A stretch of DNA of 64,000 nucleotides. It comes from Escherichia coli (GTDB lineage Bacteria > Pseudomonadota > Gammaproteobacteria > Enterobacterales > Enterobacteriaceae). The translations under genes were made by a program, and so were the position numbers. Positions 1 to 64,000 of this stretch are shown one piece after another. The notes below the pieces were generated by a model. The model worked only from the letters and a program-made list of their open reading frames with translations, did no database searches and was not told where the DNA came from. The stretch lies in the NCBI RefSeq assembly GCF_016026235.1, contig NZ_CP065613.1. One strand, 5' to 3'. Positions within the stretch are counted from its first letter, which is position 1; every line of letters begins with the position of its first letter.

Positions 1-14281: not shown

Positions 14282-15604
14282 TTATCCGTTAGTTGTCATG
14301 TTATTGACTTTGTTGGCGGCAATAACAAAAGGTAAATAGATCATTGTCGCCACACCTAAACATAAAAAACCAACCAGTAAAGCCAGCCAGTTCCCCCCGG
14401 TTCCGAGGAAAGCAATTAAAGGTCCGGGCGTAGTCCAGGGCACGGCATAAGCAACCGGTGGAATAATTTCCATCGAAACAAAGAAGTAACCAATGGCACA
14501 GTTAACAATGGGAACCATAATAAACGGCACCATCATGATGGGGTTAAGTACAATAGGAAGGCCAAACATTATCGGTTCATTGATATTGAAAATACCGGGG
14601 ATAAATGACATTTTTGCCAGATCACGGTATTCCGCACGCTTAGAAGCGATAAAAATAGCCAACAATAACCCCAACGTCATACCTGAACCGCCGCAGTTGG
14701 CGAATGCATCATTAATAGAAGTCCAGGTAATCGGATATGGCGCGCCCCAGGTAGTGCCATGTTGAGCGGCCCAGGAGAGATTCTCCAGATTAGCCTCAGA
14801 AAAAACGGTTTCTCGAATTGCCGATGTGGTATTAGGTCCGTGGATCCCCAGCACCCACAGGAAATTACCCACAGCCCCCAGGATAATTACCGCAAAGATA
14901 TTCGTTCCCATATGTTTGAGCGGCGTCTGGATTAATGTGTAAATAAGATCGTTTAGTCCTGCCGGGGATATCAGTGTCAGGCAATAATTAAGTGCGGAAA
15001 AGAACACCATGACAAAAAATATTGGCAATAAAACTTTACATGAACGCGCTACCGCAGGCGGTACAGCTGCCGGCATCGTTATGGTGATTTTTGGGTTTCG
15101 AGCTAAGCGACAAAATATTTCACTGGTGATCAATGCAACGATAACAGCAACAAACAACCCCTGCGCGCCGAGATATTTGGTCGTCAGGAATGCTTGCCCA
15201 TCTATCATCTGATATGGCGTATAAACAATAAAAAATGCTCCTATTGCCGTTAATCCGCATAAAAGATCATCTTGCTCATAGCTAATCGCCATATTCCTGG
15301 CGACCAGGAAAGCAATCATAATTGACATGATATTTACAGAACCATTCATTACCGGAGTAAAAATAGCTTGTGCTTTTTCAAGGTTGGGGAAAATGCTATT
15401 CAGATGCAGTAATCCGGCAATAAAACCGTCTGGCGATAATATGGCAAAGTTAATTAATATAATTAATGAACTTGCCATGATAATTGGAAACGTAAAAACG
15501 AATCCATCTCTCACCGCTGCAACATGTTTTTGTGAGTTTAACTTGATAGCAACTGGAACAAGAAAACGTTCCATTCCACGTTCGAATGAGGCCATTAATC
15601 CCAT
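14282..15604 (-). CDS. PTS lactose/cellobiose-family EIIC permease
   Basis: 440-aa polytopic membrane ORF, ChbC/CelB-like N-terminus. Confidence 0.85.
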   Translation of the reverse strand: MGLMASFERGMERFLVPVAIKLNSQKHVAAVRDGFVFTFPIIMASSLIILINFAILSPDGFIAGLLHLNSIFPNLEKAQAIFTPVMNGSVNIMSIMIAFLVARNMAISYEQDDLLCGLTAIGAFFIVYTPYQMIDGQAFLTTKYLGAQGLFVAVIVALITSEIFCRLARNPKITITMPAAVPPAVARSCKVLLPIFFVMVFFSALNYCLTLISPAGLNDLIYTLIQTPLKHMGTNIFAVIILGAVGNFLWVLGIHGPNTTSAIRETVFSEANLENLSWAAQHGTTWGAPYPITWTSINDAFANCGGSGMTLGLLLAIFIASKRAEYRDLAKMSFIPGIFNINEPIMFGLPIVLNPIMMVPFIMVPIVNCAIGYFFVSMEIIPPVAYAVPWTTPGPLIAFLGTGGNWLALLVGFLCLGVATMIYLPFVIAANKVNNMTTNG

Positions 15605-15717
15605 TTTTTATACCTGTTGTTTTGGATATTTATACATCCCAATAAAGCATGTATGCCATATCCATTTTATGATGTGTGAAAAGTTAGTTCAGGTAATAGT
15701 TTAATAATATTAGATTC

Positions 15718-16029
15718 TTACTCTTGCAGTAGTTTCATCGCAAATTCAAGAACTGCCTGTCCGTTCATGGTGCCGTAGTCTTTCATCTCGATAACGGCTA
15801 CAGGCATTTTCCCCTGTGCAACGGCTTCAATCTCTGGTTTCTGAAAGCGAACTTGCGGGCCAAGTAAAACAACGTCAACTTCGTTATTTTTAATTTTCCC
15901 TTTAGCCTCTGCAATCGCCAATGCGGAAATATTAACTTCAAGTGAAATAGCGTTAGCATGATCAATCATACGTTTAACCAGCATACTGGTTGACATGCCC
16001 GCAGCGCAAACTAACAATATTTTTTTCAT
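15718..16029 (-). CDS. PTS lactose/cellobiose-family EIIB component
   Basis: 103-aa ORF MKKILLVCAAGMSTSMLV... with the conserved N-terminal Cys phosphorylation motif. Confidence 0.85.
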   Translation of the reverse strand: MKKILLVCAAGMSTSMLVKRMIDHANAISLEVNISALAIAEAKGKIKNNEVDVVLLGPQVRFQKPEIEAVAQGKMPVAVIEMKDYGTMNGQAVLEFAMKLLQE

Positions 16030-16227
16030 ATTTTCCCTTACTGGTATATAACAGATTACATTGTTTAAATATCATATCCCGCAGTAGCTATACGTCCTGG
16101 TACATTGATCACAGTAATACAGTGATAAAGTTGTTCAACATCAGGGTGATTATTAAACGACTCGGCCATACGATAAACCAATCAGGACTCAACTCCTTGT
16201 TTTCAATGGCTCTTAAAAGGTGCAAAA

Positions 16228-16926
16228 GTGATTTTTCAAAAGATTGCCCGCTTACTTAAATCCGAAATCAATGGCAATTCATGGCATGTTGGTGATTTGT
16301 TGCCGTCAGAAGCGGAACTCGCTGTTCGTTATAATGTTTCGCGTAATACCCTGCGTAAGGCATTATCCTTGCTGGAAGGCGAAGGAATTATTCACAGAAA
16401 GCATGGTTCAGGAACATACATTCAAAAAAAGAATTTTGTTGCACACATTGATCACATGAACAGTTTCAGTGAAATTGCGCATAAAAGCGGCAAAGAGGCA
16501 GGGAGTCAGATTATGAAATTTGAAGTGCAGGATGCTTCACCCACTATTGCGACTGAGCTGAATTTAGTGACTGGTGAGCAGGTTTATTACATAAAGAGAC
16601 TGCGATTCATTGAGGATAATGCAGCACAATTAGAAGAAACGTGGATGTCAGTAGCACGTTTTCCTGATTTAACCGTGTCACATATGCAAAAATCCAAATT
16701 TTCATATATTGAGAATGAATGCGGGATCAAAATCATTGGCACCTTTGAAACTTTCTCCCCTACTTTTCCTACCCCAGAAATCGCCAGTATTTTACGGATC
16801 AGCCCACGGGATCCCATACTTAAAATTCAGACCCAGGCTGTGGACAGTAACTCTATTCCGCTGGATTATTCGTTACTTTACAGCAATATTTTCGAGTTCC
16901 AGGTAAAGTACTTTTTCCCGCGATAA
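16228..16926 (+). CDS. GntR/HutC-family transcriptional regulator (GTG start), divergent from the PTS operon
   Basis: 232-aa ORF with N-terminal GntR HTH (...EAELAVRYNVSRNTLRKALSLLEGEGII...) and a UTRA-like C-terminal domain. Confidence 0.8.
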   Translation: MIFQKIARLLKSEINGNSWHVGDLLPSEAELAVRYNVSRNTLRKALSLLEGEGIIHRKHGSGTYIQKKNFVAHIDHMNSFSEIAHKSGKEAGSQIMKFEVQDASPTIATELNLVTGEQVYYIKRLRFIEDNAAQLEETWMSVARFPDLTVSHMQKSKFSYIENECGIKIIGTFETFSPTFPTPEIASILRISPRDPILKIQTQAVDSNSIPLDYSLLYSNIFEFQVKYFFPR

Positions 16927-16970
16927 AAGCAGACGCACAGAGTGCTGACATCACATTCTGTGCGTATGGT

Positions 16971-17870
16971 TTAGCCTCTAACCTTTACCGCTTTACGCCA
17001 CCGCAAGCCAAATACATTGATATACAGCCCGGTCATAATGAGCACCGCACCTAAAAATTGCAGACCCGTTAAGCGTTCATCCAACAATAGTGCCGCACTT
17101 GCCAGTCCGACTACGGGCACCAGTAACGATAACGGTGCAACCCGCCAGGTTTCATAGCGTCCCAGTAACGTCCCCCAGATCCCATAACCAACAATTGTCG
17201 CCACAAACGCCAGATACATCAGAGACAAGATGGTGGTCATATCGATAGTAACCAGACTGTGAATCATGGTTGCGGAACCATCGAGAATCAGCGAGGCAAC
17301 AAAGAAGGGAATGATTGGGATTAAAGCGCTCCAGATTACCAGCGACATCACCGCCGGACGCGTTGAGTGCGACATGATCTTTTTATTGAAGATGTTGCCA
17401 CACGCCCAACTAAATGCTGCCGCCAGGGTCAACATAAAGCCGAGCATCGCCACATGCTGACCGTTCAGACTATCTTCGATTAACACCAGTACGCCAAAAA
17501 TCGCTAAGGCGATCCCCGCCAATTGTTTGCCATGCAATCGCTCCCCGAAAGTAAACGCGCCAAGCATGATAGTAAAAAACGCCTGTGCCTGTAACACCAG
17601 CGAAGCCAGTCCAGCAGGCATACCGAAGTTAATGGCACAAAAAAGAAAAGCAAACTGCGCAAAACTGATGGTTAATCCATACCCCAGCAGCAAATTCAGT
17701 GGTACTTTCGGTCGTGCGACAAAAAAGATAGCCGGAAAAGCGACCAGCATAAAGCGCAAACCGGCCAGCATCAGCGGTGGCATGTTATGAAGCCCCACTT
17801 TGATGACCACAAAATTTAGCCCCCATACGACCACTACCAGTAGCGCCAACACCCCATCTTTTCGCGACAT
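16971..17870 (-). CDS. eamA: Cysteine / O-acetylserine exporter EamA (YdeD)
   Basis: ORF 16971-17891; 299-aa product from MSRKDGVLALLVVVVWGLNF...; DMT-family membrane protein. Confidence 0.85.
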   Translation of the reverse strand: MSRKDGVLALLVVVVWGLNFVVIKVGLHNMPPLMLAGLRFMLVAFPAIFFVARPKVPLNLLLGYGLTISFAQFAFLFCAINFGMPAGLASLVLQAQAFFTIMLGAFTFGERLHGKQLAGIALAIFGVLVLIEDSLNGQHVAMLGFMLTLAAAFSWACGNIFNKKIMSHSTRPAVMSLVIWSALIPIIPFFVASLILDGSATMIHSLVTIDMTTILSLMYLAFVATIVGYGIWGTLLGRYETWRVAPLSLLVPVVGLASAALLLDERLTGLQFLGAVLIMTGLYINVFGLRWRKAVKVRG

Positions 17871-18064
17871 TCTACCGCCTCTGAATTTCATCTTTTGTAA
17901 GCAATCAACTTAGCTGAATTTACTTTTCTTTAACAGTTGATTCGTTAGTCGCCGGTTACGACGGCATTAATGCGCAAATAAGTCGCTATACTTCGGATTT
18001 TTGCCATGCTATTTCTTTACATCTCTAAAACAAAACATAACGAAACGCACTGCCGGACAGACAA

Positions 18065-19252
18065 ATGAACTTATCCCTACGACGCTCTACCAGCGCCCTT
18101 CTTGCCTCGTCGTTGTTATTAACCATCGGACGCGGCGCTACGCTGCCATTTATGACCATTTACTTGAGTCGCCAGTACAGCCTGAGTGTCGATCTAATCG
18201 GTTATGCGATGACAATTGCGCTCACTATTGGCGTCGTTTTTAGCCTCGGTTTTGGTATCCTGGCGGATAAGTTCGACAAGAAACGCTATATGTTACTGGC
18301 AATTACCGCCTTCGCCAGCGGTTTTATTGCCATTCCTTTAGTGAATAACGTAACGCTGGTGGTGCTCTTTTTTGCCCTCATTAACTGCGCCTATTCTGTT
18401 TTTGCTACCGTGCTGAAAGCCTGGTTTGCCGACAATCTTTCGTCCACCAGCAAAACGAAAATCTTCTCAATCAACTACACCATGCTAATCATTGGCTGGA
18501 CCATCGGTCCGCCGCTCGGCACGCTGTTGGTGATGCAGAGCATCAATCTGCCCTTCTGGCTGGCAGCTATCTGTTCCGCGTTTCCCATGCTTTTCATTCA
18601 AATTTGGGTAAAGCGCAGCGAGAAAATCATCGCCACGGAAACAGGCAGTGTCTGGTCGCCGAAAGTTTTATTACAAGATAAAGCACTGTTGTGGTTTACC
18701 TGCTCTGGTTTTCTGGCTTCTTTTGTAAGCGGCGCATTTGCTTCATGCATTTCACAATATGTGATGGTGATTGCTGATGGGGATTTTGCCGAAAAGGTGG
18801 TCGCGGTTGTTCTTCCGGTGAATGCTGCCATGGTGGTTACGTTGCAATATTCCGTGGGCCGCCGACTTAACCCGGCTAACATCCGCGCGCTGATGACAGC
18901 AGGCACCCTCTGTTTCGTCATCGGTCTGGTCGGTTTTATTTTTTCCGGCAACAGCCTGCTATTGTGGGGTATGTCAGCTGCGGTATTTACTGTCGGTGAA
19001 ATCATTTATGCGCCGGGCGAGTATATGTTGATTGACCATATTGCGCCGCCAGGAATGAAAGCCAGCTATTTTTCCGCCCAGTCTTTAGGCTGGCTTGGTG
19101 CCGCGATTAACCCATTAGTGAGTGGCGTAGTGCTAACCAGCCTGCCGCCTTCCTCGCTGTTTGTCATCTTAGCGTTGGTGATCATTGCTGCGTGGGTGCT
19201 GATGTTAAAAGGGATTCGTGCAAGACCGTGGGGGCAGCCCGCGCTTTGTTGA
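18065..19252 (+). CDS. ydeE: MFS transporter YdeE
   Basis: 395-aa 12-TM-type ORF. Confidence 0.85.
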   Translation: MNLSLRRSTSALLASSLLLTIGRGATLPFMTIYLSRQYSLSVDLIGYAMTIALTIGVVFSLGFGILADKFDKKRYMLLAITAFASGFIAIPLVNNVTLVVLFFALINCAYSVFATVLKAWFADNLSSTSKTKIFSINYTMLIIGWTIGPPLGTLLVMQSINLPFWLAAICSAFPMLFIQIWVKRSEKIIATETGSVWSPKVLLQDKALLWFTCSGFLASFVSGAFASCISQYVMVIADGDFAEKVVAVVLPVNAAMVVTLQYSVGRRLNPANIRALMTAGTLCFVIGLVGFIFSGNSLLLWGMSAAVFTVGEIIYAPGEYMLIDHIAPPGMKASYFSAQSLGWLGAAINPLVSGVVLTSLPPSSLFVILALVIIAAWVLMLKGIRARPWGQPALC

Positions 19253-19378
19253 TTTAAGTCGAACACAATAAAAATTTAATTCAGCCTTCGTTTAGGTTAC
19301 CTCTGCTAATATCTTTCTCATTGAGATGAAAATTAAGGTAAGCGAGGAAACACACCACACCATAAACGGAGGCAAATA

Positions 19379-19474
19379 ATGCTGGGTAATATGAATGTTT
19401 TTATGGCCGTACTGGGAATAATTTTATTTTCTGGTTTTCTGGCCGCGTATTTCAGCCACAAATGGGATGACTAA
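19379..19474 (+). CDS. mgtS: Small membrane protein MgtS (YneM), 31 aa
   Basis: Hand translation gives MLGNMNVFMAVLGIILFSGFLAAYFSHKWDD then TAA; shorter than the ORF-track minimum. Confidence 0.85.
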   Translation: MLGNMNVFMAVLGIILFSGFLAAYFSHKWDD

Positions 19475-19501
19475 TGAACGGAGATAATCCCTCACCTAAC
19501 C

Positions 19502-19540
19502 GGCCCCTTGTTACAGTTGTGTACAAGGGGCCTGATTTTT
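19502..19540 (+). terminator. Rho-independent terminator after mgtS
   Basis: GGCCCCTTGT...ACAAGGGGCC hairpin followed by a T-run. Confidence 0.6.
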
Positions 19541-19549
19541 ATGACGGCG

Positions 19550-19650
19550 AAAAAAAACCGCCAGTAAACCGGCGGTGAATGCTTGCATGGATAGATTTGT
19601 GTTTTGCTTTTACGCTAACAGGCATTTTCCTGCACTGATAACGGATCGTT
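19550..19650 (-). ncRNA. mgrR: Probable PhoP-dependent sRNA MgrR; ends approximate
   Basis: Minus-strand terminator (hairpin ACCGCCGGTTTACTGGCGG then U8, plus coordinates 19550-19575) about 100 nt downstream of a PhoP-box direct repeat; position between mgtS and dgcZ matches recall of the K-12 layout. Confidence 0.45.
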
Positions 19651-19682
19651 GACACAGTAGCATCAGTTTTCTCAATGAATGT

Positions 19683-19699
19683 TAAACGGAGCTTAAACT
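19683..19699 (-). promoter_or_regulatory. PhoP box-like direct repeat AGTTTA-N5-CGTTTA (minus strand) overlapping the dgcZ stop codon; candidate mgrR promoter element
   Basis: Reverse complement of 19683-19699 is AGTTTAAGCTCCGTTTA, matching the (T/G)GTTTA-N5-(T/G)GTTTA consensus spacing. Confidence 0.4.
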
Positions 19700-20583
19700 C
19701 GGTTAATCACATTTTGTTCGTCAATAAACATGCAGCGATTTCTTCCGGTTTGCTTACCCTCATACATTGCCCGGTCTGCTCTTCCAATGACCACATCCAG
19801 AGGCTCTTCAGGAAATGCGCGACTCACACCTGCTGTCACGGTAATGTTGATATGCCCTTCAGAATGTGTGATGGCATGGTTATCGACTAACTGGCAAATT
19901 CTGACACCTGCACGACATGCTTCTTCATCATTAGCCGCTTTAACAATAATGATAAATTCTTCGCCCCCGTAGCGATAAACCGTTTCGTAATCACGCGTCC
20001 AACTGGCTAAGTAAGTTGCCAGGGTGCGTAATACTACATCGCCGATTAAATGCCCGTAGGTATCATTAACCAATTTAAATCGGTCAATATCCAACAACAT
20101 TAAATAAAGATTCAGAGGCTCAGCGTTGCGTAACTGATGATCAAAGGATTCATCAAGAACCCGACGACCCGGCAATCCCGTCAAAACATCCATATTGCTA
20201 CGGATCGTCAGCAAATAAATTTTGTAATCGGTTAATGCCGCAGTAAAAGAAAGCAACCCCTCCTGAAAGGCGTCGAAATGCGCGTCCTGCCAGTGATTTT
20301 CAACAATAGCCAGCATTAATTCCCGACCACAATTATGCATATGTTGATGGGCAGAATCCATTAGCCGAACGTAAGGTAATTCATCGTTATCGAGTGGCCC
20401 CAGATGATCAATCCACCGACCAAACTGGCACAGTCCATAAGAATGGTTATCCGTTATTTCTGGCTTACTGGCATCTCTCGCGACCACGCTGTGAAACATA
20501 CTCACCAGCCACTGGTAGTGGGCATCGATAGCCTTATTGAGATTTAACAAGATGGCATCAATTTCCGTTGTCTTCTTGATCAT
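19693..20583 (-). CDS. dgcZ: Zinc-sensing diguanylate cyclase DgcZ (YdeH)
   Basis: ORF 19693-20589; protein from MIKKTTEIDAILLNL...; RYGGEEF GGDEF motif and N-terminal His/Cys-containing sensor region. Confidence 0.9.
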   Translation of the reverse strand: MIKKTTEIDAILLNLNKAIDAHYQWLVSMFHSVVARDASKPEITDNHSYGLCQFGRWIDHLGPLDNDELPYVRLMDSAHQHMHNCGRELMLAIVENHWQDAHFDAFQEGLLSFTAALTDYKIYLLTIRSNMDVLTGLPGRRVLDESFDHQLRNAEPLNLYLMLLDIDRFKLVNDTYGHLIGDVVLRTLATYLASWTRDYETVYRYGGEEFIIIVKAANDEEACRAGVRICQLVDNHAITHSEGHINITVTAGVSRAFPEEPLDVVIGRADRAMYEGKQTGRNRCMFIDEQNVINRV

Positions 20584-20837
20584 TGCCACTCCTTTTTCAC
20601 AGTTCCTTGTGCGCGCTATTCTAACGAGAGAAAAGCAAAATTACGTCAATATTTTCATAGAAATCCGAAGTTATGAGTCATCTCTGAGATAACATTGTGA
20701 TTTAAAACAAAATCAGCGGATAAAAAAGTGTTTAATTCTGTAAATCACCTCTGCATTATCGTAAATAAAAGGATGACAAATAGCATAACCCAATACCCTA
20801 ATGGCCCAGTAGTTCAGGCCATCAGGCTAATTTATTT

Positions 20838-21230
20838 TTATTTCTGCAAATGAGTGACCCGAACGACGGCCGGCGCGCTTTTCTTATCCAGACTGCCGCT
20901 AATGTTGATCATCTGGTCCGGCTGAACTTCTCGTCCATCAAAGACGGCCGCAGGAATCACGACATTAATTTCACCGCTCTTATCGCGAAAAACGTAACGG
21001 TCCTCTCCTTTGTGAGAAATCAAATTACCGCGTAGTGAAACCGAAGCGCCATCGTGCATGGTTTTTGCGAAATCAACGGTCATTTTTTTTGCATCATCGG
21101 TTCCGCGATAGCCATCTTCTATTGCATGAGGCGGCGGTGGCGCTGCATCCTGTTTTAAACCGCCCTGGTCATCTGCCAACGCATAAGGCATGACAAGAAA
21201 ACTTGCTAATACAATGGTCTGAAATTTCAT
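20838..21230 (-). CDS. ydeI: Periplasmic OB-fold (BOF/YgiW-family) stress protein YdeI
   Basis: 130-aa ORF with signal peptide. Confidence 0.85.
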
Positions 21231-21505
21231 ACTAACTCCTTAATTGCGTTTGGTTTGACTTATTAAGTCTGGTTGCTATTTTTATAATTGCCAAATAAGA
21301 ATACTGCCAATTGTTATAAGGCATTTAAAATCAGCCAACTAGCTGTCAAATATTCAGAGAATTTAACTCACTAAAGTTAAGAAGATTGAAGAGTCTTAAA
21401 CATATTTTCAGAATAATCGGATTTATATGTTTGAAAATTATTATATTGGACGAGCATACAGAAAAAGCAAATCACCTTTACATATAATAGCGTGGACAAA
21501 AAACA

Positions 21506-22024
21506 GTGAACATTAATAAAGATAAAATTGTACAACTCGCAGATACCGACACTATTGAAAACCTGACATCCGCATTGAGTCAAAGACTTATCGCGGATCA
21601 ATTACGCTTAACTACCGCCGAATCATGCACCGGCGGTAAGTTGGCTAGCGCACTGTGTGCAGCTGAAGATACCCCCAAATTTTACGGTGCAGGCTTTGTT
21701 ACTTTCACCGATCAGGCAAAGATGAAAATCCTCAGCGTAAGCCAGCAATCTCTTGAACGATATTCTGCGGTGAGTGAGAAAGTGGCAGCAGAAATGGCAA
21801 CCGGTGCCATAGAGCGTGCGGATGCTGATGTCAGTATTGCCATTACCGGCTACGGCGGACCGGAGGGCGGTGAAGATGGTACGCCAGCGGGTACCGTCTG
21901 GTTCGCGTGGCATATTAAAGGCCAGAACTACACTGCGGTTATGCATTTTGCTGGCGACTGCGAAACGGTATTAGCTATAGCGGTGAGGTTTGCCCTCGCC
22001 CAGCTGCTGCAATTACTGCTATAA
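21506..22024 (+). CDS. ydeJ: CinA-C / PncC-like protein YdeJ
   Basis: 172-aa ORF (...AESCTGGKLASALCAAEDT...), CinA C-terminal domain-like. Confidence 0.85.
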   Translation: MNINKDKIVQLADTDTIENLTSALSQRLIADQLRLTTAESCTGGKLASALCAAEDTPKFYGAGFVTFTDQAKMKILSVSQQSLERYSAVSEKVAAEMATGAIERADADVSIAITGYGGPEGGEDGTPAGTVWFAWHIKGQNYTAVMHFAGDCETVLAIAVRFALAQLLQLLL

Positions 22025-22068
22025 CCAGGCTGGCCTGGCGATATCTCCAGTCCAGCCATTGGTGGTGT

Positions 22069-24114
22069 TTATATGTTCAAGCCACGATGTTGCAGCATCG
22101 GCATAATCTGAGGTGCCTTACCGCGCCATTGTCGATACAGGCGTTCCAGATCTTCGCTGTTACCTCTGGAAAGGATCGCCTCGCGAAAACGCAGCCCATT
22201 TTCACGCGTTAATCCGCCCTGCTCAACAAACCACTGATAACCATCATCGGCCAACATTTGCGTCCACAGATAAGCGTAATAACCTGCGGCATATCCGCCA
22301 CCAAAAATATGGGCGAAATAACTGCTGCGATAGCGTGGCGGTATAGCAGGAAGATCCATATTTTCCGCCACCAGCGCCCGCAATTCGAAATCATCGACAT
22401 CCTGCATTGCTTCGTTTTCTTCCAGGCAATGCCAGCGCATATCGAGAAGTGCGGCGCTAAGCAGTTCGCTCATCTCATACCCTTTGTTGAACAGGCTGGC
22501 ATTACGCATTTTCTGTTGCAGTTCGTCAGGCATTGCTGCCCCGCTCTGATAATGCCGGGCGTAGCGAGCGAATACCTGCGGATGCGTTGCCCAGTGTTCG
22601 TTGATTTGCGACGGAAATTCGACAAAATCATGCGGCGTGTTGGTGCCGGAAAGCGTGGCATAACGCTGGCGGGCAAAAAGGCCGTGCAGCGTATGACCAA
22701 ATTCATGGAATAAGGTTATGACATCATCCCAGAGTAACAACGCAGGCTCACCGGCAGCGGGTTTCTGATAATTGCAGACGTTATAAATTACCGGATGTGT
22801 TTCATTAAGCGTTGATTGCTCAACAAAATTGCCCATCCATGCACCGCCGCTTTTTGAATCACGGGCGAAGAAATCACCGTAAAATAACGCCAGCCCCACG
22901 CCATTATGATCAAAAATTTCCCACACCCGAACGTCAGGATGGTAGACAGGAATATCAAAACGTTCGACAAACTTAATACCGAAGAGCTGATTCGCGGTCC
23001 AGAATACACCTTCATTCAACACCGTGTTTAATTCAAAATATGGCTTGAGCTGCGCCTCATCAAGATCAAATTTCTCCCGCCGTACCTGTTCCGCATAAAA
23101 TGCCCAGTCCCACGGCTGCGCGCTAAACCCGCCCTGCTGCTTATCGATAACCGCCTGTATGGAGGCTAATTCATCGCTCGCACGTTGACGCGCCGCTGGA
23201 ACAATTTCCCGCATAAAGTTGAGTGCTGCTTCTGGCGTTTTTGCCATCTGATCGGCGATTTTCCATGCGGCATAATGAGGAAAACCAAGCAGTTTCGCCT
23301 GCTGTGCGCGAATCTCTACCAGACGTTGAATGATAGCGCGGGTATCATTGCCATCATTTTTTTCCGCTCGCGTCCAGCCCGCAATAAACAGTTTTTCACG
23401 CGTCGCACGATCGCGCATTTCGGCAAGCGCCGGTTGTTGGGTGGTATTCAGCAGCGGAATCAGCCATTTGTTATCCAGACCTTTCTCGCGAGCCGCCTCT
23501 GCCGCCAGCGCAATCTCTTGCTCACTCATTCCTGCCAGCTGCGCGATATCGTTCACAACCAGACCGCCGGATTTATTTGCTGCAAGTAACCGCTGGTTAA
23601 ACTGGCTGGTCAGGGTCGCAGCTTCTGTATTCAGTACTTTTAATTTTGCTTTATCAGCTTGCGCAAGTTTGGCTCCGGCAAGGACAAAACGTTGATGAAT
23701 AACCTCCACCAGGCGGATGGATTCACTATCAAGCCCCAGGGATTCACGGCGCTGCCAGACAGCATCTACCCGCGCGAATAATTCACCGTTCAGATAGATA
23801 TCATTAGCCAGTTCCGCCAGTTCAGCGGAAAACTGTTCATCAAGACGCTGTAATTCATCATTGGTATGCGCCGCAGTCATCGCAAAAAAGACGCTGGTAA
23901 CGCGGGTAAGTAATTCTCCGCTTTGTTCCAGTGCCAGAATAGTATTGTTGAAATCAGGCGTTTGCGGGTTAAGCGCGATGGCAGCAATTTCTGCCCGCTT
24001 TTGCTGCATTCCCTCATCGAATGCCGAGCGATAGTGATGATTGGCAATTTGATCAAAATGAGGAGCCAGATACGGCAGTGTGCTTTGCACAAGGAAAGGA
24101 TTCATTGTTGTCAT
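22069..24114 (-). CDS. dcp: Dipeptidyl carboxypeptidase II (Dcp), M3 metallopeptidase
   Basis: ORF 22069-24180; start likely MTTMNPFLVQ at 24114 (681 aa); HEFGH zinc motif present. Confidence 0.9.
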   Translation of the reverse strand: MTTMNPFLVQSTLPYLAPHFDQIANHHYRSAFDEGMQQKRAEIAAIALNPQTPDFNNTILALEQSGELLTRVTSVFFAMTAAHTNDELQRLDEQFSAELAELANDIYLNGELFARVDAVWQRRESLGLDSESIRLVEVIHQRFVLAGAKLAQADKAKLKVLNTEAATLTSQFNQRLLAANKSGGLVVNDIAQLAGMSEQEIALAAEAAREKGLDNKWLIPLLNTTQQPALAEMRDRATREKLFIAGWTRAEKNDGNDTRAIIQRLVEIRAQQAKLLGFPHYAAWKIADQMAKTPEAALNFMREIVPAARQRASDELASIQAVIDKQQGGFSAQPWDWAFYAEQVRREKFDLDEAQLKPYFELNTVLNEGVFWTANQLFGIKFVERFDIPVYHPDVRVWEIFDHNGVGLALFYGDFFARDSKSGGAWMGNFVEQSTLNETHPVIYNVCNYQKPAAGEPALLLWDDVITLFHEFGHTLHGLFARQRYATLSGTNTPHDFVEFPSQINEHWATHPQVFARYARHYQSGAAMPDELQQKMRNASLFNKGYEMSELLSAALLDMRWHCLEENEAMQDVDDFELRALVAENMDLPAIPPRYRSSYFAHIFGGGYAAGYYAYLWTQMLADDGYQWFVEQGGLTRENGLRFREAILSRGNSEDLERLYRQWRGKAPQIMPMLQHRGLNI

Positions 24115-24250
24115 TTTCTTCTCCTGAACGCGAGGTGTTCCATAGCGTAGGCTTACTGATAACGGAGTGCAATCTTGCAAACCAGTATTACCCGCTCTTA
24201 AGCATCACGTGCTATGTTATTGACACACAAAAGCGTTGAGGAACAGTGAG

Positions 24251-24997
24251 ATGATCGTTTTAGTAACTGGAGCAACGGCAGGTTTTGGTGAATGCATTAC
24301 TCGTCGTTTTATTCAACAAGGGCATAAAGTTATCGCCACTGGCCGTCGCCAGGAGCGGTTGCAGGAGTTAAAAGACGAACTGGGAGATAATCTGTATATC
24401 GCCCAACTGGACGTTCGCAACCGCGCAGCTATTGAAGAGATGCTGGCATCGCTCCCTGCCGAGTGGTGCAATATTGATATCCTGGTAAATAATGCCGGCC
24501 TGGCGTTGGGCATGGAGCCTGCGCATAAAGCCAGCGTTGAAGACTGGGAAACGATGATTGATACCAACAACAAAGGCCTGGTATATATGACGCGCGCCGT
24601 CTTACCGGGTATGGTTGAACGTAATCATGGTCATATTATTAACATTGGCTCAACGGCAGGTAGCTGGCCGTATGCCGGTGGTAACGTTTACGGTGCGACG
24701 AAAGCGTTTGTTCGTCAGTTTAGCCTGAATCTGCGTACGGACCTGCATGGTACGGCGGTGCGCGTCACCGACATCGAACCGGGTCTGGTGGGTGGCACCG
24801 AGTTTTCCAATGTCCGCTTTAAAGGCGATGACGGTAAAGCGGAAAAAACCTATCAAAATACCGTTGCATTGACGCCAGAAGATGTCAGCGAAGCCGTTTG
24901 GTGGGTGTCAACGCTGCCTGCTCACGTCAATATCAATACCCTGGAAATGATGCCGGTTACCCAAAGCTATGCCGGACTGAATGTCCACCGTCAGTAA
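24251..24997 (+). CDS. ydfG: NADP-dependent 3-hydroxy acid dehydrogenase YdfG (SDR family)
   Basis: ORF 24236-24997; start MIVLVTGATAGFG (Rossmann TGxxxGxG) at 24251. Confidence 0.9.
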   Translation: MIVLVTGATAGFGECITRRFIQQGHKVIATGRRQERLQELKDELGDNLYIAQLDVRNRAAIEEMLASLPAEWCNIDILVNNAGLALGMEPAHKASVEDWETMIDTNNKGLVYMTRAVLPGMVERNHGHIINIGSTAGSWPYAGGNVYGATKAFVRQFSLNLRTDLHGTAVRVTDIEPGLVGGTEFSNVRFKGDDGKAEKTYQNTVALTPEDVSEAVWWVSTLPAHVNINTLEMMPVTQSYAGLNVHRQ

Positions 24998-25085
24998 TTT
25001 TTATACCCGGCGTAACTGCCGGGTTATTGCTTGTCACAAAAAAGTGGTAGACTCATGCAGTTAACTCACTCACAAGCAAGAACGA

Positions 25086-25772
25086 ATGACCGTCGAAACG
25101 CAACTTAATCCCACACAGCCTGTCAATCAGCAAATTTATCGTATCCTTCGTCGCGACATTGTCCATTGCCTGATTGCTCCAGGCACACCGTTGTCGGAAA
25201 AAGAAGTTTCTGTTCGTTTCAATGTGTCACGCCAGCCGGTTCGTGAAGCCTTTATTAAACTGGCGGAAAACGGCCTGATTCAAATTCGTCCACAGCGTGG
25301 CAGCTACGTCAACAAAATTTCCATGGCCCAGGTGCGCAACGGCAGTTTTATCCGTCAGGCCATTGAGTGCGCGGTGGCGCGTCGGGCGGCGAGCATGATT
25401 ACCGAAAGCCAGTGCTACCAACTGGAACAAAATCTTCACCAGCAACGCATTGCCATTGAGCGCAAGCAACTGGATGATTTTTTTGAACTTGATGACAACT
25501 TCCATCAACTCCTGACGCAGATTGCCGACTGTCAACTGGCGTGGGATACCATTGAGAACCTGAAAGCGACCGTTGATCGCGTGCGCTATATGAGTTTCGA
25601 CCATGTTTCTCCACCAGAAATGCTGTTACGCCAGCATCTTGATATTTTCTCTGCCCTGCAAAAACGTGATGGCGATGCGGTAGAACGTGCAATGACGCAA
25701 CATTTGCAGGAAATCAGCGAATCCGTGCGCCAGATCCGCCAGGAAAACAGCGACTGGTTTAGCGAAGAGTAA
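25086..25772 (+). CDS. rspR: GntR/FadR-family regulator RspR (YdfH)
   Basis: 228-aa ORF with N-terminal GntR HTH. Confidence 0.85.
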
Positions 25773-25780
25773 TTCATTTA

Positions 25781-25810
25781 CTCTCATCCCATCCGGGATG
25801 AGAGGCTTTT
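25781..25810 (+). terminator. Rho-independent terminator after rspR
   Basis: Hairpin CTCTCATCCC...GGGATGAGAG followed by TTTT. Confidence 0.55.
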
Positions 25811-25949
25811 CCCCCCGCCTTACGGCTCATGCATGCATCAAAAAAGATGTGAGCTTGATCAAAAACAAAAAATATTTCACTCGACAGGAGTATTTATATT
25901 GCGCCCGTTACGTGGGCTTCGACTGTAAATCAGAAAGGAGAAAACACCT

Positions 25950-26153
25950 ATGACGACCTACGATCGTAACCGTAACGCAATCACCACTGGCAGCCGTGTT
26001 ATGGTTAGCGGCACCGGTCACACTGGCAAGATCCTGTCGATTGATACTGAAGGTCTGACCGCTGAGCAAATCCGCCGCGGAAAAACCGTAGTTGTTGAAG
26101 GTTGTGAAGAGAAACTGGCACCTCTGGACCTGATTCGTCTCGGCATGAACTAA
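25950..26153 (+). CDS. ydfZ: Small protein YdfZ
   Basis: 67-aa [33 protein letters not shown]... Confidence 0.85.
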
Positions 26154-26160
26154 GTGTGTG

Positions 26161-26190
26161 AATGCCGCCGATGGCGGCATTGCTTTTTTT
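26161..26190. terminator. Bidirectional terminator between ydfZ and ydfI
   Basis: Hairpin AATGCCGCCGATGGCGGCATT followed by T7. Confidence 0.6.
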
Positions 26191-27649
26191 ACTTCACGGA
26201 ATATTTCGCCACGGTCGCTTTCGCGCCATGCGCTAATAAAGACAAGTACGCTTCCGTCACTTTTGCAGTAAACAAGCTATTGTCTGGCAAATCATCACCA
26301 AAGATTGCCTTAATCGCCAGCAATGACTGGACGCGCGCTTTCCCTTCGGCACTACTTTGTACAGCCTTCTGAATAACAGGTAACAGTGGGTCACTGATTT
26401 CTATCGGATTTCCCTGTTCATCAACACCACCGACATAACGCATCCAACCCGCGACGCCCAGCGCCAGCAGATCGAACTTGCTGTCATGCGCCAGATGCCA
26501 GCGAACAGAATCCAACATCCGCTGTGGCAATTTCTGGCTACCATCCATCGCAATCTGCCAGGTTCGATGACGTAACGCCGGGTTGCTATAGCGTTCAATT
26601 AATCGGTTAGCGTAATCTTGCAAATCAACGCCCTGCACTTTCAGCGTCGGCGCTTGTTCCTGCAACATCAAGCCATACGCCGCATAACGATAATGTTCAT
26701 CTTCCATGCAGTCATTAATGTGCTGATATCCAGCAAGATAACCCAAATACGCCAGGAATGAATGACTGCCGTTGAGCATGCGCAACTTCATCTCTTCATA
26801 AGGCAGCACATCACTAACCAGTTCGGCTCCCGCTTTTTCCCATTCTGGACGTCCGGCAACAAAGTTATCTTCTATTACCCACTGGCGGAAAGGTTCACAG
26901 GCAACGCCCGCAGGATCGCCCACACCGGTAAGTTGTTCGATTTTCGCCAGCGTATCCTCTGTCACTGCGGGCACAATACGGTCCACCATTGTTGATGGGA
27001 AAGTCACGTTATCTTCGATCCATTGTGCCAGTTTTTCATCAACGGCTTGCGCGTAGGAAGTGACAACGTCACGCATAACATGACCGTTTTCTGGCATGTT
27101 GTCACATGACATGACGGTAAATGCGGGAAGTCCTGCCGCTTTACGGCGAGCCAGCGCCTCAACAATCACCCCTGTTGCTGTTTTCGGCTGGTGGGGATTT
27201 TGCACGTCGGCAACGACCATCGGGTGATCGAGCATTAACTGTCCGGTCGCCGGAGAGTGGAAATACCCTTTTTCGGTGATTGTCAGAGAGACAATCGCGA
27301 TTTGTGGTTCACACATCGCAGCCAACACGGTTTCTAAGCCATCCATCTGTACGTGCAAGGCTTTTTTAACGACGCCAACGACGCGAGCCGTCCACGCATC
27401 GGCCGACATTTCCGCAACGGTATAAAGATTATCTTGCTGTTGTAAATCGGCAATTTGCTGTTCGCCACCGATTAAGTTGACCTCATAATATCCCCAGTCA
27501 CTGAAATGTTCTGTAGCAAGAATATCGGCATACACGCCCTGATGCGCACGGTGAAATGCACCAAAGCCTAAATGAACAATTCTTGGGGCCAGGTTATTAC
27601 GATCATAAACAGGGAGTGTCGCTTTTGCTGATAACAAATTATTTCCCAT
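26189..27649 (-). CDS. ydfI: Mannitol-dehydrogenase-family oxidoreductase YdfI
   Basis: 486-aa ORF, Rossmann-like N-terminus. Confidence 0.85.
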
Positions 27650-27738
27650 AACAATTCCTTAAATTTAAATATGGCAAGCTACATGTTTTGTTATATGAAT
27701 AAAAAATCCCCTCTCCGGTAAGAGAAGGGATTAAGGAT

Positions 27739-29022
27739 TTAAAGACTTCTGGAAGGTTGCGCAGCTCTTACAACACGCGGTTGATCTTCCGCAGCGTCTT
27801 CCAGCGCACTTAAATCACGGTCTTTCACTTCTGGCATTTTCAGCGCAGAGATTAAACCAATCACTGAATATGCCATGATCATAATGGCGATCGGATACCA
27901 GGATTCCGTCATGGTGCAGAAAATACCCGCCAGGATAGGACCAAAACCGGAAGCGATAAGACCACCAATTTCTTTAGAAATAGCCATCCGGGTAAAGCGG
28001 TTTTTACAGCCGAACATTTCTGCCATGGTAATGTTTTCCAGAGCAAATAATCCCAGCACCGCACAGTTATGAATCACAATCAGTGCAACCATAATGGTGC
28101 TCGGGGCATAGCTTTTATCTACGATGATAGAAAGCATTGGCCATGCCAGCACAATCGCGGAGGTATTCATAATAATATACGGGATCCGGCGACCAATTTT
28201 ATCGGATAACCAACCAAGGAACGGAATGGTCATAAAGCCGAGAATCGAACTAATCATCAATGCATCTGTTGGAATTGCTTTGTTAAACAATAACGTCTGC
28301 ACTAAATAGCCTGCAAGGAAAGTCTGAATTAACCCGGAGTTACCCGCCTGACCAAAACGCAGCCCTGTTGCCAGCCAGAAGGATTTGCTCTGGAACATGC
28401 TACCAGCAGGTGCAGGTTTTGCTGTCGGTTGGTTGCTGTCATTAACCTTCTCAAAGACCGGGCTTTCTTTCAGATTCATACGTAACCAGATAGCAAAGAC
28501 CATCACGACAACGCTCGCCAGGAACGGTATACGCCATCCCCACGCCAGCAGTTCCTCTTTACTGAGAATGAAGAACATAAAGGCCCAGATTGCCGTTGCG
28601 CTCAAGGTTCCGCAGTTAGTTCCCATAGCTACAAATGAGGAGATAATTCCGCGCTTACCTTTTGGCGCATATTCCGCCAGCATCGTACCGGCACCGGAAA
28701 TTTCCGCACCTGCACCCAATCCCTGAATAATACGCAGCGTCACCAGCAAAATGGGTGCAAAAACACCAATCTGTGCATAGGTCGGTAACACACCAATTAA
28801 GGTGGTACAGATCCCCATCATGGTGATGGTAATAAAGAGCACTTTTTTACGCCCTATTCTGTCGCCCATTTTGCCGAAAATAAATGCTCCGACAATACGC
28901 GCCACATAACCTGCACCGTAGGTTCCCATTGCCAAAATTAACGCCATTGCCGTTGATGATTCAGGAAAAAATATTTCATGAAACACTAACGCTGCGCCGA
29001 GCGAATATAACTGGAAATCCAT
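27739..29022 (-). CDS. ydfJ: MFS metabolite transporter YdfJ, apparently N-terminally truncated at the prophage junction
   Basis: 427-aa ORF starts inside the first TM helix with a stop two codons upstream in frame; ProP-like MFS proteins carry about 25 more N-terminal residues. Confidence 0.75.
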   Translation of the reverse strand: MDFQLYSLGAALVFHEIFFPESSTAMALILAMGTYGAGYVARIVGAFIFGKMGDRIGRKKVLFITITMMGICTTLIGVLPTYAQIGVFAPILLVTLRIIQGLGAGAEISGAGTMLAEYAPKGKRGIISSFVAMGTNCGTLSATAIWAFMFFILSKEELLAWGWRIPFLASVVVMVFAIWLRMNLKESPVFEKVNDSNQPTAKPAPAGSMFQSKSFWLATGLRFGQAGNSGLIQTFLAGYLVQTLLFNKAIPTDALMISSILGFMTIPFLGWLSDKIGRRIPYIIMNTSAIVLAWPMLSIIVDKSYAPSTIMVALIVIHNCAVLGLFALENITMAEMFGCKNRFTRMAISKEIGGLIASGFGPILAGIFCTMTESWYPIAIMIMAYSVIGLISALKMPEVKDRDLSALEDAAEDQPRVVRAAQPSRSL

Positions 29023-29626
29023 AATTCACAGGTGTTTTTTCCCATCCTGTGGTTTCCTTGGCGTTTTCTAGGTTTTTTCAGATAGTTGCATTTTTTAAAA
29101 AGCATCCTAAGTTCGATCTCAGTGTCTATCTGGGGCCTATTTCTGTCCCATATATGCCCCAAAAAAAACTCCCCAACAGATAAGTAGTTTTTTCATGGAT
29201 TTATGCGTAAAATCAAGAACGGCTGGAAATCATTCAATACTCACACTATCGAAAAATTTACCAGCCAACCGCAGCACGTTCTTGCATAAGGCGTGTCTGC
29301 GGTTTTTCAACTATTCAGATACATCACTCCCATCACATTCATTCCTCCGCATCAAAGGCATATAGGCTATATCACCTTGATATTTTTCTTTTTCAGATAA
29401 AAACTGTTATCTATGTATACTTTTAAACCCAATCCGTGTAGAGTCTCTGCATAAGATAGTTTACAGTTGCCGCTTCAGCTTGCGCCATAAACCGCCTGAT
29501 TTTTGCTGCCACCTGTTAGCATTCCTGTATACCTGAAACGACAATGTTTATCTACGAACTTTAAGAACACCCAAGATAAAAATTGTCAACTATATCATAT
29601 ATAACACATTACTAATTCGAGGCTAT

Positions 29627-29740
29627 ATGAACAGCATACTGATAATCACATCTCTCCTTATCATATTCAGCATTTTTAGTCATGCCCTAATAAAATTAGG
29701 GATTGGCATATCCAATAACCCAGACAAAACCGATGTATAA
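29627..29740 (+). CDS. Candidate small hydrophobic protein (37 aa) upstream of ydfK
   Basis: ATG with a GAGG Shine-Dalgarno 7 nt upstream; encodes [37 protein letters not shown] (one predicted TM helix). Confidence 0.3.
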
Positions 29741-29775
29741 GTCAACATATCCTGAATCAGACATACAATATCGCA

Positions 29776-30042
29776 ATGAAAATCAATAATATTTTAAGGA
29801 ATATCTTCATGAAATCAAAAGACACCCTAAAGTGGTTCCCTGCGCAGCTTCCTGAAGTAAGAATTATCCTAGGGGATGCTGTAGTGGAAGTAGCAAAACA
29901 GGGAAGACCTATCAATACCAGAACATTGCTTGATTACATTGAAGGAAACATAAAGAAAAAATCATGGCTGGATAACAAAGAATTATTACAAACAGCGATA
30001 TCAGTTCTTAAAGACAACCAAAATTTAAATGGTAAAATGTAA
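29776..30042 (+). CDS. ydfK: Prophage cold-shock-associated protein YdfK (alternative start at 29809 giving 77 aa)
   Basis: 88-aa ORF; internal MKSKDTLKWFPAQLPEVRIILGDAVVEVAK... matches YdfK/YnaE-type prophage proteins as recalled. Confidence 0.75.
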   Translation: MKINNILRNIFMKSKDTLKWFPAQLPEVRIILGDAVVEVAKQGRPINTRTLLDYIEGNIKKKSWLDNKELLQTAISVLKDNQNLNGKM

Positions 30043-30358
30043 TATAATAAACTTACTTTTTTATCATTTTTCCACTTTAACAACATTTTGCTCCACTTTT
30101 CCACGACCAAACAACTTGAAATCTGGTTAAAATAACACGCAACACTATTCTTCTTCCTTGAGTCCGCCCGGAACTCGAAAAACAAACCGAGTTAAAGCCA
30201 TTTTTCACAAAATCGATTTTGGGTCTCACCAAAATTACGGGGTTGCATACGCATTCGTTTATTTTCGAACGTGTACATACAAATATGCACAAAAATAATC
30301 ATAATTATTTTCTGAGATGCATTATGATATGAACACCAATTTCGTATAGAGTCTCACT

Positions 30359-30949
30359 ATGTCTCGAATTTTTGCTTACTGTCGGATATCAACGCTGGAT
30401 CAGACCACCGAAAATCAACGCCGGGAAATCGAAAGTGCAGGTTTTAAAATCAAACCTCAGCAAATAATCGAAGAACACATTAGCGGCTCAGCAGCAACCA
30501 GTGAGCGTCCTGGTTTTAACCGGTTGCTTGCTCGCCTGAAATGTGGTGATCAATTGATTGTGACAAAACTGGATCGCCTTGGTTGTAATGCAATGGATAT
30601 CAGGAAAACAGTGGAACAACTGACCGAAACAGGTATCAGAGTGCATTGCTTAGCATTGGGTGGCATTGACCTGACCAGTCCAACAGGAAAAATGATGATG
30701 CAAGTAATTTCAGCAGTCGCTGAATTTGAACGAGACCTTTTACTTGAACGCACTCATTCCGGGATAGTAAGAGCCCGCGGCGCAGGGAAACGTTTTGGTC
30801 GACCACCTGTGTTAAATGAAGAACAGAAACAGGTGGTATTCGAACGAATTAAGTCAGGTGTAAGTATAAGTGCCATTGCCCGGGAATTCAAAACCTCGCG
30901 GCAAACCATTTTAAGAGCCAAAGCAAAACTTCAGACACCTGACATATAA
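30359..30949 (+). CDS. pinQ: Serine-recombinase DNA invertase Pin (Gin/Hin/Cin family)
   Basis: 196-aa [23 protein letters not shown]... with catalytic Ser in the RIS motif and C-terminal HTH. Confidence 0.9.
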
Positions 30950-31046
30950 AAAATAATCTCGGTGTGAGATGCTTTACGTCTTCCAAGCCCCCTTCCTTGC
31001 CGTAAATGGAAAGATACATCTAATTATAGAATTTATATGTTTTACC

Positions 31047-31622
31047 CTACGGCAGTGCTGGCCATTCAATATCCTGTGCAGTTGACGTATCAACACGGTT
31101 CAGCAATACCCGATACTTTTTCCATGCTTCCAGCAACGAGATTTCTTCCTCCGTTGCAATTTCCAGATCTGCAGCATCCTGAAGCGGCGCAATATGCTCA
31201 CTGGCTACCTGCATCAGGTTGTTTTTTGTTTCTTCCGCCTCCCGGATCCGGAACAGTTTTTCTGCTTCCGTATCCTTCACCCAGGCTGTGCCGTTCCACT
31301 TCTGAAACTCCCCTTCCGGCGATAACCAGGTAACATTTTCCGGTAACGGACCGAGTTCAGAAATAAATAACGCGTCGCCGGAAGCCACGTCATAAACCGT
31401 TTTACCCCGATGATCTTCAACGAGATGCCACGATGACTCATCACTGTTGAAAACAGCCACGAAGCCAGCCGGAATATCTGGCGGTGCAATATCGGTACTG
31501 TTTGCTGGCAGACCTGTATGAGGCGGAATATATGCATCACCTTCACCAATAAATTCATTAGTTCCGGCCAGCAGATTATAAATTTTTATGGTCCGTGGTT
31601 GTTCACTCATTCTGAATGCCAT
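31047..31622 (-). CDS. tfaQ: Tail fiber assembly protein Tfa
   Basis: 191-aa ORF directly downstream of the stf C-terminal segment. Confidence 0.85.
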
Positions 31623-34600
31623 TATGCAAGCCTCACAATATAGTTAAATGCGATGTTTTTGACGGTGTTTTCCGCGTTACCAGCAGCGTTAACGGTGATG
31701 GTGTGTCCATGTGAACCAATCGCAACGGAGTGCGTATGAGCACCAATACCGACAGTATGCGCGTGTGCACCTGCAGATGCTGCTGTGCCGGACAGTGAGT
31801 GGCTATGATTACCATCTGTACTGGTATTAGCTAACCACCCCGTAGACATACCTACTGAGCCTTGTACACCCCAGGTATTTTGACCTGAGCTTGTATAACC
31901 ATATTGATAAGTATCTTTAAAAACACTGGGGTTAAATCGACGGCCATCTCTATGGCTGTGATTACCAGCTGCATTCGTGCTGCCACTTAAACTATGGGTA
32001 TGCGCACCAGTGTTATTCGTGGATTTAGTGCCGTAATCAAACGACGATGTGGTTTTCGTCCCCAAATCCGTACTGGATGCGCTGGCGCTGTGGGTATGCG
32101 ATTTAATGCCGTCCTATTCCTGAGACAATACGGCCCGACCACTGGTAGGTTTGCCCTTAATCGTCCAGCCACGCATATCAGGGATCACGCCTGACGGATA
32201 AGCCGCTGCAAGTTTCGGGTATGCAGATTTGTCAAAAGTCTGCCCCTGCATCAGGGCATAGCCAGACGGAACGGTATCTGATGGCCACGGGATTGGTGCA
32301 CCGACTGGATAAAACTCTGCAGGAGGATGAGCCGAGGTGTAAAGCTGCGCCCACGGCGACCAGTTTGCGTCGGTCGTATCCCGTCGTGAACGAATAAATG
32401 CCGGAGCATGAGCACCGCTTGTACCACTCCAGCCGATGAGTAACTCACCTTCGCCAACGGCTGTCATCCCTTTCAGGTGAATGATATTTCCATACGCTGT
32501 TGGATATCCGTTGTTATACACCTCGTATAACTCAAGACCTGTTGCCCCCTGCGTATTGTCTGTCAGCGCGGTTACCCGACCTTTTGAAGACAGATTAACT
32601 GATGATACTGCTGTTCCACCTGACGGTAACGCCCCGATCTCTGATGCCGTTGGCTTATTTCTGGAGTTATAGTCCCTTCGCCAGCCAGGTGAATAATCTG
32701 TTCCGTGATTAATATAGGTAAACTGGGCGTTAGTTGTTCCACCACCAGTGGAGGTGGTCGGTGTGGTAATGCGGATCGTCATCGCTGACTTTATCCCCAT
32801 TACTTCAATGACAGCTCCGGCGAGATGAATATTACCGCAGTCAGTATCAGTAATGATTTTATTATTGCCATAAGACCAGGAACCCTTGCACATCCAGTAG
32901 GGATGGTTAAATGCTCCCTGAGAATCCAGCCACTCGATAAACTGTGCAGTCGTCCAGTTTCCTGTTATTGTGCTTACTGACCCACCAAAGGCACGGCAGG
33001 CACCAATATTTTTCGTAAAGGTGTCTTTGCCAGGGATATCCGCACCGTTCTGATCTTTCTGCAGACGTTTCTCAGCATTGTCATAGGCTGTTTTTACTGC
33101 CTTTGGTGTCGCGGCAAGCGTTTCAGACGTGCTGTTGGTCGCGCTGCTTAGCTGGATTATCCCTTTCTGTGCTGTCGTTGCATCCTGTGCGGTGTATTTC
33201 CCGTTAGCCAGGTCATACGCGGCCTTAACGGCTTTTGGTGTTGCCGCCAGTGACTCGGAAGTGCTGTTAGTCGCACTACTGAGCTGTACTATCCCCTTTT
33301 TCGTCGTGCTCGCATCCTCAAGCGCCACAGCGGATGCAATATCCTCTGCCCGTTTTGCTGCTGTCTCGGCGCGCGTTGCTGCGGATTCTGCCGTACTCTT
33401 GCTCTGTGCTGCCGCCGTCGCACTGCCAGCAGCCTCTGTTGCCTTCGTGGATGCCGTCGTGGCGCTGCCCTTCGCTGCTGACGCTTGTCTGGTCGCCTCA
33501 TCTTTTGAAGCAGACGCCGATGAGGCCGATGACGCCGCCGAACTGGCGGACGATGCGGCAGCCGTTTTTGAGGATTCTGCGCTGGTTTCCGACGCTTTCG
33601 CGTTCGTTTCGGATGTCTTCGCTGCGGAAGCTGACCTCGCTGCTGCGCTGGCCTGTTCAGTGGCTTCGCCAGCCTTCGTTGTGGCTGTTGAAGCGGATGA
33701 TGCGGCGCTTTCTGCCGATTTTCCGGCGGCGATGGCACTGGCTGAGGCCTGCCCGGCACTTGTTGACGCGGCACTGGCAGACGACGCAGCCGCTGTTTTT
33801 GAGCCTGCCGCAGCTGAGGCGCTCTGTCCCGCTGCCGTCTCAGAAGACCTGGCGTTCGTCTCGGACGTTTTTGCCGCCTTCGCGGAATTTGCTGCCGCCG
33901 TTGCCGAGGAAGCTGCGCTACTGGCGCTCGAGGATGCGTTCGTTTCTGATGATTTTGCCGCCTCTTTTGAAGCCGACGCATCCTGGGCTGAGGTGGCAGC
34001 TTCTGACGCTTTCGTAGTCGCGGTGGATGCAGAAGTGGCTGCTGATTGTTGTGACGCTGCAGCATTCGTTTCTGACGTTTTCGCGGCACTGGCACTGGTA
34101 GCTGCCGCGCTTTTTGAGGACTCTGCAGCGGCAGCACTTTTTGATGCTTCAGTGGCCTTTGCTGATGCCGTTCCTGCGCTGGAAGACGCTGACTGAGCCG
34201 ACGACGCGGCCTGTCCGGCTGACGTGCTGGCTGCGCGTGCTAAGCCTGCAGCATCAGTTGCATGGGTTGCCGCCTCACGGGCTGATGTGCCGGCATCGCT
34301 GGCTGACTTCTTCGCGGCTGCTGTGTTCTGTGCCACCGCGGACGCGTTACGCGCCACCTCTTCCACCATCAGTTCAAAACGTCGCAGTGCCTCCGGACGG
34401 GCATCATCCTCCGTCATGGCACCGAGAAAATCATTCAGCGTACCGGGTTGAGAATCTTCATACACGGTGATGGTCCCGGCATGTGACGGCGGGAATCCTT
34501 CCACCAACAGAATAACGCTGTACTGACCGTACTCAACGTCCATGCTGTAACGCCCGGCTTCATCCGGATTTTCTGAGGCCAGCGTGTTCACCACCACCGC

Positions 34601-34693
34601 GGTGCTGTTACGTTTTGCTTTCAGCTGGATTGTGCAGTTCTGTACCGGTTTTCCTGTGCCGTCTTTCAGTACACCTGAAATCTTTACTGCCAT
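31622..34693 (-). pseudogene. stfQ: Side tail fiber Stf, interrupted by an in-frame amber codon at 32114-32116
   Basis: 873-aa ORF (lambda-Stf-like [26 protein letters not shown]... start at 34693) and a 147-aa ORF with His-rich tail-fiber repeats share one frame, separated only by TAG. Confidence 0.7.
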
Positions 34694-34756
34694 ATTCACC
34701 CCACAAAAAGCCCGCCTGAACCAGCGGGCTGTCATAACACTGTGTTACCTGGCTAA

Positions 34757-35356
34757 TCAGAACTTATAACCGACACCCACGATGAAACCGTCAGTGCGCC
34801 AGTCGCCACTGCCGGAACCTTCATAAGCAAGGTCAATGGCCACGGATTCGGTCGGGTTAAACTGCACGCCAGCTCCCCACGCCAGAGACGTGTTGCTGTG
34901 GCGACCGTCATCACTTCCGGTCAGCACGTCGTGCGTTTTCCCCTTGTTGTCAGTTACGCGGAGATAATCCCCGGAGAAAGTCGACACACGGCTGTAAGCC
35001 ATACCCGCCATCGCATACGCGCTGAACCATTCATTCACGCGCACAGACGGCCCCACCATCACGCTGAACCAGCGGTTACGCACGGAATCTTCATGCCAGC
35101 GGGTATCGCTGTAACGGGTAAGCTGGCGATTCTTGTCTCCTGCATAGCTGAATGACGTCACCAGCCCCAGTGTGTCCGTAAACTCATAACGGTATTTCAC
35201 GTTAATCCCGTTAAGATCATCGCTGCCGGGAACGTTCGTCGAGGCATGAAGATACCCCGCGCTCAGCGTGGACTGATGTTCAGATGCCCATGCAGGCGCA
35301 CCGGATACGGCCAGACAAATGGCTGCGGACAAAATGGCGGCATAAAGTTTACGCAT
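34757..35356 (-). CDS. lom: Lom-like outer-membrane protein (Ail/Lom/OmpX family)
   Basis: 199-aa ORF with signal peptide and beta-barrel pattern, ending ...VGVGYKF. Confidence 0.85.
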
Positions 35357-35380
35357 AATTACCTCTCGCTTTTCTGCAAT

Positions 35381-35404
35381 AAAAAAGGCACCATTTCTGG
35401 TGCC
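35381..35404 (-). terminator. Hairpin plus U-run on the minus strand between J and lom
   Basis: Minus strand reads GGCACCAGAAATGGTGCC followed by TTTTTT. Confidence 0.45.
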
Positions 35405-35425
35405 CTTATATGGGTTATAACAATT

Positions 35426-38838
<3,413 letters not shown>

Positions 38839-38895
38839 TCACGCTCCATAAACGACAAAACCGCCCGGAGGCGGTTTCACATAAAACGTTTTTCA

Positions 38896-39543
38896 TCAGC
38901 GACCAATCACCACAACCTGACCACCATCCCCTTCGTCTGCCGTGCGGATCTCCTGAGAGACCACCCGCGACCCCACGCGCATTTCACCGTACAGAACGGG
39001 CAGAACATTGCCCTGGGCAACCATGTTATCCAGTGAGGAGAAATAGGTGTTCTGTTTGCCGTTATCTGTACTTGCTGCCGTGGGCGTCCTGGCTTTCGGT
39101 GCCAGCATCTGCGCCACTCCGCCCAGGATCATACTGGCCCCTGCCGCATACATGCCCGATACAGCCGCGGCACCCAGCCAGCCCACAGGGTTCCACCATG
39201 CCACCGCAATCAGCGCCACCCCCAGCACCACCTGAAACACACTGCCACTTTTAGCTCCCGCCAGACGCGGCACGATGTGGATCACGGCACCATTTGCCAG
39301 CGGCTCATTAAGACGGGCAGACAATTCGGTTTCACCTGCATCACGCCCGGCAATGCGTACCTGGTACCAGCCGTCGCTCAGTTTCTGACGAAACGCCGGG
39401 ATCTGCATGGCCAGCGCCCGGATGGCTTCGGACCCCGTTTTCACTCGAAGGTCGATGCGGCGGCCAAATCGTTGTAAATCCCCGTAAAGGCAGATGCGTG
39501 CCATGCCCGGTGACGCCAGAGGGAGTGTGTGCGTCGCTGCCAT
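38896..39543 (-). CDS. Tail assembly protein I (lambda gpI-like)
   Basis: 215-aa ORF in lambda gene order. Confidence 0.85.
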   Translation of the reverse strand: MAATHTLPLASPGMARICLYGDLQRFGRRIDLRVKTGSEAIRALAMQIPAFRQKLSDGWYQVRIAGRDAGETELSARLNEPLANGAVIHIVPRLAGAKSGSVFQVVLGVALIAVAWWNPVGWLGAAAVSGMYAAGASMILGGVAQMLAPKARTPTAASTDNGKQNTYFSSLDNMVAQGNVLPVLYGEMRVGSRVVSQEIRTADEGDGGQVVVIGR

Positions 39544-40193
39544 TTGTCGGTGTACCTCTCTCGTTTGCTCAGTTGTTCAGGAATATGGTGCAGCAGCTCG
39601 CCGTCACCACAGTAAATGGCGGCATGATTCGGCACCGATGAACCAAAACAGCACAGCAGCACATCGCCCGGCTGCGCCGCTGACAACGGCACCTGATACA
39701 GCCCTGTGGCCTCCAGATTATCCAGATAGAGATTCTGACCGTTACGCCACCAGTCATCCTCGCGATGAAAATCCGGCATCTCAATCCCCGCCAGATGGTA
39801 AGCATCCCGGAACAGCGTGTAACAGTCCGTCACCCCGTGCTCAAAGCGCCGCCCGGAAAGATGTGGCACACAGCGGAACTTGTGAATCGCCCCCCGGCAA
39901 ACCAGCCACCACGGCAAATCACTCTGCACCTGCAGCCGCCGGTCGGTCTCACTCAGCCAGGGCAGACCACCGGGGTGGCTGTGGACCAGCGCCACAATCT
40001 CACCCTGCATCTCTGCCCGCAGCCAGTCCTCCGGCGACATCCGGAAATACTCCTCCGGCTCACCGGAGATATTCACGCAGGGAAAATATCTTTCCCCCTC
40101 CGGTGTTCTCACCACGAAGCCGCACGACTCCGCTGGCGCACATCGCCGGGCGTGCGCCAGAATCGCTGATTCTGTCTCTGTCATGGGATTCAC
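39441..40193 (-). CDS. Tail assembly protein K (lambda gpK-like, MPN/NlpC-P60 type); 3' end overlaps I
   Basis: 250-aa ORF with HSHPGG (JAMM-like) and Cys-His peptidase-type motifs. Confidence 0.8.
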   Translation of the reverse strand: MNPMTETESAILAHARRCAPAESCGFVVRTPEGERYFPCVNISGEPEEYFRMSPEDWLRAEMQGEIVALVHSHPGGLPWLSETDRRLQVQSDLPWWLVCRGAIHKFRCVPHLSGRRFEHGVTDCYTLFRDAYHLAGIEMPDFHREDDWWRNGQNLYLDNLEATGLYQVPLSAAQPGDVLLCCFGSSVPNHAAIYCGDGELLHHIPEQLSKRERYTDKWQRRTHSLWRHRAWHASAFTGIYNDLAAASTFE

Positions 40194-40888
40194 TGCGAAA
40201 GTTTGTTAATGGAAAGGAAGCCGCCAAAGTTGCCGACGTTATTGCGAAACTTACAGCCGCTCAGGCATTTGCTGCATTTATCCTTCGTGATATCGGAGGT
40301 CGGCTGGTCATATTCATCCGCGACCGCCGGACCGTGATAACCGCACTCATCACCGCGATAGGTCCAGGTGCAGGTATTAGCCAGCATGATGCGCCCCGGA
40401 AAAACAGCGCCGTCCGTTTCCGTCGGCGTGGACAGTACAAAAGAGGCACTCACCGCGCTCAGTTCGCTGCACTGCTCGATGCGCCAGCGGCTGATCACCT
40501 CCTGCTCCGGATCGGCGTCACTGTTTCCGTTGACGAAGTTCACCGCATCCAGAAAACGGGCGTAAACCTTACGCCGGACCACCGTTCCTCCGACCAGACT
40601 CTGCAGGTCTTCCGCCATCCCGGTGACCATGCCGTGCAGGTTAGAAACCGTCAGTGTCGGACGGGCAGCACTGCCTTTGCCGTTCAGTTCAAATCCCGTC
40701 CCCTGAATGGGATACGCCTGATACTGTCGCCTCTGCCAGGTGACCGGCTCACCTTTATCGTTCTGCTCATTACAGAAAAAATAACGCTCACCACCGACCT
40801 CTGTCAGATCGATTTCCCAGAGCTCCACCCGGACTGACTGCTCCGCACGGGTGCATTCATTCAGTGTTTCCTGCCGGATATCCTGCAT
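40190..40888 (-). CDS. Minor tail protein L (lambda gpL-like)
   Basis: 232-aa ORF, same length as lambda L, in order. Confidence 0.85.
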   Translation of the reverse strand: MQDIRQETLNECTRAEQSVRVELWEIDLTEVGGERYFFCNEQNDKGEPVTWQRRQYQAYPIQGTGFELNGKGSAARPTLTVSNLHGMVTGMAEDLQSLVGGTVVRRKVYARFLDAVNFVNGNSDADPEQEVISRWRIEQCSELSAVSASFVLSTPTETDGAVFPGRIMLANTCTWTYRGDECGYHGPAVADEYDQPTSDITKDKCSKCLSGCKFRNNVGNFGGFLSINKLSQ

Positions 40889-41217
40889 CAGTTCACCACC
40901 TGTTCAAAATCGGCCGTTACAGTCACCCATAACGCCCCCACGCTTGCCGACCATTTACGACAAACCACCCTGATCGGTTTCCAGTCATAAGGTGGCGTCC
41001 ACTGAAATGCGCGGACGCCACCGTGCCGTTCCAGAAAGGCTTTTAAAGATGGGTGTTCACATTTACGAACACGTATCGTCACGCTGTAAATCGACAACTG
41101 GTTATTCAGTCCCGCCGCACGACGCTGTTCATAACCATCGCCCAGCTTCACTGTCACCACTTTCGGCTCTGATACCACATTCATATCCGGGCGCACTTTC
41201 CAGTGAAACGTCTCCAT
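40888..41217 (-). CDS. Minor tail protein M (lambda gpM-like)
   Basis: 109-aa ORF, same length as lambda M. Confidence 0.85.
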   Translation of the reverse strand: METFHWKVRPDMNVVSEPKVVTVKLGDGYEQRRAAGLNNQLSIYSVTIRVRKCEHPSLKAFLERHGGVRAFQWTPPYDWKPIRVVCRKWSASVGALWVTVTADFEQVVN

Positions 41218-44200
41218 TACCGATATGCTCCACTTAACCGACCACCATCACGGGCCTGCTGTTGCATAAAGTCCGCTGCCGCTTTTTTCCCAAGGTCATA
41301 AACCACCTTCAGGGCAGCCGGACCTATCTGCCCGTTCGTGCCATCGTTATTGATCTCGATGTTGTACTGCGGGGCAAACATCGCCATACCTGAACCACCA
41401 ATATCCGCCACAACCCCCAGCTTACCGTCAGCACCACGACGCAGTGGCAGAATGGCTTCAGGTCCAGCTTCCCCCATCACACCCGCGCCTTTTGCAAAAG
41501 CAAAAAACGTCGGACGGTTAACCACCGTGCCACTGTAACGACTCAAATCAGCAGACTGATAAATCCCCCCATTGGCATTCAGGGAAAGGCTGCTGAGATC
41601 AAATCCCAGTACACTGCCAATCCCTTTTATCGATTTCATCATGGTTGCCTGCGCCAGGATTTTCGCCATATCTGACAGCACCGAAGAGGTGAAGGATTTG
41701 AAGTTGAGTTTGCCGGTAGTGACAAAAGTTGCCAGGCCATTTCCCATGTTGCTGAAGGCTGATGAGAACACCTGTTCTGCTGTTCCTGCCGTATTGTCTG
41801 CATCCACGGTAAAATCCTGAAATGCACGCAGGACTCCGTTTTTCCAGTTACCCTGCACAACTTCAAGCTGTTGCCAGTAACGGCGATTCTCATTCAGTTG
41901 TCGGTTCAGGCTCTCCGTCAGCGCCTGCTCGGCCTTTCTGTAGTCATCCGTGTTATATGTCCCTTTCTGCTCACTATCCCGCCTCAACTGCTCCAGCTGT
42001 TGCTGGTATTTCTGGCGAAGACTCAGTTGTACCTGATATCGCTGCCGCTGCTGATCACCCATACCCACCGTGGCGATATCCAGGTCATGTTGCTGACGCT
42101 GAGCGCGCTCTTCTTCAGCCAGTTGACTGGTCAGCTGAATTGTTTTTTTCTTCAGATCGTTGAGTGCCGTTTGTTTCTGAAGCTCCTGCTGTTTTACATC
42201 CAGCAGCGTCAGTGCCTGAATCAGCTCATTCTTACGGGCCAGCACACTCTTTTCATCTGCCGTCAGCTTTTTCCCGTCCAGGTCGCTGATGCGCTGCTGC
42301 AGGGCCAGAAGCTGTTTATGCGCTTCAGTCATCCTTTCAGTGGCAATGCCTGCTGACTGTCTTGCAGCAGCAATCTGTCCTTCCACCTGTGCCTGTTGCT
42401 GACTGTACTGCAGCAATAACCGGGTGGCCTCATCATTACGGGTTTCGCGTGTTTTTTTCTTACCGGATGCCAGGGCTTTCTCGTAACGTTCATTTTCACG
42501 TTGTATCGCCGCATCCCTGACAGCCTGGTCGGCGTACTGCATGGCATTAATACGCGCAATTTCACGCTGATGTCGTGCTGCTTCCGTTTCATTCATCCGG
42601 TTCAGTGCAGCATTTTCAGCATTACGTCGTTTCTGTTGCTCCTGATAATTCCGCTCTGCCTGCTCTTTTGCATCCTGCAAATCCTTCTGGCGTTTTTTCT
42701 CCTGAAGATCGTTAAGACGCTGCTGATCGTATTCAACCTGAGAAGATGATGCCGTCCAGGGGAGTCTTTTCGCCCGCGACACTTTCTCCTGTAAAGCGGT
42801 AATCTGTTCATCCAGCGAGTCTTCACGACCAATATTCATGGCCGCATCCCAGAAACGACTCCACAAATCAGACAGATACTTCAGCGTACTGCCAAGCGCA
42901 TTGAGGTTATTATCAATATCCGCAGTACGCCGACCGGTTTCCTCTGCCAGTGCAGACATGGCTATCCGTGCAGCATCACTGGACCGTCCCTGATCCCCAA
43001 GGACACGTATCTGCTCAAGCTGAGTGGCAGTAAGAAAATGCAGCTCATTGTCCAGAGCCTTCGCGGCATTTACAGGATCATCCTTCAGCCGCTTAAACTG
43101 ATTTATGGTATCGCTGACCGACTGGCCAACCGATCGCTCCATCTGTGCGGCAGCTCTCGCCACCATACCGATATCGTTTCCACGAAATGCACCACTCCCC
43201 ACCACCTGCGCCAACGCACCGGCTGCAGCATGTTGCGTGATACCATTCCCGGAAATAGCACGACTGAGCGTCCACAGCTGCCCGGCAGTGACTCCGGCAT
43301 AATGCCCCGTCAGCGACAACTGGCGGTTAAATTCTTCCCCCTCCTTCTGACCGTCATACCAGGCTTTACCCAGACCATAGACGGCCGCGGCAATACCGCC
43401 AATAACCCCGCCAAGCATCATGCCTTTCGGTGACATCAGTGCGCCTGTCCATCCGGCACGGTTAGCCAGCGTTATCCCGGATCCCCTCAGCGCCCCTAAA
43501 TTGCCGCGGGCCAGTTCACCTATCAGAACGCCTATCTCCTGGCGGGCTGCTGCACTTTTCAGACCCAGCGAATGCGTGGCTTTTCCTGCCTGCTCCATTT
43601 TGCGGATATACACTTCTGCAGCACTGCTTACCCCCAGCTGGGCTGCCCTGGCGCGAAGCAACTCAGAAGATGAAAGATTCTGGCGGGTTGCCTGCTCTTT
43701 AAGCTGACGGATAAACGCCACTTTCTGTCGGGTAGCCTCTTCCTCAGCCTGTGTAAGAACACGGGTTTTCGCAGTAACCTCAGAAATCAGCGCCAGATAA
43801 TCCTGCTGACCAATCCCGCCACTGTTTCTGGCCTGTCGGATCTGCTGCTGAATACGCTGTAATTCCTGCAGCCCCGCACTGGCCTGTTTCACACTGTCAA
43901 TCTGACGATAAAACGCAGCAGCCGCTTTATCCTGAGCCTCCGCCAGAGCCATGGCCTGCGCCTGTTCCTCGCGCATTTTCTGGCTCAGCGCCTCCATGCG
44001 CTGGCGGGTTTTCTCCACCTCGCGGGCCATGCGTTCATGAGCCTGTGCGTTCTTCTCCACCGTCTGCGCATGGACGGATGCGGCTGTTGCAGCCGAAGAA
44101 GCCGCCTGCGTTGTCTGCCGGGCGGCCTGAGTCTGACGCTCCATAAAACGCTGCATACGGGCAGAAGACCGTTCTGCATCGCTGGCTGCACCATTCAGAA

Positions 44201-44282
44201 GGTTTTTGATACGGGGAATTTCATTTTTAAACTCTGCCGCATCAATCCCCAAATCAATGACCAGGTTGGCTATCTGGTCCAT
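41217..44282 (-). CDS. Tail tape measure protein H (lambda gpH-like), start taken at MDQIANLVIDLGIDAAEF
   Basis: ORF 41217-44312; coiled-coil-rich about 1020-aa protein with gpH-like N- and C-termini (...NNDGTNGQIGPAALK...). Confidence 0.85.
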   Translation of the reverse strand: MDQIANLVIDLGIDAAEFKNEIPRIKNLLNGAASDAERSSARMQRFMERQTQAARQTTQAASSAATAASVHAQTVEKNAQAHERMAREVEKTRQRMEALSQKMREEQAQAMALAEAQDKAAAAFYRQIDSVKQASAGLQELQRIQQQIRQARNSGGIGQQDYLALISEVTAKTRVLTQAEEEATRQKVAFIRQLKEQATRQNLSSSELLRARAAQLGVSSAAEVYIRKMEQAGKATHSLGLKSAAARQEIGVLIGELARGNLGALRGSGITLANRAGWTGALMSPKGMMLGGVIGGIAAAVYGLGKAWYDGQKEGEEFNRQLSLTGHYAGVTAGQLWTLSRAISGNGITQHAAAGALAQVVGSGAFRGNDIGMVARAAAQMERSVGQSVSDTINQFKRLKDDPVNAAKALDNELHFLTATQLEQIRVLGDQGRSSDAARIAMSALAEETGRRTADIDNNLNALGSTLKYLSDLWSRFWDAAMNIGREDSLDEQITALQEKVSRAKRLPWTASSSQVEYDQQRLNDLQEKKRQKDLQDAKEQAERNYQEQQKRRNAENAALNRMNETEAARHQREIARINAMQYADQAVRDAAIQRENERYEKALASGKKKTRETRNDEATRLLLQYSQQQAQVEGQIAAARQSAGIATERMTEAHKQLLALQQRISDLDGKKLTADEKSVLARKNELIQALTLLDVKQQELQKQTALNDLKKKTIQLTSQLAEEERAQRQQHDLDIATVGMGDQQRQRYQVQLSLRQKYQQQLEQLRRDSEQKGTYNTDDYRKAEQALTESLNRQLNENRRYWQQLEVVQGNWKNGVLRAFQDFTVDADNTAGTAEQVFSSAFSNMGNGLATFVTTGKLNFKSFTSSVLSDMAKILAQATMMKSIKGIGSVLGFDLSSLSLNANGGIYQSADLSRYSGTVVNRPTFFAFAKGAGVMGEAGPEAILPLRRGADGKLGVVADIGGSGMAMFAPQYNIEINNDGTNGQIGPAALKVVYDLGKKAAADFMQQQARDGGRLSGAYR

Positions 44283-44583
44283 AACGCACACCTCCGGAAA
44301 TACCTTCCCCAAGATGCATCAGTTCTTCGTCCGTTCGCTCCGGTATCCCGTTCTCTTCCGGTAAAAGGCTGAAATCAGCCACCGCAGCATCACTGCTGCC
44401 GGACACCATTCTCACGATCAATGCCTTCAGCGAGGCAAACTGCGCATCCATCCACACATCACTGAAGCTCTGCATCCGGAAATAATCGCCCCACTCACCA
44501 AGCTCAGTGGCCGACATTTCCGACAGCATCCGCCGCCAGTCTGCCCGCCTGAACTCCCGGGCAAGCCGCATGACAAACTGCAT
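44254..44583 (-). CDS. gpT frame of the tail assembly chaperone pair; expected to be made only as a G-T fusion by -1 frameshifting
   Basis: 109-codon ORF in the -1 frame relative to G, overlapping the G 3' end and the H 5' end. Confidence 0.55.
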   Translation of the reverse strand: MQFVMRLAREFRRADWRRMLSEMSATELGEWGDYFRMQSFSDVWMDAQFASLKALIVRMVSGSSDAAVADFSLLPEENGIPERTDEELMHLGEGISGGVRYGPDSQPGH

Positions 44584-44591
44584 TTCCCGCG

Positions 44592-44978
44592 TCAGGACTT
44601 TTCCGGCGTCAGCACCTCATGCTCCAAATCCCCGGCATTCTCAATGGCTCCCATACCGCTCAGCGACAGAACCATCTCCGCCCCCGCTCCCAGGGCATCA
44701 TACGACCATGTTGTAATAACGGATGCGCAAAGCGTCTCAACATCCTGAGACTGTTCCGCATTCCACAGTGAGCGGGAAACCAGCCAGGCATTGATATCCA
44801 TCCCCATCCGTAGAAAAGCAATCTGTCGTTCAGCCTCCGGCAGTTCTCCCTCTTCGGCATCAAACTTTGCCGTTCGCTGCTGAACAAACGCCAGATATTC
44901 AATTCTCTGCAGCCCGGACAGCTCACTGAGCACCACGGACTGCTTTTCATAATTAAACGTGCCCTGTTTCAGAAACAT
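44592..44978 (-). CDS. Tail assembly chaperone G (lambda gpG-like)
   Basis: ORF 44592-44996; start at MFLKQGTFNYEKQSVVLSELSGLQRIEYLA, similar to the lambda G N-terminus. Confidence 0.8.
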   Translation of the reverse strand: MFLKQGTFNYEKQSVVLSELSGLQRIEYLAFVQQRTAKFDAEEGELPEAERQIAFLRMGMDINAWLVSRSLWNAEQSQDVETLCASVITTWSYDALGAGAEMVLSLSGMGAIENAGDLEHEVLTPEKS

Positions 44979-45037
44979 CATGTTCTCCGGATGCAAAAAG
45001 CCCCGGATAACCGGGGCAAATGATGAGTATCGTCCTG

Positions 45038-45669
45038 TTAACCTGCGGCGCTGACAGCCACCGTAGCCACTGCCACAAAATCGCCGTCAGAAGTCATGCC
45101 CACAATGCTGACACTGCCCTGCTTCACGCCTTTCACCGTGGCAGTCTGTGGATCTGTCGAATGCACACTGATCGCTTTGTCACTGGCTCCGTCAGGTTTT
45201 ACTGTAAAGGTCAGCGTGGTGGTTGCTCCCGCTTTGACACTGGCAGATGCCGGTGCCATCGTCAGCCCGGTAACGCCCACGATTTCAGTGCCTTCCTCTG
45301 CCAGATACGGAAAACATCAACAGTACCGTTGGGATATTTGATACGAAAAGCGCAGACTTCACCGGAGTCGAACAACTGAACCAGTTTTTTCTGCCCGCTG
45401 TCCCCCGGACGCCAGGCCAGCGTCGCCGAAGTATCACCGACTGATTTCTGCCCCTGGGTTGTCGTTTTCCAGTCTGCATCTTCATCATCGAGATAAGTGT
45501 CATCTTCTGCATCAGCGGTCATTTCGCCAGGTTGCAGATCCTTCACCATCGCAAGACGCAGCCAGTCAGTGTCCGATAAAGGGTTCGCAAACGCATCGCC
45601 CTTGCCGGTATACATCCAGAACGTCGTTCCCGCACCTTTCGTTTTTGCCAGTGGATTTGGTGTGGTCAT
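45038..45669 (-). pseudogene. Major tail protein V, disrupted by an out-of-frame internal deletion
   Basis: N-terminal part ([18 protein letters not shown]...VDVFR, then 14 out-of-frame codons and stop at 45262) and C-terminal Ig-like part (...[25 protein letters not shown]...) lie in different frames; about 30 codons present in lambda V are absent. Confidence 0.65.
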
Positions 45670-45679
45670 TACCACCTCC

Positions 45680-46081
45680 TTAATTCGTGTACGTGATCTG
45701 GTACGTGATTTCCGCCATCGCCCAGGTGGCCATCTCATTATCACGTTGATAGTTAAAACCGAGTGGGATCAGGGTGTCGATGAGTCCGGAAAGTGCTGGT
45801 ACATCATTCAGGGCCGGGAAAATGGTGCTCTCCATCCACATATCCAGCTCTGAATCCGGTGCCTGTGCCCGGATGAAGACAGCAATATGCAGAACAGCCT
45901 GCCAGTCATCTTCATCCGTCATTTTTCCGGTGTACTGAGCATCACTCAGCCACACCGCCACGGCAGGCAGTTCCTGCGCATCAACAAATGCCGGAAGCCC
46001 GTCAAAAAACGTGGCGCTGTCTCCACACTGTTCCCGAAGGCGTGCCAGTACGACCTGGCGGATTTGTGTATGTCGGTTCAT
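45680..46081 (-). CDS. Minor tail protein U (lambda gpU-like)
   Basis: ORF 45680-46093; start MNRHTQIR... at 46081, overlapping the Z stop (ATGA). Confidence 0.85.
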
Positions 46082-46656
46082 CGGGTCAGCCATAACCTCA
46101 GTTGTTGTTTCAGTGCATACCCCAGCTGTTTCGGCATTTCCGCAGCAATGATGCGGTCGCGGGCATCTTCAAATGTCTGTGTCAGCGGTCCGGACAGCGG
46201 GATTTTCACCACATCAATGGGGTAACGATTTTTGCCATCAATACGCCGCATCACATGCCAGCGACCATTCGCCAGTTGCTGAATAAACGCATCCCGGAAA
46301 AGATATTTACCCACCTTCAGCACACTGCCACGGTACTGCAGTTTTCCACCACGCCGGGCCAGTCTGACCCGGGCTGTCCCCAGCTTAATGGCAGGCAGAT
46401 TGCCCCGGTTAACGCGGATCCTGGCCGTCATTTTTCCTGACGGACTGGCTTTAAACACCCGGACACGCTGACGTACCAGTTTCAGGGGGATCCCTTTCAC
46501 CTGGTTATCTCCCGCAACGGTATTCCCGGCAACCTGCCGGGTGGCAACCGAGACCGCTTTCTGTGCCACACGGTTTATCGCCCATGCGCTGGCCTGTGGC
46601 ACCATACGGGTATCAAGGCTGTTCAGATTGCGGATGGCATTCTCAAGCCCCTTCAT
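46078..46656 (-). CDS. Tail completion protein Z (lambda gpZ-like)
   Basis: 192-aa ORF, same length as lambda Z. Confidence 0.85.
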   Translation of the reverse strand: MKGLENAIRNLNSLDTRMVPQASAWAINRVAQKAVSVATRQVAGNTVAGDNQVKGIPLKLVRQRVRVFKASPSGKMTARIRVNRGNLPAIKLGTARVRLARRGGKLQYRGSVLKVGKYLFRDAFIQQLANGRWHVMRRIDGKNRYPIDVVKIPLSGPLTQTFEDARDRIIAAEMPKQLGYALKQQLRLWLTR

Positions 46657-46667
46657 CCCACACCTCT

Positions 46668-46943
46668 TTACTCAATAAAGATCATTGGCTTACCGTTAAA
46701 GCGTTCATGCCGTGTGACCGTCCATTGTTGTCCGTCATAAACAACGCGATCACCGCGCCGTGGGCGGTATCCCGAAGAAAACACCACCAGAGAGACCGCA
46801 GGTCCGGACAGAGCATTCAGCTCTGCCAGTGTTTCTCCCGGGATCACAGTCATATCGACATCATTAATCGAGGCTGTCTTTCCCATCTTTCTGACCGTGA
46901 TAGCATCCATACGCGCTGCCAGCCGGGAAAAGGGATCAGACAT
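46668..46943 (-). CDS. Putative head-tail joining / adaptor protein (FII-position gene)
   Basis: 91-aa ORF immediately upstream of Z; assignment by position only. Confidence 0.5.
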   Translation of the reverse strand: MSDPFSRLAARMDAITVRKMGKTASINDVDMTVIPGETLAELNALSGPAVSLVVFSSGYRPRRGDRVVYDGQQWTVTRHERFNGKPMIFIE

Positions 46944-47259
46944 TGAGTTTTACCGGCACTTCTTCTGCACTGGTTCCGGCATCTGCCCAGACAACCCCGA
47001 CCAGCGGATCAGAGCCGCTGTTAGTCAGCTGAATTTTTCCGGACTTCAGATAAACCTTCTTACCCGTTTTCATGTCATCCGTTTTCAGCTTAGGCAGCAT
47101 AAACACACCTTCGGTCATGCCGTCGCCTGTTTCACCCTGTGGAATATCGGTCAGCGCCACCGCAAAAACATCGCCCACCTGCACCAGATCTCCGCTGCTG
47201 ATGGCTGCACTGGCAACAATCGCCACCGTTTTTCCTTCTTCTACAAAATTCTTTGCCAT
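46936..47259 (-). CDS. Hypothetical phage head-associated protein
   Basis: ORF 46936-47304; probable start MAKNFVEEGKTVAIVA at 47259; sits between the capsid gene and the head-tail joining gene. Confidence 0.45.
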   Translation of the reverse strand: MAKNFVEEGKTVAIVASAAISSGDLVQVGDVFAVALTDIPQGETGDGMTEGVFMLPKLKTDDMKTGKKVYLKSGKIQLTNSGSDPLVGVVWADAGTSAEEVPVKLNV

Positions 47260-47345
47260 AACTGTCTCCGCACAGCCCCGTTCAGGGGCTGATTTCAGGT
47301 ACAAAAAAAGCCCTTACGGGCCATCAGAGATGTTGTCTGCGACGT

Positions 47346-49057
47346 TTACGCCGTACATTTCACCAGACCGCGGTGATCAACTGGCGCGACACCGGCGTCA
47401 ATACGCACTTTCGTTGTCACGCCATCCACACTGAAGCCCTCCATCTGATCAATATATGGCGTATCCACACCGTTGAGATAAGCCACTTCAATCGTATCGG
47501 AGCCTTTTGACGCAGCCAAGTAGAAGGTGGTCTGGCTGTTATCATCAAGACGAGGCTCTGCAATAACGGTCGCAAAATCTTTCACCGGGTTAATAATACC
47601 GGCGTTAATGTCAGCCCCCTTGACACTTGAGGAGCGAATGACCTGGTTAGCAACAGACTCCATCGCCGTCGGTACCAGTACGAACGCAGGACGAATATTC
47701 AGATGACGCTCCCCCTCTTTCTGAACGCGCATCAACTGGCGGGCTTTATCCAGCGATGCCACGTCCATTGCAGCGCTCTCCAGTACGTTTGCATGTTTCG
47801 CTTTATCGAACAGACTTACATTATCTGTGGAGATTTTCGGGTTAGACGTCAGAATGGCATAAACCAGATCGGCAATAGTGGATTTCGCCGCACGGCCCAG
47901 TTTCATCGGGACATCGGTCAGCATATTCAGATCATCATTGATAATGGCCTGACGGGTGATACTGAACAGCTCGCCATAGGTCGCCAGTGCAATAGTGGCC
48001 TGTTTATCTCCGGTGGTGACGTATTTATATTCCGCCCCTTCACGCACCTGACGCAGAGCACTGAAGCCCCCCATACCCACACGATGGGCAATTTTAAAAT
48101 CAGACAACTGACCTTTCCGCGTCCACTGTTCATAGGTTTCAGGGGCATCTTCCCAGCCCTGCAGAATGGCTTTGTTCGCAACATCCAGCAGAATATTACC
48201 GAAGTCAGACGTACTGTGTGTGAACGCCGCACCGACCATCTGCATCGGGTTATAACCGGAAACCCCAATACCCCGTTCAGTCAGTGACATACGGGCATAT
48301 TCACGCAGGGTCATCCCGTTGTAGACATTATCACGTTCGGTTTTTTCAAATCCGGCACGCGCCATCAGCGCCTGGCGGATCCCGTCCCCCACAAAATTAC
48401 CGTTACCGGCATAAATATGAGCCGGGGTATTTTTATTGGATGGCGTGGACTCGCGCCCCATCTCGTTCAACAGCTTTTCACGGGCCTGCTCCAGCGAACA
48501 TTCAGGATCGGCAAGACACTGAGCCTGCAGCGTCTGATAACGCCCGCCAAACATGGCAAACAGATCATTAATACCGTTTACACGCGCTTTTTGCTCTGCC
48601 AGTACCTGCGCACGGATGCTGTTTTCATCCACCACGGGTGCTGCTGCCTGCACTGGCGTCCGGGAGGCTTCAGATTCATTATCCTGTACGCGTGGAGCAC
48701 TGTTGCGTGGCGGAGTAATCATGTTTCGAATGGATTCCGGCATCTTTTTAAATTCCTCTGTACGTTTTGACTGAATACATGCCATTGCCTTAACGGCTGG
48801 CGTTACCTGATCAGCAAATCCATGTGCCAGACATTCGGCACCGGACATCCAGGTCTCATCCGCCAGCATGGCAGCAATTTCATCGGTGGTTTTCCCGGTT
48901 TTCTGTGCATAAGCGGGTAACAGAACCGCCTCAACTTTATCGAGCAGGTCGGCATAGGTGCGCATGTCCTCCGCATCACCGCCCGTAAAGCCAAATGGTT
49001 TATGAATCATCATGAAGGTGTTTTCCGGCATAATGACCGGGTTTCCTACCATCGCAA
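47346..49057 (-). CDS. Prohead protease - major capsid protein fusion (HK97-like), 5'-truncated by the IS600-like insertion
   Basis: 575-aa ORF whose first codons (TTG at 49071-49073) lie inside the IS terminal repeat; N-terminal part ClpP-like, C-terminal about 330 aa capsid-like. Confidence 0.65.
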
Positions 49058-49100
49058 TGAGGTGTACTGGCAATAGCGGACACTACCATTTGTTCTTTTT

Positions 49101-49919
49101 TTAAGCAGCCATCTGATGATATTTTTCCCTGAAGGCTGCCGGGGAGATATTCCCCAGACGAGAGTGACGACGCTGACGATTGTAGAAAATCTCAATGTAT
49201 TCCCGTATTACTGAGATGGCTTCATCCCGGTTATTAAAACGATAGTGGCTCAGGCTCTCATTTTTCAGCGTTCCCCAGAAGCTTTCCATCGGAGCGTTGT
49301 CGTAACAGTTACCTTTACGCGACATTGATGTTTTCAGACCAAACTGCTCCTGTATGACCCGGTAATCGTATGCGCAGTACTGTGAACCTCGATCAGAGTG
49401 GTGGATTAGCCCGGCAGGTGGGCGCTGGCTCCTGAGCGCCATAAACAGGGCTTTACCTGTCAGCTCTTTTGTCATGCGCTCTCCCATGGCGTAGCCGACA
49501 ATTTCGCACGTATAAACATCTTTGATGCCAGCGAGGTACAACCATCCCTCCTGTGTGGCAACATACGTCAGGTCCGCCACCCAGACCTGATTTGGTGCTG
49601 TAGGAGCGAACGTCTGGTTCAGCAGATTTGGCGCAACTGGCAGATTGTGGTTCGGGTTCGTAGTCGCTCTGAACTTGCGTTTCTGCTTACAGCGTAGCCT
49701 TAGCTCCTTACGAAGACGTGCCAGTCGGTCACGACCAACGATGATGCCATTCTCTGCCAGCTCCGTCTGGAGCCGCCGGGTTCCATATGTTTCGCGAGTG
49801 CGGATATGTGCCACCTTAATCTCCAGTTTTAGCCGCTCATCACTTTGTTTTCTGTCTGAGGGTTCATGCTGTACCCAGTTGTAATAACCGCTCCTGGATA
49901 CACCAAATACCTGACACAT
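49101..49919 (-). CDS. IS3-family transposase OrfB (DDE integrase domain); normally expressed as an OrfAB fusion
   Basis: 272-aa ORF with ...HHSDRGSQY... and ...GNCYDNAPMESFW... motifs. Confidence 0.85.
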   Translation of the reverse strand: MCQVFGVSRSGYYNWVQHEPSDRKQSDERLKLEIKVAHIRTRETYGTRRLQTELAENGIIVGRDRLARLRKELRLRCKQKRKFRATTNPNHNLPVAPNLLNQTFAPTAPNQVWVADLTYVATQEGWLYLAGIKDVYTCEIVGYAMGERMTKELTGKALFMALRSQRPPAGLIHHSDRGSQYCAYDYRVIQEQFGLKTSMSRKGNCYDNAPMESFWGTLKNESLSHYRFNNRDEAISVIREYIEIFYNRQRRHSRLGNISPAAFREKYHQMAA

Positions 49920-49954
49920 CGCTTCAATGGGAAATTGTTGTCGCCATTGTTCGA

Positions 49955-50257
49955 TTAACGCGTATTTTTCAGCGACTCCTGTGCAAAATACGCTGTTGCT
50001 TTTTTTAATATATCTCGCTCAAGGCGAGCTTCATTTAACGCCTTACGCAGTTGCAGAATTTCAGATTCCAGTTCAGCCACCGTGCGGGAGCCAGGAGTAC
50101 CGAGCCCTTTTCTGGCGGCGGTAACCCATTGTCCTAAAGTGCCTTCAGGAAGGGATAATCGGGAAGCGCCTTCACTGATCGAAAGTTGATTTTCAAGAAC
50201 CGTTCTGACAGCTTCGGCTTTGAACTCTTTAGAGTAACGTTGGGTTTTTCTGCTCAT
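49955..50257 (-). CDS. IS3-family transposase OrfA (HTH, leucine zipper)
   Basis: 100-aa ORF MSRKTQRYSKEFKAEAVR...; ends ...LKKATAYFAQESLKNTR with the A7G run (plus 49998-50005) at the LKK codons. Confidence 0.85.
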   Translation of the reverse strand: MSRKTQRYSKEFKAEAVRTVLENQLSISEGASRLSLPEGTLGQWVTAARKGLGTPGSRTVAELESEILQLRKALNEARLERDILKKATAYFAQESLKNTR

Positions 50258-50439
50258 TATTAGCTCCTTCTGATGCCATTCTATTTCAGGAAGGAGTGTC
50301 CGTTAAACTCAGGCTACCTCAGTTTTCCCTGACTCTTACGCCTTTATAAACAAACCAGATACGTAATTTCCCTCCATGGCTTTCCACGCCTGTCGGATAT
50401 TTCATTTCAATTTCTCTCATTAGTTAGTGTGGCTTTTAG

Positions 50440-50691
50440 TCAAGTAAGATGACGTCTTGGTCTTGCTGATGCCTGGCGCTCAATCCAGCGATCAATTTCT
50501 TCCAGGTTGTAAAAGCATGGACTGTTATCCCATGGCATACCGTCATGAGCGACATGCTTATATTCCCTTCCTTCCATAAACGATTTTTCCCGGGCCTTTT
50601 TTAACGTACCTTTTTTTATTCCTTTCAGCGCAATTAACTGCTCTTCGGATACCCATTTGCCGGGAGAGACAATCATGATTACTTCGCTCAT
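50440..50691 (-). CDS. Putative prophage excisionase (Xis-like)
   Basis: 83-aa ORF with a GREY motif as in lambda Xis; adjacent to the recombination-module remnant. Confidence 0.55.
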   Translation of the reverse strand: MSEVIMIVSPGKWVSEEQLIALKGIKKGTLKKAREKSFMEGREYKHVAHDGMPWDNSPCFYNLEEIDRWIERQASARPRRHLT

Positions 50692-50763
50692 CGATTTCTT
50701 TATCTCTTACATCAGACGAGCGCCGGTTGCAGAATACCAGTCACAACCGGCGACAGTTGAACA

Positions 50764-50904
50764 TTAAGAATCAGCCTGACTCGGGATCAGTTTTTGCCAG
50801 ATAACTGAAACGTATTTTGCCTGGTAACGGGCGTCATCAAGTGCATTATGGCGCTCACCTTCGAATGGAATAGCCGTTCTGGCATCGAAGTCTATGGCTT
50901 TCCC
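50764..50904 (-). pseudogene. 3'-terminal remnant (about 46 codons) of a DEDDh-type 3'-5' exonuclease gene, truncated by the IS10-like element
   Basis: Minus-strand frame open from the IS end to TAA at 50764-50766 reads ...PIDFDARTAIPFEGERHNALDDARYQAKYVSVIWQKLIPSQADS*; H-x-A-L-x-D-A resembles the Exo III motif. Confidence 0.4.
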
Positions 50905-52198
50905 CTGAGGAATCCCCAGAAAACAAGACAGGCATAGTGAGATGTGATCTAATTGATTGTGCTAACAATTTCAAGGAGATCACCACTATGCCTGCACGTT
51001 CATTATGCCAAAATTTCCTTAACAACATACTGGCCCCTTTGCATCTTTACCGTCAAAAATCACTGATTGACGCAACTAATGCTGTAATAAATGGCGCTTC
51101 CCTCACACTTACCAGTATCGGGCGTCATTTAACCGGTACGGCATCAGTTAAAAACAAAATAAAGCGGGTGGATCGACTGTTGGGGAATCGACATTTGCAA
51201 AATGAGGTTTCCACCATTTTTCAGCGAATTACCCAAAAGATTACGCGGGGAATGTCTCGTGTTGTGATACTCATTGACTGGAGTGCTTATCATGCCTCTC
51301 GTTTTCAGCTTTTGCGGGCAAGCCTGGCATGTGACGGGCGTTCTTTACCGTTGATGAGTTGTGTCGTTCCATCATCACAGACAGCGAATGCAGATGTACA
51401 TGAGCGTTTTCTGGAATCGCTTGCTGAGTGCTTTTCCCCCGGGACTGATGTCATTGTTATTACAGATGCCGGTTTTCAGGGGCGATGGTTCCAACAGCTC
51501 CGCTCCCGTGGCTGGACCTATATTTGCCGGGTACTGGGCAATCATTATTACAATGTTGGTAATGGCTGGGAAAAGGTGTCGGACTCAGGCACAAAAGCAT
51601 CAACGACAGCAATTTATTTAGGTGAAGGCCTGCTGGGTCGAGATAAAAATGCACAACATGAAGGGCATTTTTATCTTTATAAAAGTAAGCCTAAAGGTCG
51701 TAGATTTAAACGCTCGAAGGAAAGAGCAACCAGACCATCGGTGACGGCTAAAGCTCGTACTGCCGGGAAATCACCATGGTTTATTTTCACAAACAGTACT
51801 GAGTTCTCGCCAAAACAGGTAATGAAATTATACAGCCGTAGAATGCAAATTGAGCAAAATTTCAGGGATGAAAAAAATCCTCGCTGGGGATTTGGACTAC
51901 GGTTTGGTGCCAGTCATTCATCCGGGCGGGTCACGGTATTGAGTCTGATCGCAACATTAGCCAGTATCATTATGTGGTTAAGCGGTTTCAGCCTGGAAAA
52001 CAAAGGGATACATCATAAATATCAGGCAAATACAGTGAAGCACAGGCGAGTCATCTCGTTATTAAAACTGGCGGAGAATGTGATTCGACATTCTCCACTC
52101 ATACTAAACACACTGTCACTTGACGCAGGGCTGAAAGTTCTACAGCAACGGTATACCAATATGATAATGGTTTACTAAATTTTCTGGGGATCCCTCAG
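50905..52198 (+). mobile_element. IS4-family (IS10-like) insertion sequence with 18-bp terminal inverted repeats CTGAGG(A/G)ATCCCCAGAAA
   Basis: Left end 50905-50922 CTGAGGAATCCCCAGAAA; right end 52181-52198 reverse-complements to CTGAGGGATCCCCAGAAA (17/18); single transposase ORF. Confidence 0.75.
50988..52178 (+). CDS. IS4-family DDE transposase (IS10-like); start at MPARSL preceded by AAGGAG
   Basis: ORF 50937-52178; YREK signature (Y-x2-R-x3-E-x6-K in YSRRMQIEQNFRDEK); segments resembling the IS10 transposase as recalled (IKRVDRLLGNRHL, ITDAGF, YQANTV). Confidence 0.8.
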   Translation: MPARSLCQNFLNNILAPLHLYRQKSLIDATNAVINGASLTLTSIGRHLTGTASVKNKIKRVDRLLGNRHLQNEVSTIFQRITQKITRGMSRVVILIDWSAYHASRFQLLRASLACDGRSLPLMSCVVPSSQTANADVHERFLESLAECFSPGTDVIVITDAGFQGRWFQQLRSRGWTYICRVLGNHYYNVGNGWEKVSDSGTKASTTAIYLGEGLLGRDKNAQHEGHFYLYKSKPKGRRFKRSKERATRPSVTAKARTAGKSPWFIFTNSTEFSPKQVMKLYSRRMQIEQNFRDEKNPRWGFGLRFGASHSSGRVTVLSLIATLASIIMWLSGFSLENKGIHHKYQANTVKHRRVISLLKLAENVIRHSPLILNTLSLDAGLKVLQQRYTNMIMVY

Positions 52199-52824
52199 CA
52201 GTCAGCCCCGCTCTCTTTCGCTTTTTCCAGTCGTTCATCAATGCGATCGGCAACAATCACATTTTTAACGTTATAGACGCCTTTTAATACCTGAACGATC
52301 GTCAGGCCGATTGGACCGGCACCGTAAACCAGAACGGTATCATTTTCAGTCGGTTGACCATGGCCGGTTACGTTAGCCGCAATGGTAAAAGGTTCGATCA
52401 TCACCGCATATTGATCGGCCACTGCTTCAGGAATTTTCCACGCATTTTTTGCCGGAACCACGGCATATTCACTGAAACCACCGTCAGCGTGCACACCTAA
52501 TACAGCCAGTGTCGTACAAACGTTCGGTTTACCTATAGAGCACGGATAGCAATGCCCACAGCTGACCACCGGATCGACAGCAACACGTTCACCGACTCTG
52601 GCGCTTTCCACACCTTCACCCACCGCATCAATGACGCCAAAGAATTCATGTCCAATGACGCGCGGATATTTCGCAAAAGGATTATGCCCACGATAAATAT
52701 GGCTATCTGAACCACAAATTCCGGCAAGTTTCACTTTTACTCGTACTTCACCCGCTGACGGGGTGGGTATTTCACGTTCGACAATCGCCAGTTGATTCGG
52801 TTTTTCAATTAATATGCTTTTCAT
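52195..52824 (-). pseudogene. rspB: Starvation-sensing zinc-dependent dehydrogenase RspB, 3'-truncated at the IS10-like junction (about 208 of about 339 codons)
   Basis: ORF 52195-52848; N-terminus MKSILIEKPNQLAIVEREIPTPSAGEVRVKV and GHE/Cys zinc-ADH motifs present; reading frame runs into the IS repeat and stops. Confidence 0.75.
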
Positions 52825-52835
52825 TATCTTACTCC

Positions 52836-54050
52836 TTACCAGTTCCACAGCGTGCCATCTTCCAGACGTGCGACTGGTAGATAAGCAGGTTCATAGGGAT
52901 ATTTCGCCGCCAGCTTTTCATCGAATTCGATGCCAAGACCCGGTTTGTCTCCCGGATGCATATAGCCGTTATCGAAAGTCCAGTTGTGCGGGAAGACTTC
53001 GAGCATTTGTTCGGAATAACCCATGTATTCCTGGACACCGAAATTGGGGACCCACAGATCAAAGTGCAGCGCTGCAGCCATGCAGACTGGTGACAAATCG
53101 GAAGGACCGTGTGAGCCAGTACGTACCTGATACAGCGAAGCAAAATCGGCAATCCGGCGCATACCGGTAATTCCGCCTGCATGGGTCAGCGTGGTGCGGA
53201 TATAATCGATGAGTTGCTCTTCAATCAGTTGTTTGCAGTCCCAGATGCTGTTGAAGACTTCACCCACTGCGATGGGTGTGACGGTATGTTGGCGAATGAG
53301 ACGGAAGCATTCCTGGTTTTCCGCAGGCGTCGGGTCTTCCATCCAGAACATGCGATAATCTTCAATGCTTTTACCAAAGCGCGCCGCTTCAATAGGCGTT
53401 AAGCGATGGTGCATGTCATGCAGCAAATGTTCATTAAAACCAAACTTGTTACGTACCGCGTCAAACAATTTCGGCATGAAATCGAGGTATTTCTCCGTCG
53501 ACCACAGCTGCTCTTCCGGCCACTGTCCTTTGGTTGCGGGTTCATAAGCCAGACCTTTACCTTTCGACATGCCGTAGGTGGTTTTCATACCAGGGATTCC
53601 GCACTGCACGCGGATGGCTTTGAATCCCAGCTCCTGATGACGGGCATAATCATCCAGAGCTTCATCAATACTGTGACCGGTGGTATGGCAATAAACCATC
53701 ACCCCTTCACGAGACGCGCCGCCGAGTAACTGGTAAAGCGGCATGTTGGCAGCTTTGGCTTTAATATCCCACAGCGCCATATCAACCGCTGAAATGGCCG
53801 ACATCGTAACCGGACCGCGACGCCAGTAAGCACCTTTATAGAAAAACTGCCAGATATCTTCGATACGGTGCGCATCGCGACCAATAAGCTGCGGACAAAG
53901 GTGATCCTGCAAATAAGAGGCCACGGAAAGCTCACGTCCATTGAGGGTGGCATCCCCAAGGCCCGTAATACCGTCCTCAGTGGTGATTTTTAATGTGACG
54001 AAATTACGCCCCGGACAGGTAACAAAAACTTCAGCCTTTACGATCTTCAT
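52836..54050 (-). CDS. rspA: Starvation-sensing protein RspA (enolase-superfamily mannonate dehydratase-like)
   Basis: ORF 52836-54083; start [17 protein letters not shown] at 54050 (404 aa). Confidence 0.9.
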
Positions 54051-54255
54051 GTTCGATTCCTTGCATCGCTTGTCGTGATGCATGAAATCTACGCAACTGA
54101 ACTACTACCATACAAGTATGAAGATCGAAAAAAGCCGGAGTGATCACAAAAAAAGGCGTATATTTGCGCTGTGAATGGTTGACAAAAGATGAAATAGAAT
54201 ACCTTTTGTCAGCTGACGCTTCCTCGTATCTTATTGATAAAATGGATTTATGTTC

Positions 54256-54582
54256 CTACGTGCGCCCCCAGCCCGCAACAATGATCAACATGCCGCAAAG
54301 CGCAATCAACGCACCCGTCCAGTCATAAAGTGTCAGTTTCACGCCATCCACAACGCGCAGCCACATCAACGCCGTGCAGACATAAACGCCACCATAAGCC
54401 GCGTAAACACGCCCACTCGCCGCAGGATGCAACGTTAACAACCAGACAAACAGCGCCAGTGAAATCCCCGCCGGAAGCAACAGCCAGATACTGGCGTTTC
54501 GTTTTAACCACAACCAGGGCAGAAAGCATCCAATAATTTCACACAGCGCAGTAGCAAAAAATAGTAACGTTGTTTTAATCAT
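54256..54582 (-). CDS. ynfA: UPF0060 membrane protein YnfA
   Basis: ORF 54256-54591; 108-aa hydrophobic protein from [20 protein letters not shown]. Confidence 0.85.
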
Positions 54583-54716
54583 CTTTGTCACTTATTGACA
54601 TCATGTATAGTTATAGGGCGACATAATATCATCAATATAAACACCCTCCTGGTACGTTTTGCGTCCGCAGTGGATGGTGTAGAATCACCTTTAATCATTC
54701 ACACAGGGAATGAATT

Positions 54717-55058
54717 ATGAAAATCACTCTCAGCAAACGAATCGGCCTGCTCGCTTTTCTGCTGCCTTGCGCACTGGCATTGAGCACAACTGTTCATGCC
54801 GAAACTAACAAACTGGTGATTGAGTCTGGCGACAGTGCACAAAGCCGCCAGCACGCCGCTATGGAAAAAGAGCAATGGAATGACACGCGCAATCTGCGCC
54901 AGAAAGTGAATAAACGCACTGAAAAAGAGTGGGATAAAGCCGACGCCGCTTTTGATAACCGCGATAAATGTGAGCAAAGCGCCAACATCAATGCCTACTG
55001 GGAGCCAAATACTTTGCGCTGCCTGGACCGTCGAACTGGCCGCGTTATTACCCCCTAA
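54717..55058 (+). CDS. ynfB: Secreted protein YnfB (UPF0482)
   Basis: 113-aa ORF with signal peptide. Confidence 0.85.
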
Positions 55059-55092
55059 CCTGTTATTGATTTAAGGAATGTAAGGACACGTT

Positions 55093-55653
55093 ATGCCAAG
55101 CGCCCACAGTGTTAAGCTACGCCCGCTGGAGCGTGAAGATTTACGCTATGTACATCAACTCGACAATAACGCCAGTGTGATGCGTTACTGGTTTGAGGAA
55201 CCCTACGAAGCCTTTGTTGAACTCTCTGATCTGTATGATAAGCATATTCACGATCAGAGCGAACGACGCTTTGTGGTGGAATGTGACGGCGAAAAAGCCG
55301 GTCTGGTGGAGTTGGTGGAAATTAACCATGTACATCGCCGCGCAGAATTTCAGATAATTATCTCCCCGGAGTATCAGGGGAAAGGTCTGGCAACCCGTGC
55401 CGCCAAATTAGCAATGGACTATGGCTTCACCGTTCTCAATCTCTATAAGCTGTATCTGATCGTTGATAAAGAGAATGAAAAAGCGATTCACATTTACCGC
55501 AAGCTTGGCTTTACGGTTGAAGGTGAATTGATGCATGAGTTCTTTATTAATGGTCAATATCGTAATGCCATTCGCATGTGTATATTCCAGCATCAGTATC
55601 TGGCAGAGCACAAAACACCGGGTCAGACTCTCCTGAAGCCGACCGCACAATAG
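55093..55653 (+). CDS. speG: Spermidine N1-acetyltransferase SpeG (GNAT)
   Basis: 186-aa ORF; GNAT fold. Confidence 0.9.
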
Positions 55654-55655
55654 CA

Positions 55656-56366
55656 TTAATAATAATCGATCGTATTTTTGATGGTGTAAACCCGTTCGAC
55701 GGCGGGTTTTACTCCTTCATCAACAATGATCAGCTGACAGTCCACCGGATTGGCGTGACTGTCATATTCACAGCTCTGTTTTACATTACCAACTCGTTGA
55801 TTATTCAGTAAAGTAACCGCTGTGTAATCTAATTTTTTGATCGGGTCCGTTGATGGCGTGGCGCTGACAGATAATGTTTTGTCGTTACTTTTCGTGGTTT
55901 TACCCAGTGGATAACCCTGATCATCATAGCGATATTCCATCTGCATTTGTTTGCTGCTGGCTTTAATCACGAAGCCATTATCATCGGTTTCCCAACTCAC
56001 CCCGGCAGAAGGTAATTCTGCTAGCTGGCATTTTCCCTGTAAACGTACTCTCTTCTCCAGCGTCTCGGCATCACGGTAATAATTGGCGTCCAGTACCAGA
56101 GCGACCACGGTATTATTTTCCAGATCCAGTAATTCGAGTGAATCAAAACAGCCTTCTTCCGACAAAGTCCCCGAAACACGTTTCGTCACTTCACCTTGCT
56201 CATCCATTAATGTCTGAGTGAAATCTTTTACCGGACCACGCAGCGGATCAAAATCGAATTCATTAGAGAAACTGGCCATCTCAGGAGTAAATGAAAGTGT
56301 TACCTCTGTGCGGTCACATCCTGTGAGTAATATCGCGAGTAAGCATGGCAGTAATTTGTATTTCAC
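55656..56366 (-). CDS. ynfC: Lipoprotein YnfC (UPF0257); GTG start
   Basis: ORF 55656-56402; lipobox LLTGC near the N-terminus when started at GTG 56364-56366. Confidence 0.8.
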   Translation of the reverse strand: MKYKLLPCLLAILLTGCDRTEVTLSFTPEMASFSNEFDFDPLRGPVKDFTQTLMDEQGEVTKRVSGTLSEEGCFDSLELLDLENNTVVALVLDANYYRDAETLEKRVRLQGKCQLAELPSAGVSWETDDNGFVIKASSKQMQMEYRYDDQGYPLGKTTKSNDKTLSVSATPSTDPIKKLDYTAVTLLNNQRVGNVKQSCEYDSHANPVDCQLIIVDEGVKPAVERVYTIKNTIDYY

Positions 56367-56473
56367 ATCAGTCACCAGAGAGTAGAGATGATTCTCAATC
56401 ATAGTAGCAAATACAGTACTTTACACGTTAAATGCTATGCTTAAAGAAGTTATCTTCGCGTAAGGAGCTTATG

Positions 56474-56779
56474 ATGAAACTCTCAACCTGCTGTGCCGCG
56501 CTTCTGCTCGCCCTCGCCTCACCCGCGGTACTCGCCGCGCCGGGATCCTGTGAGCGCATACAAAGCGATATATCACAGCGCATTATCAATAATGGCGTAC
56601 CCGAAAGCAGCTTCACGTTAAGTATTGTACCCAATGACCAGGTTGATCAGCCTGATTCCCAGGTCGTCGGGCATTGCGCTAATGATACGCATAAAATTCT
56701 CTACACCCGCACCACCAGCGGTAACGTCTCTGCTCCCGCGCAGTCTACCCAGGATGGCGCGCCTGCCGAACCGCAGTAA
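56474..56779 (+). CDS. ynfD: Secreted protein YnfD (DUF1161)
   Basis: ORF 56432-56779; signal peptide MKLSTCCAALLLALASPAVLA. Confidence 0.8.
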   Translation: MKLSTCCAALLLALASPAVLAAPGSCERIQSDISQRIINNGVPESSFTLSIVPNDQVDQPDSQVVGHCANDTHKILYTRTTSGNVSAPAQSTQDGAPAEPQ

Positions 56780-56795
56780 CACATTATCGACTGAA

Positions 56796-56818
56796 CGCCG
56801 GATACGACGCATCCGGCG
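56796..56818 (+). terminator. REP-like palindromic hairpin after ynfD
   Basis: CGCCGGATACGACGCATCCGGCG perfect stem. Confidence 0.4.
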
Positions 56819-56863
56819 ATTTGAACATACAACATAACCCACCTTATTACTCATACCCTTCTA

Positions 56864-56877
56864 TTGATATGGATTAA
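56864..56877 (+). promoter_or_regulatory. Candidate FNR site TTGAT-N4-ATTAA upstream of ynfE
   Basis: One mismatch to TTGAT-N4-ATCAA, about 100 bp upstream of the ynfE start; anaerobic control is expected for this operon. Confidence 0.35.
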
Positions 56878-56976
56878 TAATTCTTAACCCAAAATGGGTA
56901 GACTCCCTCTATTGTTAGCGCGCTAAATATTCAATATATAAACTTTTATATAACGATAAAGAACAGGGAGTGAGTT

Positions 56977-59403
56977 ATGTCCAAAAATGAACAAATGGTG
57001 GGCATCAGCCGCAGAACACTCGTTAAATCCACCGCGATAGGTTCTCTGGCGCTGGCTGCAGGCGGTTTTTCTTTACCGTTCACCCTGCGCAGTGCAGCGG
57101 CAGCGGTACAACAGGCCAGCGAGAAAGTGGTCTGGGGTGCCTGTTCCGTCAACTGTGGTAGCCGCTGTGCACTTCGTCTGCATGTTAAAGATAATGAAGT
57201 GATCTGGGTGGAAACTGACAACACCGGCAACGACGAGTATGGCAATCATCAAGTACGCGCCTGTTTGCGCGGTCGCTCCATCCGCCGGCGTATTAATCAT
57301 CCCGATCGCTTGAATTACCCAATGAAACGCGTGGGTAAACGCGGTGAACGCAAATTCGAACGGATTAGCTGGGATGAAGCCCTAGATACTATCGCCAGTA
57401 GCCTGAAAAAAACCGTCGAACAATATGGCAATGAGGCTGTATATATTCAGTACTCTTCGGGGATTGTTGGCGGCAATATGACCCGCTCTTCGCCATCAGC
57501 CTCGGCGGTCAAACGCCTGATGAACTGCTACGGCGGTTCACTCAACCAGTATGGCTCCTACAGCACTGCGCAAATTTCCTGTGCCATGCCCTACACCTAC
57601 GGCAGTAATGATGGCAACAGCACCACGGATATTGAAAACAGCAAGCTGGTCGTGATGTTTGGTAACAACCCGGCAGAAACCCGCATGAGCGGCGGTGGCA
57701 TCACTTATCTTCTTGAAAAAGCGCGCGAAAAATCGAACGCAAAAATGATTGTTATCGATCCGCGATATACCGATACGGCTGCCGGTCGTGAAGACGAATG
57801 GCTTCCTATTCGCCCGGGCACCGATGCCGCGCTGGTTGCGGGTATTGCCTGGGTATTGATTAACGAAAATCTCGTTGATCAACCTTTTCTCGATAAATAC
57901 TGCGTCGGCTATGACGAAAAAACCTTACCCGCAGATGCACCCCAAAATGGTCACTATAAAGCCTATATTCTTGGTGAAGGAGACGATAAAACAGCGAAAA
58001 CGCCGCAGTGGGCTTCGCAAATTACCGGTATCCCAGTGGACCGTATCATCAAACTGGCGCGTGAAATTGGCACAGCAAAACCCGCTTATATCTGCCAGGG
58101 CTGGGGGCCGCAACGCCAGGCAAACGGCGAACTGACCGCACGCGCTATTGCTATGTTGCCAATTCTGACGGGCAATGTCGGCATCAGCGGCGGAAATAGT
58201 GGCGCGCGTGAATCGACCTATACCATTACCATAGAACGCCTGCCGGTGCTGGATAATCCGGTCAAAACGTCAATTTCCTGCTTCAGCTGGACAGATGCTA
58301 TCGATCATGGTCCGCAAATGACGGCAATCCGCGACGGCGTCCGCGGCAAAGATAAACTGGATGTGCCCATTAAGTTCATCTGGAACTACGCGGGAAATAC
58401 CCTGGTTAATCAGCATTCTGACATCAACAAAACGCATGAAATTCTGCAAGACGAATCGAAATGCGAAATGATTGTGGTCATCGAAAACTTTATGACCTCA
58501 TCGGCAAAATATGCCGACATTCTGCTGCCAGACCTGATGACCGTTGAGCAGGAAGATATTATTCCTAACGACTACGCCGGTAACATGGGATATCTCATTT
58601 TCCTCCAGCCAGTCACCAGCGAAAAATTCGAACGTAAACCGATTTACTGGATCCTGAGTGAAGTCGCGAAACGTCTTGGACCTGACGTCTATCAAAAGTT
58701 CACTGAAGGTCGCACGCAGGAACAATGGTTACAACATCTGTACGCCAAAATGCTTGCCAAAGATCCGGCGTTACCGTCTTACGACGAACTGAAAAAAATG
58801 GGTATCTATAAGCGTAAAGATCCCAATGGTCATTTTGTCGCCTACAAAGCATTTCGTGACGACCCCGAGGCAAATCCACTTAAAACACCTTCCGGTAAGA
58901 TTGAAATTTATTCCAGCAAGCTGGCGGAAATTGCCCGTACCTGGGAACTGGAAAAAGATGAAGTGATAAGCCCACTGCCAGTTTATGCCTCTACCTTTGA
59001 AGGCTGGGACTCACCTGAACGTAGAACCTTCCCACTGCAACTGTTTGGTTTCCATTACAAATCCCGTACTCACTCGACCTACGGCAACATTGATGTCCTG
59101 AAAGCAGCCTGCCGTCAGGAGGTGTGGATCAACCCTATAGATGCGCAGAAACGTGGGATTGCCAACGGCGATATGGTGCGGGTGTTTAACCATCGTGGCG
59201 AAGTTCGGCTACCAGCCAAAGTGACACCACGTATTCTCCCTGGAGTTAGCGCTATGGGCCAGGGAGCCTGGCACGAGGCCAATATGTCTGGCGATAAAAT
59301 CGACCATGGAGGCTGTGTGAATACGCTAACCACTCTGCGCCCTACACCACTGGCGAAGGGAAACCCGCAGCATACGAATCTGGTCGAGATCGAAAAAATA
59401 TAA
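56977..59403 (+). CDS. ynfE: Molybdopterin-containing selenate / DMSO-reductase-family catalytic subunit YnfE (Tat-exported)
   Basis: 808-aa ORF with twin-arginine signal (...SRRTLVK...) and N-terminal Cys cluster. Confidence 0.9.
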   Translation: MSKNEQMVGISRRTLVKSTAIGSLALAAGGFSLPFTLRSAAAAVQQASEKVVWGACSVNCGSRCALRLHVKDNEVIWVETDNTGNDEYGNHQVRACLRGRSIRRRINHPDRLNYPMKRVGKRGERKFERISWDEALDTIASSLKKTVEQYGNEAVYIQYSSGIVGGNMTRSSPSASAVKRLMNCYGGSLNQYGSYSTAQISCAMPYTYGSNDGNSTTDIENSKLVVMFGNNPAETRMSGGGITYLLEKAREKSNAKMIVIDPRYTDTAAGREDEWLPIRPGTDAALVAGIAWVLINENLVDQPFLDKYCVGYDEKTLPADAPQNGHYKAYILGEGDDKTAKTPQWASQITGIPVDRIIKLAREIGTAKPAYICQGWGPQRQANGELTARAIAMLPILTGNVGISGGNSGARESTYTITIERLPVLDNPVKTSISCFSWTDAIDHGPQMTAIRDGVRGKDKLDVPIKFIWNYAGNTLVNQHSDINKTHEILQDESKCEMIVVIENFMTSSAKYADILLPDLMTVEQEDIIPNDYAGNMGYLIFLQPVTSEKFERKPIYWILSEVAKRLGPDVYQKFTEGRTQEQWLQHLYAKMLAKDPALPSYDELKKMGIYKRKDPNGHFVAYKAFRDDPEANPLKTPSGKIEIYSSKLAEIARTWELEKDEVISPLPVYASTFEGWDSPERRTFPLQLFGFHYKSRTHSTYGNIDVLKAACRQEVWINPIDAQKRGIANGDMVRVFNHRGEVRLPAKVTPRILPGVSAMGQGAWHEANMSGDKIDHGGCVNTLTTLRPTPLAKGNPQHTNLVEIEKI

Positions 59404-64000: not shown

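Follow-up and report, generated by a model that had tools for sequence, protein, structure and literature searches.

What occupies the position of the major tail protein gene V in a lambdoid prophage whose V sequence runs in two reading frames? In a 64,000-nucleotide stretch of Escherichia coli DNA (contig NZ_CP065613.1, assembly GCF_016026235.1; herein the window), the tail-tube domain of V and its Ig-like domain are encoded in different frames, which could reflect a broken gene, a gene decoded by a programmed shift of frame or an error of assembly. The locus is almost certainly a pseudogene of a lambda-type major tail (tail-tube) protein, disrupted by two repeat-flanked deletions and lying in a defective lambdoid prophage at the Qin locus; nothing that we found contradicts this reading.

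Two deletions in the major tail protein gene

The upstream fragment is a minus-strand ORF that opens at an ATG (45669; MTTPNPLAK...), behind a strong AAGGAGG ribosome-binding site, and encodes authentic V as far as ...GTVDVFR. Six-frame translation then gives 14 out-of-frame codons and a TGA at 45264-45262. The first-pass annotation had described this organization, and it holds: 389 nt are identical to the intact V gene, and the count of 14 codons and the stop at 45262 are exact. The same annotation placed the Ig-like part in another frame, which is correct, and had that frame opening at about 45310; it is open from 45316. Relative to the upstream frame, the downstream one is the -1 frame; its stop codon lies at 45040-45038, and the two frames overlap by 55 nt (45262-45316). 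Consistent with this, residues 1-132 and 149-247 of V from phage phi458 match different frames of the window in tblastn. A major tail protein with tube and Ig-like domains together in one ORF of ~246 aa is thus not present; the window has two ORFs in different frames, whereas intact relatives have a single 744-nt coding sequence of 247 aa. The two fragments are as follows.

45262-45669, minus strand: V pseudogene, 5′ fragment; authentic V (tail-tube domain) over codons 1-121, then 14 codons out of frame and TGA
45038-45316, minus strand: V pseudogene, 3′ fragment; Ig-like (Big_2) C-terminal domain, ending ...VSAAG*

The intact 247-aa V of E. coli H9Ecoli (WP_021560209.1; 744-nt coding sequence) was used as the reference for nucleotide alignment. 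Against it the window sequence shows 389 identical nucleotides, an 85-bp gap, a stretch of near-identity and a 27-bp gap.

45307-45312, minus strand: deletion 1 junction; 85 bp lost, frame shifted; the breakpoint is not placeable within the repeat
45133-45143, minus strand: deletion 2 junction; 27 bp lost, in frame, inside the Ig-like domain

About 30 codons had been reported missing at the first of these sites. An internal deletion is indeed found there, and its size is 28 codons plus 1 nt, corresponding to residues 122-149 and equivalent to G122-P149 of lambda; the two residues that follow (YL here, SM in lambda) are kept in the downstream frame. The second deletion, which the first-pass annotation did not mention, removes approximately residues 205-213 (ATVTLNGLV) of the Ig-like domain. 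Both segments are present in V of the isolated phages phi458, mEp460, cdtI, Ayreon and Tritos. Because lambda gpV, all solved gpV structures and the V genes of isolated phages have both segments, the difference is a deletion in the window copy and not an insertion in its relatives.

Short direct repeats lie exactly at the ends of both lost segments in the intact allele; the window copy keeps one repeat of each pair and has lost the other along with the intervening DNA. A search for direct repeats at the junction had been suggested when the deletion was first noted, and it was productive: the repeats flanking deletion 1 in intact V are TCCGTGGCTGGCTGAG and TCCGTATCTGGCAGAG, which match at 13 of 16 positions and share a perfect TCCGT core. 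Across this region intact V reads GATGTTT[TCCGTGGCTGGCTGAG...GGGGCG]TCCGTATCTGGCAGAG, where the outer brackets enclose the lost segment, and the TCCGT copy that was kept lies at 45311-45307. Deletion 2 is flanked by a perfect 10-mer, GCCACGGTGA, whose copies are 27 bp apart and constitute the longest perfect direct repeat at close spacing in intact V; the retained copy is at 45142-45133. Among all possible deletions of 10-200 bp in the intact V gene, microhomology of at least 5 bp is expected in 0.86% and of at least 10 bp in 0.009%.

Since both junctions carry this repeat anatomy, we infer that replication slippage or microhomology-mediated illegitimate recombination made both deletions. For deletion 1, the 5-bp perfect core alone is modest evidence for slippage, as ~0.9% of random deletions equal it; the extended 13/16 match, along with the 10-bp repeat at deletion 2, strengthens the case. 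Two independent small deletions, each between paired short direct repeats of which one copy was kept, broke V. The 85-bp event cuts the tube-forming N-terminal domain and shifts the frame, such that translation ends once 121 authentic residues have been followed by 14 of junk.

Consequences for the tail-tube subunit

In lambda, the tube-forming portion of the protein, gpV-N, comprises residues 1-156, and its β-sandwich is the core of each hexameric ring (PMC8718954, PMC10721106). When gpV lacks the entire Ig-like domain, tails still form, with 100-fold lower activity (PMC8718954, PMC10721106). The 85-bp lesion falls within gpV-N and not in the dispensable Ig-like domain. Solved structures of lambda V align over the whole intact homologue, residues 122-149 included. 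Profile comparison points the same way: the window ORF matches positions 1-107 of the 135 in Phage_TTP_12 (PF16461; E = 1.5e-52), whereas the intact homologue matches positions 1-135, so that the window V does not cover the full-length tube-domain profile. The Ig-like domain lacks nine residues, including one predicted β-strand, relative to all intact homologues, and still scores above the cut-off of Big_2 (PF02368; 31.2 bits, cut-off 22.8), compared with 44.3 bits for the intact protein.

An AlphaFold model of intact V predicts β-strands at residues 117-127 and 137-144 in the N-domain and at 205-210 in the Ig-like domain. The model was built from a seven-row alignment, and its pLDDT is ~55-67 in the N-domain (low confidence) and 80-94 in the Ig-like domain; for the N-domain strands, the main support comes from the published structures of lambda gpV. 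Because the lesion lies inside gpV-N, the profile match is partial and the frame is broken, we infer that no intact or functional tail-tube subunit can come from this locus. The first-pass annotation had reached the same view, and the alignments to intact V genes agree with it.

A defective prophage at the Qin locus

V lies in a remnant whose gene order in the window is ydfK, pinQ, tfa, stf, lom, J (frameshifted), I, K, L, M, H, T, G, V (broken), U and Z; beyond Z are two head-tail genes and a protease/capsid fusion gene that lacks its 5′ end. The order Z, U, V, G, T, H is that of phi458, with V lying between the tail terminator gene U and the chaperone genes G and T, and V is flanked by genes with Phage_tail_U and Phage_TAC_2 domains. 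The host context is that of Qin, with ydfJ, ydfK, pinQ and tfaQ on one side and rspB and rspA on the other: the left flank carries ydfI- and ydfJ-type genes, a YdfK sequence, a Pin-type invertase and tail-fibre assembly and tail-fibre genes, and the right flank carries rspB, rspA, speG, ynfC, ynfE and ynfF. In E. coli GPEC87-32-644 the same locus is annotated ydfI-ydfJ-ynfT-ydfK-pinQ-tfaQ...rspB-rspA. The features that delimit the remnant are listed below.

29100-49073, minus strand: Qin-locus lambdoid remnant holding V; boundaries approximate; supported by collinearity with phi458 and by Pfam assignments
47346-49073, minus strand: ClpP-protease/major-capsid fusion gene; first ~81 codons missing, adjoins the IS3-family element
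49101-49919, minus strand: IS3-family transposase ORF (NF033516, E = 8e-100)
50937-52178, plus strand: IS4-family transposase ORF (NF033591, E = 1e-107)
52195-52848, minus strand: rspB, truncated; matches only positions 1-208 of 339 in the oxidoreductase profile NF007489 and directly adjoins the IS4-family element

The two insertion sequences (49101-52178) have severed the late operon at its upstream end, which in window coordinates is the prophage's right end. Because rspB is truncated directly beside the IS4-family element, the IS-associated deletion took host DNA as well as the integrase end of the prophage. What remains is collinear with phi458 only over positions 22734-38814 of that phage, an interval that begins within the protease/capsid fusion gene and reaches the tail-fibre region; no terminase, portal, lysis, Q, replication, immunity or integrase genes remain in the remnant. 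The prophage is defective on several counts: that single interval of phi458 is all that is represented, the 5′ end of the capsid gene is gone and J is frameshifted. We found no shared IS insertion by which to order these events; the IS600 or IS3 element in the capsid gene of 2015C-3107 and GPEC87-32-644 is at a different site.

J (35426-38835, minus strand) is split into ORFs of 948 and 171 aa, with the break at ~36029-36036. One base is missing in or beside a C-run (~36029-36032), the sequence being ACAGCCCCACC here and ACGGCCCCCACC in phi458, and tblastn places the frame switch at residues ~963-966. No recorded protein matched the 948-aa fragment in an exact look-up. J may be truly frameshifted here, or the missing base may be a sequencing error in the homopolymer.

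Other parts of the remnant are well preserved. Escherichia phage phi458 has Z, U, G and T proteins 100% identical to those encoded here (44254-46656, minus strand), and the genes H, L, K and lom have kept their full length. Given this protein identity and the 99.5% nucleotide identity to phi458 over the block running from the capsid gene to V, the remnant derives recently from a phage of the phi458/mEp460 type. With tail proteins that are identical to those of phi458 or full length standing beside broken V, J and capsid genes, the remnant is evolutionarily young and is decaying piecemeal. The element had no means of making virions; the prophage around V is already a gutted remnant, so its inactivation is not due to the V lesion.

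An exact-sequence look-up retrieved both V ORF products from NCBI (STL95684.1 and STL95680.1), each on a 4.56-Mb contig and each named "Major tail protein V [Escherichia coli]". The products also occur in three drafts (GCA_001907395.1, GCA_001907535.1 and GCA_001907545.1; LSGJ01, LSGK01 and LSGL01), all three of which carry an identical 659-nt core with both deletions. Complete genomes give a different picture. A megablast search of 5,426 complete E. coli genomes with the whole gene (window 44990-45700) returned 1,832 records covering the query, none at 99% identity or above; among the matches listed, the whole-gene match falls in two pieces and takes 822 bases for 709 query bases. With a query centred on deletion 1, again no record in the 5,426 genomes reached 99% identity, and among the full-coverage matches listed all span the extra 85 bp. 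A search centred on deletion 2 ranks ties equally, so the absence of deletion 2 from the complete genomes rests on the whole-gene query, to which a genome carrying only deletion 2 would have matched at 99% or more. The whole gene likewise found no contiguous match across either junction in 50,697 phage records; there too, none attained 99% identity, and the full-coverage matches listed all fall in two pieces around the extra 85 bp. An intact homologue with the same sequence across the junction, named at the outset as the finding that would overturn a deletion, was therefore sought in the 5,426 genomes and 50,697 phage records and did not appear in either. By these searches, the lesions are lineage-specific and limited to a very small E. 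coli lineage.

Could the two frames be joined by the ribosome? Ig-like domains are known to be added to major tail proteins by frameshifting (PMC8718954), and a programmed -1 ribosomal frameshift joining the tube and Ig-like domains, as in SPP1 gp17.1*, would fit a downstream V frame that is -1 with a 55-nt overlap. The fused product would, however, still be without 28 conserved residues of the tube domain, and no slippery heptamer (X XXY YYZ) occurs in the overlap at 45262-45316; the only one in the gene, CCCTTTA, is far upstream at 45583. Each intact homologue examined, including those of phi458, mEp460, cdtI, Ayreon and Tritos, is one 247-aa ORF that contains the 85 bp, and the upstream 389 nt show 100% identity with those genes, so that this is a recent deletion and not a diverged architecture. 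We reject programmed frameshifting on the missing heptamer, the missing residues and the single-ORF relatives together, and give it next to no credence. An error of sequencing or assembly in a gene that is truly intact is scarcely more plausible. Single-molecule assemblies do carry indel errors, of which the loss of a single base in the J homopolymer could be one, but gaps of 85 and 27 bp are atypical of sequencing errors, and the same junctions are found in the three independently assembled drafts and in STL95684.1 and STL95680.1. Because identical sequence recurs in other assemblies and in NCBI proteins, the V break is no assembly error, and this candidate too was rejected, on the exact products and the identical core.

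A functional role for the fragment has also to be weighed against loss of function. The putative 135-aa N-terminal product could be expressed and kept as a dominant-negative subunit against the tails of superinfecting lambdoid phages: it retains the ATG and the AAGGAGG site, it retains the E-loop region for ring-to-ring contacts (PMC8718954), and its neighbours Z, U, G and T match the phi458 proteins at 100% identity. If this were so, the fragment could poison tube polymerization of lambdoid phages with near-identical V, a superinfection interference borne by a prophage remnant. Against this, the late-operon promoter and the region of the Q antiterminator are gone, the lesion is in a very small lineage with no sign of selection, and the second deletion, in an Ig-like fragment that is unreachable, points with the J frameshift to general decay. 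We regard a retained inhibitory role as very improbable. Loss of function remains the preferred reading, and because the element had no means of making virions, the V lesions are best read as neutral decay, fixed in one small E. coli lineage.

V is thus an ordinary pseudogene produced by ordinary prophage decay. For annotation, the ORFs 45262-45669 and 45038-45280 should be treated as two pieces of a single dead gene, not as a gene each. NCBI lists the fragments separately, as STL95684.1 and STL95680.1, both under "Major tail protein V", and not as one pseudogene. On a small scale, the repeat-flanked junctions show clearly the erosion of a cryptic prophage, and the paired deletions could mark the lineage of those few E. 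coli isolates in which they occur.

Comparison with known systems

Among the closest known systems is lambda gpV (PDB: 2K4Q, 2L04, 6P3E and 8IYK), to which the intact homologue aligns over its full length with ~55% identity (E = 3.5e-87). Also among them are the 247-aa V proteins WP_021560209.1 and that of phi458, whose first 121 residues are 100% identical to the window V. Lambda gpV and V of the phi458/mEp460/cdtI type share with the window locus its place between U and G and the plan of an N-terminal tube domain and a C-terminal Big_2 domain. Unlike gpV and the 247-aa proteins, the window V is without residues 122-149 and one further base, is without residues ~205-213 and is split between frames. 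The likeness to SPP1 gp17.1* lies in having tube and Ig-like domains in different frames and is superficial: the window V has no slippery site, part of its tube domain is gone and its close relatives are single-ORF.

At the level of the prophage, the remnant resembles Qin of E. coli K-12 and other Qin-locus remnants, which occupy the same site between the same flanking genes and are likewise defective, IS-disrupted and multiply deleted. Unlike those, it keeps a near-complete tail block from Z to stf/tfa, is without the early, lysis, packaging and integrase region, and adjoins a truncated rspB. The Qin remnant of GPEC87-32-644 (NZ_CM142762.1, 3854-16423) has an intact V, a deletion of G through lom and an IS3-family element in its capsid gene, and it retains dicB, ydfD, an exonuclease gene, xis and int. 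Because this remnant has been eroded differently at the same locus, decay at Qin is independent in different lineages. Spontaneous deletions between short direct repeats arise through replication slippage or microhomology-mediated illegitimate recombination. The V junctions, the first with just a 5-bp perfect core in its repeat, do not differ in kind from such deletions.

Follow-up and report, generated by a model that had tools for sequence, protein, structure and literature searches.

The IS600 element at positions 49058 to 50321 of the window, the 64-kb stretch of Escherichia coli DNA analysed here, is very probably the single copy that was left when two directly repeated IS600 elements recombined within a lambda-like prophage at the ydfJ/rspB (Qin) site. 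The evidence comes from relatives that preserve earlier states of the same locus, above all from the near-isogenic genome GCA_014155105.1, in which both IS600 copies and the DNA between them are present. The element and the mechanism are both already known, the route is an ordinary one in prophage decay, and no new biology is implied. The features of the locus are listed in Table 1.

Table 1. Features of the prophage remnant and its insertion sequences, in window coordinates
Feature	Position	Strand	Remarks
Remaining prophage late region, head-decoration ("cement") gene to tail, tail-fibre and attR end; integrated at ydfJ	29029-47345	-	Synteny with the 1EC213 prophage
ClpP-like prohead protease/major capsid fusion gene, 3' 1712 nt of 2028 nt	47346-49057	-	5' end absent
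CAA, putative kept left copy of the 3-bp target duplication of a former protease-gene IS600	49055-49057	.	Precursor CAA/IS600/CAA
IS600 (IS3 family), complete, 1264 bp	49058-50321	-	Very probably the single copy remaining from two-copy recombination
IS600 terminal inverted repeat, orfB-distal (right) end	49058-49083	+	TGAGGTGTACTGGCAATAGCGGACAC
IS600 orfB, ATG-started ORF, 272 aa	49101-49919	-	Pfam HTH_21 and rve DDE catalytic core
IS600 orfA, 100 aa	49955-50257	-	Pfam HTH_Tnp_1
IS600 slippery run AAAAAAAG (A AAA AAG), predicted programmed -1 frameshift site	49999-50006	-	orfA frame
IS600 terminal inverted repeat, orfA-proximal (left) end	50296-50321	-	TGAGGTAGCCTGAGTTTAACGGACAC on the minus strand
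GTT, putative kept right copy of the 3-bp target duplication of the int-gene IS600	50322-50324	.	Precursor GTT/IS600/GTT
Prophage remnant int'-xis-'exo, 584 bp	50322-50905	-	99.8% identity to E. coli 1EC213
int, first 84 nt	50322-50405	-	Part of the 584-bp remnant
xis, DUF1233 excisionase (Pfam), whole gene	50440-50691	-	Part of the 584-bp remnant
Exonuclease gene, last ~140 nt	50764-50905	-	Part of the 584-bp remnant
ISEc60 (IS4 family, IS10-like ends CTGAGG...), copy 1 of the inverting pair	50905-52198	+	Transposase 50988-52178
rspB 5' fragment, 209 codons, cut by ISEc60	52199-52824	-	Sequence comparison

The initial annotation had described a 1264-bp IS600-like element of the IS3 family with inverted repeats, an orfA/orfB pair and an A6G frameshift motif, and all of this was borne out. 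The window copy matched sequences annotated as "IS3-like element IS600 family transposase" with 100% coverage and 99.8 to 99.9% identity, and near-full-length IS600 copies were found in 1,748 E. coli records. Its ends read TGAGGT...ACCTCA, in keeping with the 5'-TG...CA-3' terminal repeats of the IS3 family; they are imperfect inverted repeats, and 18 of the 26 terminal positions were identical when the two ends were compared with each other. Both reading frames carry the expected Pfam domains. The run AAAAAAAG is an A7G run that includes A6G, and a computed -1 shift at this site gave an OrfAB of 385 aa, which is exactly the length of the product called for IS600 copies in related genomes; relatives are annotated with "programmed frameshift". 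The orfB product is predicted to be made in this way, as the 385-aa OrfAB. In its length, its identity of 99.9%, its TG...CA ends, its A6G-type -1 frameshift and its rve DDE domain, the window copy is the same as IS600 of E. coli and Shigella and, in itself, an ordinary known element and unremarkable; it differs in the missing 3-bp duplication, as a probable recombinant of two copies.

The left flank of the element reads ...ATCGCAA and the right flank GTTTTCC..., and the two do not form a 3-bp direct repeat. This had been noted before, and control copies do have such repeats: the IS600 copies of E. coli O121:H19 16-9255 and of 2015C-3107, which were used solely as duplication controls, revealed TAC and AGA upon the same inspection. 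The 3-bp duplication expected of a simple IS600 insertion is therefore absent from the window copy. The uninterrupted protease/capsid gene reads CAATGA at the break, and TGA is common to the IS end and the target; despite this ambiguity the end of the element was set at 49058, because the full 1264 bp align to other copies. If the window copy is a recombinant of two copies, as we conclude below, it would lack a duplication for this reason, and the lack reflects the history of the copy and not the nature of the element. Apart from this, an IS600 in the tail-fibre assembly gene of E. coli O121:H19 16-9255 (locus L003, 1407-2670) has the flanks CCC and CTC, an imperfect 3-bp repeat; this may be another recombinant or a mutated junction.

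On its left side, the element abuts a capsid fusion gene whose 5' protease part had been reported missing. In fact, the first 316 nt of the 2028-nt gene are absent; the truncated gene matched the Pfam profile CLP_protease from profile position 91 of 182 onwards, followed by Phage_capsid_4. The remaining stretch (47346-49057) was 99.8% identical to the best of the intact 2028-nt genes, and some 2,000 E. coli genomes hold most of it. Head-decoration and tail genes of a lambda-like prophage lie downstream. In the synteny maps, the late genes are collinear and bounded by ydfJ' and rspB, as in a lambdoid prophage at the Qin site, and the match of the window to the prophage-free genome FDAARGOS_943 ends at position 29028. 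The portal and terminase genes had been said to be missing as well; indeed, the DNA of a relative that bears both had no match anywhere in the 64-kb window. What survives at this locus is a dead remnant, composed of the 3' part of the capsid gene, tail genes and xis.

A comparison with related strains carrying the uninterrupted prophage, which the initial annotation had called for, was done by mapping the window at base level onto the prophage of E. coli 1EC213 (NZ_CP061101.1), which is integrated between rspB and ydfJ. The two prophages have the same integration site, and their DNA is 96 to 99.8% identical over int-xis-exo and from capsid to tail, but the window has kept just the late region, between the capsid 3' part and attR, and an inverted scrap of 584 bp, and its tail-tube and J genes are broken. 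In this map, the 584-bp block to the right of IS600 aligned to the plus strand, whereas every neighbouring window block aligned to the minus strand. The orientation of the scrap is thus opposite to that of the capsid/tail genes and also to that of rspAB in the chromosomal flank. An inverted fragment of this kind is not explicable by a single adjacent deletion, and therefore relatives were sought.

Next to the scrap lies a copy of ISEc60 with the Pfam domain DDE_Tnp_1 and the ends CTGAGGAATCCCC and CTGAGGGATCCCC, which was 99.5 to 100% identical to annotated ISEc60. With DDE_Tnp_1, IS10-like terminal repeats and a 9- to 10-bp duplication, ISEc60 is a member of the IS4 family (IS10-like). The window copy has no target duplication (TGGCTTTCCC versus CAGTCAGCCC), whereas 10-bp repeats were seen at other ISEc60 copies (loci L005, L006, L008 and L047). 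The 10-bp repeat is missing from the window copy because of the inversion detailed below.

When the junction region (48500-52700) was compared with 5,426 complete E. coli genomes, no record covered more than 44% of it. O121:H19 16-9255 and 2015C-3107 were considered as sharing the junction and rejected, since the IS600 of the former lies elsewhere, between xis and exo, and that of the latter further into the capsid gene. Some ISEc60 copies seemed to have flanking bases in common with the window, but on inspection these proved to be unrelated insertions. Relatives were found through exact-protein look-ups with junction-specific and rare lineage-specific products; with a common head protein of 107 aa, matches in unrelated genomes predominated.

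These relatives preserve successive states of the locus in four public genomes. The empty site is found in FDAARGOS_943, the closest named complete genome, which has an intact ydfJ and is 99.9% identical in the flank. In GCA_901482675.2, the same ISEc60 is present in rspB as a simple insertion with a perfect GGGCTGACTG repeat; past ISEc60, the remainder of rspB is followed by int, xis and exo, all intact and still oriented as they were originally. GCA_014155105.1 contains the ISEc60 inversion and two IS600 copies. In the orientation of the window, the order there is late genes to exo', ISEc60 copy 2, rspB 3' end-attL-int, IS600, int 5' end-xis-'exo, ISEc60 copy 1 and rspB' rspA. The two ISEc60 copies carry both 10-bp targets in a reciprocal inverted arrangement, and exo' begins at reference position 20574/5, whereas the fragment in the window ends at 20584. 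The reciprocal targets together with the exo' positions demonstrate that a 2.36-kb segment was inverted between the two ISEc60 copies. The two IS600 copies are on the same strand, one in int and one in the protease/capsid gene, and each has its own 3-bp repeat, with GTT on both sides of the former and CAA on both sides of the latter; portal and terminase are intact beyond the protease-gene copy. The last state, with the 27-kb deletion, is that of GCA_900449985.1, whose contig UGFA01000002.1 was 100% identical to window positions 42195 to 62824, across the junctions. In addition, the draft genome GCA_001907535.1 has the private tail-tube frameshift of the window, yet the interval is undeleted: it is present as a single contig of 22,834 bp that extends from the IS600 right end, followed by CAATGACC... 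(protease 5' end), to exo' and ISEc60.

If the window arose by recombination between two pre-existing IS600 copies, a relative should have a copy in the same orientation at each endpoint, each with its own duplication, and removal of the interval and one IS from this precursor should give the window, hybrid flanks included. Both were found. For the alignment, two overlapping loci of GCA_014155105.1 were merged. Window positions 46017 to 50321 correspond to the capsid side plus the protease-gene IS600 copy, with 2 mismatches, both of them within the IS (positions 1033 and 1187), and window positions 49058 to 56032 correspond to the int-gene IS600 copy and everything rightward of it, with 100% identity. 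Between the two alignments there is an offset of 27,035 bp, the length of one IS600 together with the 25,771 bp that separate the copies. The hybrid flanks, CAA on one side and GTT on the other, would then result from recombination between the two pre-existing copies, and the absent target duplication is fully accounted for. No difference was found between the window IS600 and the int copy of GCA_014155105.1, whose alleles it has at positions 1033 and 1187. A crossover somewhere in IS positions 1 to 1032 would fit this pattern, but the two SNPs might also postdate the split of the lineages. When DNA of the deleted interval was compared with the window, there was no match apart from ISEc60. The precursor state is read here from a sister genome, which is not the literal ancestor.

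From these states, the following history is reconstructed. ISEc60 inserted into rspB beside attL, with a 10-bp duplication. The 3' end of the prophage exonuclease gene then acquired a second ISEc60 in the opposite orientation, and the 2.36-kb segment rspB'-attL-int-xis-'exo between the two copies was inverted. One IS600 inserted into int, duplicating GTT, and another one, in the same orientation, into codon 106 of the protease/capsid gene, duplicating CAA. In the fourth step, a crossover between the two IS600 copies would have looped out 27,035 bp, which were lost. The lost segment would comprise the 5' end of the protease gene, portal and both terminase genes (large and small); the genes for lysis together with Q; those for replication and immunity, along with dicB and the greater part of exo; and, finally, copy 2 of ISEc60, the 3' end of rspB, attL and the bulk of int. 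The first three steps, and the arithmetic of the fourth, are read directly from the sequences; the fourth step itself was most likely RecA-type homologous recombination by the host, to judge from the product and from the literature. The ISEc60 inversion is in this order an earlier event, separate from the IS600 deletion. A first model, in which the IS600 pair made the inversion and ISEc60 then made an adjacent deletion, was rejected; GCA_014155105.1 shows the reverse order.

The initial annotation had concluded that the locus arose by an IS-mediated adjacent deletion rather than by a simple insertion. The conclusion holds insofar as the deletion is real and linked to IS600 and the element is not a simple insertion, but a deletion made next to a single IS does not agree with the relative, which has two IS600 copies. 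Adjacent deletions by IS3-family elements have been described, as for IS629 with IEE in O157, and a single IS600, for example the int copy, could in principle have made a transposase-driven deletion that reached a naive site within the protease gene; in that case, the window copy would lack a target duplication, as it does, and would be identical over its whole length to the int copy of the relative, which it is. However, such a deletion calls for a far endpoint without an earlier IS copy, and the endpoint is not naive: two relatives have an independent IS600 insertion at precisely this nucleotide, and one of the two has the private frameshift of the window lineage. The IS600 at this endpoint has its own perfect CAA duplication in the relatives and is in the same orientation, a coincidence that is not credible unless the copy pre-existed. 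We therefore regard a single-copy adjacent deletion as quite improbable. Excision of a transposase or IEE type, with the outer ends of the two separate IS600 copies brought into synapsis, is a different matter, because a transposase-assisted or IEE-type process acting on two copies would give the same product as homologous recombination. Loss of the interval by this route is unlikely; if it did occur, the near-isogenic genomes would be a natural record of "composite" excision by an IS3-family element.

The deletion could also be unreal, if two IS600 repeats had been collapsed during assembly and the interval dropped; at about 99.8% identity over 1264 bp, the copies are the kind of repeat that typically leads to misjoins in short-read assemblies. 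Against this, the same structure lies within a 4.56-Mb contig of GCA_900449985.1, from which the window differs by a 1-bp indel 13 kb away, so that the two may be separate assemblies or versions. Moreover, look-ups of three interval-specific proteins (the exo' product of 799 aa, one protein of 417 aa and a DUF1398 protein of 129 aa) gave entries for these relatives and none for GCA_900449985.1, although absence from an index is not proof. An assembly artefact is thus highly improbable. The least probable explanation is a simple IS600 insertion whose 3-bp duplication was later mutated away. Nothing but the intact IS speaks for it, and it is refuted by the map on 1EC213, in which the two flanks lie 23.8 kb apart and on opposite strands in the uninterrupted prophage; furthermore, the missing 5' end of the gene does not follow on the far side of IS600. 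A 3-bp repeat together with the 5' half of the protease gene on the other flank had been named in the initial annotation as evidence that would speak against its reading, and nothing of the kind is present in the window. Recombination between two direct IS600 copies thus remains the explanation that we strongly favour.

Deletions between direct IS repeats are known to reduce two copies in the same orientation to one, with hybrid flanks and loss of the interval and one IS, and the same is found here. The case differs in that the target was a chromosomal lambdoid prophage and that an earlier inversion had been made by a different IS. Such deletions occur commonly in E. coli and Shigella (PMC5009759; PMC7373316; PMC5629016). 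In mutation-accumulation lines of E. coli, recombination between homologous IS copies was measured to be a major cause of deletions (PMC5009759), and the pathogenicity island of pINV in Shigella is lost by homologous recombination between direct IS copies (PMC5629016). In Shigella and EIEC, where IS600 expanded, IS-IS recombination is an acknowledged route of gene loss (PMC7373316; PMC5629016), and the stepwise dismantling by IS in IS-laden lineages of E. coli and Shigella has been documented at the population level (PMC7373316, PMC8072062). The four public genomes thus provide a worked example of how insertion sequences take a prophage apart step by step. For annotation, the locus is best described as a defective prophage remnant with rearrangement scars of IS600 and ISEc60.

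The ISEc60 pair of GCA_014155105.1 resembles inversions made by oppositely oriented copies of IS10/IS4-family elements, with reciprocal inverted 10-bp targets around the 2.36-kb inverted segment. The second ISEc60 may have arrived by independent insertion, followed by homologous recombination, or the inversion may have come about by one-step intramolecular transposition; the arrangement fits both.

Damage other than that caused by the insertion sequences was seen in the late region. The tail-tube gene (45038-45669, minus strand) is split into ORFs of 135 and 80 aa, compared to 247 aa in intact relatives, and the same frameshift is present in GCA_900449985.1 and in four LSG* draft genomes. The prophage remnant is therefore defective beyond the IS damage. 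The tail-tip gene J (35425-38835, minus strand) has a premature stop after codon 948, whereas a full J of 1136 aa is called in GCA_900449985.1. In the comparison of the two sequences, one 1-bp indel was found over 20.4 kb, and this indel in J may be a true mutation or an error of homopolymer sequencing. The tail-fibre, attR-proximal stretch (29303-33380) has diverged from 1EC213, with only patches that align at about 95%, and a 196-aa ORF is found at 30359 to 30949, where relatives have a Pin-like invertase (relative L023).

Two further arrangements of ISEc60 were observed in other genomes. In FDAARGOS_943 (NZ_CP065615.1; locus L047, 44938-46231), ISEc60 is present at the identical rspB site with the same 10-bp repeat CAGTCAGCCC, but in the opposite orientation to the copy at 50905 to 52198 of the window, which suggests an insertion hot spot that was used twice or an unexplained flip in situ. 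In E. coli RMDEC332 (locus L005, 2706-5303), two tandem ISEc60 copies are 10 bp apart and the pair is flanked by the 10-bp repeat GAGCAATCCC, an arrangement like that of an IS dimer, beside a duplicated hokE.

Follow-up and report, generated by a model that had tools for sequence, protein, structure and literature searches.

The question raised by this locus is how an excisionase gene (xis) and an exonuclease remnant (exo') of a lambdoid prophage came to share a strand with the late genes of the capsid-to-tfa block, given that in lambda-type prophages exo-xis-int runs opposite to these genes. In the stretch of Escherichia coli DNA analysed here (64,000 nucleotides, hereafter the window), both indeed lie on the minus strand, and the length of 46 aa previously given for the exonuclease stub was also right. 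The original prediction offered two explanations, either an inversion or a composite of two prophage remnants. Here, we examined the junctions of this region, its intact relatives and the sister genomes that carry parts of the same arrangement.

Organization of the prophage remnant between ydfJ and rspB

The window is a segment of the E. coli chromosome with the gene order of K-12 (ydfI-ydfJ' ... rspB'-rspA-ynfA-ynfB-speG-ynfC-ynfD-ynfEFGH), and the remnant of a lambdoid prophage is located between ydfJ' and rspB'. The relevant features, with the evidence for each of them in parentheses, are:

29023..49057, minus strand: late block of an mEp460/Qin-type lambdoid prophage in ydfJ, the left boundary being approximate and set at the end of the ydfJ' ORF (ORFs, phage identity, gene order)
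47346..49057, minus strand: capsid gene (ClpP-like prohead protease/major capsid fusion), 5'-truncated (Pfam, breakpoint mapping)
49058..50321, minus strand: IS600, IS3 family (identity, inverted repeats, Pfam)
50322..50405, minus strand: int', the first 28 codons of an integrase (alignment to the N-terminus of the TA8571 integrase)
50440..50691, minus strand: xis, intact, 83 aa (PF06806; identity to WP_000005552.1)
50764..50904, minus strand: exo', the last 46 codons and stop of an 823-aa exonuclease (PF16473; alignment to the full-length exonuclease)
50905..52198, plus strand: ISEc60, IS4 family, IS10-like (identity to annotated copies, inverted repeats, DDE_Tnp_1)
52199..52824, minus strand: rspB', codons 1-208 (alignment to TA8571 rspB)

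The late block includes ydfK, pin, tfa, stf, lom, J-I-K-L-M, the tape-measure gene, G/T, V (split), U, Z, head-completion genes and the 5'-truncated capsid gene, in the same order as in phage mEp460_ev081 and in the prophage of strain TA8571. Positions 44600-49057 are 97-99% identical to phages phi458, Ayreon, mEp460, cdtI and mEp460_ev081. The capsid gene, which matches Phage_capsid_4 (6.6e-55) and CLP_protease (7.7e-15), is cut by IS600 247 nt into the 1,959-nt gene of mEp460_ev081 (at about position 4600 of the mEp460_ev081 locus), and the truncated product has 561 aa. The major tail protein gene (V-like; 45038-45744, minus strand) is split into 135-aa and 80-aa products, also in sister assemblies, compared with 247 aa in intact relatives, and represents further decay of the late block. 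In the J or tail-tip gene (~36029-36033, minus strand), the window has four G and the sister assembly GCA_900449985.1 five, so that J is split into ORFs of 948 and 171 aa in the window but encodes 1,136 aa in GCA_900449985.1. The discrepancy reflects either a sequencing difference in homopolymer length or a true frameshift, and it implies that the window is not literally the GCA_900449985.1 record.

The xis product matched Pfam family PF06806 (DUF1233, putative excisionase) over profile positions 1-69 of 70 (E = 1.6e-31; 108.1 bits, cutoff 22) and has the same sequence as WP_000005552.1, the annotated excisionase of strain TA8571. Judged by its sequence, xis is a member of this family, but the xis-int module is broken: the gene is followed not directly by a complete cognate tyrosine integrase gene, as in its relatives, but by 28 int codons and then IS600. 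The translation of these codons (MKYPTGVESHGGKLRIWFVYKGVRVREN) aligned to the N-terminus of the 426-aa tyrosine integrase of TA8571 and stops at the IS600 terminus, with a TGA stop directly after. The int stub is unannotated and had been overlooked when the piece was described as joined to the capsid gene by an IS, a description that otherwise holds for IS600.

The exonuclease remnant differs from the full-length TA8571 protein by one substitution. The complete 823-aa exonuclease contains YdfE_N, YdfE_C and Rv2179c-like domains and spans positions 2-177 of PF16473 (Rv2179c-like 3'-5' exoribonuclease, DEDDh/DnaQ-type fold), whereas the 46 aa of exo', including the HNALDD motif, match positions 144-177 of 177 (E = 3.4e-9). 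The affinity to DnaQ-like exonucleases suspected earlier was thus recovered by a profile search. Considering that its catalytic domain is incomplete with respect to the Exo I, II and III motifs and that it lacks a start codon, exo' is a remnant rather than a gene. The lack of a start codon also accounts for its absence from the ORF track, which had been noticed before. On its other side, exo' adjoins ISEc60, which in turn truncates rspB.

Orientation of the int-xis-exo module in intact relatives

The opposite orientation expected of lambda-type prophages was seen in three complete phage genomes, mEp460_ev081, HannyBb and Tritos. Within each of these records, the match of the xis piece to the window (99.3-99.5% identity) is on the plus strand, whereas that of the head-tail block (97-98% identity) is on the minus strand. 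As annotated, mEp460_ev081 has a lambda-like layout in which the genes from terminase through portal, capsid, tail and stf to tfa occupy the plus strand and int-xis-exo the minus strand. Chromosomal prophages could be compared relative to rspB: at 11 independent loci at the ydfJ/rspB site, exo-xis-int is convergent with rspB, whereas the piece in the window is co-directional with it. These loci are TA8571, GCA_901482675.2 and nine others, taken from ten places shown to carry the exact exonuclease allele; the tenth had no rspB alignment. Since int'-xis-exo' is opposite in the relatives, the 583-bp piece of the window is inverted.

Qin of E. coli K-12 and the mEp460-type phages (mEp460, mEp460_ev081, cdtI, Ayreon and phi458) have a common attachment site in ydfJ next to rspB, and share with the window the int-xis-exo module (98.8-99.5% identity), the head-tail block (97-99%) and the pin/tfa/stf right end. 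Unlike these phages, the window has an inverted 583-bp int'-xis-exo' piece of which both edges are IS ends, and lacks ~27 kb of early, lysis and packaging genes as well as most of int and attL. The canonical lambda order, in which int-xis-exo is opposite to the late genes and int lies beside attL, is found in the relatives and not in the window, where attL is absent.

Another explanation would be that the head genes of this phage lineage are naturally preceded by an xis in the same orientation. No support for such an architecture was found, as neither the three phages nor the 11 chromosomal prophages show it and the phage genomes carrying both modules (97-99.5% identity) have the lambda order on opposite strands. 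In the window, moreover, the truncation points of the capsid, int and exo genes coincide exactly with IS ends. The chance that the arrangement is a natural one is close to nil.

The exact arrangement of the window was not found among 5,426 complete E. coli genomes of RefSeq, where the best single place covered at most 43% of window positions 48600-52900. O121 and O26 genomes had been considered as carriers of the window junctions but were rejected, because IS600 is located elsewhere there, either in the interval separating xis from exo or at a point ~250 bp deeper in int.

Insertions of ISEc60 and IS600

ISEc60 is 1,294 bp long (transposase, 50988..52178), with its IRL adjoining exo' and its IRR adjoining rspB'. 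It is 100% identical over 1,294 bp to annotated copies, including that of EIEC strain CFSAN029787, its inverted repeats start with CTGAGG(A/G)ATCCCCAGAAAA, and its transposase matches DDE_Tnp_1 (2e-20). The element is also present on Shigella dysenteriae plasmids; mentions of ISEc60 found in the literature were incidental only. Five independent copies have target duplications of 10 bp (GGGTTTCCCC, GGGGTAGCCC, GGGCTACCCC, GGGATTTACC and GGGCTGACTG) with a GGG-N4-CCC-like palindromic preference, and the exo site (TGGCTTTCCC) fits the same pattern. This preference is reminiscent of the target of IS186, GGGG(N6/7)CCCC (PMC5009759). The flanks of the window copy do not match each other (exo on one side, rspB on the other), as expected after an inversion.

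IS600 is 1,264 bp long (orfA, 49955..50257; orfB, 49101..49919). The window copy is 99.6-99.7% identical to annotated IS600 copies (the threshold for assignment was at least 95%), has inverted repeats starting with TGAGGT, and matches HTH_Tnp_1 in orfA and rve in orfB. Duplications of 3 bp, TTG and GTT, were found at the parental insertions, and the two flanks of the window copy differ, as expected of a recombinant copy. Hereafter, the insertions in rspB and exo are called ISEc60a and ISEc60b, and those in the capsid gene and int IS600a and IS600b. One copy of each target duplication is present in the window: positions 49055-49057 (CAA; TTG on the coding strand) for IS600a, 50322-50324 (GTT) for IS600b, 50895-50904 (TGGCTTTCCC) for ISEc60b and 52199-52208 (CAGTCAGCCC) for ISEc60a.

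Simple insertions at both outer junctions were found in sister genomes. An exact look-up of the 209-aa RspB' product identified, besides GCA_900449985.1, the genome GCA_901482675.2, in which a simple ISEc60 insertion with a 10-bp duplication (GGGCTGACTG) interrupts rspB at the site seen in the window and is followed by the 3' part of rspB, ynfP and full int, xis and exo in canonical orientation. The window differs from this genome at one position in 584 bp of the piece and at two in 5,099 bp of the flanks. Similarly, an exact look-up of the tape-measure protein identified GCA_014155105.1 and GCA_031665325.1, in both of which a simple IS600 insertion, flanked by a TTG duplication, occupies the position cut in the window capsid gene and is followed by the 5' end of that gene and by the portal and terminase genes. 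The portal protein is very common (10,789 blocks), and a look-up with it, meant to extend the GCA_031665325.1 locus upstream, led to unrelated genomes. Given these simple insertions, the outer junctions, capsid'|IS600 and ISEc60|rspB', are ordinary ancestral insertions and the inner ones, IS600|int' and exo'|ISEc60, are derived. The assemblies with junctions of this set are GCA_900449985.1, GCA_014155105.1, GCA_031665325.1, GCA_901482675.2, GCA_0019073xx/0019075xx and GCA_000805835.1.

A separate insertion was observed in GCA_901482675.2, where an IS1 occupies the region immediately upstream of exo and separates it from the DUF1482/dicB genes (locus 16822-17519); it is another independent IS insertion in the early-left region.

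An intermediate with an inverted block

An insertion of a second ISEc60 into exo, if accompanied by a 10-bp duplication, predicts a 799-aa protein that consists of exo residues 1-781 and a read-through into the ISEc60 IRR, codon 781 spanning the junction. This exo::ISEc60 fusion was found by exact look-up in GCA_014155105.1, on the contig that also holds IS600a in the capsid gene, and in GCA_001907535.1. The order in GCA_014155105.1 is dicB, exo-N' | ISEc60(-) | rspB-3', ynfP, int-C | IS600 | int', xis, exo' | ISEc60(+) | rspB', rspA. On the left, ISEc60 lies between the exo duplication (GGGAAAGCCA, the counterpart of the copy beside exo' in the window) and the rspB duplication (GGGCTGACTG), and on the right between their reverse complements; thus, the duplications are swapped, which implies that the block between the two inverted ISEc60 copies was inverted. 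This block, exo'-xis-int-attL-ynfP-rspB-3', comprises 3,637 bp, or 2,370 bp after subtraction of IS600b and its 3-bp duplication. Within it, IS600b is a simple insertion in int with a GTT duplication. According to strand bookkeeping, IS600a and IS600b of GCA_014155105.1 are direct repeats, 27,035 bp apart by contig coordinates; these come from two loci, 8.4 kb from each other, that were viewed in this contig.

Window positions 49058-54032 are 100% identical to locus 13426-18400 of this genome (4,975 bp, no mismatches, all inner junctions), and no differences were found over 13.7 kb of the late region. These intermediates show that the non-canonical orientation in the window is secondary. Of the two explanations first proposed, inversion is supported, since the whole block is inverted between the ISEc60 copies of GCA_014155105.1, whereas the idea of a composite is not, everything belonging to one prophage at one locus.

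In the composite scenario, int'-xis-exo' would derive from a second prophage and would have been moved beside the late block by an IS-mediated translocation or a large inversion. A donor is conceivable, as the int-xis-exo module was matched in 4,639 of the 5,426 E. coli genomes at a median of two places per genome. However, the piece that is 100% identical in GCA_014155105.1, with both IS junctions, is still joined there to int, attL, ynfP and the 3' part of rspB, namely to the native left end at the same locus. In addition, the exact exonuclease allele lies at ydfJ/rspB in every place shown, and the divergence of the piece and of its flanks from GCA_901482675.2 is that expected for orthologous DNA. 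We consider a second prophage to be an extremely improbable source.

An assembly artefact, by which 583 bp of unique sequence were misplaced or misoriented between repeated IS copies, was judged to be just as implausible. It is true that the piece is short and flanked by multi-copy repeats, and a homopolymer-length difference elsewhere between the window and UGFA01000002.1 points to some noise between assemblies. However, the orientation is fixed by four unique junction sequences that involve two IS types with defined ends, the window and GCA_900449985.1 agree over 20,630 bp without a mismatch, and the inner junctions of GCA_014155105.1 are identical.

Downstream of J/lom, GCA_014155105.1 diverges from the window (capsid locus from 18940 on), its tail-fibre end adjoining an ABC-3 type transporter gene and not pin-ydfK-ydfJ. 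Given this further rearrangement, GCA_014155105.1 is a sister and not a literal ancestor, so that the order of events discussed below is derived from the junctions that these genomes have in common rather than from a dated phylogeny.

Probable stepwise IS-IS recombination

It is very probable that the 583-bp int'-xis-exo' piece is the early-left relic of a single mEp460/Qin-type prophage and was reversed by two successive IS-IS recombinations. In the orientation of the window, the canonical order can be divided into five segments: A, the late genes (minus strand); B, portal, terminase, lysis, Q, replication and immunity genes and most of exo; C, exo'-xis-int' (plus strand); D, the rest of int, attL, ynfP and the 3' part of rspB; and E, the 5' part of rspB and rspA. 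First, ISEc60a would have inserted into rspB at the D|E boundary, generating a 10-bp duplication. Second, ISEc60b would have inserted in inverted orientation into exo at B|C, again with a 10-bp duplication, and recombination between the two copies would have inverted C and D (~2.4 kb). Third, IS600a would have inserted into the capsid gene at A|B (TTG) and IS600b into codon 28 of int at C|D (GTT), the two being direct repeats ~27 kb apart after the inversion. Fourth, homologous recombination between IS600a and IS600b would have removed B, ISEc60b and D, which amount to 27,035 bp by the coordinates of GCA_014155105.1. The predicted outcome, A-[IS600]-C(inverted)-[ISEc60]-E, is the arrangement of the window.

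The junctions, the target duplications and stages 1 to 3 can be read directly in extant genomes, as can the identity of the window to the intermediate. The timing of the IS600 insertions relative to the inversion, as placed in this scheme, is what we infer, and the exchanges were probably events of RecA-type homologous recombination rather than driven by transposase.

The window copy of IS600 is identical to IS600b of GCA_014155105.1 and differs from IS600a (of GCA_014155105.1 and GCA_031665325.1) at IS positions 1033 and 1187 only, both of which lie within the int-proximal 232 bp and carry the IS600b alleles in the window. This pattern suggests that the window IS600 is a recombinant of the capsid and int copies with a crossover inside the element, although the hybrid signal consists of two SNPs and might be mimicked by gene conversion from another IS600 copy. 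The inversion step is without a recombinant signature because the two ISEc60 copies of GCA_014155105.1 are identical; the single difference between the ISEc60 of the window and that of GCA_901482675.2 (window position 51992) was uninformative in this regard.

Transposase might instead have produced one or both steps, either by an intramolecular replicative-type transposition, which yields an inversion together with a duplicated IS, or by an IS-adjacent deletion. Such a transposition would give the same swapped duplications as those of GCA_014155105.1 and would agree with the identity of its ISEc60 copies, and the inner junctions lie at good target sites, TGGCTTTCCC in exo being GGG-N4-CCC-like and the int site resembling the IS600 terminal repeat. 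On the other hand, IS600b is already present before the deletion as an ordinary insertion with its own 3-bp duplication in GCA_014155105.1, and the IS600b alleles at the int-proximal end of the window copy are expected of a crossover within the IS. IS4/IS10-type elements move by cut-and-paste transposition and elements of the IS3 family by a copy-out/paste-in mechanism; neither is known to make adjacent inversions normally, which we also counted against transposase action. This route therefore appears unlikely, yet it retains a small share of our belief, and a transposase-mediated inversion would leave the overall picture unchanged.

With regard to the int target, the sequence beside the IS600b insertion point (TCAGGAACC(T/C)CCAGGTT; TA8571 locus ~19995-20015, GCA_014155105.1 locus 13401-13425) resembles the terminal repeat of IS600 (TCAGGCTACCTCA). 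This likeness could be the result of an IR-like target choice or a coincidence.

Homologous recombination between IS copies, the preferred explanation for both steps, is well documented in E. coli, as is local hopping, and both have been quantified in mutation-accumulation lines (PMC5009759). Very high rates of IS-driven rearrangement have been reported for IS-rich Shigella (PMC8072062). The events proposed here resemble those known from E. coli and Shigella, with an inversion between inverted ISEc60 copies and a deletion between direct IS600 copies that left one recombinant copy; as in local hopping, the second IS copies landed near the first ones. The case is the same in kind as known IS-IS recombination, and what is unusual is that three successive stages have survived in sequenced sister genomes.

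Fate of the prophage and of xis

The remaining prophage lacks int, attL, the immunity, regulatory, replication, Q, lysis, terminase and portal genes and the capsid 5' end, and would be expected, from its gene content, neither to excise nor to form particles. In this respect it resembles the "grounded" or defective prophages described in a review (PMC6379469), having lost int, attL and its regulatory, lysis and packaging functions and retaining a structural-gene block that is unable to excise. Such decay is ordinary for a prophage; events of this type are known from IS-rich E. coli and are a textbook outcome of IS expansion. The modest value of the locus is that of a cleanly resolved, stepwise case in which a lambdoid prophage of an IS-rich E. 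coli lineage lost its mobility and was reduced to a remnant, three successive stages being available in public assemblies and one intermediate having been predicted from the model and then found. The analysis explains an apparent oddity rather than reporting a discovery, and it matters little for biology at large. For annotators, it is a caution that, in an IS-rich genome, genes can owe their orientation to secondary events, and that short unannotated int and exo stubs flank xis.

The intact state of xis can be explained by its position between the breakpoints and by the recent date of the events, the piece having no substitutions relative to GCA_014155105.1. It is probably a mere passenger without an evident promoter, now cut off from the pL-type transcription unit that lay upstream. 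A consensus promoter scan predicted no promoter-like site upstream of xis and, by analogy with IS10 pOUT, none reading from the left end of ISEc60 into exo'-xis; the sole match was inside IS600, and the total number of matches was lower than the shuffle expectation. It is conceivable, by the same analogy, that the orphan xis has been kept and is expressed, for example by read-out from the ISEc60 end, and that it might have an effect in trans, as a regulator or directionality factor, on other prophages of the same IS-rich genome that have related integrases, but we regard this as very unlikely.

At the other end of the remnant, rspB, encoding a starvation-sensing Zn-dependent oxidoreductase, is inactivated by ISEc60. 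The exact truncated 209-aa RspB' product was found in ~20 contigs labelled E. coli, which implies that the ISEc60::rspB insertion marks a small E. coli lineage.

Follow-up and report, generated by a model that had tools for sequence, protein, structure and literature searches.

The stretch of Escherichia coli DNA analysed here, 64,000 nucleotides long and referred to below as the window, carries an insertion sequence at 50905-52198 that joins prophage genes on its left to an rspB gene without its 3' end on its right. How this junction was formed is the question addressed here. According to the original prediction, a deletion at the insertion sequence itself had removed the prophage attachment end, the integrase gene and the end of rspB.

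The prophage sits at the ydfJ/rspB locus, like Qin in E. coli K-12. Identity to K-12 is 98.8% at window 22734-31818, a stretch extending from dcp past ydfJ into the ydfJ-side end of the prophage with ydfK, pinQ and tfaQ, and rightward from 52199 the sequence aligns with rspB-rspA-ynfA and beyond in both K-12 and AR_0077. Directly next to the insertion sequence lie 626 bp of the rspB 5' part (52199-52824, minus strand). The alignments to K-12 and AR_0077 show that the last 394 bp of the gene are absent, in agreement with the predicted 3' truncation, while rspA is intact in the window.

On the left side, the insertion sequence is bordered by the remnant of an exonuclease gene, as had also been predicted. 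This remnant (50764-50904, minus strand) comprises the last 141 bp, i.e. 46 codons and the stop, of a prophage gene for an 823-aa protein, and its translation, GKAIDF...SQADS, is the C-terminus of the exonuclease in assembly GCA_901482675.2 (L004). Next to it is an intact, inverted excisionase gene (xis; DUF1233; 50440-50691, minus strand; Pfam PF06806, E=1.6e-31), which is annotated as 'excisionase family protein' in E. coli genomes. It is followed by the first 84 bp of the integrase gene int (50322-50405, minus strand), which is cut by IS600. This element of the IS3 family (49058-50321, minus strand, 1264 bp) is 99.9% identical to annotated copies and adjoins a ClpP-protease/major-capsid fusion gene from which the first 316 bp are absent (47346-49057, minus strand). 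The left flank, initially described as prophage interior, is instead an inverted prophage end, the one proximal to int.

The element at the junction is ISEc60

Over its entire length of 1294 bp, the sequence at 50905-52198 is 100% identical to at least 11 copies annotated as 'IS4-like element ISEc60 family transposase'. The element is intact, lies on the plus strand and belongs to the IS10 group of the IS4 family. Its terminal inverted repeats, CTGAGGAATCCCCAGAAAA and CTGAGGGATCCCCAGAAAA, are located at 50905-50923 (IRL) and 52180-52198 (IRR); they are 19 bp long and identical at 18 positions, close to the 17/18 match that had been read before. In the 64-kb window the inverted-repeat pattern has just these two matches, with 0 expected from 100 shuffles. 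The transposase gene (50988-52178, plus strand) starts with ATG and encodes 396 aa. Its product matches Pfam DDE_Tnp_1 (PF01609; E=1.8e-20, 74 bits at a cut-off of 23) and NCBIfam NF033591, 'IS4 family transposase' (360.5 bits at a cut-off of 152), and the Y-2-R-3-E-6-K signature, YSRRMQIEQNFRDEK, begins at residue 282, which confirms the predicted protein length and YREK motif. The DDE/YREK transposase, the inverted repeats and the identity to a named element all place 50905-52198 in the IS4 family. The element is ISEc60, an intact and catalogued insertion sequence, and not a new, diverged one; of the predicted diverged IS10-like element, the kinship holds at the level of the IS10 group, but the divergence does not.

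ISEc60 is related to IS10 and is not IS10 itself. The ISEc60 transposase aligns with that of IS10A over 93% of its length with 36% identity, both proteins having the DDE and YREK residues, and in the outermost 13 bp per end the two elements differ by one base (CTGAGGAATCCCC and CTGAGGGATCCCC in ISEc60, CTGAAGAATCCCC and CTGAAGGATCCCC in IS10A). In both, a GATC (Dam) site is confined to the IRR. IS10 is 1329 bp long and generates 9-bp duplications at the target NGCTNAGCN. ISEc60, unlike IS10, measures 1294 bp and generates 10-bp duplications at G...C targets. An iso-IS10 would be expected to combine high transposase identity with a 9-bp duplication, as opposed to the 36% and 10 bp found here. 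With the transposase of ISSfl1, that of ISEc60 shares 52% identity.

The leader of ISEc60 (50905-51024) is computed to fold into a long hairpin of -38.9 kcal/mol, whose arms include 50929-50939 and 50984-50994 and in which the AAGGAG ribosome-binding site and the ATG would be buried. Fold-back inhibition in IS10 resembles such a hairpin over the ribosome-binding site and start codon. GATC occurs at positions 42, 74 and 1285 of the insertion sequence, which puts a Dam site in the IRR and none in the IRL. The leader hairpin and the layout of the Dam sites suggest, by analogy, an IS10-style control of transposase expression. As both ends and the full transposase gene are kept, this ISEc60 copy may still be mobile.

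Copies 100% identical to the window element are present on chromosomes and large (~290-kb) plasmids of E. coli CFSAN029787, RMDEC332/364 and VL46 as well as in FDAARGOS_943, which carries ISEc60 in 38 places. Copies on plasmids of Shigella dysenteriae are 99.8% identical to 50905-52198, those on plasmids of E. albertii 98.8-99.5%. A literature search for the name 'ISEc60' returned incidental mentions only. Compared with annotated ISEc60, the window element is no different; just its flanks, without a 10-bp duplication, are unusual.

To define the target duplication of ISEc60, other copies were sampled through the transposase protein (GCA_031665585.1 and GCA_031665325.1; loci L029-L038). All seven of the simple insertions in the sample are bordered by a perfect direct repeat of 10 bp: GGGAATTCTC, GGAAATTCTC, GGGATAATTC, GCGAGTTCCC, GCTTTGACCC and GGGATCACTC, together with GGGCTGACTG at rspB. 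A 10-bp duplication is also found at the rspB site of FDAARGOS_943 and at the exonuclease site. The targets of the sampled copies usually have the form G-N8-C in a GC-flanked context. A 9-bp duplication with an extra terminal G on the element was considered and rejected, as the base beside the IRR at rspB is C and the repeat is 10 bp long everywhere. Two of the sampled copies (L034 and L036) are also without duplications. At another locus (L030/L031) two ISEc60 copies are arranged in tandem, 10 bp apart (GGGATTTACC) and flanked by GGGATTTTCC, which suggests that one target was used repeatedly.

At the window copy, no such direct repeat is present. Its left flank, TGGCTTTCCC (50895-50904), is one duplication copy from a second ISEc60 insertion, in the exonuclease gene, and does not match the right flank, CAGTCAGCCC (52199-52208), which is one copy of the original ISEc60 target duplication in rspB. 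The earlier reading of unduplicated 9-bp flanks was thus right in that the flanks differ but not in the size of the duplication, which is 10 bp. Moreover, the right flank given there, CAGCAGTCA, was out of register by 3 nt and took in the terminal CAG of the insertion sequence; the true right flank begins at 52199 as CAGTCAGCC(C). A duplication at the 50905-52198 copy together with an intact rspB elsewhere, named in the original prediction as contrary evidence, was not found in the genome. We attribute the missing duplication to the copy being a recombinant from an inversion, so that it is no argument against membership in ISEc60. By itself, the absence of a target duplication does not indicate a deletion at the insertion sequence concerned.

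An inverted prophage end and its reciprocal junction

Where the prophage at this locus is intact (E. coli C, AR_0077), the order is exonuclease, xis and int, then rspB, with the three prophage genes transcribed towards rspB. Window positions 50322-50904, a block of 583 bp with the int start, xis and the exonuclease 3' end, align in reverse to AR_0077 (L020 28480-29063). The capsid and rspB flanks align forward to AR_0077, and only this block is reversed; it is likewise inverted relative to E. coli C and to L004. A deletion adjacent to an insertion sequence keeps the new flank in its native orientation, which is not what is observed. Since the 583-bp left block is inverted relative to rspB, a simple deletion at ISEc60 cannot explain the junction. 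Judged from the sequences, the ISEc60 junction is the product of an inversion between two inverted copies and not of a deletion. The losses that had been predicted are real, as the attachment end, the integrase gene (except for 84 bp) and the rspB 3' end are all absent, but the deletion did not make the junction, whose flank is inverted and whose reciprocal counterpart survives in another assembly (L046/L048, see below).

The window is identical to part of GCA_900449985.1, and relatives were searched with the exact 209-aa truncated RspB as the query, which occurs in 31 blocks. In L004, ISEc60 interrupts rspB at the identical position and points the same way, with one SNP. This copy has GGGCTGACTG on either side, and beyond it come, in native order, the 3' part of rspB, int, xis and an intact gene for the 823-aa exonuclease. 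The closest complete E. coli genome is FDAARGOS_943, which is 99.9% identical over the flanking chromosome and in which the prophage site at the ydfJ/rspB locus is empty. Here ISEc60 (NZ_CP065615.1, L050 44938-46231) occupies the identical rspB target with the duplication CAGTCAGCCC, in the opposite orientation, suggesting either a hot spot that was struck independently or a flip in place. Because the rspB site was perhaps hit repeatedly, L004 is taken as a representative of the ancestral state and not necessarily as the literal ancestor.

For the reciprocal junction a protein could be foretold, consisting of exonuclease residues 1-780 and a 19-aa tail, TEGSPENLVNHYHIGIPLL, read from the IRR of ISEc60. 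This 799-aa protein was found exactly, in two assemblies. In GCA_014155105.1 (L046/L048), dicB, ydfD and the exonuclease 5' part are followed by an inverted ISEc60, the rspB 3' part, ynfP and the 3' part of int; after IS600 the order continues with the int start, xis and the exonuclease 3' end, a further ISEc60, the rspB 5' part, rspA and ynfA. GGGAAAGCCA is located on both exonuclease halves and GGGCTGACTG on both rspB halves, so that each ISEc60 copy has one duplication from the exonuclease site and one from the rspB site. Both hallmarks of an inversion between inverted copies, the reciprocal junction and the mixed duplications, are therefore present in this assembly. Its two ISEc60 copies and the window copy do not differ in sequence, and IS600 in int has GTT on both sides, a 3-bp duplication. 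L048 15426-22400 corresponds to window 49058-56032 with 100% identity over 6975 bp and no mismatch; from the right junction of IS600 rightward the two match, and L048, a very close relative, differs only left of IS600. This independent agreement makes a mis-assembly of the window unlikely. As L046/L048 has the junction between ISEc60 and the exonuclease 3' end alongside int, ynfP and the rspB 3' end, this junction predates the loss of these parts.

An assembly with both ISEc60 copies before the inversion was not found. The window junction was absent from the complete E. coli genomes of the collection, where no place covers at least 80% of the query. A lookup of the intact 823-aa exonuclease (735 blocks) gave the canonical arrangement in all matches listed. 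The corresponding lookup of the C-terminal 82-aa fragment of RspB was non-specific, with 552 blocks that mostly contain frameshifted rspB; the source genome of the window is not listed, a weak indication that it lacks the rspB 3' end altogether.

Proposed history and competing explanations

Very probably, the window copy of ISEc60 is a recombinant that arose by inversion between two copies, and the losses are due to a separate deletion of 26 kb ending at IS600. ISEc60 would have inserted into rspB with the 10-bp duplication CAGTCAGCCC, a state that is seen in a relative. A second ISEc60, oriented the other way, would then have entered the Qin-like prophage at a distance of 2.36 kb, within the exonuclease gene, giving the duplication GGGAAAGCCA. 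By recombining, these inverted copies would flip the segment from the exonuclease 3' end through xis, int, attL and ynfP to the rspB 3' end; the IRL of the rspB copy would thereby come to adjoin the 3' end of the exonuclease gene, the structure that is observed. IS600 would have inserted into int with the 3-bp duplication GTT, which is also seen. Finally, a deletion of ~26.2 kb from the IS600 in int to the capsid gene, with observed endpoints and a presumed mechanism, would have taken the capsid 5' end, the portal, terminase, lysis, regulatory and replication genes and the exonuclease 5' part, and with them the second ISEc60, most of int, attL, ynfP and the rspB 3' end.

The original explanation, a single deletion adjacent to ISEc60 in which attL, int and the end of rspB were lost and the insertion sequence came to abut the exonuclease gene, is in line with the lack of a flank duplication and with the absence of most of int, attL and the rspB 3' end from the window. 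Such a deletion would, however, place the exonuclease 5' part in native orientation beside the insertion sequence, where the inverted 3' end, xis and the int start are found, and the same junction is present in L046/L048, where int, ynfP and the rspB 3' end are retained. The explanation could only be rescued by an earlier IS600 inversion of the prophage interior, which is seen in no assembly, and we consider it highly improbable. The related order of events, with an IS600-mediated inversion first and an ISEc60-adjacent deletion afterwards, was rejected, as L046/L048 contains the ISEc60-bounded inversion with one IS600. It is scarcely credible that the fragment with the exonuclease 3' end, xis and the int start stems from another lambdoid prophage, brought in through a distant ISEc60/IS600 inversion or translocation. 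The int-xis-exonuclease module is common, with up to six places per E. coli genome, but in L046/L048 the fragment is contiguous across the GTT-flanked IS600 with the remainder of int, with ynfP and with the 3' part of rspB, and the resident prophage contains the exonuclease 5' part along with the 10-bp duplication that matches. Given this contiguity, the fragment is local and derives from the resident prophage.

A closer competitor concerns the inversion itself, which the ISEc60 transposase could have produced in a single step, with the rspB copy attacking the exonuclease target on the same molecule or on the sister chromatid. Intramolecular replicative inversion predicts the structure of L046, in which each copy has one old and one new duplication; the target is merely 2.36 kb off, and the L046 copies and the window copy are identical. 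On the other hand, the IS10 and IS50 relatives of ISEc60 move by cut-and-paste, a non-replicative route in which the element is not duplicated, and with many identical ISEc60 per lineage (38 in FDAARGOS_943) the identity of the copies is uninformative and an independent insertion with subsequent recombination would come about easily. Both routes end in an identical sequence. We regard this route as unlikely, and the same applies to its combination with an rspB 10-bp site acting as a hot spot that is hit in both orientations. If true, it would mean that an IS10-group cut-and-paste element with an unusually strict choice of target is capable of duplicative inversion. Homologous recombination between two independently inserted copies is preferred as the mechanism of the inversion, because the IS10 and IS50 relatives are non-replicative and dozens of identical ISEc60 copies are available; we infer it on these grounds. 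The joint on the exonuclease side lies exactly at the terminus of the insertion sequence, and the outward GGGAAAGCCA resembles ISEc60 targets in that it starts with G and ends with C. By its sequence, this joint looks transposase-made under either inversion route.

The IS600 deletion and the state of the locus

The endpoint of the ~26-kb deletion is IS600 (49058-50321) and not ISEc60. On one side of IS600 lies the capsid gene without its 5' end, on the other the first 84 bp of int. The 3-bp flanks of the element, CAA and GTT, differ: the GTT side is kept and the opposite side (CAA) adjoins the capsid gene. The alignment of the capsid gene to AR_0077 (L020) runs to position 5362, within a capsid CDS at 3651-5678. 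The window has no counterpart of AR_0077 5363-28479 (23.1 kb) and 29064-30840 (1.8 kb), and together with the second ISEc60 the total loss amounts to about 26.2 kb. This deletion, by which int, attL and the rspB 3' end disappeared, is a later event than the inversion and separate from it.

In GCA_001907535.1 the junction between the truncated capsid gene and IS600 is present (L023), and a contig of 22,834 bp (L049) ends in the junction between the exonuclease 5' part and ISEc60. By collinearity with AR_0077, this contig would start within about 40 bp of the capsid breakpoint; the capsid-IS600 junction and the undeleted interior occur together in this assembly. A predicted 108-aa fusion protein of the capsid N-terminal fragment and IS600 was looked up and is not on record. 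Most likely the deletion occurred by recombination of the IS600 in int with a second, direct IS600 in the capsid gene; a precursor with two IS600 copies is suggested by contig ends and contig-length arithmetic only.

To judge from the sequence, rspB is inactivated and has become a pseudogene, and the prophage is a fixed, Qin-like tail-gene remnant. The window prophage retains its tail genes and xis, and it is predicted to be unable to excise or propagate because int (but for 84 bp), attL and the replication, lysis and packaging genes are missing. In K-12 Qin, which is integrated at the same locus, int is pseudogenised, the neighbouring rspB is intact and the head and tail genes are gone. In the window, by comparison, the tail genes are kept, the early, lysis and packaging genes are lost and rspB is disrupted.

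Within the remaining tail region, at ~45296-45311, a tail protein gene has a deletion of ~85 bp relative to AR_0077, with a 16-bp overlap at the breakpoint. The gene is the homologue of one with a 247-aa product (L022; AR_0077 L020 1231-1974) and is split into ORFs of 135 and 80 aa, a further decay of the prophage remnant.

All components found here, ISEc60, IS600, a Qin-like prophage and IS-mediated inversion and deletion, are known, and the locus is a case of ordinary IS-driven prophage decay. It shares with the rearrangements between insertion sequences in Shigella and enteroinvasive E. coli the hybrid copies, mismatched duplications, reciprocal junction, gene inactivation and prophage decay, and is of the same kind, except that here the intermediates survive in public assemblies. 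The locus thus provides a worked example of IS-driven decay by insertion, inversion and deletion that can be rebuilt from such assemblies. For annotation, the element is to be named ISEc60, rspB a pseudogene and the prophage a fixed, non-excisable Qin-like remnant, with little significance beyond this. The junctions could serve as lineage markers in an E. coli or Shigella-like clade rich in ISEc60 and IS600.

Outside the junction, the window and FDAARGOS_943 are ~99.95% identical, with IS-associated gaps at window 14241-17244 and ~21206. In FDAARGOS_943, IS1 copies are located in the PTS/EamA region and an element of the IS5 family lies near ydeI, and the window is uninterrupted at these places, which points to recent turnover of insertion sequences in this clade.

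Follow-up and report, generated by a model that had tools for sequence, protein, structure and literature searches.

The locus analysed here raises the question of what two adjacent and closely similar genes for a catalytic subunit, ynfE and ynfF, mean within one operon, i.e., whether they are a recent copy or an old pair, and whether their products act as alternative enzymes, as parts of one enzyme, or as a working copy and a spare. Both genes are intact in the window, the whole 64,000-nucleotide stretch of Escherichia coli DNA that was analysed (GCF_016026235.1, NZ_CP065613.1). There is very little doubt that the region corresponds to the 5′ half of the ynfEFGH-dmsD operon, in which two tandem paralogs of ancient origin, ynfE and ynfF, each encode a complete catalytic (A) subunit of a periplasm-facing, membrane-bound molybdoenzyme of the DmsABC type. 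None of the results spoke against this identification. The pair and its operon, the paralogy with dmsABC, the control by FNR, and the role as selenate/tellurate reductase have all been published already, and the duplication, which a sequence-only reading of the window had called known, has indeed been described before (Lubitz & Weiner 2003; Guymer et al. 2009, both as cited in PMC5203670, PMC12096835, and PMC12724226).

Table 1. Features of the ynfEFGH-dmsD region in window coordinates.
Feature	Position	Strand	Description
FNR-like site TTGATatggATTAA	56864–56877	+	Upstream of ynfE; pattern search, 1 mismatch to TTGAT-N4-ATCAA
NarL-type heptamer TACCCAT	56900 down to 56894	-	Heptamer search; overlaps the putative -10 hexamer
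Putative -10 hexamer TAGACT	56899–56904		Read from the sequence; placed from the -40.5 FNR spacing
ynfE	56977–59403	+	Mechanical ORF call, 808 codons; 808-aa Tat-exported Mo-bisPGD catalytic subunit
ynfE-ynfF spacer	59404–59463	+	Length 57 or 60 nt, measured to the first or the annotated ATG, respectively
RyhB-complementary stretch AAAGCAATAAGTGAGTAATGA	59444–59464	+	RNAduplex; 17 predicted bp with RyhB nt 39–57
ynfF	59464–61887	+	807 aa as annotated; ORF call from the ATG at 59461, 808 codons
ynfG	61898–62515	+	205-aa four-cluster ferredoxin subunit; TIGR02951 264.8 bits, Fer4_11
ynfH	62517–63371	+	284-aa membrane anchor/quinol-oxidising subunit; Pfam DmsC PF04976, 425.6 bits
dmsD (ynfI)	63414–64000	+	Tat proofreading chaperone; PF02613; ends at the window edge, 195 of 204 codons visible

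Operon layout and family membership

ORF calling and BLASTP bore out the two adjacent, collinear ORFs that had been read from the sequence, and the operon is ordered A-A-B-C-chaperone on the single + strand with spacers of 60, 10, 1, and 42 nt (Table 1). The length of 808 codons originally given for both genes holds for ynfE; for ynfF it is obtained only from the first of two adjacent ATGs, whereas RefSeq and K-12 use the second (59464), for which the spacing of the AGTGAG Shine-Dalgarno sequence is also the better one. The ynfG gene is the sole B-type gene for the two A-type genes and ynfH the sole anchor gene, and since there is only one Fe-S gene and one anchor gene, the earlier description of these downstream subunits as shared is the natural reading. 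The dmsD gene was likewise located downstream as described, but it is cut short by the end of the window. The antisense ORFs at 59115–59693 and 61802–62422 had no Pfam matches and were regarded as spurious, and an Rfam scan of positions 54000–64000 at E ≤ 1 returned zero matches.

Family membership was judged by a full-length score above the curated cut-off and above the score obtained with the sister model. The ORF at 56977–59403 reached 1792.7 bits with the NCBIfam YnfE model (NF041885, cut-off 1675) and 1473.1 with the YnfF model, while the second ORF reached 1771.5 bits with the YnfF model (NF041884, cut-off 1650) and 1479.3 with the YnfE model, so that each passed its own model only and not that of its sister. 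The DmsA model (NF011566, cut-off 1600) gave 1339.1 for YnfE and 1316.8 for YnfF, both below the cut-off, and on profile scores the two proteins classify as DmsA paralogs, not as DmsA itself. With TIGR02166 (dmsA_ynfE, the model for A subunits of the DMSO/selenate family of reductase complexes, cut-off 777.7 bits), the two ORFs scored 1393.3 and 1282.2 bits, both above the cut-off.

Their description as Tat-exported molybdopterin oxidoreductases was supported by the twin-arginine leaders and by three Pfam domains present in both proteins, namely the Fe4S4 domain (PF04879), the molybdopterin oxidoreductase domain (PF00384), and the dinucleotide-binding domain (Molydop_binding, PF01568). The products of the downstream genes matched Fer4_11 (YnfG), DmsC (YnfH), and the NarJ/DmsD family (last ORF). 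The twin-arginine motif (S-R-R-x-L-x-K) reads SRRTLVK in YnfE (aa 11–17) and SRRSLMK in YnfF (aa 15–21), and in both proteins it is followed by an A/L/G-rich stretch and then by ...LPF..., like in DmsA. The n-region of the YnfF leader resembles that of DmsA, whereas that of YnfE differs from both, and the Salmonella leaders show the same, with a YnfE n-region unlike those of YnfF and DmsA (PMC5203670). The FS0 motif C-x3-C-x3-C-x31-C is present in YnfE (cysteines C56, C60, C64, and C96), YnfF, and DmsA. YnfE and YnfF also conserve the segment GSYSTAQ, in which S196 of the YST motif presumably occupies the position of the Mo-ligand serine of DorA/DmsA. This segment aligns with gdYSTgaa of the TMAO reductase 7l5i, and in the PDB comparison the closest solved relatives were of the TorA/DorA types, with no structure of DmsA, YnfE, or YnfF.

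When compared to K-12, the genes, their order, their lengths, and the spacer are the same as in the ynfEFGH-dmsD operon (ynfEFGHI) with b1587 (ynfE) and b1588 (ynfF), and the differences are allelic only. Nucleotide identity to MG1655 over ynfE-ynfH (b1587–b1590) was 98.6%, and protein identity amounted to 98.5% for YnfE (12 aa differences), 99.8% for YnfF (2), 100% for YnfG, 98.2% for YnfH (5), and 99.5% for the 195 aa of DmsD. The divergence is mosaic: ynfE (2.35%) and ynfH (2.1%) differ more than ynfF and ynfG, which are both at 0.5%. The chromosome of E. coli strain FDAARGOS_943 showed 99.9% identity to the 6-kb region and is annotated there with ynfD, ynfE, ynfF, ynfG, ynfH, dmsD, and clcB. 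Of the 5,426 complete E. coli genomes searched, 5,424 matched the 6-kb region and 5,318 the ynfE-ynfF pair itself (megablast), 5,126 of the latter with a coverage of at least 80%.

Age of the ynfE-ynfF duplication

In the BLASTP comparison, YnfE and YnfF were collinear from the signal peptide through the last residue, with 1224 bits (E = 0), 565 identical residues out of 801 (71%), 85% positives, and 9 gap positions; the global alignment gave 71.1% identity and the DNA 70%. These values lie under the roughly 75% that had been estimated by eye, and the low similarity that would speak against a duplication was absent. The repeat finder returned the two genes as direct DNA repeats of 70–77% identity with a start-to-start distance of 2484/2496 nt. 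In the codon alignment, 47% of third positions and 39% of fourfold sites were identical, the longest identical run was 17 nt, and windows of raised third-position or synonymous identity were not found. Since synonymous sites are saturated and the longest run is this short, the duplication is ancient and free of recent gene conversion, which was ruled out as an explanation of the similarity on the same grounds, i.e., the flat third-position profile and the 17-nt run. That the genes might not be an old and stable pair but owe their similarity to an assembly artefact, to a duplication of recent date, or to gene conversion that is still going on has nothing in its favour beyond the tandem arrangement itself and must be given next to no probability in view of the saturated fourfold and third positions, the missing synonymous peak, the short identical runs, and the recurrence of this arrangement in over 5,000 complete E. 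coli genomes.

The operon of Salmonella enterica has the same ynfEFGH-dmsD composition and a YnfE/YnfF pair that is likewise 71% identical (PMC5203670), which places the origin of the pair before the Escherichia-Salmonella split; this is a comparison with a different genus, in which the copy-by-copy orthology rests on that paper. Within E. coli, dN/dS between the window and K-12 was 0.076 for ynfE and 0.057 for ynfF, and both genes are maintained by strong purifying selection.

The comparison with dmsA that had been proposed alongside the pairwise alignment gave 67.0% identity to K-12 DmsA for YnfE and 66.6% for YnfF, so that the distances to DmsA are equal and the two Ynf proteins, at 71%, are closer to each other than either is to DmsA. 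This pattern, drawn from three sequences with no outgroup, would fit a duplication that separated the dmsABC and ynf operons, followed fairly soon by the tandem duplication of the A gene and by similar later rates. Ynf resembles E. coli DmsABC in its Tat-exported A subunit with Mo-bisPGD and FS0, its four-cluster B subunit, its membrane anchor C, its chaperone DmsD, and its FNR control, with identities of 67% for the A subunits, 94.1% for YnfG-DmsB, and 57% for YnfH-DmsC. In contrast, dmsABC contains a single A gene and lacks a chaperone gene in cis, and the substrates assigned to it are S-/N-oxides instead of selenate/tellurate. Gene conversion between ynfG and dmsB was considered as the source of their 94% protein identity and rejected, as their fourfold identity of 0.40 is saturated like that of the other pairs; judged from these sites, the high identity is owed to selection, not conversion.

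Transcription of the operon and RyhB control of ynfF

The centre of the FNR-like site lies 40.5 bp upstream of the inferred start at 56911, a distance that has to be read knowing that the -10 position was itself derived from the -40.5 spacing. According to an FNR ChIP study, ynfEFGH-dmsD is directly activated by FNR from a site at -40.5 (PMC3688515). From position 56838 to the ynfE start codon, the sequence is identical to that of K-12. NarL repression at the ynfE promoter was reportedly described by Xu, Busby, and Browning in 2009. A sigma-70 consensus scan upstream of ynfE returned nothing, as expected because the promoter is activator-dependent.

The same type of scan found neither a promoter nor a terminator in the ynfE-ynfF spacer, and an internal element of either kind was set aside on this result; since the scan also misses the real FNR-dependent promoter, its negative outcome for a spacer promoter is weak evidence. 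As the spacer is devoid of a consensus promoter or terminator, we take the five genes to form a single transcription unit. A 2025 study of strain EC958 reported that the basal mRNA levels of ynfE and ynfF differ, a result that fits poorly with strict co-transcription, though ynfF is a pseudogene in that strain. The spacer differs from that of K-12 at a single position, 59409.

The spacer also contains the complement of the seed of RyhB, an iron-sparing sRNA. The complementary stretch AAAGCAATAAGTGAGTAATGA spans the Shine-Dalgarno sequence of ynfF and the first ATG (59461–59463) and ends at the A of the annotated start codon. As full-length RNAduplex runs produced over-extended, unrealistic duplexes, a restricted analysis was used instead. 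The predicted ynfF-RyhB duplex had an energy of -20.8 kcal/mol, and duplexes as good arose in 2 of 1000 dinucleotide shuffles. Pairing was also predicted for dmsA (-24.5 kcal/mol) and for ynfE (-17.9 kcal/mol, equalled in 6 of 1000 shuffles), while the prediction returned nothing for ynfG and ynfH. A pairing specific to ynfF could not be upheld by prediction, which was above chance for ynfF, dmsA, and ynfE alike; because ynfE also pairs above chance, the prediction alone gives no ynfF specificity. In published ribosome profiling data, translational repression by RyhB is recorded for ynfF and dmsA but not for ynfE, and a ynfF-lacZ fusion covering -60 to +24, a region that corresponds to the ynfE-ynfF spacer, validated the repression of ynfF translation (PMC4666370).

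Roles of the two catalytic subunits and their loss in individual lineages

Since a single B gene and a single C gene serve two A genes, YnfE and YnfF most likely constitute two alternative isoenzymes, YnfE-G-H and YnfF-G-H, which would share partners, chaperone, and promoter and compete for the same partners, as judged by analogy with DmsABC. Under anaerobiosis, all five genes would be co-transcribed from a single promoter upstream of ynfE that FNR activates from its site at -40.5. With its twin-arginine leader held by DmsD, each A subunit would be loaded in the cytoplasm with an N-terminal [4Fe-4S] cluster and Mo-bisPGD, would then be exported by Tat together with the single YnfG, and would dock on the single anchor YnfH. 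Following the DmsABC model, electrons may pass from menaquinol to YnfH, YnfG, and finally YnfE or YnfF, and from there to selenate/tellurate and possibly to S-/N-oxides, with YnfE as the probable main selenate reductase and YnfF as a minor or differently specialised one.

Published work on several of these points is at hand. In E. coli, deletion of both genes (ΔynfEF) abolished selenate reduction, and the pair was described as paralogous selenate reductase isoenzymes (PMC12724226). In Salmonella, YnfF "does not contribute greatly" to selenate reduction, and a ΔynfF strain still reduces selenate by means of YnfE alone; the same paper notes that a direct assay for the YnfE/YnfF enzymes is lacking and shows that DmsD binds the leaders of both proteins (PMC5203670). 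DmsD, which also binds the leader of DmsA, is required for DmsA, YnfE, and YnfF (PMC10609526). The ynfEF genes are also named as tellurate reductase genes by Fujita et al. 2021, as cited in the 2025 EC958 study. Another relative is SrnABC of Enterobacter cloacae, which belongs to the same superfamily and is likewise a selenate reductase bound to the membrane and facing the periplasm; its srnA gene restores selenate reduction to an E. coli ΔynfEF strain. SrnABC differs in having a single catalytic gene with no tandem pair and in falling on a separate branch of the published tree (PMC12724226).

Regarding intraspecies variation, a recurrent allele class combines an intact ynfE with a 1,570-bp ynfF pseudogene that has lost two internal segments, one of 581 bp (window positions 60177–60757) and one of 274 bp (61532–61805), with no obvious microhomology at the junctions of either deletion. 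The deletion junctions were present in 546 and 554 genomes, respectively, about 10% of the 5,426 complete E. coli genomes, and among the carriers are ZH193 and EC958, the reference strain of ST131. The retained segments show a dN/dS of 0.07–0.09 and no in-frame stops, which makes the inactivation in ST131 a recent event; an old and decaying pseudogene was dismissed for the same reason. In other strains, ynfE was lost to the integration of a prophage, or both genes were lost to an IS1-associated deletion. No E/F hybrid gene from unequal recombination was encountered in 60 records sampled across the match ranking, and copy loss by unequal recombination between ynfE and ynfF was set aside on this sample and on the recurrent lesion being internal to ynfF. 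A pangenome paper from 2026 reports that ynfE and ynfF rank with the metabolic genes most often turned into pseudogenes (PMC13322260), so the pseudogenisation of the two genes in general was already known. The 2025 EC958 study counts YnfF among seven S-/N-oxide reductases; as ynfF is a pseudogene in EC958, this count included a pseudogene.

A division of roles between the two isoenzymes is conceivable, and we regard it as a tentative proposal with a minority chance of being correct: ynfF may have kept the ancestral, dmsA-like leader, a strong RyhB control, and a non-selenate substrate, while ynfE may have acquired a new leader n-region and become the main selenate reductase. For this proposal, it should be considered that the RyhB pairing predicted for ynfE is only modestly weaker than that for ynfF (-17.9 vs. 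-20.8 kcal/mol). Somewhat less probable still is the possibility that YnfF is a redundant spare copy heading for loss and that only YnfE matters. The minor contribution of YnfF to selenate reduction (PMC5203670), the fixation of the two-deletion pseudogene in a lineage that accounts for about 10% of the complete genomes and to which ST131 EC958 belongs, and the frequent pseudogenisation of both genes in the E. coli pangenome (PMC13322260) could all be understood this way. However, a spare would hardly have been kept since before the Escherichia-Salmonella split with a dN/dS as low as that of ynfE, nor placed under a validated RyhB control of its own; furthermore, the low dN/dS and the absence of in-frame stops in the ST131 remnants point to a recent inactivation, and other strains lose ynfE too.

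It is very unlikely that YnfE and YnfF are joined as subunits in a single hetero-oligomeric YnfEFGH enzyme instead of being alternative catalytic subunits. The co-encoding of both with one YnfG and one YnfH is compatible with such an enzyme, "YnfEFGH selenate reductase" is treated as a single entity in some papers, and the NCBI names "reductase subunit YnfE" and "reductase subunit YnfF" can be read in that sense. Nevertheless, the Salmonella ΔynfF strain reduces selenate with YnfE as its sole catalytic subunit (PMC5203670), an intact ynfE stands beside a destroyed ynfF in about 10% of E. coli genomes, and each protein has all the cofactor domains together with a Tat leader of its own, like the lone DmsA in DmsABC.

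With YnfE-G-H and YnfF-G-H as the most likely arrangement, the pair illustrates clearly how a catalytic subunit duplicated long ago can have electron-transfer partners, chaperone, and promoter in common with its duplicate. Strong purifying selection acts on both copies, and even so, either one can be lost in individual lineages. In work on ST131, such as that with EC958, YnfF should not be counted as a working enzyme. Should the division of roles be true, the ST131 lineage would have lost ynfF so cleanly because in its niche the second activity is useless or costly.

The ynfF deletion allele and other lesions of the ynfE-ynfF pair

A ynfF pseudogene accompanied by an intact ynfE was identified in approximately 10% of complete E. 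coli genomes (n = 5,426). The allele carries two internal deletions of 581 and 274 bp, the first junction being present in 546 and the second in 554 of the 5,426 genomes. The carriers include the ST131 strain EC958, and a 2025 study in EC958 counted YnfF among seven S-/N-oxide reductases. Because the retained segments exhibited dN/dS values of 0.07-0.09 and zero in-frame stops, the inactivation of ynfF in this allele is a recent event.

The pair was also interrupted in other ways. In strain 1504D004, ynfE was split at about nt 1397 by a prophage and its integrase, and ynfG was truncated as well, while strain MB07152 had lost ynfE and most of ynfF through an IS1B-associated deletion. A megablast match to ynfEF was absent altogether from a further 108 of the 5,426 complete genomes.

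Coordinates of the features described (L003, L004 and L007 are comparison loci)
Feature	Location	Strand	Remark
581-bp ynfF deletion	window 60177-60757
274-bp ynfF deletion	window 61532-61805
ynfF pseudogene, ZH193	L004 5488-7057
ynfF pseudogene, EC958	L007 4264-5833
Predicted RyhB pairing, ynfF	window 59444-59464
Predicted RyhB pairing, ynfE	window ~56962-56982
Predicted RyhB pairing, dmsA	L003 ~1425-1453
ynfG	window 61898-62515		compared with dmsB, L003 3915-4532
ynfH	window 62517-63371
ynfE to ynfH	window 56977-63371
REP-like inverted repeat	window 56797-56820
Segment missing in FDAARGOS_943	window 29029-50904		ydfJ to rspB
ISEc60	window 50905-52198	+	ORF 50937-52178, 413 aa
Site of IS5 in FDAARGOS_943	window ~21206-21208		near ydeI

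Strain-level variation in and around the operon

When compared to K-12, the operon showed a mosaic divergence (2.35% in ynfE, 0.50% in ynfF, 0.49% in ynfG, and 2.1% in ynfH), a pattern typical of recombination among E. coli lineages. The ynfD-ynfE spacer measured 197 nt, versus 198 nt in K-12, and a REP-like inverted repeat, GCCGGATacgacgcATCCGGC, was situated directly past the ynfD stop codon.

Regarding the genome of FDAARGOS_943, which is otherwise 99.9% identical, a segment of approximately 21.9 kb was missing; at approximately 97%, this segment matched genes for tail and capsid proteins from lambdoid prophages carried by O121/O26 STEC strains. The rspB gene, encoding a Zn-dependent oxidoreductase, was broken by the IS4-like element ISEc60, which lies at the same site as the FDAARGOS_943 copy in the opposite orientation, thus suggesting an IS-bounded rearrangement beside the prophage. 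An IS5 copy near ydeI was present in FDAARGOS_943 and absent from the window.

Predicted RyhB pairing

Around their translation starts, ynfF and dmsA, and to a slightly lesser degree ynfE, were predicted to be complementary to the seed of the iron-sparing sRNA RyhB, with pairing energies of -20.8 (ynfF), -24.5 (dmsA), and -17.9 kcal/mol (ynfE). Native pairing was matched by 2/1000 shuffles for ynfF, 2/1000 for dmsA, and 6/1000 for ynfE; the same prediction found no RyhB-seed complementarity in the translation-initiation regions of ynfG and ynfH. Among these three genes, RyhB control has been published for ynfF and dmsA alone (PMC4666370).

The membrane anchor and Fe-S subunits

YnfH, named selenate reductase membrane anchor in RefSeq, was matched by Pfam DmsC with 425.6 bits, and an NCBIfam search returned nothing at E <= 0.001. 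YnfG was 94% identical to DmsB, compared to 67% for the catalytic subunits and 57% for the anchors. Gene conversion between ynfG and dmsB was ruled out, as their fourfold sites (identity 0.40) were as saturated as those of the other pairs; it follows instead that the likeness is due to purifying selection, acting very strongly on this Fe-S protein.
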